Assembly: GCA_030390025.1 (NCBI GenBank)
Contig: CM059431.1
Coordinates: forward strand, 129,396,001 to 129,460,000
Length of the DNA: 64,000 bases
Direction: 5' to 3'
Origin: Squalus acanthias
Taxonomy: Eukaryota
The position numbers and the translations under genes are program-made. This document shows positions 1 to 64,000 of this stretch, piece by piece. The notes beneath the pieces are model-generated. The model did no database searches. It was not told the DNA's origin and worked only from the letters and a program-made list of their open reading frames with translations. Position 1 is the stretch's first letter; each line of letters begins with the position of its first letter.

Positions 1-594
1 ACCATCCAGATTTACGGGGTTGCTGCTTTCCCAAGGTTCAGGGTGCAATCAATGGCACCCGCATTGTGTAGGAGCTCCTACAATCAATTTCCTTGATTTT
101 CTCAAACAGAAAGGACTTCCACTCCTTGAATGTACAGACTGTCGGGTTGATTTTCACTGTAAGTCGTCGATCAGCTGTCAATTGGGCAATTGGGCGGCGT
201 ACATAACAGACAGCCAATCTGCTATTGCCAGTTTTTCCACCACTACCTAAAGTGAAAATCTAACCCTGTATGTGGCAATATACAAAGAATCCTACACATC
301 AATGCGCGATTTACTGGAGGTTACCACAGGTCATTCATCCTTTGGAATTCGGCTATCCCTGACCTCTTCGAAAATCATGACAGCAGATCATGCCACCTAC
401 TCCCAGGGACAATGACCCTATTAAGAGTTGCCCAAAGAGCAGGAGAGGAGCTCTACACTAAGGCAAATGTCTCGACTAGAATGATCATCAAGAGGATCAT
501 TGGGGTCTTAAAAGGGTACCGTAAGTGCCTCAACATGTTGGGAGGGTCTCTGCTGTATGCTCCAGCTCATGTATCTGACATAGCTGTACCCTGA
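1..594 (+). pseudogene. Decayed Harbinger (HARBI1-like) transposase fragments
   Basis: Frameshifted pieces resemble FPxVQGAIDxTH (about 25-65), NARFTG...FIL (about 300-345) and GVLKGYRKCLNMLGGSLLYAP (about 500-565). These parallel the intact transposase at 21045-22184. Confidence 0.65.
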
Positions 595-654
595 GTTGTA
601 TTGAAAAAGCTTGGCCATAGATATTCCCAGGGAGATGACCCTAGCAGCTTCAGA

Positions 655-926
655 GACAGAAGTTTTGGGCAAGAGATACAGGGGGATGTGAGGAAAATCT
701 TTTTTACACAGTGAGTGGTGGTGACCTGGAATTCACTGCAGACGGAAGTGGTGGAAGCAGAGACACTCAATGCTTTCAAGGGGAGACTGGATAGGCACTT
801 GAGGGAAATAAACTTGCAGGGATACGGGGATAGAGGGGGGGAATGGGACTGACTGGATTGCTCCACAGAGAGCCGGCACGGACTCGATGGGCCGAATGGC
901 CTCCTCCTGTGCCGTTATGACTCTAT
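655..926 (+). mobile_element. CR1 LINE 3' fragment
   Basis: Matches the ORF2 C-terminus/3'UTR of the other CR1 copies (tttttacacagtgagtggtg...gggccgaatggcctcct) and ends in a tatgactc tail that resumes after 1819. Confidence 0.85.
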
Positions 927-1819
927 GGGGTAGAAATTCGGTATCGCCCCGTTTGGGGCGCAATTATCGGCCGGGCGCAAAGATTAGCGCCTGGCTCTAA
1001 TTATCGCCACCGACTGCAAACTTGACTTTTATCGCCCCTGGAGGTGATTGCAGCGCTAAATCAGGCGCTTCACACCTGTCTTAAGGCGCAAAGGCCGAGG
1101 AGCGAGGCGCTACCTCAGAGCACTGGCGAAGCTCATGTAATGTCAGTCAGCAATGGAACACACACACAATGGCACGGGCCAGTTCTTAAAGGGGAGGGTT
1201 AATCTTGCTTTCCATCCACATCCTGCTCATTGCAGCCTTGAATCTCGGCCTGGAGAGACCTGCACATCAAATGTGCTGGAAAGAACAATGGAGAGTACCA
1301 GGCAAAGAGCTCAGAGTGCAGCCCCCACAGTCTCTGCTAAATCGATACAAGGAATGGCAAATCAAAATGAATCTGCAAAGTGCTGCTCAGTACCCAAAAC
1401 TCCTTCACACAGCGTTGAATCTCTCTAGAAGTCTCTCCCTCTCTCTCTCAGAATGCGTAGTTCAAAAATGGCACCAACAATAAAAGGCAGGAAGCGGTCA
1501 CCTTTAAATAGCGCTCCCCCTTTCCCTTCATAACTGCAGAACGCTCCCCTCAACCTGTTGTTGCTCGCGTCAGGCGGTAAGGCAGGGGGCGCCACTCAAT
1601 ATCCGCTCCGGGGCGATACCGGGGCGTTGCGCACTCGAGTGACGTCATGATCTGCCGGCGCAGGAGATCGTGGCGGTAGTGTTTAGCGCCGCCGCAAAAT
1701 GTCTAGTTAATTTCGCGAGCGGCGCAAACTTCGCCGCGGCTGGGCGCTAGATGCTTTGCGCCCCATTAGCGCCCTCTTAAGGCGCTAACGGGAGGCGCAA
1801 CCAACTGAATTTTTCCCCC
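927..1819 (+). mobile_element. Non-autonomous Harbinger deletion derivative (893 bp)
   Basis: Terminal inverted repeats (TIRs) ggggtagaaattcggt / aactgaatttttccccc; TAT TSD (924-926, 1820-1822). Arms align by eye to both ends of the 59815-63887 element. Confidence 0.92.
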
Positions 1820-2214
1820 TATGACTCTAAGAACATCAGAATGACCATCACTCAGAAAAGTTCTGTGACTGCTGCAAGGTGCATCAGAAAACATCTAATC
1901 ACTGCAGGCTTCTCTTCTATTTAACAGTCTAACTTTGTCAACACTGCCTTAACTCCTCTCCTTTACATTCAAATAAAAGACTAATCCTTCAATTCAGTAC
2001 CCATTCTAGGACAGTGCAACACATCAGACCTCTTTATCCCTACTTGATTGTGCCAATAATAATCATATAATTGAATAAATCAGCACAAAATAAGTGCATC
2101 TTTTCCTATATGACTGCGATCTGCAAGAATAACATAGCACAACACACTTCCATATTCTCCTTTAATACAACAAACTCCAAAATAGACACAAGCCAACCTA
2201 CCCTGTGACACTGT

Positions 2215-2770
2215 GGGGGTAATTTAAACCTCCAAAACAAGTGGGTTTGGGTCGGGTGCGAAGTTAAAATGCCAGAAGGAGCAGGATTATTTCCTCCAGG
2301 CCCAACAAACAAACCTGTAAACAACCCCCCACCTCCACGATCTCCCCCAACAACCCTCCATCGCCAACACCCCGCACAATCACCGACACCCCCCCCCCCA
2401 CCACGATCACCAAACATCCATCACCGATCCCCCCATCATCGACACTCCCATCACCGGCCCCTGATCTCTCCCCGATCTTCGACTCCCCTCCGATCTCTCT
2501 CCCACCCCTTGCGATCTTCCACCACCCCCACGATCGCCCCAACCCTCCCATCCACACTGTACCCATCCCCCACCCCTCGCGATCTCTACCCCAAACAACC
2601 ACTAAACCTGCCTGCTCCTGGGTTGCGGTTTTTTCTGGAGCATTCCCCGACCGACAGGCAGCAAAGTCTATCAATCAGGCTGGCTTCCAGGCAGAGAATC
2701 TGTTTAAAAAACATCATGCTCGCAATGAAGTTAACACTCCACAGTGTTTGGGGAAACCTAGACTTCTCAG
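2215..2770 (-). mobile_element. Non-autonomous TIR element (MITE-like) with C-rich ccgatc core
   Basis: End gggggtaatttaaacc...gggtttgggtcgggtg is the reverse complement of ends seen near 14130-14188 and 52160-52225. C-rich repeats at 2330-2600. Far boundary is uncertain. Confidence 0.6.
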
Positions 2771-3685
2771 TAAGTTATAGTGCTGGAGAAAGATACATAG
2801 ATAGCGAAGGGCAAGACCACAAAGACAACAAACACAAAGATGAGAATTCTAATTTTAAGGAGTTTGAATGCTAGGAACCAATCAATGACCAGATTAGTGA
2901 ACACAGGGGTGATGGGTGAGCAGGTGCGAGATAGGATATGGGCAGCAAAGTTTTATCGGATCTTGAAAGTCCTGAGATGTAGCAGCCTGTATTAGGCCTC
3001 CACAGTGAGGAAGCCAGTACTGTGAATTTTGTTCCCTACTTCCTCTAGTGCTTCCATGGACCGCAAGGCACCAACTGATCCTGGGCTGTTGCTTAGCTGT
3101 TGGGCTGCTGCAGATTCCAGTGTGACTTCGATACATTCCATTGATGTCTGAACTGAAGAGAAAGCTTCCCTGATGTTGCTGCAAATGAGGGCTGTAGCTC
3201 CAGAGTCACAGCTGTCAGGTGTAACTTATCCTCTGAGTCTGACCTTAGGGCCTGCACGTAGGTGTGATGGACCTTGTTCATTCTTCTTCTCAGGTGAGTA
3301 CCTGTGAGTTATGGATCTCTCAAGCCAGAGGTAACCTTCTCCTTAGTTTTACCTGGAAAGATAACACAACCTTACCACTCCTCACTCCTCTGACTCTTGT
3401 GCTCATCTGGAATCACCCGGTGCAACATCTTCACTAACACTCACTAACACTATCTAATATCTGCCCCAGGTGGAAGTATCTGAACTCGTCTGTGAAAGTG
3501 AAGAAGCAAATGACGCAGGGGATGACTTGAGCTGGGTTGTGACAGAGGAACACAGGGCAAGCTGTATATCCAGGAACTTTGACCTTGAATTCCTCTCCCT
3601 CTTCATCATCAGCCTCCTCGCCTTTGTCATTCTCATAGTTTGACAAGGAATTGTTCCTCCTCCTCTTCCACCTCCACTTCCACCT

Positions 3686-4122
3686 CATAGAAACATAGAA
3701 ACATAGAATCTAGGAGCAGGAGTAGGCCATTCGGCCCGTCGAGCCTGCTCCACCATTCAATACGATCATGGCTGATCATCCAAATCCAGTACCCTGTCCC
3801 TGCTTTAATCCCCACAGTACACATATCCCACCCTACCCCCGTAACCCCATGTATTTAATGCCCCCTAACATATCCCATCCTATCCCCATAACCCCACATA
3901 TTTAATCCCCCCCTAACACTAAGGGTCAATTTATCATAGCCAAATCAACCTAACCCGCACATTTTTGGATTGTGGGAGGAAACCGGAGCACCCGGAGGAA
4001 ACCCACGCAGACACGGGGAGAATGTGCAAACTCCACACAGACAGTCACCCGAGGTCAGATTCGAACCCGGGTCCCTGGCGCTGTGAGGCACCAGTGCTAA
4101 CCACTATACCACCGTGTTGCCC
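3686..4122 (-). mobile_element. tRNA-derived V-SINE (HE1-like) followed by a CR1-type 3' end
   Basis: Minus strand begins gggcaacacggtggtatagtggttagc (A box), then ggttcgaatc (B box) and V-core gtgggtttcctccgggtgctccggtttcctccc. Ends in a CR1-like stem-loop and (tttctatg)n tail. Confidence 0.9.
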
Positions 4123-4634
4123 TCTCACCATCATCTCACCAACTTCCTCCTCTTCCTCATCCTATGCCCCCATTGTTGTGGTAGATCTGCAGGAAAGGAT
4201 GGTTCAGGTCAAGAATGGGTGAGCCTTACACCCTTGGAACTAAGAAGCTGGAGAAGCGTGTGGAAGCTTGTGGCTGTGTGCTGCTTCACAAGATGCCACA
4301 TTGAATCTATATGTGTGCAGCCACTTAGCTGGAACCGTCGCTGTGCCAATGGCCTTGCCATCTCCCATGAGAAGAGCAGCGTGCCACCCCAGCAGCTGCA
4401 TAGCTTGCTCATTGTACTGTGCCCTGCATCTCACAGACACGGTGTGCAAGTCTCTCCTGAAACAAGATGGAGTGAATTCAGTGAATGCTAGCAATTGAGG
4501 ACTGTCTCTCAGGTGGAATCAGACAGCTGATGTGAGAGATCTGATGGTATCACCCTGTTGAATTGAAGGAAGGGGTTTTAAGGCAATGCATGCAAGTTAG
4601 GAGAAATAGCTACACATACTATGTTTGTTTGCCA

Positions 4635-5138
4635 TAGAGGGAGTGCAATGAAGGTTCACGAGATTGATTCCTGGGATGGCGGGACTGTCATATGAGAAGA
4701 GATTGAGTAAACTAGGCCTGTATTCTCTTGAATTCAGAAGAATGAGAGGGGATCTCATTGAAGCATACAAAATTATTACAGGGCTTGATAGGGTGGATGC
4801 TGGGAGAATGTTTCCCTTGGCTGGGGAGTCTAGAACTAGTGGCCACAGCCTCAGGATAAAGGGTAGGCCATTCAGGACTGAGATGAGAAGAAATTTCTTC
4901 ACACAGAGGGTGGTGAATCTTTGGAATTCTCTACCCCAGAGGTGTGTAGAGGCTCAGTCATTAGGTATATTCAAAACAGAAGTCGATAGAGTTCTGACTA
5001 GTAAAGGCATCAAGGGATATGGCGATAGGGCCGGTGAATGGAGTTGAGGCAGAAGATCAGCCATGATCTCATTGAATGGCGGAGCAGGCTCGAAGGGCCG
5101 AATGGCCTACTCCTGCTCCTATTTCTTATGTTCTTATG
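4635..5138 (+). mobile_element. CR1 LINE 3' fragment
   Basis: ORF 4664-5047 (LGLYSLEFRRMRGDLIE...FFTQRVVNLWNSLP) matches the C-terminus of the intact ORF2; ttcttatg tail. Confidence 0.95.
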
Positions 5139-5259
5139 TTTGTACCCCCTTTAACCCAGAGTGCAGTGTGAAGCAGATGTACAGCTCTTATTTTTAGACC
5201 GTGAAGTGTGTGCTTGTGCCCAGGGTGCACAAGAATGAAAAGGGTGAGTGGCCAGTGTG

Positions 5260-7240
5260 TTACTTTATCTGCCCTGGTCTGATCATTCAACTTCGCGTGG
5301 CACGGGTCTGAAGTTCTGGGGTGAGAGAGCTGGCACTCAGTGCCAGTGCTAACTCCCTCCTTATGGCACAAGAGACATTTTTGTTGAGGTATTCTCCCAT
5401 GGAAACCCAGCAGTCTGTCTCTCTGTTCAATCTCCTCAAGGAGTGTTTGGAGGTCAGTTTCACAGAAATTATGAGCTCTTCTTCTCTTCCTGCTTACATT
5501 GCCCTGAAGGGATAATTACAAGTCCTAGCCCTTTCGGACTACCCCAGATCAGGCGTATTCCCCAGACGTTTACCTTCAACTAAAGTTTGCGGTAGCCGGA
5601 TCCTATAAGACGCTTAATTGAGTCTAAAGGTCAGACTACCTCTCCCTAAAGGAAAGAAACGGTCTAAAGATGTTACCGTCCTCCAGATAGTACTTTTAAT
5701 AAGTTTAACTAGACTGTAACCTTCCGGATATTATAAGGGTCTGGAATACCCCCCAGAATTCTGCAACTCATTTGAGTGTACAGAATTTGAGTTCACAAGA
5801 TGATAAAGAATACTCTTTGAGACAATTCTAAAAATATATAGATTTATTAACGAACCGACATTTAGATAACATCTGTTGTATCCATCGCAACATTACAGTT
5901 CAAAAACAATTAGCTTACATTTCTTATCAAAGATCCTTATTCTCAAATCTTAACTTCGTTACATTTCCACACTTCTACTTATTTCTTAATCCAGAATATC
6001 CACCAAAATCAAATAAGAGTACCTTGATCCCCAAGACTCAAAAGTTAAAAACTTACAGAGAATGTCTGTTAAGTTGAGAAACGCTTGCCTTCTCAGCGAC
6101 TTCTGACTTTCCTGTTTGAAAAGGTCTATTTTTATATCTTTTTTTAGGTGGCTTATCCTTTGAAGTATTCGTGCTGATGTAAGCTTAATTGTATCAAGTC
6201 ATTCTTTGCTGACTTTGTTCTATTCTTTATTGTCATTTCAGCTGTCAGCTTTTAGACTTGTGTCCTGTTTAGGTGTTTCCAAAACCATCATAAACACAAT
6301 GACAGCAATGGTTTCTGTTTGATGCAATTCTTATCGAAGTCTTTCTATTGAATTTCTAATACCAATTTAACTGTTTTTATCAGACATTGTGACTCCGTGG
6401 TATTCCAAGTTCAATACAACAACAATGTAATTGCTTGGTACATCCATTGAAGTAATATTTTCAAAGTCGTCTTGTTTGTGTACTTTTTACAACTTGTAAA
6501 TTAAAAACACTTCTCTAGTATCTTCATGCATTTCTAATTTACTTCAATTGGTTTTTATCAGACCTTGGGACTCCATCTTTCAAGATTAACATTAAAACTA
6601 TTTGTTCAGCAGGCGTCTCTTTCACTTGATGTCATTTCTTCAAAGCCTTCTGTAGGTATTATATTTACAATATGTAAATTGAAAACACTTTAACTCAGTG
6701 TTTACTTGTTTTCTAGCTGTCTCAATTGGTTGCATATTTAATCGTGTTTCCTGTCTTTAAGTTTAACATAAAACTATTTTACGACAGGTATTTCTTACTT
6801 GATGTAATTCTTTCAAAAGCACTTGTTTTTTTTAATTGTCTGTGCACCTGTTCGACGTGTTAGATTATAACACTTTACTTGGGTCATTCCATTGTTTTGA
6901 TTCCAATGTCCAGACACTCTGGAAGCAAACCTTTGCTTTATCAATAGGGCTTGATTCTTGGTCAATAACCCATTCCCATTTCAAAGCCTGTGGTGTTTTA
7001 CAACTTGCGAATAACTGATCTTTATCTCACAAGCCTGTATTGTGCCTACAGCCTGTGTCGCCGAGGCTTTCAGACTTTTAAACCCAGTATGTCATTTATT
7101 AATAATTTCAGAAATCTGTTTTTAGTATCATGTATTTTTCTGAATCCTGGCTATTCCTTCACAGCCCTCATCCCTTTTTCAGCTGTCTGTGCCAGATGCT
7201 CAAGTGGAAGACATTGTTGAAAAGTGGAACAAAATCGCAC
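5260..7240 (-). pseudogene. Decayed Harbinger Myb/SANT exon, split by a solo LTR
   Basis: PRTSDPCHAKLNDQTRADKV (about 5270-5330) parallels PRTHTQCRKKFNDLTRVVRV. The N-terminal part appears to resume to the right of the LTR (7164-7240). Confidence 0.55.
5505..7163 (-). mobile_element. Solo LTR (1659 bp), ERV/Gypsy-type
   Basis: Minus-strand ends TGTGAAGG...CCTTCA; exact GCCC TSD (5501-5504, 7164-7167). Minus-strand TATAAAAA at 6129-6136 and AATAAA at 5843-5848, in U3-R-U5 order. Confidence 0.85.
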
Positions 7241-7919
7241 GGGTCTCAGTGCAGTGACCTGGCAATGAACTCAGTGATCCAAACACTTTCCGACTTACCT
7301 GCTGCTGCAATCTTCAGCCAGACTGCACTGCAATATCCAAAGCAACACTGCAATATCCAGTGCAGTGCGTGAGTGTTTCCCAACAGATTGTTTGGCATGC
7401 CAACGAGTCTAATTCTGCTCAGTCTATTAAATTGTCAATAAGCACAACGCAGAACAGTAAACTGTTTAAAAGCCCAGTGGTAGTTGACAGAGTGTGTACT
7501 TTGTTTCCAGTAATGCCTGCACTCCCCAGCAATCTACTTGGTGTCACAGAACTAGGTAATGTAACAACTGTAACGAGATCTATGTTGAACAGATTGAATA
7601 GCCAAAGACTTTCGCTGCTCCATTGTCGAATTAACTCCAACTGGGCAGGTAAGCTCATTTCTACCTAGTTATTTAAATTTTTCCCAGTAGAAAGTTGCTG
7701 AAGCTTATTATTAAAACTTTAAAAGGCCTTAACAAGCAACGGCAGATTTTTAAAAAAACAAAATGTTACAAATGTCACCCCACTTCTTGAGCGGAAAGCA
7801 GCGAGTAGTGCAGAAAAAGGATTAAAAATCTAGTGGTTTCAGCTTGTCTCCTAGTTTTAATGCCGGGCGGGCAGGTAGGCCTGTAGCACCAGGCCGCAGC
7901 CAGGGCCCATAGAGGAGGG

Positions 7920-8340
7920 AGGAAGGGAGGGAGAGATCATGGGTTGAGGGGGACATCGTGGGGCGACCCGGAGAGATCGCAGGCCGGGGAGAAGATCGGG
8001 GAGGGGTTGTGGAGAAGATGGGGGGTCAGGGAGGAGATGGGGGGTGGGGAGAAGATTGAGATGGGCGGGGAGAAGATTGTGGGGGGGCCGTGGAGCAAAT
8101 CGCAGGGGGGCCGTGGAGAAGATTGGGGGTGTGCCAGGGAGAAGATTGGGGAGGGGGCATGGAGAAGATGGGGGGGGGGGAGCCGGGAGAAGATTGGGGG
8201 GGTGACGGGGAAAAAATTTGGGGGGACGTGGAGAAGATCTCAGGGGGCCCATGGAGAAGTTGGGGGAGGTGTGGGGAGAAGATCGGGGTGGAGGGGGAGG
8301 AGATTGCGGGCCATGGAGAATATCGGCAGGGCATCGGATC
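7920..8340 (+). repeat. G-rich degenerate minisatellite (ggagaagatyggggg units)
   Basis: More than ten imperfect units with G-runs; similar cores occur inside other TIR elements in the window. Confidence 0.85.
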
Positions 8341-9013
8341 ACGAGGGGGGCGGCGTCCAATTGCACGAGATTCCGATCGCTGCGGAGGTTAACAGGGTAG
8401 CTTGGGGGGACAGAGGGGTATTTGCAAATTGTGTTTAACTTGGCTCCAAATTTAACTTGTGCACTGTGGGTTTCCCATGTCTCGGGAAACTGATCTGGGA
8501 AACGAAGGCGAGTTTCAGCAGCAATCCAGGTGGGTACTGAAACTTCTCATTGTCCCATCAAAATAAAAGCTCATTTGTTGCAGCTGGTGTCTCAGTTTCC
8601 TCTGGCAAATGTTTGGCAGAGAATGCTTGTGTGGATACAACTTTTTTCACCCTTGGAGGATTTCAAATTGACAAGATCAGGATGGGAGGCATCTTGGATG
8701 TGTTTGACAGCACATGAGAAGAAGACCATCACCATCCAAGGCAGTGGTGACGTGCTGTGGTGGGATCAGCACGTGCTGTAAGATTATCATGGATCAGTTG
8801 GTTTTTAGAATACTTGTTTTACTAACTTTAGTGATATAATCATCAGTATGGATTTATAATCGTGTGTAAGAATTAAATGTAATCATCAATTGTCTGCAAT
8901 GATAACCTGAATTATATATGACATGTAACCCTTTTACTTATAATTAAAAGTCTGTGAGTAAGCTGTAACCCAGACAGCCTGGGATGAGAAAGAAGACTGC
9001 TATAGTCAAATAG

Positions 9014-9339
9014 CCATGATGTGGAGATGCCGGTGTTGGACTGGGGTGGACAAATGTGAGAAGTTGCACAACACCAGGTTATAGTCCAACAGCTTTATTT
9101 GAAATCACAAGCTTTCGGAGCGCTGCTCCTTCGTCAGGTGAAGTGAAGAGATGCATATAGGCACAGCATATATAGTCAGAGAACACTGCCAGATGATTAC
9201 AGTTAATCTTTCTAACTGCCCTTTATCACACCTCGGCAGAGAGATAATCACGGCAATCAAAGGTGTGGATGGTGTCCTAAAGCTTGTGATTTCAAATAAA
9301 GCTGGAGGACTATAACCTGGTGTTGTGCGACTTCTCACA
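9014..9339 (-). mobile_element. Penelope-like element end (pseudo-LTR) with inverted duplication
   Basis: 12-bp TSD atagtcaaatag (9002-9013, 9340-9351); about 61-bp inverted repeat (9055-9115 vs 9279-9339); contains a hammerhead motif. Confidence 0.85.
9105..9141 (-). ncRNA. Minimal type I hammerhead ribozyme
   Basis: Minus strand reads TCAC-CTGACGA-A-GGAGC-AGC-GCTCC-GAAA-GC-TT-GTGA: conserved core, stem I tcac/gtga, stem II ggagc/gctcc, palindromic mini stem III. Confidence 0.8.
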
Positions 9340-9461
9340 ATAGTCAAATAGGAAAGCAGTGAGTGAATTAACGAAAGTTGAATATTATCCAACACTAAGA
9401 TTCATGCATAGATTCCAGCTATGTTGGAATGTTATGATGTCTGCAGTGAATTAAAAACAAA

Positions 9462-10111
9462 GGGGGAGAAATTCACTATCGCCCAGTTTGGGGCGCTAAT
9501 TTTTCAAAGTTTGAAAAGTTAGCGCCAGCTATTAATGATTTCAAACTTCTGAAAAATTCGCCATTTGCACTCCAAGAAGGAAGGGGAGCACACTGGGCCG
9601 TGCAGCGCTGCCACGTTCAAAGGCTCCTTCCCTCCCTTAAAGGGAAGGGCCATCGCTGCAGGCTCTGCAATAGAAAAAGTACCTACCTGGACCACCAAGG
9701 CAGCGGCGACCCCGCGCAATCAGCCCGGCACTCAAGCAAAGAGCCGGGCTGATCGATCGCGGGCAGGAACACGTACAAAAAACTGGAACAGGAAAGGTAA
9801 GTTTTTTCTACTTACCTCGGCCATCTCGCCTTTAATCATCGCCCCCCGAAGCGGCCAACCTCCCGATGCACGCCTCCTGCAGCTGTCGGTGTTTTCGACC
9901 GGCACTGCTGCAGGGGGTGGAAGTCAATTTCGGGTCCGGGGTGCTACCGGGGCGATGCGCATGGCGATGAAGGAGATTAGGGCGCAATGCTGTAGCGCCG
10001 CCGCAAAATTCCCTGCCGAATATGGGAGTCGATGTCAGCGCCGCGCCTGGTCACAAAGCCATTTGCGCCCCGTTAGCACCCCGGGAGGCCCAGTCACCCA
10101 ATTTCACTCCC
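9462..10111 (+). mobile_element. Harbinger-derived MITE
   Basis: Ends gggggagaaattca / ccaatttcactccc; subterminal ggcgctaa/ttagcgcc motifs; imperfect TSD aaa/ata. Confidence 0.8.
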
Positions 10112-10653
10112 ATAAGCCTTTCACAGGACCAGCAAGGGTGCGTATCTCTACTGTATGGAGACATGTTATTTTGTGTTGCCATAACTACCCTAGATATGAG
10201 TCATGATGTTCAAAAACAGATGATGTCAGGGTCATAAGACTAGAACCTGCATAAGCCAAGGTGCTGCAGACATGGCAACTTTATGATTGGATTTTGGGTT
10301 TTGGGTGTAAGCCAGTAAGTGGTTCAGTAGGACTCCATAGGCTTTGAATGAGAGTAAGGGTATAAGAAGGGGATCTCAACAGCCACAAAGCGTAGAAGAT
10401 TTCAGGAAGAATCAAGGAGACACCCGGGAGACAAAGAGAGACGAGAGACAAGAGACACAGGGTGAAGCTTACTCACGGTTGCGGCTTCTACCCAGAGTAT
10501 AAGTGGTGATATAAGTCTCAATTATTCTCTGTAAACTGCTGCTCGAATACTGTAATGTATAAGTCTTGCTTATGCTGAATAAAGTTACATCACTGTCCCC
10601 AATACGGGTCAACCTCGAATCATTTGGAACCAGGGTCCCTCTGGGATCTTACA

Positions 10654-11720
10654 GTGCACAGCAGTGAGAAGCACAAGAAGGAGTTGCACAGGAGAGAGGG
10701 GCACAGGAGGGAGTTACACAGGAGAGAGGTGCACAGGAGGGGCCGAGGTCGCAGGAGGCACATCACAGGATTTACAGACAGAGGCTCAGCTTCCTTGATA
10801 GCAGTGCTTCCGCAGACTGAGAATGTCATGTCAGATGGTGGCAGACATCTGCATCCTCCCACATAAAGACCTGCTCCCCACTGGACCTGGTATCCACGCA
10901 TTACCAGGGGCTGTGAAAGTGACTACTGCCCTCAACTTTTTCACCTCCGGATCCTTCCAGGGCACTACCAGAGACATATCCAGGATCTCTCAGTCTGCTG
11001 CACGTATATGCATGAATGGCTTGTTGCCAGGGCAAACAATTATGTAAATTTCCCATGTGATGACAATAGCCCGAAGGAGCGGGCACTCAGATTCACCGCG
11101 CTGGCTGGATTCCCACACATACAGGGTGGCATCGACTGTACACATGTGGCAATCGGAGCACTGTCACAGCAACCAGGAGTTTTTATAAACTGCAAGGGAT
11201 ATATGTCCAGCAATACGCAGCTGGTGTACAACCACAAGAAAAGGTTCATGCAGGTCTGCGCCAGATTCCTTGGCAGCTGTCATGGTGCCTTCATACTGAG
11301 GCAGTCCAGCATCCCAGACCTTTTCATTCCAGGAAGCAGACTTACGGGCTGGCTCGTAGGAGAAAAGGGATACCCCTTTCAAACTTGGCTCATGACACCT
11401 ATGAGGAACACCCCAATGAGGTGAAGGAATGCTACAACGAGAGCCCCATGACCACCAGGTGTGTCATTGGAATGTTGAAGATGCGCTACAGGTGTTGAGA
11501 TAGGTCTGGAGGCGTCCTTCAGTACTCATCAGTGAGAGTGTCCAGAATGATAGTGGTGTGCTGCATCCCGCACAACTTTGCGCAGCACAGAAGATTGCAG
11601 GTGGAGGAGGATGAGGGAGCTCATCGCTCATCTTCAGATGAGGAGAACATAGAGGAGGAGCAGGAGGAGGATGATGATGGGGCACCCATCGCTTGACCAG
11701 CCGCTATATTGCTGCCCAGG
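10654..11720 (+). pseudogene. Decayed Harbinger transposase
   Basis: AVKVTTALNFFTSGSFQ, AGFPHIQGGIDCTHVA and GWLVGEKGYPFQTWLMTP occur across shifted frames. Confidence 0.9.
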
Positions 11721-11896
11721 AGTTCTTGTACCACACATCGACCCATTGCCCATTCGCCCAATGGGTCCCGTCATGTATTGACATTCATCATGAAACAAGT
11801 GAAAGGGCGAGTTGGCACTCGGAGTGCAATAATGGGCAAGATGTGGAAGTGGTGCAAATCAATACATTTTATGTGGCATTATAAAAAAAAGGAAAC

Positions 11897-13741
11897 TTAA
11901 CAACATAACATTTTGTCAAACGCCCATGTGCATACCCTTGGTGAATTATAATTTCTTGAACTTATGCTTCCTACCACTTCTACATGGTGCATCCTGTGTG
12001 CTTCAGCAGAGGTAGAGGCAGGCTGCTCAGATCCCTGCCCTGACTGCTGAGATGCTTTTGGCCTATGACCTCTGGGTTTTGGAGCCGCTGAGGGCCCTGC
12101 CAAAGACTGCTTCACCTGCACCTGTGCAGGGGCAAATTCGGCCATCGGGTACTGACTGAGTAGGTGGGGGGGTGGGGTGCAACAAGTGGGAAGTGGGAGC
12201 AGTTTGAGTGGAGTTCCCACTTCCATGTCTCCTATCACCATCATCCCTCTCCTGGGCCAATGCCGCATCACTTCTACTACTCTGCTGCAGACCAGATTGG
12301 TGAAAATCAGTGATGTGTGTAAGGTCGCGGATAAGGTATCCGTCATCCTGTTTAAGGTGGCAAACAAGTTAGCATCCAAAGTCTGTACAGCCATGGTCAT
12401 GGCCTGCACAGACTCATTTGAGAGCTTTGCTTGAAGCTCCATGGAGGTGTCCATTCTCTCCAAGGCAGACATTCTCATGATTCCCTGCAACACCAATCCA
12501 CTGGCGATCAAGTTGGCCTCCTGCATCCTCTCCGCTATTGTGGAGAGTGTGCGTGACACGTCTGTCAGTACCTGGTGAAGTTGCTGATGCACCTCTAGAA
12601 TTCTCCTGATCAACGATAACCCCCGGGATTCAGCATCTGTGTCCAGCTGAGCAGAGCTTGGAGAAGATTGCACCTCCTGACGTGGACTTTCCACAACTGT
12701 CCCTGTTACCAGTGTCTGCTCGTGCTCACTTGTGAGATGTGAATCATCAGGTGAAATCCCAACGAACTGTCTAAGTGGACCCACCAAAGTGCGAGTATTT
12801 GTGCTGGTGCATGGCTGTATGTCCTGTGACGGTGCACCCGCAGAAGGAATGAGGTCCTCTGACGAATCGTCCTCATGGATTCCTGCGACACTTGCTGTAC
12901 GCATGAAGGCCCTGGAAGACAAAAGAAAGGAATATGATTTAGTCGTGACAAAGTTACAGTCTTGACAATCTCCATACTCAGTCTTCTCATAGTTCAGTCA
13001 TTGAAGAAATTAAGTCAGCATATGTATGTCAGAGATATTTGTAATTCTGTCACTAGCTACCTGAGATCTCCCTGTCTCTCCATCTCCGACTGAGAGGGAT
13101 GCAGATGTAACACTTATCTCCAGGTGCTTCTTTCTCTGCATCAGTGAGCTGGACTATTTGTGATGGGCCACATCCAGCCCTTGTGTTTTGCACTGTCTTC
13201 TCCTACAAGGAGCGAAAAAAACAGACCTGTGATGTGAGTGAGTGAAGTTGAGGTATTCACCTGTGGATGCAGTGCCTTCTGTGAGGGTGACGATGAGACA
13301 GATGCATCAGATTGCATAAGGATTGAGGTGAATGGCAGTGGTGGATGGATAATTGGGGAGGTGATGATGTGCATAGAAAGTGAAGGCTAGGTGCTGCTGA
13401 ATGTTGAGTGGGTGTGAGGATTGAGGACGCTTAGGAAGACAGAGTGAAAGGTGGAAGGGGGCTTAAAGCACAGGATGTAATTGAATCAGCAAATGTACTC
13501 ACTTTTCCTGGCCTGGTTAGGCCATTAAACCACTTCTTACATTGCGTCCATGACCTGGGCACAGTGCTCTTGCTGCTCACATCCTCCATCTACCTCCAAC
13601 CACACCTTCCTGGTGAGAGCAGCAAGGTACTACCTCCCATTGCTGGGAGAAAGTATGTCCCTCCTCCTCCTGACTGCACCTAGCAGTAATTCCAGTGCCG
13701 CGTCATTGAATCTGAACCCTTGCTCTATGTCCACCATCCAT
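11897..13741 (-). pseudogene. Decayed Harbinger Myb/SANT partner gene, convergent with the 10654-11720 transposase
   Basis: Last-exon ORF 11897-12922 (QSLAGPSAAPKPRGHRP...QPASTS) resembles the C-terminus of the 19754-20733 exon. A SANT-like exon (RSWTQCKKWFNGLTR) lies near 13500-13740. Confidence 0.75.
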
Positions 13742-14189
13742 CGTGAACACCGCCAATTTCCATCTGTACACTGTCCCTTTAACTACAGCTGAGACCATGG
13801 CATGCGGGTGCGTATCACGCCCTGCTATGCAGCTTGCAGATGCAAAACCCAGAAATCAAAATTCAGTTGAGATTGCGGATCCCAACTCGCTCAGTTGACA
13901 TCCGGGTTTCCCCCCACGTAATTCCACCACCACCACCCGCCACACTCCCCCTGCCTTCCTCACTCGGAAACCGCCTTCATATTAATATCGGGACCAAAAT
14001 TTTAGCCACGCCACCTCATTATAATATTTAAATGAGGAACCCAGGTTCTGAGAGCAGATTGGTCCCACCTACGTTAGAAGCAGAAGTAGGCGAGTTCAAG
14101 GCAGATTGGGTTCATGTTTGAAATTTAAAAAATTTTAACTTCCCACCTGACCCAAACCCACCCATTTTTGGGGGTTAAAATTACCCCCA

Positions 14190-15340
14190 ACATTTCAGGT
14201 CAATGACCTTTCATCAGAACTGGAAGAAGTTATAGATTTAAAAGTGTATAAGCAAGTACAGAACCAGGAAAAAGGATAGGGGGGTGGTGGAGGGATGGGG
14301 GGGAAGGTCTATGATAGAGTGGAAGGCAGGAGTGATTCAATGACTAAAGGGATGATGGTGCAAGGCAAAAAAAGGGTGGTAATGGGACAAGTAAAGAAAC
14401 AAAAGGTGGGTCTAGAGGAGTTGCAAATGGTAACAGCAGAACCATTACCAGCACCTGTTCTCTGAGAAAATTGGAGCAGTGGTTATGAACTGAAATTGTT
14501 GAACTCAATGTTGAGTCTGGAAGGCTGTAAAGTGCATTACCAACAGATGAGGTGCTGTTCCTCGAGTTTGCGTTGAGCTTCATTGGAACAGTGTAGGAGG
14601 CCCAGGACAGAGAGGTTAGCGTGGGAATGGGATGCAGAATTAAAATGGCAAGCGACCGAAAGCTCAGGGTCATGCTTGCGGACTGAATGGAGGTGTTCAG
14701 CAAAGCAATCACTCAATCTGTGTTTGATCTCCCCAGTGCAGAGGAGATGAATCGTGAGCAGTGGATACAGTATACTAAGGTGGAAGAAGTACAAGTAAAT
14801 TACTGTTTGACCTGGAAGGAGTGTTTCCGGCCCTGGACATTGGAAAGGGAGGACGTGAAAGGGCAGGTGTTGACCAAGATGTTGTGGAGGGAATGGTTCT
14901 TTCGGAATGCTGAAAGGAGAGGGGAGGGGAAGGTGTATTTGGTGGTGGCATCGTACTGGAGGTGGCAGAAATGGCGAAGCGTGATCCGTTGAATGTGGAG
15001 GCCCCAGTCAATCACAGTGGAGGGGGACTCCTCGGTTGATAAAAAAGGAAGACATGTCGGAAGCACTGATGTGGAAGGTGGCATTGTCGGAACAGATGCA
15101 ACAGAGACGGAGAAACTGGGAGAGTGGATCGAGTCCTTACAGGAAGTGGGGTGGGAGGAAGTGTAATCAAGGTAGTTGTGGGAGTCAGTGGGTTTATAGT
15201 AGATATTGGTGGACAGCTTTCCCCAGAAATGTAGATAGAAAAGTCGAGGAAGGGAAGGGAAGAGTTGCAGATGAACCGTGTGTAGGCGAGGGAGGGGTAG
15301 AAATTAGAAGCAAAGTTGATGAAATTTTCCAGTTTGGGGC
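14190..15340 (-). mobile_element. Penelope-like element 3' fragment (GIY-YIG endonuclease and pseudo-LTR)
   Basis: GEIKHRLSDCFAEHL...ACHFN...KLEEQHLI is homologous to 27117-27446. A truncated hammerhead ccagttctgatgaaaggtcattgacctgaaatg lies at 14191-14223. Confidence 0.88.
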
Positions 15341-15739
15341 ATGGAACACATGCAAAAGAGAAAAGAAGCCAAAAAAAGAGATTCTCTCATGCAGTGGATT
15401 ATACGTTATCATTTCACTGTGGGGCATTGATTTAAATCCAGACTGGAGGAATGACATTTTCTCCTTTCTCCTGTGTAAAGCTCTTATGTGAAATGAGTTT
15501 CAGCAGTCCTGAACTGGCTCCTAATGGGCATGTTGCCACTGCCCAAAAATTTCCATAATTTGGCTATAAATTGGAAATGTTACTCTGAGAAGCCAAAAAA
15601 ATGGTTGATGTAGGAAGTGCAATTGTTTCCATACAATTGGAAGTATTTATCTTATATTTAAATGAAGGAACGTTTTTGATCGGATTAAAGGAAATTGATA
15701 CTTGTGCAACAATAGCGCACACATGAATATAGTACGAGT

Positions 15740-15882
15740 GTGTTAAGGGGAAAAATTTGCAGGGCTATGGGGAACGGGCAGGAGAGTGGAAGTATTGGAC
15801 AGCTCTTTCAAAGAGCCAACACAGGCACGATGAGCTGAATGACCTCCTTCTGTGCTATATCTTTCTGTAATTCTATGATTCA
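15740..15882 (+). mobile_element. CR1 3' tail fragment
   Basis: ttgcagggctatggggaacgggcaggagagtgg...tgaatgacctccttctgtgct...ttctatga. Confidence 0.75.
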
Positions 15883-15992
15883 TACATGAAATTCACAAAT
15901 CATTAATTTACTCTTCACCAGCAATATTGTTTTCACCTTCCAATGACTTAACTCCACTTATACCATTGGTTCAAATGTTACTGGTGCAATCT

Positions 15993-16639
15993 AGGGTGAA
16001 TTTTAACTCCCAGGCGGGAAGCCAGGGGGAGCCAAAGGCCTTCCCACCTAGGAGGCTTGGTGGGAGGCCTTGACCGATTTTAACAACCGGGCCTCATGTA
16101 CGTCCCACCTGCCAACAGCCTGCAAGAAACAGATAGAAAGAGGCAGCTGGCCTGCCTTGGGAAGGTCAATGGAACAGGGCTTGGAGGCTGCCAGGCCAAC
16201 ACCAAGGTAAGTTGCACGTAGGGCGATTGGATCGGTGCCGTTTCACAGGTGAGAAGGGATGAGTCTGGGGAAGCAGAGGCCCAGACCTTCCTTGTGGGGC
16301 CCAGAGGAGCACTCCCAGTCCTCCTGGCCCCAATAAGGAAAGTTTTTGACTTAACTTAGAGGGCCTCCTCTTCTTCCCCACCAGGTTTTACAAAGCGGGG
16401 CACCTACGGCGGTCGTTAAACTACCACTGCAGTCTAATGGTTATCATATGACTCTGATTTGCATATCTTAATGAAGCTCTCGCCTGAATCAGGTGGGCAC
16501 TTCAACAGCCTCATAAAAGGGCCCAATTAAGATGGCGGCAGGCGGGAATCAAGCAGGAATGGGGAGTAATTCATTGCACAGCTATTGTAACTGCACGCCC
16601 ACCAGGTTCCCGCTAAGTGGGGTAGATTAAAACTCCCCT
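15993..16639. mobile_element. Degenerate TIR element (MITE-like)
   Basis: Ends gggtgaattttaac / ttaaaactcccc; the internal cttgtggggcccagaggagcactcc motif recurs near 39740 and 53660. Confidence 0.6.
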
Positions 16640-16929
16640 ACTGTGTTTTTTACCTAAGGTCATAAACAAATTGCACTTAGTGCATTCACAAGCTCACTTT
16701 GGGTCTGAATTTTCTCTTAGCACACAGATAATGTGTTAACCGATAGTTGCACTTTTTGAGGGCACACTGCCTTACCTGGTGCATTTTCTGGAAACTCTGG
16801 TACACTAAAAGTAACGCACAACTGAGTGGACAATTCAATGGACCTGCAAAAATGCTGGTTAACTGGATAAACAGCGACTTACACACTATAGTGATCTGTG
16901 GGTCAATCCAGCACAATGTCTGTGCGTAA

Positions 16930-17170
16930 TGGAGGGGCTGCACAGACAGCAGAAACCATCGTTTACAGATGAAGATCTGCAGGTCACAGTCAATGGTGTG
17001 AGAACAAGGAAAACTGCCCTGTACAGTGCAAAGGAGCAGCCATCAATAACCAGAGGATCAAGCAGGCAAGGGACACCATTACACTGGCTATAAATACAGA
17101 TTCTTGTATGTGTAGAAGCTGGAAGGATATTCAAAAGGTAGTTTCTGACTTGAAGAAAAGTGCCAAGGTA
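16930..17170 (+). pseudogene. Old Myb/SANT-like exon remnant
   Basis: KPSFTDEDLQVTVNGVRTRKTALY...RSWKDIQKVVSDLKKSAK followed by a gtaag donor at the same position as in the Harbinger Myb exon 1. Confidence 0.55.
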
Positions 17171-17330
17171 AGAAATGAGGATGATTGTAAAGAATTGTAA
17201 CATGCTACATAGGGAGGCTGCCATATATGTAGGTTACCACTAATACCAATTAAGAATCATTGCAGTTGGCAGAAAAGCTTGCTTTGGAATCTTGATATAA
17301 TTAATCCAAATTTACCCAGCAACATATTAA

Positions 17331-17657
17331 TCACAGAATAGAATGTTCACAGAATCCCCACAGTGCAGATAGAGGCCATTTCGGCCCATCGAGCCTGCAC
17401 CGACACATATCCCACCCTATCCCCATAACCCCACGTATTTAATCCCCCTAACACTAAGGGTCAATTTATCATAGCCAAATCAACCTAACCCGCACATCTT
17501 TGGACTGTGGGAGGAAACCGGAGCACCCGGAGGAAACCCACACAGACACTGGGAGAATGTGCAAACTCCACACAGACAGTCACCCGAGGCCGGATTCGAA
17601 CCCGGGTCCCTGGCGCTGTGAGGCAACAGTGCTAACCACTATGCCACCGTGTTGCCC
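17331..17657 (-). mobile_element. tRNA-derived V-SINE (HE1-like)
   Basis: Near-identical to 3820-4122, with A/B boxes, V-core and a CR1-like tail. Confidence 0.92.
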
Positions 17658-18748
17658 TTTATTATAATGGTTACAAAAAGAAATGGACATGTTTGAAATT
17701 AGTGCAGGAAGTCAAAAAAGGAGAATGAAGAAAGATACAGCGGGATATGAGGGTTAGTGGGTCAAGGAAGAAAAGGGGAGAGTTGCCAGTGTGTCACCTT
17801 GCCTGCCTTGTTGAGCTTATTGAACTTCTTGCAGCACTCGTTTGCAGTCCTGGGGGGGTAAGAGATTTGGCACTCATTGCCATTGCCACCTTCCTCCAGG
17901 TGACGTGAATGACATTGCTAGCAGACTTGCTGGCATGGACACCCAGCCATCTGTGTTTCCTTATGCCAGCTTCCTCAAGGAGAGCTTACAGGTCTCTCAG
18001 TGAAATTGCGGGAGCTTCTTCTATGCCTGTATGTGTAAGGGGGCGTGTCTCAGACGGTGCTGGTGCGAGGTTAGGCCTTCGTTGCCTATACTATTGCTTG
18101 CTCTGGTCTCCGGCCAGCCTTTTTGCAATAAGCACCTGTGAGTGGTTCGACCCACTCGCCCTTACGGTTCTAACACTGGACTTAGGTGCAGGGAGCAGTA
18201 ATGCAGAGAAAAACTCAAATAGAGCCGGTTGAATAGTACGAAATGGAAATCTTTATTGCATGGCATCTAAAATCATGAAACACATGTCATAGGCGCAAAT
18301 CAAAGATAGTACAAGTATACATACATTCATAAAGCTTGGTCTATGGAAATGGAGAACACACGGCACATCGTAAAAAGGGGAACACATTGGGGTAGAAATT
18401 AGGTCGCGCCCCATTTGGGGCGCAAATATCGTCTGGACGCAAATATTAGCGCCTGGCGCTAATTATCGGCACTGACTGGAAACTTCACTTTTACCGCCCC
18501 GGGAGGTGAGTGGAGCGCTAAAGCAGGCGCTGCACACCTGTCTTAAGGCGCAAAGGCCAAGGAGTGAGGCGCTAACTCAGCGCGCGAGCGCAGCGCAGCT
18601 GCTGCCAGTTAGCGAGGGAACACAGACACACTGGCGCCGGCCACTTCTTAAAGCGGGGGGGGGGCCACTTGCTCCCCAGCCACACCCTGCTCATTGCAGC
18701 CTTGAATCTTGGCCTGGAGAGACCTGTGAATCCATTTTGCTACCAAGC

Positions 18749-20733
18749 ATGGAGAGGGTGAGAGAACGCGCTCATCGCTTCACCGAGCGGGCCTTGGATG
18801 CTCTGGTTGGCGCGGTGGAGCGCAGACGATGTATGCTCTTCCCTGAGAGTGGCAGGAGGCCTTTGCCACGCGAGTTCAGAAGAGTGTGGAGGGAGGTGGC
18901 TCAGAGCGTCTCCTCCAGGAGCATGATGCCCAGGACCCATACTCAATGCCGCAAAAAGTTCAACGACCTCACTCGGGTCGTCAGGGTGAGTGGCTTTTTC
19001 TCAATACCTCTCCATCCCTCCATCTCAACCTCACTCTATGGCCAGAGGGTCTTAAAACCCCAATGCACAACACTCATCCAACACCTATGGCCCTTTCATC
19101 AAACACACACACACATTCCACACTTTGCATACAGTAAGGGCTATTCACCTATGGGAGGCACATCAGGCAAGACCATGGCTGTATATTGTAAGGGCTATTC
19201 ACCTATGGGAGGCACATCAGGCAAGACCATGGCTGTATATTGTAAGGGCTATTCACCTATGGGAGGCACATCAGGCAAGACCATGGCTGTATATTGTAAG
19301 GGCTATTCATCTATGGGAGGCACATCAGGCAAGACCATGGCTGTATATTGTAAGGGCTATTCACCTATGGGAGGCACATCAGGCAAGACCATGGCTGTAT
19401 ATTTACTCAGATGCTGTCCTTTTTCTTGCAGGCTAAGCTGGCTCATAATAGGAGACAGCAGCAACGGACAGGTGGAGGGCAGCCTCAGCTGCAACCCCTC
19501 AGCGATCTTGAGGAGCGCGTCCACAGGATTGTGGCAAGCCGGGTGATCGGTCCCGTCGCCACTGGAGACGCCGACCCCGTTCTGGACAGCAATGGTAAGG
19601 TCATCACCTTTTTGTCCTCTGTCCTTCCACTTGTCCCTCACAACACCAGCCTTTGACACTTTCAATCCAACTTGCTAACTCGCTGCACTTATTCCTCCCT
19701 TACTGCCACCCTGTCCTCACGCTAAAGCCACTCTTGTACCTCCCTGCTTTCAGATGGTGATTCACCAGCTGAGGAGACGGGCCCTGAAGCTGCCACTGGG
19801 AGTGATGCTGCAGCTGAGGAGGAAGAGGAAGCCAGAGCATCAGTGCCACCCTCTCCCGAGGAAGCCCATGCCCACACTGGGAACACGCCTTCCCCGGAGG
19901 GGAGCAGGGGGGAAGGGGCTGATGAGGGTGAAGCTCCAGGACCCAGCGGGCTGCAGCAACGCCATGGGGGGGGTAGGGAAGAACGGGGGCCTTCCCTCCA
20001 GAGGGAGAGTATGCCAGACACTCCTACTGCAATGGACGCAGAGGAGGAGCGGCTGATCGCAGAAATGAACACCCAGGCGGTGGGCATGCACACTGAGCTC
20101 ATGGGTGCAGTGGGAAGGGTGCCCGAATGCATTGAGTCACTGGCAAGGAGTCTGGAGCACTTCGCTGTAGCACAGGCGGATGCCACACTAACGCTTAGTG
20201 CTGCAATTCAGTCACTGGCTGCCGTGATCCCATCTCTGACTGCTCTCATACAGACTCAGATTGAGGCCACGCGAGCAAAGACTGCTGCCAACCTCGATGG
20301 TTCGTGCACATGTCCCCGGGGCTGTCACCGCGCCGCAGCAGGCCAGCAATCTGTTCTCCGGCAGATTGCTCCGGATGCTGAAGTGCTGCCCCGTGGGAGT
20401 GCCAGTGTGTCGGGCGAGCAGGGAGTTGCTGGCCTCTCTCACGATGACAGCATTCCTGCTGCCAACACTGTCACTTCTCCACTGCACTTGCCACCGCCTG
20501 TAGGACAGACCGCTGCCGCCCATGCAGAGTTGGTGCAGTCTGCAGCCGGGCCCTCCAGGCCCAGAAGTGGTCGAGGCCGTCCTTCAGGGGCATCTGCAGT
20601 GTCAGGGTCTGACGAGCAGCAGCCTTCCACCAGCCTTGCTGCAGCCACTGAGGTCCCATTACGGAGGAGCAGTAGGGTTAGAAGGGGGGAAGTGCGCAAG
20701 GGAAGGAGATCACCCTCGAAGGGCAAAAAGTAG
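18749..20733 (+). CDS. Harbinger Myb/SANT-like DNA-binding protein, 3 exons (18749-18985, 19432-19594, 19754-20733), 459 aa
   Basis: Exon 1 is MERVRERAHRFTERALDALV...WREVAQ...RTHTQCRKKFNDL (trihelix/SANT). Both introns are GT-AG with pyrimidine tracts and compatible phases (0, 1). The spliced frame is open to TAG at 20731-20733. Confidence 0.88.
19134..19403 (+). repeat. 54-bp tandem repeat x5 in intron 1 of the Myb gene
   Basis: Unit gtaagggctattcacctatgggaggcacatcaggcaagaccatggctgtatatt; copies nearly identical. Confidence 0.97.
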
Positions 20734-21044
20734 GAGGTGTGACAAAATGCTGGTCATTTTTTTATTAAAGGTCGAGGTTCATGGTCCAACTTTTGTTTAG
20801 TGTTTTGGACATTATCTCCAGGTTGTGAGAACCAGTTATGTTATTGACTGTTTTTTTGTGTTTATTTCTGTGAGTTTGTCATGAGGAATTGACACACACA
20901 GAGATTGTAAAATAAATAAGTTTCTGTATTCAAAATATACATGGTTGGTGGTTGGAATTATTGGTGCCTTGGCCGGCTTAGGGGTTGCGTGCTGGGTTGA
21001 TTAATGTTGGTAGCAATGGCAGGGGCCCTAGAAGCGGCTTGCTA

Positions 21045-22184
21045 TTAGCCGTTGATGGACGGCCCTTGCAGTTTGACCATTGTGGGCCGCCCTCCTGCCT
21101 TGGTGCTGCTGATGATCATCGTCCTCGTCCTCTTCCTCCTCTCCTCCTCCTCTGGTGGTGCTCCAAGGCCTGGTGGCATTGGCTGGGTTCTGAGGATTGC
21201 CATGTTATGCAACATGCAGCACACGACTACGAAGTTCGATACTCGCTCAGGCGAGTACTGCAGGGCTCCTCCGGAATGGTCCAGACAGCGGAACCGTTGT
21301 TTCAGCACGCCGATTGTGCGCTCAATAATGTTCCTGGTTGCTTGATGGCTTTCATTGTACCGCAGCTCAGCAGGGGTGTTGGGCGTACGGAGCGGTGTCA
21401 TCAGCCAGGTGCTCAATGCATACCCCTTGTCCCCGAGAAGCCAACCAACTGGCTGATGCGGTGCCTCGAAAAGTTCTGCCACAGTAGTCTGGCGCAGGAT
21501 AAAAGCATCGTGGCAGCTGCCAGGATAGTGGGCATTGACAGCGAGTATCAGCTGTCTGTGGTCACAGACCAACTGGACATTCAAGGAATGGAACCCCTTT
21601 CTGTTCCTGAATTCCTCGGCATTCTCACGCGGAGCACGCAAAGCCACATGCGTGCAGTCAATGGCGCCCTGCACCATGGGGAAGCCCGCTACCCTCGCAA
21701 AGCCCAGAGCGCGGTCACGCTGCTTGTCTGGGGTCATAGGGAAAGAGATGAACTCTCGTCTCCTTCTGAAGAGGGCATTTGTGACCTGCCGGATGCAGCA
21801 ATGCACCGCGAACTGGGAGATATTGGTGAGGTCCCCAGCAGCAGCTTGGAATGAGCCAGTGGCGTAAAAGTTCAAAGCCACTGTGACCTTCACTGCCACC
21901 GACAGAGACGTCCTGGACCTCAGTTGAGGCTGCAGATCTGGCTGCAGCAGGTGGCAGAGCTCAGTGACCACCTCCTTGCTGAATCGCAGCCTTCGCAAAC
22001 ACAGCTCCTCGGACATATGGATGTAGGAGAGCTGTTCACGATATACCCTGGGAGGGTAAGCTCTCCTGTACATACGCCTGATGGCCCTCCTCCGTCTGGC
22101 CATCATTACCACTCTCTCTCTGCGTCTCTGTATCCTCCGATTCAGCTGGAGCAGGACGACGCCCCCAATCAGTGCAGCCCCCAT
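21045..22184 (-). CDS. Harbinger DDE transposase (HARBI1-like, DDE_Tnp_4); probable late frameshift in the acidic tail
   Basis: First ATG at 22184; motifs GAIDCTH, LGDKGY and RNIIERTIG supply D-D-E. The C-terminus seen in paralogues (ARAVHQRLIASRF*) is in another frame and ends at 21028. Confidence 0.93.
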   Translation of the reverse strand: MGAALIGGVVLLQLNRRIQRRRERVVMMARRRRAIRRMYRRAYPPRVYREQLSYIHMSEELCLRRLRFSKEVVTELCHLLQPDLQPQLRSRTSLSVAVKVTVALNFYATGSFQAAAGDLTNISQFAVHCCIRQVTNALFRRRREFISFPMTPDKQRDRALGFARVAGFPMVQGAIDCTHVALRAPRENAEEFRNRKGFHSLNVQLVCDHRQLILAVNAHYPGSCHDAFILRQTTVAELFEAPHQPVGWLLGDKGYALSTWLMTPLRTPNTPAELRYNESHQATRNIIERTIGVLKQRFRCLDHSGGALQYSPERVSNFVVVCCMLHNMAILRTQPMPPGLGAPPEEEERRKRTRTMIISSTKAGGRPTMVKLQGPSING

Positions 22185-23995
22185 ATTCTCTTTGCAAGCA
22201 AAGTAATGAGGGACAGCAACTAAAGTAGCAGCAAAGTTAGGATCAATAGGCAAAACTACCTCACAAAGCGTTGAGTCAATGTAGAAGTCTCTCTCTCTCT
22301 CTCTCCGAATCTCTCTCTCTCTCTCAGAACGAGTGGTGCATAAATGTCGACCACAGAAAAAGACAGGAAGAGGCCCCCTTTAAATAGCGCCCCCCCCCAG
22401 CCCCACAGCGATTGATAGCGTTCCAGTCTTCCGGTCGTTGGAAGCGCCAGGCGGTAAGGCAGGGGGCGCCACTCAATTTCCGCTCCGGGGCTCCACAAGG
22501 GCGTTGCACCATGGAATGACGTCACAATCTGCGCGCGCAGGTGGTAGCAGCGGTAAGTTTTAGCGCCGCCGCACAATCTCAAGTTAAGTTCTCGAGCGGC
22601 GCAAACATCGCTGCGCCCGGGCATTAGCGGCTTTGCGCCCCATTAGCGCCCTCTTAAGGCGCTAACGGGAGGCGCAACCAACTGAATTTTTACCCCATTA
22701 TCTCTTAACCTTATTTAAAACCACCCTCCCTTAACAATACCTACACTACGTCTGGATTTGTAGGATCGGAAAGCATGCTCACCACTTGTGTTACTTCGGA
22801 GATTTTAAAATGAGGCACTCAGCTCGTTTCGCTGCAGCGCCTGACTGTCACGTGTTTGGAAGGGTCTCTGCACCCCACTTGTTTACTTTCGCTGCTGCGA
22901 AAAGCAGGCCAGGCTCCCTGTTGTCATGAAGAACTCAACGGAACTCGGACACAGTTCAAAGAAGAGTCTTCCTGTGTTCGACACAGGTTGCAGTCGGTAG
23001 AACTCAAAGAAGAGTCCTGTATTTATATTTTCGGGCGCGGTCGGGGTTTACTCACCGTGGCGGCACGTGGATTTTCTTCTCGTCTTCTTCTCGTCTCGTC
23101 TCGTCGGGCCTCCGGGTCCAGACACCGTTTACCGACACTCGGGATGGTGCACCCTGTTACTTGCCCTTGTCGGGGCGGCTCGTACTGATTGAGCTCCACC
23201 CAACACTCCAATTACCGACCAGTACGGCTAAGAGTCAAGAGTCAACAAAGTCCAGAGAAACACAAAAGTCCAGCCCCAAGGAAGAGCTTCAGCAAGGGTC
23301 CGCAGAGAGATAAGAGTTCAGCAAGCGATCGAGCGAGTCAAGAGACCGATGGACATTTGTTCTCTATAGTTATAGTGCTGTGTCCACTTATCTCCTGCTC
23401 AAATCTTAATGTTTGTCCTTTGTGTAATATTTGGCGCTCAAAACTCCCAGCATGGGGCGATTATCTTCTTTAACGGGTTTCGGTAGCACCTGAAACTGGC
23501 CAACTATCCGTTAATGTTTTCCCCGTTGTTGACCCAGCCAGGATGTGTATGAATCGTCTCCTCGACTGGTTTGGGGGCCCCCCGAATACTGACTTAATCA
23601 CCCGTCAATGTCTCTCTCATTGTAGAGCCGGGGGGGCATTTGTGTATTGATGTGTCTGGATGGGCCTTCGATTGCCCAGTACAATGGTCCTTACTGTGCA
23701 TAGGAAAACGATTCCAGCACTTATATCTTTGCTATTGTTCCAAATGCAAATGGGTTGCATCCTGTCTTTATCAGTGTTTACCGAGTATGATCCAATCTTA
23801 TACTGAATGTATATTCAACGCCATTTTGTCTGCCCACTGTGTTTCTGGAAGCTTCTGCCACGATGCACGGTGGCCATTTTACAGGCTTCTGTGTCCTTTA
23901 TTATCAGGACAGCATTTCATTTAATAAAACTGATCAAACGAATCTGCTTCTCTTGTGTTATTTTGAATCGCGATAATTGCGAAACTTTACATATG

Positions 23996-24803
23996 TCATG
24001 TGAGGTTATTCACTCTGGTAGGAAGAATAGAATAGAAAAACAGAATATTTTTTAAATGGTGAGAAACTATTAAATGTTGGTGTTCAGAGAGATTTAGGTG
24101 TCCTCGTACAGGAAACAAAGAAAGTTAGCATACAGGTACAGCAAGCTATTAGGAAGGCAAATGGGATGTTGGCCTTTATTGCAAGGGTATTGGAGTACAA
24201 GAGTAAGGAAGTCTTACTACAATTACACAGGGCTTTGGTGAGACTACACCTGGAGTACTGTGCACAGTTTTGGTCTCCTTATCTGAGGAAGGATATACTT
24301 GCCTTAGAGGCGTGCAACGGAGGTTCACTAGATTGATTCCTGGGATGAGAGGGTTGGTCCTATGAGGAGAGATTGAGTAGATTGGGCCTATACTCTCTGG
24401 AGTTTAGAAGAATGAGAGGTGATCTCGCTGAAAGATATAAAATTCTGTGGGGGATTGACAGGGTAGATGCTGAGAGGTTGTTTCCCCTGGCTGGAGAGTC
24501 TAGAACTTGGGGGCATAGTCTCAGGATAAGGGGTCGGCCATTTAAGACTGAGATGAGGAGAAATTTCTTCACTCAGGGGGTTGTGAATCTTTAGAATTCT
24601 CTACCCGAAAGGGCTGTGGATGCTGAGTCGTTGAGTATATTCAAGACTGAGATTGATAGATTTTTGGACTCTCGGGGGATCACGGGTTATGGGGATCGGG
24701 CGGGAAAGTGGAGTAGAGGCCAAAGATCAGCCATGATCTTATTGAATGGCAGAGCAGGCTCGAAGGGCCATATAGCCTACTCCTGCTTCTAATTCATATG
24801 TTC
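23996..24803 (+). mobile_element. CR1 LINE 3' fragment
   Basis: CEVIHSGRKN through LGLYSLEFRRMRGDL to the 3' stem-loop tail. Confidence 0.95.
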
Positions 24804-27116
24804 TGCCATTTTTGGCTGCATTTGCCAGTTCTTCCTGTAATGAGCATTCTTGAAAAGTGACAGGATAAGTTTCAGGAGACATGCAGTGAAGTTGAGCTGA
24901 CAGTCGAGTGACTGAGTCAAGCACTGCTCATTCTTTAACTGCTGATCCCCCAGCCTACAGTCTTCAGCCAGAACTGTCTTTATAAAGGCTGCACACTAAT
25001 TTCCATGCACTCCAGCAAATTACAACTGTTTTACATGGGACTTATGTCAATAACTCCTCCAGTGGATATGTAAATAAGCTGACCAAGCTAACTGATGTAA
25101 ATACCCCTCCAGACCACCAGTGGGCACAACTCTTCTTTTGTTTGCGGAAAAGCGATGCAACTCAGCACATGGAAATTCTAGGCCGTAGTCTTTAGCACAC
25201 ATGAAACTGTTCTATAAGCATAAAATGTACAACTGCCATCTTTTCTCAGATGCCAGCCAAAACGTAGCAAGAAATCAAAAAGGAACTCACGGCAGATTAT
25301 ATAGAATGCAGTGTAGAGGGCCAGTTTCTCTTTAAAAAAAATTTTAAGGGACTAGCCACATTGAAATGGTGATAATCCTACTGATTACCACCTAGTGCCC
25401 ACCCTCAGCCGATGAATCAGTACTCCTCCATATCAAACACCAGTTGGAAGAAGCACTGAGGATAGAAAGGGCATAGAATGTACTCTGGGTGGGGGACTTC
25501 AATGTCCATCACCAAGAATGGCTCGGTAGCACCACTACTGACCGAGCTGGCCGAGTCCTGAAGGACATAACTACCAGTCTGAGCCTGCGACAGGTGGTGA
25601 GAGAACCAACACGAGGGAAAAACCTACTTGACCTCATTCTCGTCCTCTACCTATCGCAGATGCATTTGTCCATGGTAGCAGTGACCACCGCACAGTCCTT
25701 GTGGAGAGAAAGTCCCGTCTTCAAACTGAGGACACCCTCTATCATGTTGTGTGGCACTAAATGGGATAGATTCAGAACAGATCTAGAAGCTCAAAACTGG
25801 GCATCCATGAGGCGCTGGGGGCCATCATCATCAGCAGCAGCAGAATTGTATCCCACCATAATCTGTAACCCCATGGCCCGGCATATCCTTCAATCTACCA
25901 TTGCCAGCAAGCCAGGGGACCAATCCTGGTTCAATGAGGAGTGCAGAAGAGCATGCCAGGAGCAGCACCAGGCGTACCTAAAAATGAGGTGCCAACCTGG
26001 GGAAGCTGCAACACAGGACTACATACATGCTAAACAGAGGAAGCAGCATACTATAGACAGAGCTAAGCAATCCCACAGCCCATGGATCAGATCAAAGCTC
26101 TGCAGGCCTGCCACATCCAGTCGTGAATGGTCGTGGACAATTAAACAACTAACGGGAGGAGGAGGCTCCATGAATATTCTCATCCTCAATGAAGACGGAG
26201 CCCAGCACGCGAGTGCAAAAGACAAAGCTGAAGCATTTGCAACCATCTTCAACCAGATGTGCCAAGTGGATGATCCATCTCGGCCTCCTCCTGAGGTCCC
26301 CACCATCACAGAAGCCAGTCTTCAGCCAATTCAATTCACTCCAGAAGATATCAAGAAACGGCTGAGCGCATTGGATACAGCAAAGTCTATGGGCCCCGAC
26401 AACATCCGGCTGTCATGCTGAAGACTTGTGCTCCAGAACTAGCCGCGCCTCTAGCCAAACTGTTCCAGTACAGCTACAACACTGGCATCTACCCGACCAT
26501 GTGGAAAACTGCCCAGCTATGTCCTGTCCACAAAAAGCAGGACAAATCCAATTCGGCCAGTTACCACCAATCAGTCTACTCTCAATCACCAGCAAAGTGA
26601 TGGAAGGTGTCATCGACAGTGCTATTATGCAGCACTTAATCACCAATAACCTGCTCACCAATGCTCAGTTTGGGTTCCACCAAGATCACTCTGCTTCAGA
26701 TCTCATTACAGCCTTGGCCCAAACATGAACAAAAGAGCTGATTTCCAAAGATGAGGTGAGAGTGATTGCCCTTGACATCAAGGCAGCTTTTGACCAAGTT
26801 TGGCATCAAGGAGCTCTAGTAAAATTGAAGTAAATGGGAGTCATGGCTGGAGTCATACATAGCACAAAGGGATAGATTCAGAACAGATCTAGAAGCTCAA
26901 AACTGGGCATCCACCACCAAACACATCTTCCCCTCACCTCCCCTTTCAGCATTCCGCAGGGACCGCTCCCTCCGCGACACCCTAGTCCACTCCTCTACCA
27001 CCCCCAGCACCCCTTCCCCTTCGCCCGGCACCTTCCCGTGCACGCGCAGGAGATGCAACACATGCCCTTATACCTCCCCTCTTCCCACTGTCCAGGGCCC
27101 CAAACACCCCTTCCAG

Positions 27117-27446
27117 GTGAAACAGCGATTTACTTGTACTTCCTGCAATTTAGTATACTGTATTCGCTGCTCACGATGTGGACTCCTCTACATTGGGGAG
27201 ACCAAACGCAGATTGGGTGACCGCTTTGCGGAACACCTCCGTTCAGTCCGTAAGGGGGACCCCGAGCTCCCGGTGGCCTGTCACTTTAATTCACCGCTTC
27301 ACTCCCACTCTGACCTCACCGTCCTCGGCCTAATACACTGTTCCACGGAAGCTCAGCGTAAGCTCGAGGAACAGCACCTCATCTTTCGTTTAGGCACGCT
27401 ACAGCCCTCTGGACTCAATATCGAGTTCAACAATTTTAGATCATAA
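27117..27446 (+). CDS. Penelope GIY-YIG endonuclease domain (5'-truncated ORF end)
   Basis: NLVYCIRCSRCGLLYIGETKRRLGDRFAEH...HFN...EEQHLIFRLGTLQPSGLN: VY/YIG motifs with CxxC, catalytic R and E, and terminal GLN. Confidence 0.92.
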   Translation: MKQRFTCTSCNLVYCIRCSRCGLLYIGETKRRLGDRFAEHLRSVRKGDPELPVACHFNSPLHSHSDLTVLGLIHCSTEAQRKLEEQHLIFRLGTLQPSGLNIEFNNFRS

Positions 27447-27722
27447 CCTCAGCTCCAATCACATTTATATTTTATTTTATCCACCCTTTTATTTGTCCCC
27501 CCCACCTTTTTTTTCCTCCTAGAAGCTGGCAGCTGTCCTTCATTCTGCCAGTAGATTTCACACTTCATTCAGCCTTAATCTGTCACATTAACACCACCTC
27601 TAGCCTTGCATATCTCTTAATGTCTCTTAATGTCTCTTCATCTCCTCCTTTGTTCCTTTATCCCCTCCCCCTTTTCCCAGCTTTACCCTGGCCTTAAATC
27701 TATTTGATTTCCAGCTCTTCCC

Positions 27723-27759
27723 AGTTCTGATGAAAGGTCATCGACCTGAAACGTCAACT
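27723..27759 (+). ncRNA. Minimal type I hammerhead ribozyme
   Basis: AGTT-CTGATGA-A-AGGTC-ATC-GACCT-GAAA-CG-TC-AACT: complete core, stems I and II, and a GUC cleavage triplet. Confidence 0.88.
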
Positions 27760-28894
27760 CTCTTTCTCTCTCCACGGATGCTGCCTGGCCTGCTGAGTTT
27801 TTCCAGCGTTTTCTGTTGTTATTTCGGATTTCCAGCATCTGCAGTATTTTGCTATCGTAATAGCACAAAGGAAGATGGTTGTGGTTGTTGGAGGCTGTTC
27901 ATCTCAGCCCAGGACACCACTGCAGGAGTTCCTCAGGGCAGTGTCCTAGGCCCAGCCATCTCCAGCTGCTTCATCAACGACTTTCCCTCCATCATAAGGT
28001 CAGAAGTGGGGATGTTCGCTGATGATTGCACAGTGTTCAGTTCCATTCACAACTCCTCAGATAATGAAGCAGTCCATGCCCACATACAGCAGGGACCTGG
28101 ACGACATTCAGGCTTGGGCTGATCAGTGGCAAGTAACATTCGCGCCACACAAGTGCCAGGCAATGACTATCTCCAACAAGTGAGAGGCTAACCACCACCC
28201 CTTGACACACAACCATCACCAAATCTCCCACCATCAACATCCTGGGGGTCACTGTGACTGGTCCAGTTACGTTGCTGGTCAGCTGTACTGAGGCTGGGTA
28301 TTCTGCAGCGAGTGTCTCACCTCCTGACTCCCCAAAGCCTTTCCACCATCCAAAAGGCACAAGTTAAGGAGTGTGATGGAATTCTCTCCACTTACCTGGA
28401 TGAGTGCGGCTCCAACAACATTCAAGAAGCTTGACACCATCCAGGAGTAAGCAGCCCGCTTGATTGGCACCCCTTCCACCACCTTAAAGTTTCACTCCCT
28501 CCACCACCGGCGCACTGTGGCTGCAGTGTGTACCATCTACAAGGTGCACTGCAGCAACTTGTCAAGTCTTCTTCAACAGCACCTACCAACCCGCGACCTC
28601 TACCACCTAGAAGGACAAGGGCAGCAGGCGCATGGGAACACCACCACCTCCAAGTTCCCCTCCAAGTTACACATCATCCTGACTTGGAAATATATCGCCG
28701 ATCCTTCATCGTCACTGGGTCAAAATTCTGGAACTCCCTCCCTAACAGCACTGAGGGAGTATCTTCACCACACGGGCTGCAGCAGTTCAAGAAGGCGGCT
28801 CACCACCACCTTCTCAAGGGCAATTAGGGATGGGCAATAAATGTTGGCCTTGCCAGCAACGCCCACATCCCATGAACGAATTTTTTTTAAAAAG

Positions 28895-29735
28895 CATTCC
28901 ATCCCCGCATAGAGCAAGACCTGGACGACTTTCAGGCTTGGACTCATAAATGGCAAGTAACATTCACACCACACAAGTGCCAGATAATGACCATCTCCAA
29001 CAAGCGAGAGTCTAACCACATCCCCTTGACATTCAACGGTATTACCATTGCTGAATCTCCCACCATCAACATCCTGTGGGTCACCATTGACCAGAAAGTT
29101 AACTGGACCAGCCACATAAATACTGTGGCAACAAGAGCAGGTCAGAGGCTGGGTATTCTGCGGCGAGTGTCTCACCTCCTGACTCCCCAAAGCTTTTCCA
29201 CCATCTACAAGGCACTAGTCAGGAGTGTTTTGGAATTCTCTCCACTTGCCTGGATGAGTGCAGCTCCAACAACACTCAAGAAGCTCGACACCATCCAGGA
29301 CTAAGCAGCCCCTTGATTGGCACCCCATCCACCACCTTAAACATTCACTCCCTCCGTACCGTGGCTGCAGTGTGTACCATCTACCAGATGCATTGCAGCA
29401 ACTCGCCAAGGCTTCTTCGACAGCACCTCCCAAACCCGCGACCTCTACCACCTAGAAGGACAAGGGCAGCAGGCACATGGGAGCACCACCACCTCCAAGT
29501 TCCCCTCCAAGTCACACACCATCCTGACTTGGAAATATATCACCCTTCCTTCATCGCCGCTGGGTCAAAATCCTGGAATTCCCTCCCTAACGGCACTGTG
29601 GGAGTACCTTCACCACAAGGACTGCAGCGGTTCCAGAAGGCGGCTCACCACCCCCTTCTCAATGGCAATTAGGGATGGGCAATAAATGCTGACCTTGCCA
29701 GTGACGCCCACATCTCAGGAACGAATAAAAAAAAT
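28895..29735 (+). mobile_element. Second 3' fragment of the same LINE family, tandem to the first
   Basis: Repeats the 28080-28890 sequence with divergence; ends acgaataaaaaaaa. Confidence 0.9.
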
Positions 29736-31024
29736 TCAAACTAACAGAACTGAGCCAAATTCAAGTATTCTATATATTACTTGACATGTTCCAGTTTTGT
29801 TTTACTTAGTTTAGAACTTGAGTACGCCTGTCATCCATAGTATGTAGTTGCTTTCAGGTCAGCTTTGCAATCTTCTGTGGAGATTGAAGTGCCTTCTTTC
29901 AATTAGAGAGTCTTTCAATCATTCTTTGAATGAATGTTGAGAATACAGTAATTTCACACTGAGCAGGCTGTTTAACTGGTCTTGAACTTTCTACATCATC
30001 CATTTCATCAAGCTGCCAGTCAGTGACATTCAGTCAGCTAGCTCCTGATACAGTGACATTTTAATGGTAAAGAAGGATTCACTATAAAAGGAGTTGGGAT
30101 GTGCTCAGATAAACATTGTGATAAATAGGACTACATAAACACAGTCTATACAGTACCTGACTCATTTTCCTTGTTTATGCGATAGACCTGAAATTGAAAA
30201 CCACTTAATGTCATACTGAAGGACAGACAATAGCCCACAAATCTGACTACATAGTCCGATATTACCAAGTTAAAGTCGTGACAAAAATTTGAACTTAGCC
30301 CTATTTTCACCAAGGTAAAGGTTTCCTCCCCAGTGAGTTAAGGAGAGGCATCTGATCCCTGGACATCGAGAGAATGCAGGAAGGAGTATTGGGTTCCTGG
30401 TAAGACGATACTTAATACTTTTGTTTGTTTATTTATTTGTTTTATAACAAACTTATTTGTACTTCATGTTACAAGAATTATCAAAACTGTAGTTTAGTAT
30501 TTCCTACTTTGCTCCCACTGTCTTGGGTGATGCATCATTTTTGTTTGGAAGTCCATTCAAGGGAGAGAGGCAACTGTGTTCTGTGCTGATTCAGAAAGAA
30601 CATAAGCTGCGAATTTCCTCAGAGCTGCTCCTGCTCTGCTGCTGTATCTTCACCGGAGGTGCCAGCGGAAACCACATTCCGGCAAAGTTAGTGGGTCATT
30701 CGGCCCAATCAGCCTGCCCCTTTCTCAGAGATCAACCCCACCTACCCATCATCTTATCACATTCCCCAAATCCTTCTCTCCAGAAATACATCCAATTATC
30801 TCTGCTTCAAAGGCATTTCCTGGTAACATTCCACATCTCTGAAAAGTTGCACCTGACTTCTCTTCTTATTCCTAACGTCCTCATTTTAACTTGAGCAAAC
30901 CCTCTGAACCATCTAGGCAGCAAGCCTTTGCTTTAGAATGTCTGTTGTGTTTTCCATTGTGACTTTGGTGAAAGCATGAGCTTCCCTGTATCTCCATTCC
31001 ACTTCAGTAGATAAAACCCACAGG

Positions 31025-31222
31025 GGTCTCAACGGCCACAATAACAGTAAGTAGCCAAGGTCACTTTGCATCCATGCCCTTCCTCAAACAAGGGAGGAAT
31101 CCTGGATTTCCATAGGATGACGACATTGTGCGAACTGCCATAAGACCTGGCACCTGCCTGCATTATCTCATGCTGGTGATCGCACACTATCAGGACATTA
31201 ATGGAATAAAACCCCTTCATGT
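31025..31222 (-). pseudogene. Harbinger transposase fragment
   Basis: KGFYSINVLIVCDHQHEIMQAGARSYGSSHNVVIL parallels [16 protein letters not shown]...YPGSCHDAFIL. Confidence 0.8.
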
Positions 31223-31249
31223 AAGAGGCACTGCCCTCTGTTGGCGGAA

Positions 31250-33453
31250 GCAGTGAATTGACACCTCTTACTAGATTCTACTCTATTAAATATTAATATT
31301 TAAATTTTAAAGCCAGGAAACTGGGAGGTTTAGCGCCAGCCGTTAAGGCCGGTTTTGCTGAAAAAATGGCGGCCACCTTGCTTCTGTCCGCTTCCAGCGC
31401 AGAACGGGACGGCTGCCATTTTGAGCAGGTCGGCAGCGCTGCCGTTGCCTGCGCTCGCCGCTCACATTTAAATGATGCAGATGGTGACGTCAATTGGTGC
31501 AACGCTTGAATTGACACACAATCTGTGATTTTGGACGTTGCCGCTCTTGATACTGCCCTCTCCAAACCATGCACGGATGAACGTGCAAGCAGCAGTACAA
31601 CAGAGACGCTGCCAGCGCTTCTTAAAGGGACTCACACATCTTTCAGGTAAGTTTAGATTTTTGTTTTGGGACTTTTTTTTACATTTTATTGGAGTAGTGG
31701 CTTGGTGCAATACATTTAAAAAGTTGTTAAAGTTGTGCGAGGAGTGCTGTTGAACGTTTACAAGGCTTTGGATGTTAAATGAAGGCCTCTGAGAACAATA
31801 TTTGCTCCCAGTCCTGGGGGCTCTAGTTACAGCCCCCCTTGGGCTGCAGCTTGACATGGAGATACAGCAGAGGCAACAAAAGGGACAAGCTACCCGCAGA
31901 GGGAGGAGGAGAAAGAGAAAGAAGCAGAAGAGGAGGAAGCGGAAGGAAGGAGGCAATCAAGACAGCCCCTTTCTGGCCGGGATATCCGGAATCAAATCAT
32001 CCGCCTGCGATACCAGTGAACACAACCCCAATTCCCCTTTCAACATTAGTCCCACATCTTACTTTTCCTCTGTTACTGACCATCACAGCGTCCTCTTGGC
32101 CACAGTGCCAAAATAAAAGCCACCACAAAGCAAACTTTTCAATCCAACATTATCCATATATGCATCTAATATGGCATCAAGAAATCAACTCATCACCCTT
32201 GTGCATTCCCTTAGTGACTGCCCTGCGTCTGCATTTGCCTATCCTAGTGATGTTACACAGTGCTACCCCAGTGGCAGCAGCATGGCTGGTAGAAGGCTGC
32301 TGACTTTCAGGGGGGGACACTGCAGATGGACTTGCAGGAAGACCTCGAGAAGCTTGTGGCTGGGAGTGTGAAATCGAGTGATGGTGTTTCTTCTTCTTCT
32401 TCACGCTCCTCTCCCTTTTCTTGGTCACCCACTGGCTGGGCAGGATAGATTTCTTGGGTGTCTGAAATGAGGAAGGCACAAGGGTAGGGTTGTGGTGAGA
32501 GGAGAAGGGTAAAGCAAGAGGTGCATGCTTACACCATGTGCAGCTTGTAAATTAGAAGAGATTGTGGAATGAGGGGGAAGTGGGATGTGAGAAGTAGGAT
32601 AATGTATGAGGATACCAGCATCTTGTATTGTTTCAGCCCCGCCCATGACCAAGGGCTGAGCCATACCCCTGCTAAGAACCGTCTCCTCCAAGGGGATGAG
32701 GTGAAGCTAGGAATGTGAGGTGTGCCTCATGTTTGGTAGAGATTGTGGGTAGCTGAGTGATGGGGGGTCATGCATTGAGAAGTGTGTGAAGCTAGTGTTG
32801 CAGCTGGTAGCAGACGGCTTTTGAAGATGCATTCACTGACCTTGACCGCGCGCCTGAGGTCATGAAAACTCTTTGGGCCACTGGAGCCAGGTCCTGGGGA
32901 ATCACTGCTGGCAGTGACTGCCTCAGCGATCTGGTCCCACATCCTTCTTTCTGGAGGGCCTCCTGGCCCGCTGTGGGTTGAGGACCTCTCTTCCAGTGTT
33001 GACCCCCCCTGCACAAAGCTGGAGTGCTGTGTCTGAGACTCTGGGTGCCCCTTCCTTCGCCTGTTGAGCCATTTGTGTTAGTGCTGCAGCACTTTTAACA
33101 TTTTTTATGTGCAGAAGGCAGTTCAGCTTTAAGAGCTGCAGACAGCCTAGTGCTGAAAGATTTTTAATTTTTTTTTGCAGAAGGCAGTTCACCTTTTAGA
33201 ACTAGAGACTGCATTGAAAAGGAGCAGGCTAGCTTTAAGTAAAGCCAGCCTCGTTCCAGTGACGCAAACTTGCGCCCCCTGCTGAGTGCACAGCCTGTCA
33301 GCAGTGCATTAGTCACTAGGTTGTGCTCTCCTATCATGTTAATTAGCAGGCAGAACCAAATTGATGTGCTACCTGCGCTTTCTGAACGGGCACGGGCATA
33401 ACTCACATCACGGTGCCCTCGCCCATTTTCGGGTCTTATCGAATTTCACCCCC
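31250..33453 (-). mobile_element. Internally deleted Harbinger with Myb remnants and no transposase core
   Basis: SANT-like MWDQIAEAV...KSFHDLRRAVKV (32830-33060, minus); transposase-like N-terminus at 31802-31950; end gaatttcaccccc at 33453. Left boundary is uncertain. Confidence 0.6.
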
Positions 33454-33971
33454 AAAAACTCTTACACCAGCTTAGCAACACTAGATATAGTAATATGCTG
33501 GTGTTATCAGTGTTGATAATTGCAATGACAGCAATGACAGAAAGCATAACATATGAAATTAATCTGTTATTACCACCTTCTCTGAAATCACCTATCCATG
33601 TTTGGGTGGGAGTATTAAATGTGCACAATCACTTCTGGTGTAAAATCCCAGAAGTGGATTTCCCATTAGCGCTTGCCCCAGTGTCACCCAAACATTGGTG
33701 GCAACAATGAAGAAATCCAAGCCTATTCCTAGGCTCCCTTGCTCCATCAACCTACAGGCATCCATGACTCTTAGGATGCCTTCTGCCACTTTTCATAGTT
33801 TTAGGTTCTCTGGAAATTGTTTCCTTTTGACCACAGACATACAGTGCCTCGACATCTTGCTCACACAACACGATGAACAGCAGCCCAACCATTCTCCATC
33901 CACCACCACCCTCCTCTGCTTTACTGAACTTATTCTCATCCTATACAATGTCTCTTTTAACTCTCTTTTGA

Positions 33972-34327
33972 GGTGTTCAAAATTTTGAGGGGTTTTGATA
34001 GAGTACATAGGGAAAAACTGTTTCCACTGGCAGGGGAGTCAGTAACCAGAAGACACAGATTTAAGGCAACAGAACCAGAGGAGGGACGAGAAGATTTTTT
34101 TTTATATACAGCGAGTTCTTATGATCTGGAATACATTGCCTGCAAGGGTGGTGGAAGCTGATTCAACATTAACTATCAAAAGGGAATTGGATAAATACTT
34201 GAAAAGGAAAAATTTGCAGGGCTATGGGGAACAAGCAGGGGAATTATACTAATTGGATAGCTTTTTCAAAAAGCCTGCAAAGGCACAATGGGTCAGATGT
34301 AGTCCTTCTGTGCTGTAAGATTCTATG
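33972..34327 (+). mobile_element. CR1 LINE 3' fragment
   Basis: FKILRGFDRVHREKLFPLAGES and a ttctatg tail. Confidence 0.88.
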
Positions 34328-34739
34328 GGGGAAAGATACGTGTTCACCAGCAAAGTTGCCAGTGGCAAGGCAACTGCAGTTAACGGCCACTGGAAATGGC
34401 CACAACACTAACCGAGTGAAATTGGTCTGGGGGGCATGGAGATAGGTGGTGCAGCACTCACCTTCCGTGCACCGCCATCCTGGTGGCGTTGCTGGAGGGA
34501 TCCGGGATGAAGATCCTGTCCAGGTCCAGCATTGCAGCTTCCCACAGCCTCTGTGGGCGAAGCTGTGGAGCTTGCAAGGAATTGTGGGTAATGAAGAGGT
34601 CTGAGATTTAAAAGGGCCATGCACACTGAAGCAATACAAAATAAAATGAAGTGACTCAATACATTTTTCAGCCCTTTCTGTCTTTTAAGAAATATTCAAT
34701 AGTTAAAAGAAGTTCCAAATGTGAATATTTAGCTGTTAA

Positions 34740-36158
34740 AGCTGAATTACCATCCTAACATCAACAAATGGGAAAACTGCCTCAGCACTAACACAAATCA
34801 CTCAGCAAGCCAGGGAAGGGGCACCGAGAGTCTCACACGCAGCACTCCAGCATTGTGCAAGGGGTCAACATTGCCAGAGTGGCCCTCTACCCACAGGGGG
34901 CAGGAGGCCCTCCAGAAAGAACAATGTGGGATTACATCACCGAGGCCATCACTGCCAGCAGTGTCATCCCCACCACCTGCTCCAGTGCCCAAAGAAACTT
35001 CATGACCTCAGACCACTGGTCAAGGTCAATGAATGCATCTTCAAAAGTCGTCTCCTGCCAACTGCCCCACTGGCCTCACACACTGCTCAATGCACAGCAC
35101 CCAATCACTCACCTACCAATAATCTGCAGCAATGACGAGGCACATCTCCCATTCCTAGCCTCACCTCATCCCCTTGGAGGAGACGGTGCAGGCGATTCTT
35201 GGCAGGGGCATGGCTGAGCCCTTAGCCAGCGGCGGGGCTGAAAGGATACAAGATGCAGGTATCCTCGTACATTATCCTCCTTCTGGCATGCACCCCTTGC
35301 TTTCCCGCCCTCCCATCAGCACATCTCCACCCTTGTGCCTTCCACATTTCATACACCCAAGAAATGCAGCCTCCCCAGCCAGTGGGACCGCAGGTGGATG
35401 ATTCCATCCCGGATATCCCAGCCACAAAGGGGTTGTCTGGGATGCGTCCTTCCATCTGATTCCTCCGCTTCGGATTCCTCCTCTTCTGCATCTTCCTCTT
35501 CTGCGTCTTCTCTTCCCTCTACAAGCAGATGCTGTAAATGTGAAATGACAGCATAAAATGCTGGAAATACTCAGTTGATCAGGCAGCATGTTGACCTGAG
35601 ACGTGAACTCTGTTTTTCTCTCCACGGATGTTGCGTGACCTGCTGAGTATTCACAGCATGTTCTGTCTTCTCAAAGGCCTTTGTTTACCATCCGAGCCCT
35701 TGCAAGCATCCAGCAGCACTCCCTACACACTTAAAAAAACTTTTCACATCTATTGAAGCAAACCACCACTTCAATAAAATCAAAAAAAACAAGGCCAAAC
35801 CCTTAAATTCAAACTTACCTGAATGATGTGTGTGTTCCTTTAAGAGCTGCAGACTTCACCATTGTCAGCCACTGTCAGCCTGCTTGCACGCCAGGTTAAC
35901 CTGACGTGCTTAGGACCCAGTGCTGAATTCAGCGTCGAACTTCACGTTGGTGATGTTAAGTTGGCGTAGCATGCTGATTGACATCATCACGCTGCCATTT
36001 TTATTGCAGGGCGCTGCCAGTTACCAGCAGCGCAAAGGGGGAGAGGAATATGGCGGCTGCCGTGGGACCCACCAGCAGCTGGCGAAAGAGTGGCGCTGCC
36101 ACTTTATCACCATTTCATGGCGTTATGGAGTGGCAGTGACTACATTAATTTCTAGCCC
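34740..36158 (+). mobile_element. Sibling of the 31250-33453 element in opposite orientation, with a small Penelope-end insert (about 35525-35670)
   Basis: 34800-35450 aligns by eye to the reverse complement of parts of 31960-33060; end aatttctagccc. Confidence 0.6.
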
Positions 36159-36179
36159 TATGATTCTATGAGAAGCAAC

Positions 36180-36590
36180 TGTTCCCTTTGGGATACCTTT
36201 GTCCATTTTTCCAACACCTGTCCTTTCCCTGCCATTCACTATAGCAGATGTAACACATGTTCATTCATATCTTTCGTCAACATTTTTCAGGGCCCCAAGC
36301 ACCCTTTCTGTGTGAGACAGTAATTTACATGTAGTTCCTCCAATCTAATGTACTATAGTTACTGTTTATTGTGCGGTCTTCTTTACACAGCAAAGACTAA
36401 ATGTGTGACCAAGCAAATTTATTCTGATCACAAGTATGCTCCTAAACTCTCTATCACTCACCATTCTTACTCTTACCTTTGCCGTCTTTAGTCTCTTACA
36501 AGCTCAATGCAAACTTCAGGAATGCTATCTCATCTTTCTTCTGGGCATTCTGACTTGAATGTTGCCTGTGGCAACTTCAGAGTGTAGCTA
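36180..36590 (+). mobile_element. Highly decayed Penelope GIY-YIG fragment
   Basis: gtgagacagtaatttacatgtagttcctccaatctaatgtactat resembles 27117-27165. Confidence 0.6.
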
Positions 36591-36669
36591 TCTGCTCCAT
36601 TTTCTATGAAACAGTGGGGCCAATTTTAACGCATGATGGGAGGCCAGCGGGAGCAGACAATATTCCCAA

Positions 36670-39488
36670 GAGTTTGGGCGCTAATGAATCTCACTGCATG
36701 CAAAATTCATGGTCATCGCTCAAAGAAAGGATGGGAGTGCTAATTCAGGAGCTAACGGCCTAGCTCAAAGGCATTACACTCAAAGCTCTAACCAATATCA
36801 GTTGCAGTCTAATCGCAAGTCATCATTGCCACAGGCTCTTTCCAGTTTTTAAAGGGGAGTTTCATTGATGCTGCAGAACCTCATTCTCAGCATTGCTGGC
36901 TGTGAACCTGTTTCAGCAAGAAGGAGCAGGCCCAGCCCAAGGAGCTGGACAACTCAAGCAGGTTTCATGATGGCAGATCCACGCCCCAGGGAGAGAGCCT
37001 GCAGATTTTCGGACCAAGCATTGGAGGAGTTGGTGTCCGCTGTGGAGAGACGGAGGGCGATGCTCTACCTGGCAAGTGGCAGAAGGTCCTCGCCGCAAGT
37101 CTTCCATGCCATGTGGCAGGAGGTTGCCCATCAGGTCTCGGGCAGCATTGTGGTCCCCAGGACCCATACACAGTTTAGGAAGAAATTTAATGACCTCACT
37201 CAGGTGGTCAGGGTGAGACAATGCATAAACAAATGCTACATACCACCATCTGAACCACAGTCTGCACACACTGGCCAAAGCACCATACCCCCAGCACTTA
37301 CCCACCAACAATCTCTACCTACCAACACTCACACCCACATCTCCCACAATGACAGCTATTCGACTATGGCAGGCATATCACCCAAACACATTGCGACGCA
37401 CTCACTCACACACTTTCCTTTCTCTTGTAGGACAAGGTGGCTCACAACAGGAGGGAGCAGGAGCGCACAGGCAGGGGACAACCTGACACCCAACCACTGT
37501 CTGCGCTGGAAAATAGAGTGCTGGATATCAATGGGTGCCAGGTGGTGGGCGCCGTGGCCATCGGCGACATTGACCCCCTTGGGGACAACAACGGTATGTT
37601 CATCCCTACTCCTTCTTCTCACATCCCATTTCCCCCTCACCCCACAAGCCTTTCGCACTTTCCAGCTAATCATGCTGTATGCATGCATTTCTCCCTTCCT
37701 GCCCCCCTCCCCTCACCTTAACCCATCTCTTGTGCCTTTATGCTTTTAGATAATAAGCAAGCACCTGAGCAGCCTGTCCCTCAGGGCACCGTAGAGAGCG
37801 AGGTGGGAGAAGAGGAGGAGGAAGAACACACCGTGTCACTGCATGTCTCACCCGCAGACACCAGCTCAGATACTGGCACTCCGCGTTCTTTAGAGGCTAG
37901 TATAGTAGCAGGATCTGCACAGGGTGATGCACCGGGGATGAGCGGCTGCAGCAAAGCCAGGGGGAAAGGGTAGCTTGGGGGCCAGCCACCCGGAGGGCGA
38001 GTTCGCACACAAGTTCTGCTCTACAAGACTCAGATGAGGGCCTCGATGGGGAGGCCTTTAGAAGAAGGTTGATGGGCATGCATACAAAGATCATAGGTGC
38101 AATGGCAAGGATGCCCTCGAGCCTGTCAGCAATGGTAAGGAGCATGGAGGACTCTGCCTCCAACATTGCACAAAGCTTTGCGCACACCATGGAGCCTATC
38201 ATTTCCAGTCTGCAAAGGACGATAGACTCCCAGAGAGACCGTGGCGACCCAGACCTGATGTGACATGTGATGGGCGATCTGGCAGCTTCCATTGCAGCAC
38301 AGGCAGAAGCGATGCAACATCTTAGTGCTGTAATGCAGTCTATGGTTGGTGCCATTCATTCTCAGACTGCTCTCATGCAGTCTCAGCTTGATGCCACGCA
38401 AGCTCTGACTGCTAGGCCTTTGCAGTTATGGAAGATCTCTGGATTGATATGTGGTGCCTGCAAAGCCATGTGGGTGCAGTCAATGGCACCCTGCACCATG
38501 GGGATTCCCGCTATCCTGGCAAAGCCACATGCATGCTCGTCCTGCTTCTCTCTGGTGATGGGGAAGGAAATGTAGTCCCTTTTCCTACTGTAGAGAGCCT
38601 CAGTGACCTCCCGGGTGCAGCAATGGATGGCGAACTGCGAGATGTTTCCTATATCTCCTGTTGCAAACTGGAAGGATCCACTGGCGAAGTAATTGAGGGT
38701 GACGGTGACCTTGACTGCCACTGAGAGAGTCGTCTTCATCCTGATCTGAGGCTGGAGGTCTGGTTGCAGGAGGTGGCAGAGTTCTTTGACCACCTCCTTG
38801 CTGAAGCGGAGCCTTCTAATACACTGCTCCTCGCTTAATTGAAGGTAGGAGAATTGCTGTCGGAAGACCCTCAGAGGGTAAGGCCTCCTGTTGAGAGCCC
38901 TGATGGCCCTCCTCCTCCCTCTGGCCTCATGTTCCAATCTTTCTCGCTGCCTGCGCTCCCTCCGCTGTAGATCCTGGAGGGCGAGGTCGACTGGCATTAC
39001 AGCCCCCATTAATGTAAGGAAGTCCAGCACTTTGATATTTTGTGAGAATAAATGTAACTAATTTTTAGCAGCCACAACACTCCGGAGACTAAACAACCTG
39101 TAAATGACTGAATTAAGCTGTTGCACAATGTCAAACTGACAAGGAAGCAGTGAAACAGCACTAACCTGAGAGCTGCGACTCATTACTCAGCATCCCTTTA
39201 AGTAGCGCCCCTGGAGCCGGCTACCAACTGCTTCACTGTCGCTGTCGGGTGAGGCGCTAAGGCAGGAGGCGATACTCAATTTGGCAGATCGGGCGCCCAG
39301 TGAGCGTTGCACCACGATTTGCCTGGCACTGAAGTCTTCGGCGCTAACTCATAGCGGCGGCACTACGGGGGGGCCGAATTTGGCATGCGGTGCTGGATTC
39401 GCCTCACCGTGGTGCTACTGCCTCAGCGCCCCGTTAGCACCCCCGCCAGGCGCTAACTGGAGGCGCTAAGGTACCGAATTTCTCCCCC
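36670..39488 (+). mobile_element. Harbinger copy with central deletion
   Basis: Myb gene remnant 36967-38413 (+) abuts the transposase 5' half 38414-39010 (-); right end ccgaatttctccccc; left end degraded. Confidence 0.85.
38414..39010 (-). pseudogene. Harbinger transposase, N-terminal half
   Basis: RPYPLRVFRQQFSY...RLRFSKEVV...VQGAIDCTH, truncated after FHNCKG. Confidence 0.92.
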
Positions 39489-39791
39489 TTTGAGTTGGAG
39501 GCACTGCAGATTTTAACTGCCGGGCCACATTTGAATCCTACAGATGAGCTGCTCACATGTTTCGGTCAGAATGTGGCAGCTAGCCAGCACATGGGTGGGC
39601 GGTGAGGTTACATGTTCCAGTTGTTGCCCGCCAGTACCAAGAGAAGTATGCCAGCAGCGAGATAATTCACAGGGTGGGGGTGTTCTGAAATCTCACGGCT
39701 GGGGAGGGGGCGCCCGAGGCAGCAGAGGCCTGGATTTTCCTTGTGGGGCTCATAGGAGCAGTCCTGTTGTGACAAGGGAACAGGCCATATT

Positions 39792-40461
39792 GGGGGAAAA
39801 ATTGGGTCGCTTTGCGCCTCCCGTTAACGCCCTAAGAGGGCACTAACGGGGCACAAAGCAACTAGCGCCCGGGCGCGATGCCACCCACGCCTCCCACGAA
39901 ATTCAGCGGGAAGTTAGCGGTGGCGCTGCGCCGCCGCCGATGATGTCATCGCCGTGCACAGCGCCTCGCTCGCGCCCCGGCCCCGATCTTCGGGAGCGCC
40001 CCCTGACTTACCGCCGGACGCTATGTCCGACGGGGTCAGGGGGGCCTACCTGCGGCTGGGGGGCACTATTTAAAGGTGAGGTGCGGGGCGGCCATTTTTG
40101 TTGCTGGCCGCCTGCCAGCACCTGCCTGCACTCCCTCCTGAATGCCACCCCCCTCCCACCACCCCCCCCCCCCCCACCCCGCGGAGTGCCAGCTGCGCTC
40201 CAAGAGCCCGGCACTTCTCTTGAGAGCCGGGCTCTTTTGCCGGCACTCCCGATCCCCAGAGGCCCAGCTGGGCCCCGGGTCACGCTGTGCAAGGCCTGCA
40301 ATACCGCGGCGCGACATTGACTCACAGCGCCCCTAGAGGGATGCGGGGCGCTTCCCTCTTGGGGCGCTACGACTCAATTTCTGGCGCGGTGGCGCTAATT
40401 TTTAGTTTTAGCGCCCTGGCTAAGTTAGCACCCAAATGGGGCGCTACTCAATTTTTAGCCC
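39792..40461 (-). mobile_element. Harbinger-derived MITE
   Basis: Ends gggggaaaaattgggt / ctcaatttttagccc with ttagcgcc arrays; no matching TSD. Confidence 0.8.
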
Positions 40462-40474
40462 AAAAGCTCCACTT

Positions 40475-41488
40475 GTGTAGTTAGGCAACCATTGTCAACA
40501 AATGAAGTAAAATACAGTATAAAGCTAACAGAAGAGGCTTATACAAATGCAAAGAAAAGTGGAAATCCAGCAGACTGAGAGCTATGAAAAAAAGTAACAA
40601 AGGGATACAAAGAAAGTGTTAAAGAGCTGCAAAAAGGAATACGAAAAAGTACAGGAAGAGGGCAAAATACCAGCGGTTAAAGGGAACCTAAAAATAAATC
40701 AAGGGGAGGAACTTGTTGGGAGAACAATTGGGTGGCACCCCTTTTGACGCACTAACATTAGCATCCCGAAAAAGTTAGCGCCCTTCCACCGGAAATTCTG
40801 TAGTAGCGCCCCAAGCAGGAGGTGGAGCGCTACTGGACACGCTTCACCTCCTTATTGGGGTCCTACAACTGAAGATCGCGGTGCTACGTGCAACAGCGCC
40901 ACGTGTGTCAGCACATAGCGCCGCATCATTGCAGGCCTCCTCCCCTGATTAAAGGGGAGGGGACCTAGCGCTGCGCGCACCGGGGCCCTGCTGGACCACC
41001 GCGGAGCGGGGTGCCGTGAAAACAGCCGGCACTCAAGCGGAGTGCTGGGATGAGCGATTGCGACCGGCACCCCGAGAAAAAAAGGGGAAGGGGGCAGGTG
41101 CTGGCAGTCAGCCAAAAAAAAAATGGCCGGCCAACAACTGCCCCTTTTACTAGCGCCGCCGCCGCTGCAAAAACGCCCCCTGACTGTGTCGCACATATTG
41201 TCCGGCGATAGGTCAGGGGGCGCAAGGGAAGCTTGCGGCCGGGGCGTAAGTGGGGCGCTGCGCATGGCGATGACTTCATCGCCGGTGGCGCAGCACCACA
41301 GGGCGTTACCGGTTACCGCCACCACTAACCTCCCGCTGAATTTCACGGGAGCTGTTAGCGGCGCCGTGCCCAGGCGCTTGGGGCGCTAACGAGAGGCGCA
41401 AATCAACCCAATTTTTCCCCCATTGAATTTAATACAAGTGAAAAAATAGTAATGGAAAAACTAATGAGACTTGAGGTAGACAAATCTT
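40475..41488 (+). mobile_element. Old CR1 ORF2 internal fragment interrupted by a MITE
   Basis: Degenerate matches to PWLSKEIKDSI...AYK and GEELN...LMRLEVDKS. Confidence 0.65.
40718..41421 (+). mobile_element. Harbinger-derived MITE
   Basis: Ends gggagaacaattgggt / acccaatttttccccc; imperfect TSD gtt/att. Confidence 0.8.
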
Positions 41489-41489
41489 T

Positions 41490-44400
41490 CAGCACCTTGC
41501 TGTCAATGACCGCTATCCTGGCAGCAGCCACGACGCTTTTATCCTGCGCCAGACTGGTGTCCCAGACCTCTTCCAACCACCGTGTCAACCTAGTGGATGG
41601 CTCCTCGGGGACAAGGGTTATCCACTCTGCACCTGGCTGATAAGACCGCTCTGTAACCCCAACACTCCTGCTGAGCTCCAATACAATGAGAGCCATAGCG
41701 CCACCAGGAACCTCATTGAGCAGACGATCGGCATCTTGAAACAACGGTTCCGGTGTCTTGAGCATGCTGGAGGAGCCCTGCAGTACTCTCCCAAGTGAGT
41801 CTCGCTTTTCATTGTTGTGTGCTGCATGCTTCACAACCTTGCAATTATGAGGACCCAGCCATTGCCACCAGGGATTGGTGCACCACCTCAGGAGGAGAAA
41901 GAGGGAGAGGTGGAGGAGGAGGAGGAGGCAGAGGAGGAGGAGGAGGAAGTGGAGGATCAGCAGCACCAACGTGGGAGGGAGGCGTACAATGTTGCCACTG
42001 CAAGGGCCGTCCATGAACGCCTGATAAGACACCGCTTCTGACGAATTACAGAGAAGATGGCTTCTGGGATGAAGAAGCACATCATCGCAAGCATCTCGCA
42101 GCAATTATTGCTGGGCAAAGCTCCAACGAGTCAAATCAGCAAAGATGTAAAGTAACAATAACAAATTTTATTTATATTACAAACAATTAGAAACAAACCC
42201 AACAATTCATAAACTAACAAAACTTGTTCTCACAACATCGACATAAACGTCAAAACAGTAAACAAATATATTGGCCCAAAAATTCGTGAGGCAGCCTTCG
42301 TGCGAGGGTAAGGCTTCCCCGCGATCTCTCACTGCGCGTTGGCTTTTTCAGTTCCAGCTCGCACGAACTTGATGTTCTGGACAGCTGCTGTGCTGGGCTT
42401 GCGTATCCTACAGGCGCAGTTAATTCGTGCGAGCTGTGGGATCACATGACTCAGTTAGAGCCAATGGCAGCACACCATCTTCCATTCATAACTTTCACAT
42501 AAGTGCTGTGAAAGCTATGAATACTATAGCCCCCCAAAAGAACAGCTAAACCTCAATTAAATTTTTTTTAAAAACCATCACATTAATAAAATAAGTATAG
42601 TTAAATAAATTAACCATTTTAAATAAAAAATTAAATTTTTGAAAAAATTTAAAATCTTTTAATAAGTTATAAAAATAAACTTACCTGTCTTTAAAGTCTC
42701 TAAAAAAGATATACCTGTTAAAAAAAATTCAAAATAATACTTAATTCACTACTTACCTTGTTAAAAGTGGGTCTTACTCCTCCTTTTTTTATGTGTAAAA
42801 TCTTCCATACTTACCTGCGCGTTGAAACCACTAAGTGCACTGCATGCGCGCAGCCTGTAGCGCGCACGCGGTTCACCTAGGAACCGCCCCCTTTTCCATT
42901 CACCAAGTGCCGGTTTTCAGCGCATGCGCAGTGCATGCAGAAAACCGGCAATTGGAGACAGAATACGCGAGAGTACACAGTGCGTACTCTCGCGTATCAA
43001 CACAAATTTTTGGGCCATTAAGATGAACATCAAACTTTCCCACAAATATTTGCCCCATTTATTAATAATTTTAACTTATTCACCCTTCGAAAGTGACCTC
43101 CATCCCTTGCGCACTTCCCCCCCTCTCACCCTACTGCTCCTCCATAATGTGGCCTCAGTGGCTGCAGCAAGGCTGGCGGAAGGCTGCTAAATGTTGGATC
43201 CAGAGACTGCTGATGACCTTGAAGGGCGCCCTCGACCAGCTCTGGGCCTGGAGGGCTTGGCTGCAGACTGCACCAACTCTGCATGGGCGGCAACAGTCTG
43301 GGCTGGCTGTGTTGAAGGCCATGGGAAGTGCAATGGGGAAGTGGCAATGGTTGAAGCAAAAATGCTGTCATCCTGAGAGAGGGCAGCACCTTCCTGCTCG
43401 ACCGACACACTGCCACTCCCCCGGGGCAGCACCTCAGCATCCAGAGCAATCTGCTGAAGCACAGATTGCTGGCCTGCTGCGGTACCGTCAGATCCCCGGT
43501 GGACTGTGGGCGACCCAGCGAGGATGGCAGCAGTCAGCGCTTGCGTGATATCAATCTGAGACTGCATGAGAACAGTCTGAGACTGGATGGCACCAGCCAA
43601 TGACTCGATTGCAGCACTAAGCTGTTGCGTTGCCTCGGCCTGGGCTGCAATAGATCCTGCCACCTCACCCATTACATGTGCATGGGCTCTGGGTCCCCAC
43701 GGACTCCCTGCAATTCAACCATCCTCTGCAACAAGGCAAGGATGGGTTCAAGGGTTTGCGCACAGATGACAGCTGTGTTAGCGACGGACTCCTCCATGCT
43801 CCTAGCCAGTGCATCCATGCTGTCGGGCACCCTTGCCATTGCACCCATGAGCTCACTGTGCATGCTCAAGGCCTGCGTATTCATGGCCGCGATGTGGAGG
43901 TCCTCATCCGAGTCCTGTGCAGCAGAACTCGTGTGCCTACTCACCCTTCAGGGAGATGGCCCCCAAGCTTCCCTTCCCCCATGGCGTTGCTACAGCCCGC
44001 TGGGTCCAGGAGCTTCACCCACATCAGACCATACCCCCTGCTCACCTCCAGTGACCGCGTGGCCCCAGTGTCGGAAGTGTCACCCTCGGGAGATGCAGGC
44101 GGTGAGGCTCCAGCTTCCTCTTCCTCTGGTGCGTCGCTGCCACTGGCAGGCTGAGGGGCAGGCTGGTCAGCTGGTGGTTCACTATCTGAAAGCAGGAAGG
44201 TACAAGAGTGGCTTTAGCGTGAGGGCAGGGGGGCAGGAAGGGAGCAAGGACTAGAGACAGTTAGTTAGATTGAAAGTGTAAAAGGCTGGTGTTGTGAGGG
44301 GAAGTGGTATGAGAGAGGAGAGAAAGCTATTGAGCATACCATTGCTGTCCCCAAGGGGGTCGACCTCTCCACTGGCCACGGCGCCTATGACCTGGCTCGC

Positions 44401-45312
44401 AATCAGTCTGCGGACTCTGTCCTCCAATTCAGTGAGGGGGTGTAGGTCCGCCTGCCCTCCTCCCGTCCACTGGGTCTCTCGTCGGTTATGTGAAAGCTTG
44501 GCCTGCGAGAAAAAAGACAGCGTGTGAGTGAGTGTGCAGCCATGTGTTTGGCAGATGTGCCTACCATAGTTGAATAGCCATTAATGTCTGCAAGGTGTGA
44601 GATGTGCAAGTGAGTTTTATGAGATGGTCATAGTTGTTGGATGAGTGTTGGGCATTTGGGTATTTACACCGTCTGGGCACAGAGTGACGTTGAAATGGTG
44701 GGATGTAGAGGTATTGAAAAGCAGGTACTCACCCTGACCACCCGAGTGAGGTCCTTGAACTTCTTCCGACATGAAATATGTGTCCTCGCCACCAGGCTCC
44801 TTGATGACATGTGCTGGGCCACCTCCCTCCACACTCTTCGAAACTCCCGGGGCAATGGCCTCCTGCCACTCTCTGGAAGAGCACTGCCCGTCGCCGTTCA
44901 ACAGCGCCAACCAGAGCCACCAATGCCTGGTCGCTAAAGCGCTGAGCTCTCTCCCTGGGCCTATCCATCACTACTTTAAGCACAATGGTGGTTAGGTGTT
45001 TGCAGGCCGAGATTCAAGGCTGCAATGAGCAGAGTGTGGCTGGACAGCAAGATGGCCCCTCCCCTTTAAGAACTAGATGGCGCCAGTCTGTCTGAGTTCC
45101 ATGGTAATTGGCATCACCTGAGCTTTGGTAGCGTTCTGAGGTAGTGCCTCACTCCCCGACGTTAGCGCCTTAAGAGAGATGTGTACCGCTTGATTTAGCA
45201 CTCAAATCACCTCCAGGGGCAATGGAGGCGAATTTTGCGGTCGGCGGCGATAATTAGCGCCGGGCGCTAAACTTTGCGCCTGGCCGAATGGGTGATATCC
45301 AATTTTTCCCCC
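41490..45312 (-). mobile_element. Truncated Harbinger (inverted): Myb pseudogene about 43070-44968 (-) and transposase 3' half 41490-42041 (+)
   Basis: TIR ccaatttttccccc near 45299-45312; MDRPRERAQRFSDQALVALVG; CCMLHNLAIMRTQP...RLIRHRF; frameshifts and stops present. Confidence 0.9.
42273..43016. mobile_element. MITE with AT-rich core (744 bp), Harbinger-type
   Basis: TIRs ggcccaaaaattcgtg / cacaaatttttgggcc; ATT TSD (42270-42272, 43017-43019). Confidence 0.92.
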
Positions 45313-45313
45313 C

Positions 45314-46096
45314 TTTACTCTTGTACTCAAATGCTCTTGTAATAAAGGCCCACATACCATTTGCTTTCCTAATTGCTTGCTGTACCTTCATGTTAACTTT
45401 CAATGATTCATGTGAAAGGACACCCAGGTCCCTCTGAACACCAACATTTCCCAATCTCTCACCATTTAAAAAATACTCTGCTTTTCTATTTTTCTGACCA
45501 AAGTGGATAACTTCACATTTCTCCACATTATATTCCATTTGCCATGTTCTTGCCCACTCACTTAGCTTGTCTATATCCCTTGAAGCCTCTTTGCATCCTC
45601 CTCACAACTTACATTCCCACCCAGCTTTGTATCATCAGCAAACTTGGATATATTACATTTGGTCCCCTCATCCAAATCATTGATATAGATTGTGAATAGC
45701 TAAGGCCCAAGCACTGATCCTAGTGGTACCCCACTAGTTACAGCCTGCCAACCCGAAAATTACTCGTTTATTCCTACTCTCTGTTTTCTGTCTGTTAACC
45801 AATCCTCAATCCATGCTAGTATATTACCCCCAATCCCATGAGCCCTAATTTTGTTTAATAACCTCTTGCACGGCACCTTATCGAATGCCTTCTGAAAATC
45901 CAAATACACCACATCCACTGGTTCCCCCTTATCTATTCTGTTGGTTACAACCTCAAAATATTCTAACAGATTCGTCAAACACTATTTCCCTTTCATAAAT
46001 CTGTGTTGACTTTGCCCAATTCTATTATTATTTTCTAAGTTCCCTGTTACCACGTCCTTAATAATAGATTCTAGCATTTTCCCTGCTACTGATGTC
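45314..46096 (-). mobile_element. CR1 ORF2 RT fragment
   Basis: VDVVYLDFQKAFDKVP and EYNVEKCEVIHFG, with frameshifts. Confidence 0.93.
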
Positions 46097-46510
46097 ATTA
46101 AATGCATGACCTATTTGTTGACCTCTGGGGGAGGGGAGTTAAACTGATGGTTTTTGTGGGGAGTCTGCACCTGAGGCAGTAGTCTGCCTTTTCTCTTTCT
46201 GGGTATTGATGGACCTGCTCCATGTTTCCAGCATTTTTAAAATATTTTTATTTCAAATGTCGAATATTTTAAGTTTTTTTTTCATTTTTTTATATCTTTC
46301 CCAAACATTTTTCACAACCTTATTTAGTTATTTTCACAGTCTTTTGTTCTTTCAATGTCTTTTCATTGCCTCAGTGTGCTGCTCCCTGTAAATTATTCAC
46401 CAGTTTTCAGCTCATACCAGCCTTTCAAAAAAACCTGTTCACTGCCCATTTAACCCATTAAATCTTTTCTGTTCAGTCCTATTAAGGAGCTCATTTATCT
46501 TCCAGTTTCC

Positions 46511-46795
46511 AGCTGGATTTTGTCTTGGGGTCGGGTTGGGGTCGTGTAATCCGCATTTCGTGATCTCCCCCCCCCCCCCCCCGACTCCAGATTAATGTGG
46601 ATGCCTGATGCAATTTTCACTTAATTGGGCAATTGAGTTGCAGCATGTGGGAACCCATGAACTAATTAGTGGTTTCAGTCTGAAAGTCGCCTCTGATGAT
46701 GTCATCATTGCTGACTGCCTGCTCTCAGAGAATGTCTGGCTGTTGGTGAGGGAGGATCTGTCTGCATTGCTTCTGATGTGAGTGGACCTGGATGC

Positions 46796-46830
<35 letters not shown>

Positions 46831-47274
46831 TTTTGCACCCAAGTCCTCTTACAGCAAATGCCATGACATTCAATGTAGCAGTAGCAGTACCGACTTTCAC
46901 ACACCCAATACTACTACCTTCATCACATCTCCGTTGTAATAGTGGACTTGCAGCCGATAGTCAGCTATTCATTTGTGCTCCCGCCAGGTTTCACTGGAGT
47001 GTTTCACACCAGGCGTGCTTCACGTCAGAAAAGGGTTAAACTCGCTACAACGTTTCAAAATGGCATTACAGAGCCAATTTAGGGCTTGTTAAGGGCTTTA
47101 ATGGCCTCTCCCGCCTCTTGGAGGCGGGACGGAGTCGGGAACCCCGCGACTGATTTTGTCAAAATTGCGTGGAGGCGGGATGGAGTCGGGATGGGGTCGG
47201 AAACCCTGACCCCGCAAATTTAACCCCCCACACGCCTCCAAACCCGACTCCATGGGTCATTGAAAATCCAGCCC
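46511..47274. mobile_element. MITE-like TIR element with internal (GA)n
   Basis: Ends gctggatttt / aaaatccagccc; flanked by Penelope pseudo-LTR remnants. Confidence 0.7.
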
Positions 47275-47988
47275 AAGGTGTACAGCTGAAACGCTGACTC
47301 ATCTTTTCTCCTTTCAGTGCTGATAGAGCTATGATGTACTTCCAGCAGTTTTTAGCTTTATTTCACATTTCAGCCGGAATTTTAATCTGGGGGTGGCTCG
47401 GGAGTTGGGGTGGGTGGGGGGGGGTGGTGGCCTAGAAAGTGGTCGGGAAACCTGGGAGAATAAATTTAATGGCAGGGTTCTGATTAGCATTTGAAAGCTT
47501 GTTTTCCGCCCACAGCCAGCCAGATGGAAAGGCTGGCTGACTGCGGGTGGGTAGGTTGCAGCACTAGGCCGCAGAGAGGAGGGAGGGAGGGAACAGTGGG
47601 GTGGCTGGGGACCAATCGGGGTGGGGGGGAGGGGCATCGGGGGGGCAGTGGTGTTGGTAGCCAGGGGATGATTGGGGTCAGAGGAACATCGGTGGGGGGG
47701 AGGTGCAGTTGGCGAGCGGGAGGACAATCGGGACTGGAGGAGGGGAGAACATAAGAACATAAGAACATAAGAAATAGGAGCAGGAGTAGGCCAATCGGCC
47801 CCTCGAGCCTGCTCCGCCATTCAATAAGATCATGGCTGATCTGATCCTAACCGCCAATCTACTATCTATCACAGAACCATCTCCTGCATCTAACAGAATT
47901 GCACACACGAAATAGGAGCAGAATCAGGCTACACAGTCCCTGGGCCCGCTCCACTACCCACAGGGCCATGACCGATCCGAACCTAGAC

Positions 47989-50940
47989 TCATGTCCAAAT
48001 TCCTGCCCGCTCCCCGTAACCCTTAATGCCCTTTACTTCTAGGAAACTGTCTATTTCTGTTTTAAATTTAATTAATGTTGTAGCTTCTACAGCTTTTTGT
48101 GGCAGCATATTCCATGGACCTACCACCCTCTGAGTGAAGTAGTTCCTCCTCATCTCAGTTTTGAAAGAGCAGCCCCTTATTCTAAGACTATGTCCCCTAG
48201 TTCTCGTCTCACCCGTCATCGGGAACATCCTCCCCGCATCCACCCGATCCAACCCCTTCACAATCTTATATGTTTCAATAAGATCGCCTCTCATTCTTCT
48301 GAACTCCAATGAGTAGAGTCCCAATCTACCCAACCTCTCCTCATATGACCACCCCCTCATCCCCGGGATTAACCGAGTGAACCTTTTTTGCACTGCCTCG
48401 AGAGCAAGGATGTCTTTCCTTAAGTAAGGACACCAAAACTGTATGCAGTATTCCAGGTGCGGTCTCACCAATACCTTGTACAACTGAAGCAATACCTCCC
48501 TATTTTTATATTCTATCCCCCTAGCAATGAAAGCCAACATTCCATTTGCCTTCTTAATCACTTGCTGCACCTGCATACTAACCTTTTGAGTTTCGTGCAC
48601 CAGGACCCCCAGATCCCTTTGCACTTCAGTACTCTCCAGTTTCTTGCCATTAAGATAATAAATTGCTCTAGGATTTTTCCTGCCAAAGTGCATCACCTCA
48701 CACTTTCCAGTGTTGTATTCCATCTGCCAAATCTCTGCCCACTTACTTAGCCTGTCTATGTCCCCTTGCAGGTTTTTTATGTCCTCCTCACTCACTACTT
48801 TCCCTCCCATCTTTGTATCATCTGCAAATTTTGATATGTTACACTTGGTCCCTTCCTCCAAATCGTTAATATAGATTGTGAAGAGTTGGGGACCCAGCAC
48901 TGACCCCTGTGGAACACCACTAGTTACTGATTGCCAGTCTGAGAATGAACCATTTATCCCAACTCTTTGCTTTCTGTTAGATAGCCAATCCTCTATCCAT
49001 GCCAGAATATTACCCCCAATCCCGTGATTTTTTACCTTAAGCAATAATCTTTTGTGTGGCACCTTGTCAAATGCCTTTTGGAAGTCTAAATACACTACGT
49101 CCACTGGTTCCCCTTTATCCACTCTATATGTTACTTCCTCAAAGAACTCCAGCAAATTTGTCAAACATGACTTCCCCTTCGTAAAACCATGCTGACTTTG
49201 TCCTATTAAATTATGATTATCCAAATGTCCTGTTACTGTTTCCTTAATAATGGACTCCAAAATTTTACCTACCACAGATGTTAGGCTAACCGGTCTATAG
49301 TTACCAGCCTTCTGTCTACTGCCCTTTTTAAATAAGGGTGTTACATTAGCAGTTTTCCAGTCTGCCGGGACCTTAGCGGAATCCAGGGAGTTTTGAAAAA
49401 TTATTACCAATGCATCTACAATCCCTACCGCCACTTCCTTCAAGACTCTAGGATGTAAGCCATCAGGTCCAGGTGATTTATCCGCCTTGAGTCCCATTAT
49501 TTTACCGAGTACCACTTCCTTAGTGATTTTGATCGTGTTTAGCTCCTCTCCCCCTATAGCCCCCTGTTTGTCCAGTGTTGGGATATTCTTAGTGTCCTCT
49601 ACTGTAAAGACTGATACAAAATATTCATTCAGTGTTTTTGCCATCTCCATATTTCCCACCATTAATTTCCCGGTCTCATCCTCTAAGGGACCAACATTTA
49701 CTTTAGCCACCCTTTTTCTTTTTATATAACTATAAAAACTCTTACTATCTGTTTTTATATTTTTTGCTAATTTACTTTCATAATCTATCTTCCCTTTCTT
49801 AATCAATCTTTTTGTTATTTTTTGCTGCCTTTTAAAGTTTTCCCAATCCTCTGTCCTCCCACTAGATTTCGCTACCTTATATGCCCTTGTTTTTAGTCGA
49901 ATACTATCCTTAATTTCTTTACTTAGCCACGGATGACTGTCCTTTCTTTTACACCCTTTTCTTTTCAGTGGAATATATTTTTTTTGGAAGTTGTAAAATA
50001 ACTCCTTGAATGTACACCACTGATCATGTGTCGTCTTACCCTTTAATCTATTTTCCCAATCCACTCTACTCAATTCCGCTCGCATACCTTCATAGTCTCC
50101 TTTATTCAAGCTTAGCACGCTTGTTTGAGATCCAACCTTCTCACCCTCTAATTGAATATGGAATTCAACCATGTTATGGTCACTCATTCCAAGGGGATCC
50201 TTTACTAGGACATTTTTAATTAATCCTGTCTCGTTACACAGGACCAGATCTAAGGTTGCTTGCCCCCTGGTCGGTTCAGTTACATACTGCTCAAGAAACC
50301 CATCCCTAATACACTCAATGAACTCATCCTCAAGGCAGCCCTGCCCCATTTGATTTGTCCAATTAATATGATAGTTAAAATCCCCCATAATTATAGATGT
50401 TCCCTTATTATATGCCTCAACTATTTCCTGATTGATACTCCGTCCAATAGAGTTGCAACTGTTCGGAGGCCTATAGACTACGCCCACTAATGTTTTTTTC
50501 CCCTTATTATTCCTTATCTCCACCCAAACTGTTTCATTATCATGATTTTTTGACCCAATATCATTACTCTGTATTACAGTGATTCCTTCCTTTATTAACA
50601 TAGCCACCCCACCTCCCCTTCCTTCCTGCCTGTCCTTCCTGATCGTTAAATAACCTGGTATGTTTAATTCCCAGGCATTGTCACCCTGCAGCCATGTTTC
50701 TGTAATGGCCACAATATCATAACCATATGTAGTTATTTGTGCCATTAACTCGTCTATTTTGTTACGAATGCTACGTGCATTCAGATAGAGAACTTTCAAA
50801 TATGCTTTGTGGCACTTAGTTCCTGCTTTTTCACTTTTTACCAGTTTACCTTTTACTCCACACACTCTGTCCCTTCCTGCCACGCTCTGATTTGTGATTC
50901 CCCTACTGCTACCTATGTCTATGACCCTCTCTGTTGTCAT
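47989..50940 (-). CDS. CR1 ORF2: AP endonuclease and reverse transcriptase, 983 aa
   Basis: YLNARS, ITETWL, GDFN and SDH (APE); LDFQKAFDKV, GVPQGSVLGP and FADDTK (RT); no stops. Confidence 0.97.
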   Translation of the reverse strand: MTTERVIDIGSSRGITNQSVAGRDRVCGVKGKLVKSEKAGTKCHKAYLKVLYLNARSIRNKIDELMAQITTYGYDIVAITETWLQGDNAWELNIPGYLTIRKDRQEGRGGGVAMLIKEGITVIQSNDIGSKNHDNETVWVEIRNNKGKKTLVGVVYRPPNSCNSIGRSINQEIVEAYNKGTSIIMGDFNYHINWTNQMGQGCLEDEFIECIRDGFLEQYVTEPTRGQATLDLVLCNETGLIKNVLVKDPLGMSDHNMVEFHIQLEGEKVGSQTSVLSLNKGDYEGMRAELSRVDWENRLKGKTTHDQWCTFKELFYNFQKKYIPLKRKGCKRKDSHPWLSKEIKDSIRLKTRAYKVAKSSGRTEDWENFKRQQKITKRLIKKGKIDYESKLAKNIKTDSKSFYSYIKRKRVAKVNVGPLEDETGKLMVGNMEMAKTLNEYFVSVFTVEDTKNIPTLDKQGAIGGEELNTIKITKEVVLGKIMGLKADKSPGPDGLHPRVLKEVAVGIVDALVIIFQNSLDSAKVPADWKTANVTPLFKKGSRQKAGNYRPVSLTSVVGKILESIIKETVTGHLDNHNLIGQSQHGFTKGKSCLTNLLEFFEEVTYRVDKGEPVDVVYLDFQKAFDKVPHKRLLLKVKNHGIGGNILAWIEDWLSNRKQRVGINGSFSDWQSVTSGVPQGSVLGPQLFTIYINDLEEGTKCNISKFADDTKMGGKVVSEEDIKNLQGDIDRLSKWAEIWQMEYNTGKCEVMHFGRKNPRAIYYLNGKKLESTEVQRDLGVLVHETQKVSMQVQQVIKKANGMLAFIARGIEYKNREVLLQLYKVLVRPHLEYCIQFWCPYLRKDILALEAVQKRFTRLIPGMRGWSYEERLGRLGLYSLEFRRMRGDLIETYKIVKGLDRVDAGRMFPMTGETRTRGHSLRIRGCSFKTEMRRNYFTQRVVGPWNMLPQKAVEATTLIKFKTEIDSFLEVKGIKGYGERAGIWT

Positions 50941-50978
50941 TTTTATTTTTTGCTCTCTTGAAACCTCCCCCCCACTAA

Positions 50979-51521
50979 TTAGTTTAAAGCCCTCTCCACA
51001 GCCCTAGTTATTCGATTCGCCAGGACACTAGTCCCAGCACTGGCCAAGTGAAGTCCGTCCCAACGGAACAGCTCTCTCCTGCCCCAGTACTGGTGCCAGT
51101 GTCCCAAGAAGCAAAACCCATTTTTCCCACACCAGTCTTTGAGCCACGCATTCAACTCCCTGATTTTATTTACCCTAGCCAAATTTGCTCGTGGCTCAGG
51201 TAGTAATCCAGAGATTATTACCCTCGAGGTTCTGCTTTTTAATTTGGCCCCTAGCTGCTCAAACTCCCTCAGCAGAACCTCTTTCCTTGTCCTATCTATG
51301 TCATTGGTACCAACATGGACCACGACAACTGGATCCTCCCCCTCCCACTCCAAGTTTCTCTCCAGCCCAGAGGAGATGTCCTTAACCCTGGCACCGGGCA
51401 GGCAACACAGCCTTCGGGACTCTCGCTCTTGGCTGCAAAGAACCCTATCTATCCCCCTAATGATACTATCCCCTACCACTACAACATTTCTTTTTACTCC
51501 CCCCACTTGAATGGCCCCCCT
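50979..51521 (-). CDS. CR1 ORF1 SGNH/GDSL esterase domain (5'-truncated)
   Basis: VVGDS, PGA, HVGTND and DGLH blocks in order. Confidence 0.93.
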   Translation of the reverse strand, partial: RGAIQVGGVKRNVVVVGDSIIRGIDRVLCSQERESRRLCCLPGARVKDISSGLERNLEWEGEDPVVVVHVGTNDIDRTRKEVLLREFEQLGAKLKSRTSRVIISGLLPEPRANLARVNKIRELNAWLKDWCGKNGFCFLGHWHQYWGRRELFRWDGLHLASAGTSVLANRITRAVERALN

Positions 51522-52250
51522 GGAGGCTGGAGGAGCATCGGTGGGGGAATGGTTGGGGGCCAGAGGATGATCGGAGCCACAGGATCGGGGCCAGAGGAGC
51601 ATTGGTAGTGGGTGTGATTGAGAGCTGGAGGACGATCGGGGGCCGGAGGAGCATTGGGCGGCGTTGGTCGTGAGCCGGAGGACGATCAGGGGCTGGAGGG
51701 ACATTGCGGGGGGAAGGTTGGAGGCCAGAGGAGCATCAGGGCTGGAGAGGGGAGGCCGGGAAATCGATCGGGGGCCGGACGGGGTCGGTCGGAGGCAGGA
51801 GGGGTGATTGGAGGCATCAGGAGTGGAGGTCAGGGGTGTTCGAAAGCCTTGGGGAAAGGGGAGGATGGTGGGAGATCAGAGGCCTCGGGGGGGGGGGGGT
51901 GTCCAATCATGGGGGGTGGATGAGGCAGGGAAGCTGGATCCAGGAGGTAAGATCCAGCAGTCCTCGCGATCCTTCAGTTGGTGGGTGCCCCGAGGCCCGG
52001 GAAACCCAACCAGCCAGAGTTAAATTTGTAATGGTGGATCGTTATGATATTTAAATGTACGACCTGCCTCCTGGGAGCAGGTTGGCTGCCCATTCCCTGT
52101 CCCACCTCTGTTAAAACCGGAAGTGGGCGGGTTGGAGGCGGGTTGGGGTCGGGATTCCATTTTTTAACTCTTTAACCTCCCACCCGACCCCATCCCACCC
52201 GTTTCTGGGGGTTAAAATTCCCCCCACCAGTTAGTTTTTTAATCTGATAT

Positions 52251-53274
52251 AAAAGCAAAATGCAGCGGATGCTGGAAATCTGAAATAAAAACAGAAAATG
52301 CTGGAAATCCTCAGCAGGTCAGGCAGCATCTGTGGCGAGAGAAACAAAGCTAATGGCCGGAATTTTCTGCTAAAAAGAACGGGTGGGTATGGCGCGTGGG
52401 GACAGTTAAATTGTTAAAAATGGGATTCCCGACCTGATCCTGCCTCCAACCCGCCCACTTCCGGTTTTAACGGAGGCGGGATGGGGGGTGCGGGATCGGG
52501 GGGGCCAGACAACCAACCGCTCCCAGGGGGCGGAACATCAATTTAAATATCATAATGAGGCTGGCAGCCACTTTTTAAAACTCTTTTTTGAATTTAATTG
52601 CATGTGGACGGGTTTCACCCAATTCATGAAACCCGGCAGTTAAAGCAAGACGGGGAATGCTGAATCCAGGAGGTAAATGCTTTTATACCTACTTCCTGGA
52701 TCCAGGGTCCCTGCCTAACCCACTCCCCGCGATGGGAAAACCCACCACGAGGCCTCCCCACCCCCCCACCCCACCGATAATGAAGGTGGCCGGCATTGAT
52801 CCTCTCTCCCCACCTCGCTGATCCCCAGCTGAAGCCCCACCCCCGGCCGATTCCCGATCCCCAGCCGACACCGCCCCACCCCCGCAGATCCTCCAGCCGA
52901 CACCCTCTCCCCGCCGACCCCCCCGATCCCTGGCCGACCCCCCCGATCCCTGGCTGACCCCCTGATCCCTGGCCGACCCCCCCGATCCCTGGCTGACCCC
53001 CTGATCCCTGGCTGACCCCCCTGCTCCCCGACCGACCCCCCTCCCCATCCTTCCCCTGGACCGACCCCTCTCTCCCTCTCTGCATCTGCAGACCTACCCG
53101 CCCGGACCCAGCCAGCCTCTCAATCTGGCTGGCAGTGGGCGGGAAACCGAGGCCTCACATGCAAATCAGGCCCTGCCATTAAAGTCAGCAAGGCCTGTGG
53201 GATTCCCGGCTCCCAACCCGTCTACCACCAGAAAATTCTGGCCAATGTTTCAGGTCGATGACCTTGCGTCAGAA
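52251..53274 (-). mobile_element. Short Penelope pseudo-LTR insertion (about 130 bp native) split by a MITE
   Basis: 14-bp TSD ttttaatctgatat (52237-52250, 53275-53288); sequence matches 27727-27855, including a mutated hammerhead. Confidence 0.85.
52355..53243. mobile_element. Harbinger-type MITE (889 bp) with C-rich tandem core
   Basis: TIRs ggccggaattttctg / cagaaaattctggcc; AAT TSD (52352-52354, 53244-53246); about 20-bp cccccgatccctggcygac repeats at 52915-53020. Confidence 0.92.
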
Positions 53275-53342
53275 TTTTAATCTGATATGCCAGACTTCAA
53301 ATCAACATTACCAATTCCTGACAGCCATATGAATCAAAACAT

Positions 53343-54648
53343 GGGGGCAATTTTAACCCTATCTTCCCAGAGAAACCGGCTGGGTGGATAGTTAAAATCA
53401 GCGAGGTCACTTACCCACCCTGGAGCCATCTGGAGCTGACCTGCCACTCTTTTAACCTGCTCCACCGAGCAGGATGCAAGAACACCCACCCAAAGCCAGT
53501 GCGCTCCTTTTTAACATCTGAACCTGTGTGCAACTTTTACTGGGAGGCCTGAGCGGGAGGTGGCACTGAGTTTCCTGCCAGGGCAACCCAGCGCAGAAGT
53601 GGATCGGGGACAGAAGACACCCACAAAGTTTAGTTTAAATCTGTTTCATCTCGTGGGGCCAGGAGGAGCAGAAGTGTTTCTCTGGGCCCCACAAGGAAAT
53701 CTGATGCCTCCCCTTCTGTGATCTCGCACACCACACACCCGCACCCCCTCCCGACCCCCCACGGGACAGCACAGCAACAGACCCTGTGCACATAACAGCT
53801 CAGTGGATGGCCTCTGGGCCAAGTAAATATACAACACTTCCAGTCAGGAATGGGTGGGAATTTGGCCGGCAGCATTTGAGTGAGGCCCATGAGTTAATAT
53901 ACCCTGGGGCTCTTTTTGTGGCAGTGGGTGAGTTACAAACTGACATCAAGGCCTGGATATCAACAGGGGCAGGTTACGTAGGCGGGGGGGGGGGGCAGAC
54001 TTTCGGACGGGAAACCCGGAAGTCTGGGTTTCCCTGCATGTTGTGGAATTTTAGCTCCACAGCGTACGTCTTTTGTCATTGACAGATTCCCTGCCCAGAA
54101 GTCAGCCTGATTGACAGGCTTGGCGTCCAGTCAGGTGGGGAGGACTCCGGAGCAGGCCGCAAGAGCAGGTAGGTCTGATTCACAACCCGGGGGAGGTGTC
54201 CGATCCCGGAAGGGTGGGTTCGATCCCCGACCCCGGGAAAGGGTACAATCCCAGGGGTCTTTGTATGAAGGAAGTCTGATGGGGGAGGGTGCTTGTGGTG
54301 CTGGGGGGAAGCACTCCTGCTCCTCCATGCCCACAAGCAGGGCTGCAAAGGCACTTACCTTTTCCCCGAAGCTGTCCTCACCTCCCTTGAGCTGCCAGGT
54401 TTCCAGAGGCCTGGGTAACCCGGCCGCCCGCTGTAAAACCTGCAAAGCAGGTTAAATCAGAGGCTGCCAGCCTCATTAAAATATTTAAATTGCCAACCCA
54501 CCTCCTGGGAATGGGTTGGCTGCCTGGCCCTTGCTCCGCCTCCGTTAAATCCGGAAGTGGGCGGGTTAGGATTGGGTTTCAGATTTTTTCAATTTGAACA
54601 TCTGTCCCGACCCCAACCCACCTGTTTTTGGATGTTAAAATTCAGCCC
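53343..54648. mobile_element. MITE-like TIR element(s), possibly composite
   Basis: Ends gggggcaattttaac / gttaaaattcagccc; right arm matches 51990-52225. Confidence 0.65.
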
Positions 54649-55569
54649 CAAAATTCACCTGCCAAAAACTGACCCCCAGTTAAATTCAGGGCCATTATTT
54701 TGCAGTATTAATACTGTTTACTCTTCTGTTGATATCACATTGCTTCACTTGATGACAGTGATTTTTGTGGAAAAGGAGTTACTTGGCAATTCTACTGAAA
54801 CATTGGGCTGCAATGTTCATTTTTATTTTCATTCCAATGATGAAGACAAGCCTGAAATCAGTGCTCCTGTGAAGGGTCATAAAAATTCTTTCATTAAGTG
54901 AGACAGCAGACTGCACTTTGTCTGAGCAGTTTCAATTCCTTCAATTGGCTTATTTTGTGACATGCAGTATTGATTCTGGTTACTCCAATAACAGCTTGAA
55001 ACTTTATAAATTGTACTTCCAGGTTTCAAAGACTGAAAGATAGAATCTGGCAATATAATATTTCACATAGATGAAGTTAACTGTCTCGTTGCATGTTGTC
55101 TGCTTAGCCACGAATAGGAAAACCTCTGACATGTATTCACTTAAATCAATATGATGTTGTTTCTCAGCCAATTTGACTTAATTGCATGTAACATAAATCA
55201 TGGCACCAAAAATTCACAGGGCCATTTTGCTGGTGTTGTACCCCAGAGCTGAAATCCATCTACCAATCACCTGCAGCACTGACCCCCACACCAGAGAATG
55301 TCGAATCAGCTCAGCTCATTTAAGTACTGATTAGTATTTCACCAGTGCATGTACCACAGGAGTATCACACTGGGGAGGGGATGGAAATTTGTATGGCAGG
55401 CCTCTAAACAGGCTGGAGGAGCAGCAGGTAGCACCGAACATCCTGCAAGACTGAAGTAACTGTCAGGTATATGTCATAGAAGGCTCATGTGAGATTTTGG
55501 GGCATATTTGAAGCATGTTTTCAAGTGGAAGACCTGCATTAGAAAGAATAAAGCAGATACTGGAAGGAG

Positions 55570-55790
55570 GCAAAGAAGAAGAGCACATAATTTTACTGAG
55601 AAAAAACTAAAGACATTGCTGGACTAAATGCAGCAAAGGAGAGAGACGGCTGGGTGCCCATGAGAGGAGACCTCAGAAAAGTATCTCATGACATGTGGAG
55701 TGGGGTGGCACTGAGTTCCAGATCTCTCAATCCAGAAGTGTAGACTAGTATTGCAAGATGTTCAATGACCTGATGAGGACAGGCAAGGTA
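55570..55790 (+). pseudogene. Old Myb/SANT exon remnant
   Basis: RAHNFTEKKLKTLL...YCKMFNDLMRTGK followed by gt; contains stops. Confidence 0.6.
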
Positions 55791-55922
55791 CTAGACTTGC
55801 CATTGTTCCTTTTCTTCCTTGGGCATCATGGGCATCAGCACACTATTCACAATTTGAAATGATTCGAAGCACAAGTAGCCCGTCACACTGCACTGTGGTT
55901 AAGGGGATCACTAACTTACAAT

Positions 55923-57489
55923 GGCCCGGAATTTACGGTCCCCGTGATGGCATACGCTCAGCGTACGCTGTCGTAAGCCTTCTGAAAGGCCCCGCAAGTT
56001 CTGGGTTTCCATATGCGCTGCGCATGCACGAAAACCCAGAACTTGCGATCTGTCAAGGTACGCCTCGACAGTTCATTCGAACATAGAATCAGAGAATCAT
56101 AGAAAGTTACAGCACGGAAGGAGGCCATTTCAGCCCATCGGTTCCGCGCCGGCCAACAAAGAGCTATCCAGCCTAATCCCACTTCCCAGCTCTTGGTCCG
56201 TAACCCTGCAGGTTAGAGCATCCCAAGTGCACATCCAAGTACTTTTTAAATGTGGTTAGGGTTCCTGCTTCTACCACCCTTTCAGGCAGTGAGTTCCAGA
56301 CCCCCGCAACCGTCTGGGTGAAGAAATTTCCCCTCAAATTCCCTCTAAACCTTCCACCAATTATTTTAAATCTGTGCCCCCTGGTTTTTGACCCCTCTGC
56401 TAAGGGAAATAGGTCCTTTCTATCCACTTTATCTAGGCCCCTCATAATTTTATACAGCCCAATAAGATCTCCCCTCAGCCTCCTCTGTTCCAAGGAAACA
56501 GACCCAGCCTATTCAGTCTTTCCTCATAGCTAAGATTCTCTACTCCCGGCAACATCCTTGTAAATCTCCTCTGTACCCTCTCCAGTGCAATCACATCTTT
56601 CATGTAATGTGGTGACCAGAACTGCACGCAGTACTCTAGCTGAGGCCTAACTAGTGTTTCATACAGTTGAAGCATAACCCCCCTGCTCTTGTATTCTATG
56701 CCACGGCTAATAAAAGCAAGCATTCCGTATGCCTTCTTCACCATCTTATCTGCCTGGCCTGCTACCTTCAGGGATCTGTGGACATGCACTCCAAGGTCCC
56801 TTTGTTCCTCTACACTACTCAGTGTCCTACCATTTAATGTGTATTCCTTTCCTTGTTAGCCCTCCCCAAATGCATTACCTCACACTTCCCTGGATTAAAT
56901 TCCATTTGCCAAGTAGAAATTCACTTTCGCTGGCGCAGAGATGGGCTATTTGCCCAACTACTGTCCAGCAATTGCCCACGAAACTCTTACAGCTGGTAAA
57001 AGCAGGCATGGGGCCTGCTTTCACCAGCGTAAGGGTTAATATAAATCTTAAATTAAAAAGTTAAAAATAAAAAATGATGCCCAAATACTTAAAATTAGTT
57101 TATACAAATATTGGCCCAGATTAAAATGTTTAAAATTATTTTTCAAAAGATTAAATTTTTATTGTATTTGCTGTAATGGAGGGACTTTTAATTAAATTTG
57201 AAAATCAGAACATTTATTTTTATTACAGTTGTCTAAATTGTTTAATTATTTGAGGATTCCAGTAAGGGTTTATGGGGCTTCCGTTCATAAATGGAATCCT
57301 CCTTTCTCATTGGAGGATCTGGCCCACGTGATCCCAGAGACACTGCCGAACTGTCTGCGTCCCTGGGATCCGTGGGCCTTTACGCAGGTGTACACCTGCA
57401 GGCCCAGAACCTGAACTCTCCATAGCTTTGGAGCCAGCAGGTAAGTTCATAGATCTTTCGCGGGTCGGAGGCGTACATAATTCAGGGCC
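55923..57489. mobile_element. MITE with AT-rich core (related to 42273-43016), interrupted by CR1
   Basis: Ends ggcccggaatttacg / cataattcagggcc; imperfect TSD aat/att; shared gcgcatgc and cacgtgatccca motifs. Confidence 0.7.
56080..56910 (-). mobile_element. CR1 LINE 3' fragment
   Basis: LVRPQLEYCVQFWSPH and RRLRGDLI...FFTQ; ttctatga tail. Confidence 0.95.
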
Positions 57490-60175
57490 ATTATGTTTTG
57501 CCGTCTCCCCTGCTTGCAAGCATCACTTTAACAGAGTGATACCAGATCTATAACTTTGGCTGCCTGATGCCATCTAGGGAACAATCCTCAAATATCAGCC
57601 AACACCTAATGTACTCGGTCGTTACATGGAATATACATCACAGAAACAGGCCATCCCATGCCGGGATCTTGTTACAGGAGAAATTTGTGCACTATGCCCA
57701 TGAAAGGAAGGGGACTTGTGGGGCATCCTAGACATTAGATAACTCATGCCCTATGAGGAGCAGGCCATAGAGGTGCTGGGGAGGCATGCTGGTACTTAGA
57801 ACCTCTTACTGTGGGTGGGAGATAAAATATCTCTGTGATCTCACAGACACACAGCCTGTTACAGGAAAGTAAAGCTCTGTCCAGCTAGAAAGCAAAACAA
57901 AATGCTGCAACATTTTTTTTAGATCCAATAATCAGTGCTCAAAGTTTCTTCAGTCTTTAAGCTCCAAAATAATTCACTTTTGCCAGTCCTGGCCACAGGT
58001 ATGTCTCATTCAAATCATTCTAAGTCATCCCTACTGTATTGTGCCATTGCCATAGGTCCTCAGTTAAATGCATTTAAATGAGTGGAGAATCAGCAGGCAA
58101 TTCGGAGAAGGCCTCAATGGAGATTATAGATTGGATTGCTGCCATTAGTGGGGTGGAAACCATCAAAAATGGGTCCTGCAGGTACCTATAATAGCGCCTC
58201 AGAAATGCCCGAAAAAAGTGAGTCTTTCAGGACTAATATTCTCACTGCAGGAAAATTTTCTACTATCGGTTGTCTCATTATTGCCTTCCAAAAACAGTTC
58301 CATTTTATGCCCAATGACAAGTCAGCATTGCTTTTCTAATTGATCTTTTCTGAGAAGAGAACATGTGGTAAACTGTTTCCTTCTATATATAGCTGCATGG
58401 ATCATATGAAGTCATTTCTTCAGTTAATTTGTGAGAAAACTGCAGGCTACTAATGTAAAAGTTCATCCCTTTACCTACCTAGTAACAGTGACTGCTGTTC
58501 GTTAAGTAATTTCATTGGCATTTTGAGACATCTGAGGATAAGATAAGGCATGACATAAATGCAAGTTCCTCTTGTCTCTTTGAAGCAACATATTGGCACT
58601 ACCAAACACTTGAAATACACTCTCCATAAGAACATTGATTAGTATTCGCACCTGATAAATGATGATCCTTCCTCTCAACTATGCTGAAACAAAGTTTGAA
58701 GCATGATTCACTGTTCAATAAGAAATAGGTACCAACAGTGTCGTGTCCTTTGATACTATTTAACTCTTTTTGGACATCAGCTAAATAAGTAGATGCCAGT
58801 ATTTTATCAACAGTCCGGTGAGATTTCCGGGGCATATTTGGACCTCATCGTGCCATTTTTTGCGTGCAGAATGGAGGCAAAATCACCAGTTTAGCGAGGC
58901 TCTATCCCACGCCCAAACGGTACCAGAAGTACATCTGACACCCTATTGAGTCAGGTGATATCTAGGCATCCCTGATGGCCACCTGAAACAGGCATTAGGC
59001 CCCTTACATATACTAATGAGCCTGTTTCACGACCCTGTTCCTAAATTCGGCAGCACCGCCGGGAGTTCTTCTGTGGCCAAACCAGCACTCCTTCAAGGGA
59101 CTGCTGGAGGTAGCCAATCAATCTCAAATGGTGAGCTGTTAGTTTTTACTTGGCTTAATGTTTAGCCAGTAGGAGTAGGACTGCTCCTCCTGATTCCATA
59201 GCAATGCCGTGGCCCACTGCTGGCCTATGCTTGCCCCCCTCCTGTTCACTTCCCAACCCCTGCCAGGACCTACCTGAGAGCCACCGCCAGCGTTGCAGCC
59301 AACCTGAATAGGTATCCAGCAAACTGGCGAGCTGCCTCAGGAGGCCCGATTGGCATTCACAATTCACCAGAATGAATTAGATGAGGCCGAATCCCAATTT
59401 TGGACAAGGCTCGGGCTTGCTGCTTCTGACCTAAACCAATTACTTCCCCTTCCTTCTTTGACAATGTCTGTGCCACCTATTCAGATTTAGAACCTGGTTT
59501 CTTCACCTGGAGCCATCACTGGTTCATGTCCTGGTCATCAAACTTGATGATGATGGTATTTTATCTCCAGAACTTCTCACCGACTGACGCAAGACACTTG
59601 AAGCAGGCTATGTCTTATTTTATATGTCCAGAATTTTTTTTATATTGCTGCCTGTGGCTGGTAATGATCTGTGATGGTCTTTGAGCTTGTAGAATATATA
59701 TTTTTGTTGCTTATCATGTTGATTTTTTTGTGAAACTTGAAAATCTTCTATTTGAATTGCTGCTAAACCTGGCAGATTGAAAACAATCAACATTTCAGTG
59801 ATGGTAGTACGTTTGGGGGAGAAATTCGGTGTCGCCCCATTTGGGGCACAATTATCGGCCAGGCACAAAGTTTAGCGCCTGGCACTAATTATCGCCTCCA
59901 ACTGCAAACTTGGCTTCTATCGACCCTGGAGGTGATTGGAGCGCTAAATCAGACGCTACACACCTCTCTTAAGGTGCTAACGCCGAGGAGCAAGGTGCTA
60001 CCTCAGAGCGCGGGCGAAGCTCAGGTGATGTCAGTTAGCAAAGGGACACAGATACACTGGCGCCAACCTGTTCTTAAAGGGGAGGGTTGATCTTGCTCTC
60101 CAGCCACACCCTGCTCATTGCAGCCTTGAATCTTGGCCTGGACAGACCTGAAATTGAATTCTGCTGGAAAGAAGA

Positions 60176-61929
60176 ATGGAGAGGCCCAGGGAACAAGCTC
60201 AGCGCGTCAGCAACCAGGCCTTGGTGACTCTGGTTGGCGCAGTGGAGCGCCGAAGGTCAGTTCTCTACCCACAGCGTGGCAGGAGGCCATTGCCATACGA
60301 ATATAGGAGTGTGGAGGGAGGTGGCTCAGCAAGTCTCCTCCAGGAGCATGGTGCCCAGAACCCACACCCAATGTCGGAAGAAGTTCACCGACCTCACTCG
60401 GGTGGTCAGGGTGAGTGGCTGCTTTTCAATACCTCTACATCCCTCCATCTCAACTTCACTCTGTGCCCAGAGGGTTTAAAAACCCCAAATGCCCAACACA
60501 CATCCAAGACCTATGGCCATCTCATAAAAAACACACGCACATTCCACACCTTGCATACATTAAGGGCTATTCAACTATGGGCAGCACATCAGGCAAGCAC
60601 ATGGCTGCACATTTACTCAGACGCTGTACTTTTTCTTGCAGGCCAAGCTATTTCACAACAGGCGCCAGCAGCAACAGACGGGTGGAGGGCCGGCTGAGCT
60701 GCAGACCCTCAGCGATTTAGAGGCGCGCATGCACAGGATCGTTGCCAGCCAGGTGATAGGTGCCGTGGCCACTGGAGAGGTCAACCCCCTTGGGGACAGC
60801 AATGCTATGTTCATCAGCTTTCTCTCCTCTCTCATTCCACTTGTCCCACACAACACCAGCCTTTTACACTTTCAATCCAACTTACTAAATGTCTCCAGTC
60901 TTTACTCCCTTACTGCCCCCCTGTCCTGATGCTAAAGCCACTCTTGTACCTCCCTGCTTTCAGATGGCGAACCACCAGCTGATCAGCCTGTCCCTCAAGC
61001 AGCCAGTGGAAGCGACGGCCCAGGTGAGGAGGAAGAGGAAGCCGGAGCCTCAGCGCCACCGTCTCCTGAGGGAGCCCATGCCCACACTGGGACCACGCCT
61101 TCCCTGGAGGGGAGCAGGGGGAAGGGTCTGATGAGGACGAAGCTCCGAGACCCAGCGGGCTGCAGCAACGCGATGGGGGTAGGGAAGCTCGGGGGCCTTC
61201 TCCCCAGAGGGAGAGTAGGCAAGCAAGTCCTGCTGCACAGAACGTAGAGGAGGAGCACATCATCGCGGTAATGAATAGCCAGGCCTTGAGCATGCAATGG
61301 CAAGGGTGCCCGAAAGCATTGATGGACTGGCTAGGACTGTGGAGCACTCCGCTGCAGCACAGGCCGACGCAACGCAACAGCTTAGTGCTGCAATTCAGTC
61401 ACTGGCTGCTGCCATCCAATCTCAGACTGCTCTCATGCAGGCTCAGATTGATGTAACGCAAGCACTGACTGCTGCCATCCTCACTGGTTCGGCCACATTG
61501 CCCCGGGGCTCTCACGGTGCCGCAGCAGGCCAGCAATCTGTGCTCGAGCAGATTGCTCCGGATGCTGAGGTACTGCCCCGTGGGAGTGCCAGTCTGTCGG
61601 TCAAGCAGGAAGGTGCTGTCCTCTCTCAGGATGACAGCATTCCTGCTTCCACCACTGGCACTTCCCCATTGCACTTGCCATCGCCTGCAACACAGCCAGC
61701 CCAGACTGCTGCCGCCCATGCAGAGTTGGTGCAGTCGGCAGCCGGGGCCTCCAGGCCCAGAGCTGGTCGAGGGCGTCCTTCAAGGGCATCTGTAGTCTCA
61801 GCATCTGACATTCAGCAGTCTTCCACCAGCCTTGCTGCAGCCACTGGGGCCCCATTACGGAGGAGCAGTAGGGTGGGAAGGGGGGAAGTGCGTAAGGGAA
61901 GGAGATCACCCTCGAAGGGAAAACAGTAG
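60176..61929 (+). pseudogene. Harbinger Myb/SANT gene (3 exons), disrupted
   Basis: Homologous to 18749-20733; frameshift in exon 1, intron-2 donor reads ct instead of gt, further indels in exon 3. Confidence 0.9.
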
Positions 61930-62240
61930 GAGGTCTAAATAAATGGTGGGCATGTTTGTAGTAAAGGTCGAGGTTCATCTGATTACATTTGTTTACTGTT
62001 TCGGCGTTTTTCTCCAGCTTGTGAGAACCAGTTCTGTAAATTCATTATTTGTTGTGTTTGTTTCTAATTGTTTGTCCTGAATAAATGACACACACAGAAT
62101 TTGTTAAATAAAAAGTTGTTGTATTCAAAATTTACATGTTTGGCCTTTGGAATCATTGCAGCTTTGGCCGGCTATAGGGGTTGCGGGTTGCTTTCCATGA
62201 TGTTGTTCTCCATGCCAGAAGCCATCTTCTGAGTAGGGGC

Positions 62241-63374
62241 CTAGAAGCAGCTTGTTATCAGCCGTTGACGGACGGCCCTTGCAGTGGCAACATTGGTGCT
62301 GCTGCTGATCATCCTCCTCATCCTCCTCTTCTCTTCCTCCTCTTCTTCCTCCTCCTCCTCCTCAGGTGGTGCACCAATCCATGGTGGCATTGGCTGGGTC
62401 CTCAGGATTGCCAGGTTGTGAAACATGCAGCATACAACTATGAAGAGGGAGACCAGCTCAGGAGAGTACTGCAGGGCTCCTCCTGAGTGGTCCAGACAGC
62501 GGAACGGTTGCTTGAGCATGCCGATCGTCTGCTCAATTATGTTCCTGGTGGCGATATGGCTCTCATTATACCGCAGCTCGGCAGGGGTGTTGGGGTTGCA
62601 GAGCGGTGTCATCAGCCAGGTGCAGAGTGGATAACCCTTGTCCCCAAGGAGCCAACCACTTGGGTGATGCGCTGCCTGGAAAAGGTCTGGGCCAGGATGA
62701 AAGTATCGTGGCTGCTGCCAGGATAGCGGGCATTGACGGTGAGTATGAGCTGTCTGTGGTCACAGACCAACTGCACATTTAAGGAGTGGTAGCCCTTGCA
62801 GTTTCAGGAAACCTCTGCATTTTCATGCGGTGCCCGCAATGCCACTTGCGTGCAGTCAATGGCGCCCTGCACCATGGGGAAGCCCGCTATCCTAGCAAAG
62901 CCACATGCGCGTTCATGCTGTTTGGCCCGGGTCATGGGAAAAGAGATGTACTGGCGTCTCCTTTTATAGAGGGCATTTGTCACCTCCCGGATACAGCAAT
63001 GGACAGCGAACTGGAAGATATTGGCGATGTCCCCAGTAGATGCTTGAAAGGAGCCGCTGGCATAAAAATTCAGAGCCACTGTCACCTTCACTGCCACCGA
63101 CAGACGTCATGGTCCTTAGTTGAGGCTGCAGATCTGGTTGCAGCAGGTGGCAGAGCTCAGTGACCACCTTCTTGCTGAAGCGCAGCCTGCGCAAACACTG
63201 CTCCTCAGACAAATGAATGTAGGAGAATTGCTCCCGGATTACCCTGGGAGGGTAAGGTCTCCTGTGCAGAGGCCTGTTGGCCCTCCTCCCTCTGGCCACG
63301 TTTGCCACTCTCCCTCTACGTCTCTGATGCCTCCGATTCTGCAGGTGCAGGACGAGGCCAAGTGCAGCCTCCAT
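62241..63374 (-). pseudogene. Harbinger transposase, frameshifted
   Basis: Split over ORFs 62964-63374, 62804-63097 and 62241-62612; homologous to 21045-22184. Confidence 0.93.
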
Positions 63375-64000
63375 AGTCTCTTCTAAATCGATGCAAGGAA
63401 GGTCAAATCAAAAAGAACCTGCAAAGTGCTGCTCAGTACCCAAAACTCCTTCACACAGCGTTGAATCTCTCCTGAAGTCTCTCTCTCTCTCAGAATCTCT
63501 CTCTCTCTCTCTCTCAGAATGCATGGTGCAAAAAATGTCGCCGACAAAAAACGGCAGGAAGAGGCCGCCTTTAAAAAGCACTCCCCCAGCCCCTTCCTGA
63601 CAGCAAAACGTTCCCCTCTAACTGTCATTGCTCACGGCAGGCGGAAAGGCTGGGGGCGCCACTCAATAGCCGGTCCGGGACACTACCGGGGCGTTGCACG
63701 CTCGACTGACATCATGATCTGCGGGCGCAGGAGGTCGTGGCAGTAGTGTTTAGCGCCGCCGCAAATTGTCTGGTCAATTTCGCGAGCGGTGCAAACATCA
63801 CCGCTCCCGGGTGCTAGTTGCTTTGCGCCCCGTTAGCGCCCTAAGAGGGCGCTAACGGGAGGCGCTAATCAACCGAATTTTTCCCCCTTTATGTTTTTAG
63901 TTAAAAGCAATCATGTTAATAGCAACCACTATTTTATAAAATGCTTTACACACAGTCCTTGATCAACTTTCTCAACAGTAATGCACATAAGATGGACACA

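Follow-up and report, generated by a model that had tools for sequence, protein, structure and literature searches.

Can a DNA transposon of Squalus acanthias that appears to carry two open genes between well-formed ends still move by itself? The window, the whole stretch of 64,000 nucleotides analysed here (contig CM059431.1), had received an initial annotation that described a near-intact, two-component Harbinger system. The type of system is correct: a DDE_Tnp_4 transposase and a Myb/SANT partner lie between terminal inverted repeats (TIRs) flanked by a 3-bp target site duplication (TSD). The description as near-intact is not borne out, as a frameshift in the transposase tail was overlooked. 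It is probable that the window holds a full-length member of an abundant PIF/Harbinger family with two genes, and that the frameshifted transposase tail of this copy leaves it likely immobile unaided.

Ends of the element

The element runs from 18389, where ATT is followed by GGGGTAGAAATT, to 22696, where AATTTTTACCCC is followed by ATT (Table 1). The TIR core consists of 12 bp and is complementary at 11 of them. The chance of a 3-bp TSD match by itself is ∼0.016; TIRs with an exact 3-bp TSD are present at all four complete end pairs of the 64-kb window. The TIRs and exact ATT TSD noted earlier are confirmed both by the sequence and by empty host-repeat sites. Flank-repeat contigs of run X15 continue across the site of the element with one ATT only (joint 18384>22696, 4 letters ambiguous), and near-equivalent empty-site joints (18388>22716) occur in each of the four runs compared. 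The two genes are convergent, with the partner on the plus strand and the transposase on the minus strand. An Rfam search of 17000-24500 returned no match. The ends of the copy would still be mobilisable by intact relatives.

Table 1. Features of the element and its flanks (window coordinates).
Feature	Position	Strand	Basis
Host repeat, left part (multicopy; approximate limits)	18080..18385	.	depth and empty-site joints
Left TSD, ATT	18386..18388	.	sequence and empty-site joints
Left TIR, GGGGTAGAAATT	18389..18400	+	matching end type at 927, 39792, 59815
GGCGCWAA motifs, five, left end	18419..18575	.	motif count
Partner exon 1, Myb/SANT trihelix	18749..18985	+	PF13873, E 1.3e-8
Intron 1, GT-AG	18986..19431	+	splicing predicted by homology
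Tandem array, 5 x 54 bp, within intron 1	19134..19403	+	sequence
Partner exon 2, conserved Myb-domain extension	19432..19594	+	alignment; dN/dS
Intron 2, GT-AG	19595..19753	+	joint in RNA-like runs
Partner exon 3: acidic linker, long helix, low-complexity region, basic tail, TAG	19754..20733	+	
Predicted continuous helix, residues about 224-316	20023..20301	+	AlphaFold
Canonical transposase tail (acidic tract, terminal helix, TAG), stranded in other frame	21028..21140	-	frame comparison
Transposase ORF, 379 aa; last ∼30 aa out of frame	21045..22184	-	ORF, domain match, alignment
Frame slip in GAG-repeat acidic tract	21136..21152	-	frame comparison
GGCGCWAA motifs, five, right end	22560..22665	.	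motif count
Right TIR	22685..22696	-	sequence
Right TSD, ATT	22697..22699	.	site GAACAC-ATT-ATCTCT
Host repeat, right part (approximate limits)	22700..23300	.	contig depth and joints

The partner gene

Three open reading frame pieces had been proposed to join through GT-AG introns into one protein, and the junction sequences agree: 18985/19432 and 19594/19754 are both GT-AG and yield an open frame of 459 aa. When GT-AG alternatives a few bases away are considered, 2 of 8 combinations keep the frame open, at 459 and 457 aa. Family transcripts are spliced at intron 2; its joint is found in the RNA-like runs X15 and X16, whose RNA nature is a guess, in one contig each with short sides of 19 and 29 letters, and is absent in the DNA runs X1 and X8. 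The proposed intron 1 joint is not among the best 15 of the 55 joints, and RNA-like contigs continue straight through the intron 1 donor. The splice sites of intron 1 are kept in two other copies, and shark gene models homologous to the partner join at the same position; from this homology we infer that intron 1 is spliced. The 54-bp tandem array within intron 1, overlooked by the earlier reading, has five units here, and the copy at 59815 has one.

The SANT/trihelix N-terminus assigned to exon 1 is a Myb_DNA-bind_5 domain, and the acidic linker, helical segment and basic tail are as described, with AlphaFold modelling exon-3 residues 90-182 as one helix (block pLDDT > 90 across most of it). 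This helix is without a 135-nt block (45 codons) near 20165 that older copies carry. A full phmmer search with exon 3 gave 12 matches and a word-indexed protein search gave none. All 12 are gene models of sawshark, sevengill or horn shark, and the helix region, about 90 aa at the C-terminus and common to three shark orders, is thus not peculiar to this family; a lineage-specific C-terminus holds for sharks (12 of 12 matches) and fails for this family alone. Exon 1, used as a query for longer proteins, gave one match among 162 candidates, and an Atlas search gave low recognition, with NAIF1 and Myb neighbours at 0.78 as a lead only. Similarities of exon 3 to P0121 (E 0.06) and to the window ORF 11900-12997 (E 0.001 over 50 residues) were too weak for use. 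The long helix likely has a role in oligomerisation or scaffolding, and the basic tail is a candidate nuclear import signal. The predicted complex of transposase residues 1-340 with the exon-3 helix, made without alignments, has a score of 0.00 and speaks neither for nor against contact between the two.

Selection between copies

Relative to two other copies, dN/dS is 0.36 and 0.16 for exon 1 and 0.39 and 0.25 for exon 2; the transposase shows 0.29 between copies (p 2e-12). The Myb exons and the transposase are under purifying selection between copies. Exon 3 gives 0.84 and 0.73 against the same number of copies, both non-significant; no purifying selection between copies is detected in exon 3, the C-terminal helix included, and the long helix is weakly constrained. 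Synonymous divergence in exon 3 lies below that of the transposase (p 0.01 against one copy, p 0.3 against the other), and since the deficit is significant against one copy only, no overlapping function is claimed. A transposase dN/dS of 0.59 against the sequence labelled c3, together with the c3 values beyond 21545, was discarded as misaligned; 39792-41421 is a separate element.

Abundance and age of the family

The family likely consists of thousands of copies. In run X1, 34,819 contigs align to the element, and the median family depth is 16,000x that of one flank contig (range 2,500-35,000), a depth ratio and not a copy number. The contig comparison covers 4 of 21 runs, with X19, X20 (0.05 share) and the raw-read run X21 left out. 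A set of 7,734 contigs at identities of at least 99% was rejected as evidence of young copies because most contigs are short. Against the listed deep contigs, which came from three organisms, the copy differs at 26/1911 (X8), 23/1459 (X16) and 30/1480 (X15) positions, or 1.4-2.0%. On published shark mutation rates, described as low in PMC10587355, its age is roughly 8-12 My or, at 19-29 million generations, much more.

The copy also has near-private letters, absent in 97-100% of family depth; those listed for the partner comprise five non-synonymous and two synonymous sites, and RNA contigs show the letters of other copies there. Such letters are as expected from neutral decay after insertion. 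Amplification of the family dates back millions of years, and neutral changes have built up in this copy since then. The earlier label of a recently active family therefore stands in relative terms only, given the divergence and the near-private letters, and the proposal of a candidate for reconstruction suits the family and not this copy.

The transposase and its tail

The transposase matches DDE_Tnp_4 (PF13359) with an E of 7e-40, and only two of the strongly conserved columns differ in this copy. D176, D226, D252 and E288 are all present, and three of these we take to make up the catalytic triad. The D-D-E motifs of the open transposase first described are real; the intact protein is not. 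The 379-aa frame slips near 21140 in the GAG tract by loss of one G, and the acidic tract and terminal helix of the six best homologs and of the 41496-42039 copy are found here in another frame. The ORF is open only because the slip puts a different tail in place of the conserved terminal helix. In the 41496-42039 copy the tail is in frame, and its last 14 residues are identical to the stranded frame at 11 of 14. With a profile built from the tails of homologs, the stranded tail reaches E 1e-6 and the ORF tail 0.007, the former score being largely composition bias (11.1 of 16.4 bits); a terminal-helix regex matched only 29 of 73 homologs and not the stranded tail. For the homolog P0001, the model of the terminal helix has a pLDDT of 87-94. 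With its tail frameshifted, the copy is likely unable to move unaided, and in the assembly it does not have the two intact ORFs by which Han et al. (2015) call an element 'potentially active'.

The slip may belong to this copy alone, be common to others or stem from the assembly. An assembly error is plausible, since just one G is lost within a repeat, and the contig comparison left out 21099-21165, the span that holds the slip. In the copy at 59815 the frame also slips within this GAG tract and is restored after 20 nt, so the slip is possibly shared or recurrent. A fully competent copy, with a slip that arose in assembly or a terminal helix that it can do without, seems unlikely: the single-base slip in a GAG repeat outside the contig comparison and the otherwise open frames, with two deviating transposase columns, are in its favour, but the many near-private letters (five non-synonymous in the partner), at which RNA contigs differ, and the conserved, confidently modelled terminal helix argue against it. 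Considerably less credible is a slipped basic tail as the normal transposase end of the family, because the stranded frame is undecayed, with its 11 matching residues and its stop retained, and the 59815 copy, although slipping in the same tract, goes back to the canonical frame. The reading kept here is that of a frameshifted copy.

Sharing among organisms and function at the locus

At least 0.5 of the sampled family words are contained in 15 runs under 7 organism labels (A-G), and deep contigs have identical letters in organisms A, B and C. Horizontal transfer between distant hosts, on record for Harbingers in PMC8437027 and PMC9179366, would fit this pattern but is a very improbable source of it, as shark rates are low (PMC10587355) and the best outside protein matches are just 70% identical. 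The host repeat is common to the same runs as the element, which indicates close relatives. Domestication of the partner gene at this locus, NAIF1/MSANTD-like, is hardly conceivable in spite of the open 459-codon frame, since divergence of only 1.5% lets a frame stay open without selection, the element keeps intact TIRs and TSD and belongs to a high-copy family, five of the seven near-private changes are non-synonymous, with other copies' letters in RNA contigs, and the marks of a domesticated gene (one copy, absence of TIRs and purifying selection at its locus) are not found.

Subterminal motifs and target choice

The GGCGCWAA motif is present five times per end and nowhere in the 3.7-kb body; two of the left-end motifs form a 17-bp palindrome at 18446-18462. 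The whole window contains 44 such motifs versus 2.3 expected. By analogy, these repeats are likely candidates for partner-binding sites. The TSDs of the four complete end pairs are all A/T (ATT, ATT, TAT, TTT), and an A-N-N-Y / R-N-N-T flank motif is found at 6 of 8 half-sites. The site of this copy agrees at 9 of 12 flank letters with the Harbinger3_DR target AAACAC-CWG-GTCTTT, a match reached by 0.06% of window 15-mers.

All-A/T TSDs in Harbinger3_DR-like flanks agree with none of the six published PHIS target groups as described in the main text of PMC4482050, whose supplementary family tables and TSD logos could alter the assignment. By the same descriptions, none of the four complete pairs in the window has the TWA TSD of strict-sense PIF/Harbinger, or the CWG or C-TNA-G target of NuwaI / NuwaII. 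Pangu is characterised there by an ANT TSD and a second ORF without known motif; here, ANT is found at two of four pairs and the second ORF has a Myb domain.

On analogy with Harbinger3_DR, as covered in PMC2836001, PMC9710019 and PMC9392472, the Myb/SANT domain of the partner would bind the GGCGCWAA repeats at both ends, and the partner would bind the transposase and bring it into the nucleus. The transposase would then cut at the GGGG ends, and insertion would take place into an all-A/T triplet within the A-N-N-Y / R-N-N-T flank.

Comparison with known systems

This type of system is already known and has been reconstructed in zebrafish, and the copy is an ordinary member of this type, not an intact one. 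Excerpts of the literature on Harbinger in sharks and elasmobranchs gave no account of the family, with Dfam and Repbase outside the scope. PMC9179366 reports Harbingers as absent in the elephant shark and leaves other cartilaginous fish for examination, and in the text seen of a shark genome paper (PMC12498223) Harbinger is a repeat class only. It is rather doubtful that the family stands for a shark Harbinger group new to science, in which insertion follows a target rule of its own (an all-A/T triplet within a palindromic flank like that of Harbinger3_DR, outside the published PHIS target groups), the partner is a coiled-coil protein particular to sharks, and other loci of the genome have fully intact copies that can still move. 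If true, this would be a vertebrate transposon that is natively active with two proteins and guided by sequence at insertion, and its clade would also have given rise to several host genes of sharks and rays. Sequence and fold searches of the PDB gave no PIF/Harbinger transposase match at E 0.001, and an intact family member would thus be useful for structure and gene transfer. For a shark Harbinger, the family offers a gene structure, candidate sites of partner binding and a rule of target choice.

The reconstructed zebrafish element Harbinger3_DR (Sinzelle et al. 2008, as reported in PMC2836001, PMC3016246, PMC9710019 and PMC9392472) likewise has a transposase with a Myb-like partner, a short repeated subterminal motif and a 3-bp TSD inside a palindromic flank. 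Its central triplet is CWG, in contrast with the A/T triplets of the shark family, whose partner has 459 aa and a ∼90-aa helix for which sequence relatives were found in sharks only. Harbinger-Snek of sea kraits, as presented in PMC8437027, resembles the shark family in its high copy number, in its full-length, deleted and short non-autonomous copies and in transcripts over coding regions; for the shark family, horizontal transfer is very improbable. Among the shark and ray RefSeq models named 'putative nuclease HARBI1' and 'uncharacterized / myb-related' (P0001-P0133), transposases are up to 70% identical, and the partner P0123 aligns to residues 11-456 with 37% identity and has its exons joined at the same places. 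These models are transposon copies or domesticated genes of other species, and the helix is shorter in the Squalus acanthias family. HARBI1, NAIF1 and MSANTD1-4, as described in PMC9392472, share the domain types PF13359 and PF13873, but they are fixed host genes, unlike the TIR-bounded, multicopy element found here.

Element ends and target-site duplication

A Myb/SANT partner, a DDE_Tnp_4 transposase, terminal inverted repeats (TIRs) and a target-site duplication (TSD) make the element at 18389-22696 a two-component Harbinger system, as the initial annotation proposed. Contigs from the DNA runs X1 and X8 and the RNA-like runs X15 and X16 were aligned to the element and its flanks. The flank is a multicopy repeat in its own right, and its contigs bridge the element site, with a single ATT in X15 and near-equivalent joints in 4/4 runs, so the annotated ATT duplication is real; both annotated TIRs are present. 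The host repeat (~18080-18388 and 22700-23300) has many copies and high depth in the RNA-like runs; it may be a solo LTR, judging from a TATA-like site on the minus strand near 23020 and a poly(A)-like site near 18252.

Features of the element and related Harbinger sequences in the window
Feature	Position	Strand	TSD	Characteristics
Element	18389-22696		ATT each side	12-bp TIR core, 11/12 complementary
Partner exons 1-3	18749-18985, 19432-19594, 19754-20733	+
Transposase ORF	22184-21045	-		DDE_Tnp_4 match; D176, D226, D252, E288
Broken full-length copy (decayed, related subfamily)	59815-63887			80-81% to element
Further decayed related-subfamily copies	~41496-45312; ~36600-39488
Internally deleted relative	927-1819 (893 bp)		TAT	Inserted in TATGACTC repeat
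Separate element	39792-41421 (1.63 kb)		ATT	Long imperfect inverted ends; encloses another Harbinger-like end at 40461
More distant Harbinger	~10800-13730			Transposase remnants (45%); 366-codon partner exon, similar layout

The sequence preceding the TATGACTC repeat resembles a CR1 end. An open 1004-aa frame at 47989-51003 (minus strand) reads by eye like what we take to be a CR1-type LINE endonuclease and reverse transcriptase.

Transposase

The catalytic D-D-E residues are present as annotated, and shark and ray models make up most of the 120 homologs listed, the closest among them 70% identical, which suggests an elasmobranch host. The ORF is open as annotated, but the transposase of the element as assembled is not intact: beyond the conserved CCMLHN motif, a slip in a GAG tract near 21140 strands an acidic tract and a terminal helix in a different frame that ends at 21028. 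A helix of this kind closes the six best homologs (in P0001, AlphaFold pLDDT is 87-94 after a low-confidence linker), and the copy at 41496-42039 runs in frame into it, sharing 11 of its final 14 residues with the stranded tail. A tail profile scores the stranded tail at E 1e-6 versus 0.007 for the ORF tail, but largely through composition; also weighing against this reading, a regular expression for the helix matched only 29 of the 73 homologs bearing CCMLHN and left the stranded tail unmatched. The slip is most likely a mutation private to this element. It is possibly shared among copies, as the 59815 copy also loses its frame within this tract and recovers it further on, or possibly an assembly error; the run-contig comparison covers the element outside 21099-21165, the stretch holding the slip.

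At least five HARBI1-like sets (P0004/P0005; P0010/P0013; P0039/P0042; P0022/P0028/P0064; P0014/P0016/P0017/P0018/P0025) group on short branches that cut across shark and ray species; several 90% clusters contain members of different orders, and D-D-E residues are altered. These sets are likely elasmobranch-specific domesticated Harbinger transposases.

Partner gene

The three annotated plus-strand pieces do form an open SANT partner: joins 18985/19432 and 19594/19754 are GT-AG and yield 459 aa, and a domain search finds Myb/SANT in exon 1. Intron 2 is spliced in the family, as its joint occurs in one contig each of X15 (depth 264) and X16 (depth 52), runs only guessed to be RNA, with short sides of 19 and 29 letters, and in 0/2 DNA runs. 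The joint 18985/19432 is absent among the 15 listed of 55, and contigs of X15 and X16 read through donor 1. Intron 1 is predicted from splice sites kept in two other copies and from three shark gene models (P0123, P0126 and P0131) whose exons join at this position. At near-private sites of the element X15 contigs carry the other letter, so the transcripts derive from other copies. Within intron 1, an array of five 54-bp units (19134-19403, 99% identity; a single unit in a second copy), over which depth dips in X1, X15 and X8, has either expanded recently at this locus or been misassembled.

Both genes have been under past selection. Compared with the copy at 59815, the transposase has a dN/dS of 0.29, exons 1, 2 and 3 have values of 0.36, 0.39 and 0.84, and the helix of exon 3 reaches 1.03; against the copy at 45312, the three exons give 0.16, 0.25 and 0.73. 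Among 40 segregating sites listed of 287, synonymous changes number 6/7 in the transposase and 4/13 in exon 3 (p 0.057). Exon 3 is most likely coding, because the spliced joint leads into it, its stop is kept in a second copy, and a search of 1.84 billion proteins finds 12 homologs.

Residues 90-182 of exon 3 form a single predicted helix (13-row alignment, pTM 0.32). The suggested lineage-specific C-terminus holds in that all exon 3 homologs come from sharks, but the helix is shark-wide (Pristiophorus, Heptranchias or Heterodontus account for every homolog) and tolerant of change; it is likely a scaffold. A 134-135-nt helix block is missing from the element and the copy at 59815, retained (135 nt) in the two older copies at ~41496-45312 and ~36600-39488, and partly present in homologs; since run contigs cross the site ungapped, the deletion is a family trait. 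Of two gene models carrying partner sequence (P0122, P0132), one from sawshark joins RING, B-box and PML coiled-coil domains to partner exons 2-3, and one from sevengill, a V-set Ig model, starts with an exon 3 piece; the cause is either exonisation or faulty gene prediction.

Abundance and age

Sequence matching the element, counting the broken full-length copy and the 893-bp deletion derivative, makes up about 20% of the window. X1 alone places 34,819 contigs on it. Summed depth exceeds that of one flank contig, assumed single-copy, by a median factor of 16,000, which is no copy number and reads only as thousands of copies. Divergence from the listed deep contigs, leaving aside low-depth contigs and an overlapping contig from X16 and another from X8, is 1.36% (X8), 1.58% (X16) and 2.03% (X15). 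At least half of the sampled element words occur in 15/21 runs, under seven organism labels, as expected at this divergence. The element would be 8-12 My old at 1.93e-8 per 11-year generation (PMC12358869), or 19-29 million generations old at 7e-10 per generation (PMC10587355). The recent activity proposed in the initial annotation holds in a relative sense only.

End motifs and target sites

GGCGCWAA, chosen by eye from these very ends so that its enrichment is post hoc, has five occurrences within 300 bp of either end and none in the 3.7-kb body; across the window there are 44 versus 2.3 expected, the majority at related ends. These repeats are likely binding sites of the partner, because that of Harbinger3_DR, a reconstructed two-protein zebrafish system, is described as binding a 9-bp subterminal motif (PMC9710019).

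In the window, four end pairs are complete, with TSDs TAT, ATT, ATT and TTT; TWA, CWG and TNA each fit 0/4. ANT fits 2/4 only, and Pangu, as described in PMC4482050, is without a Myb partner, so this assignment was rejected. The flank pattern A-N-N-Y / R-N-N-T fits 6/8 half-sites. Set against the Harbinger3_DR target, the site of the element agrees at 9 of 12 flank letters and the other three sites at 5-7. A group cannot be defined from as few as four sites.

Comparison with known Harbinger systems

By analogy with Harbinger3_DR, the partner would bind the end motifs and the transposase and import the latter into the nucleus, and the transposase would excise the element and insert it at a flank-defined triplet. 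The element itself likely supplies ends and partner frame, but a tail-less transposase. Harbinger repeats have been reported in sharks (PMC12498223); a search confined to the literature found no published description of this shark family. All broad PIF/Harbinger features examined are present, and the element falls into none of the strict TSD groups. The family is a further Harbinger member of an already known system type and would work like Harbinger3_DR.
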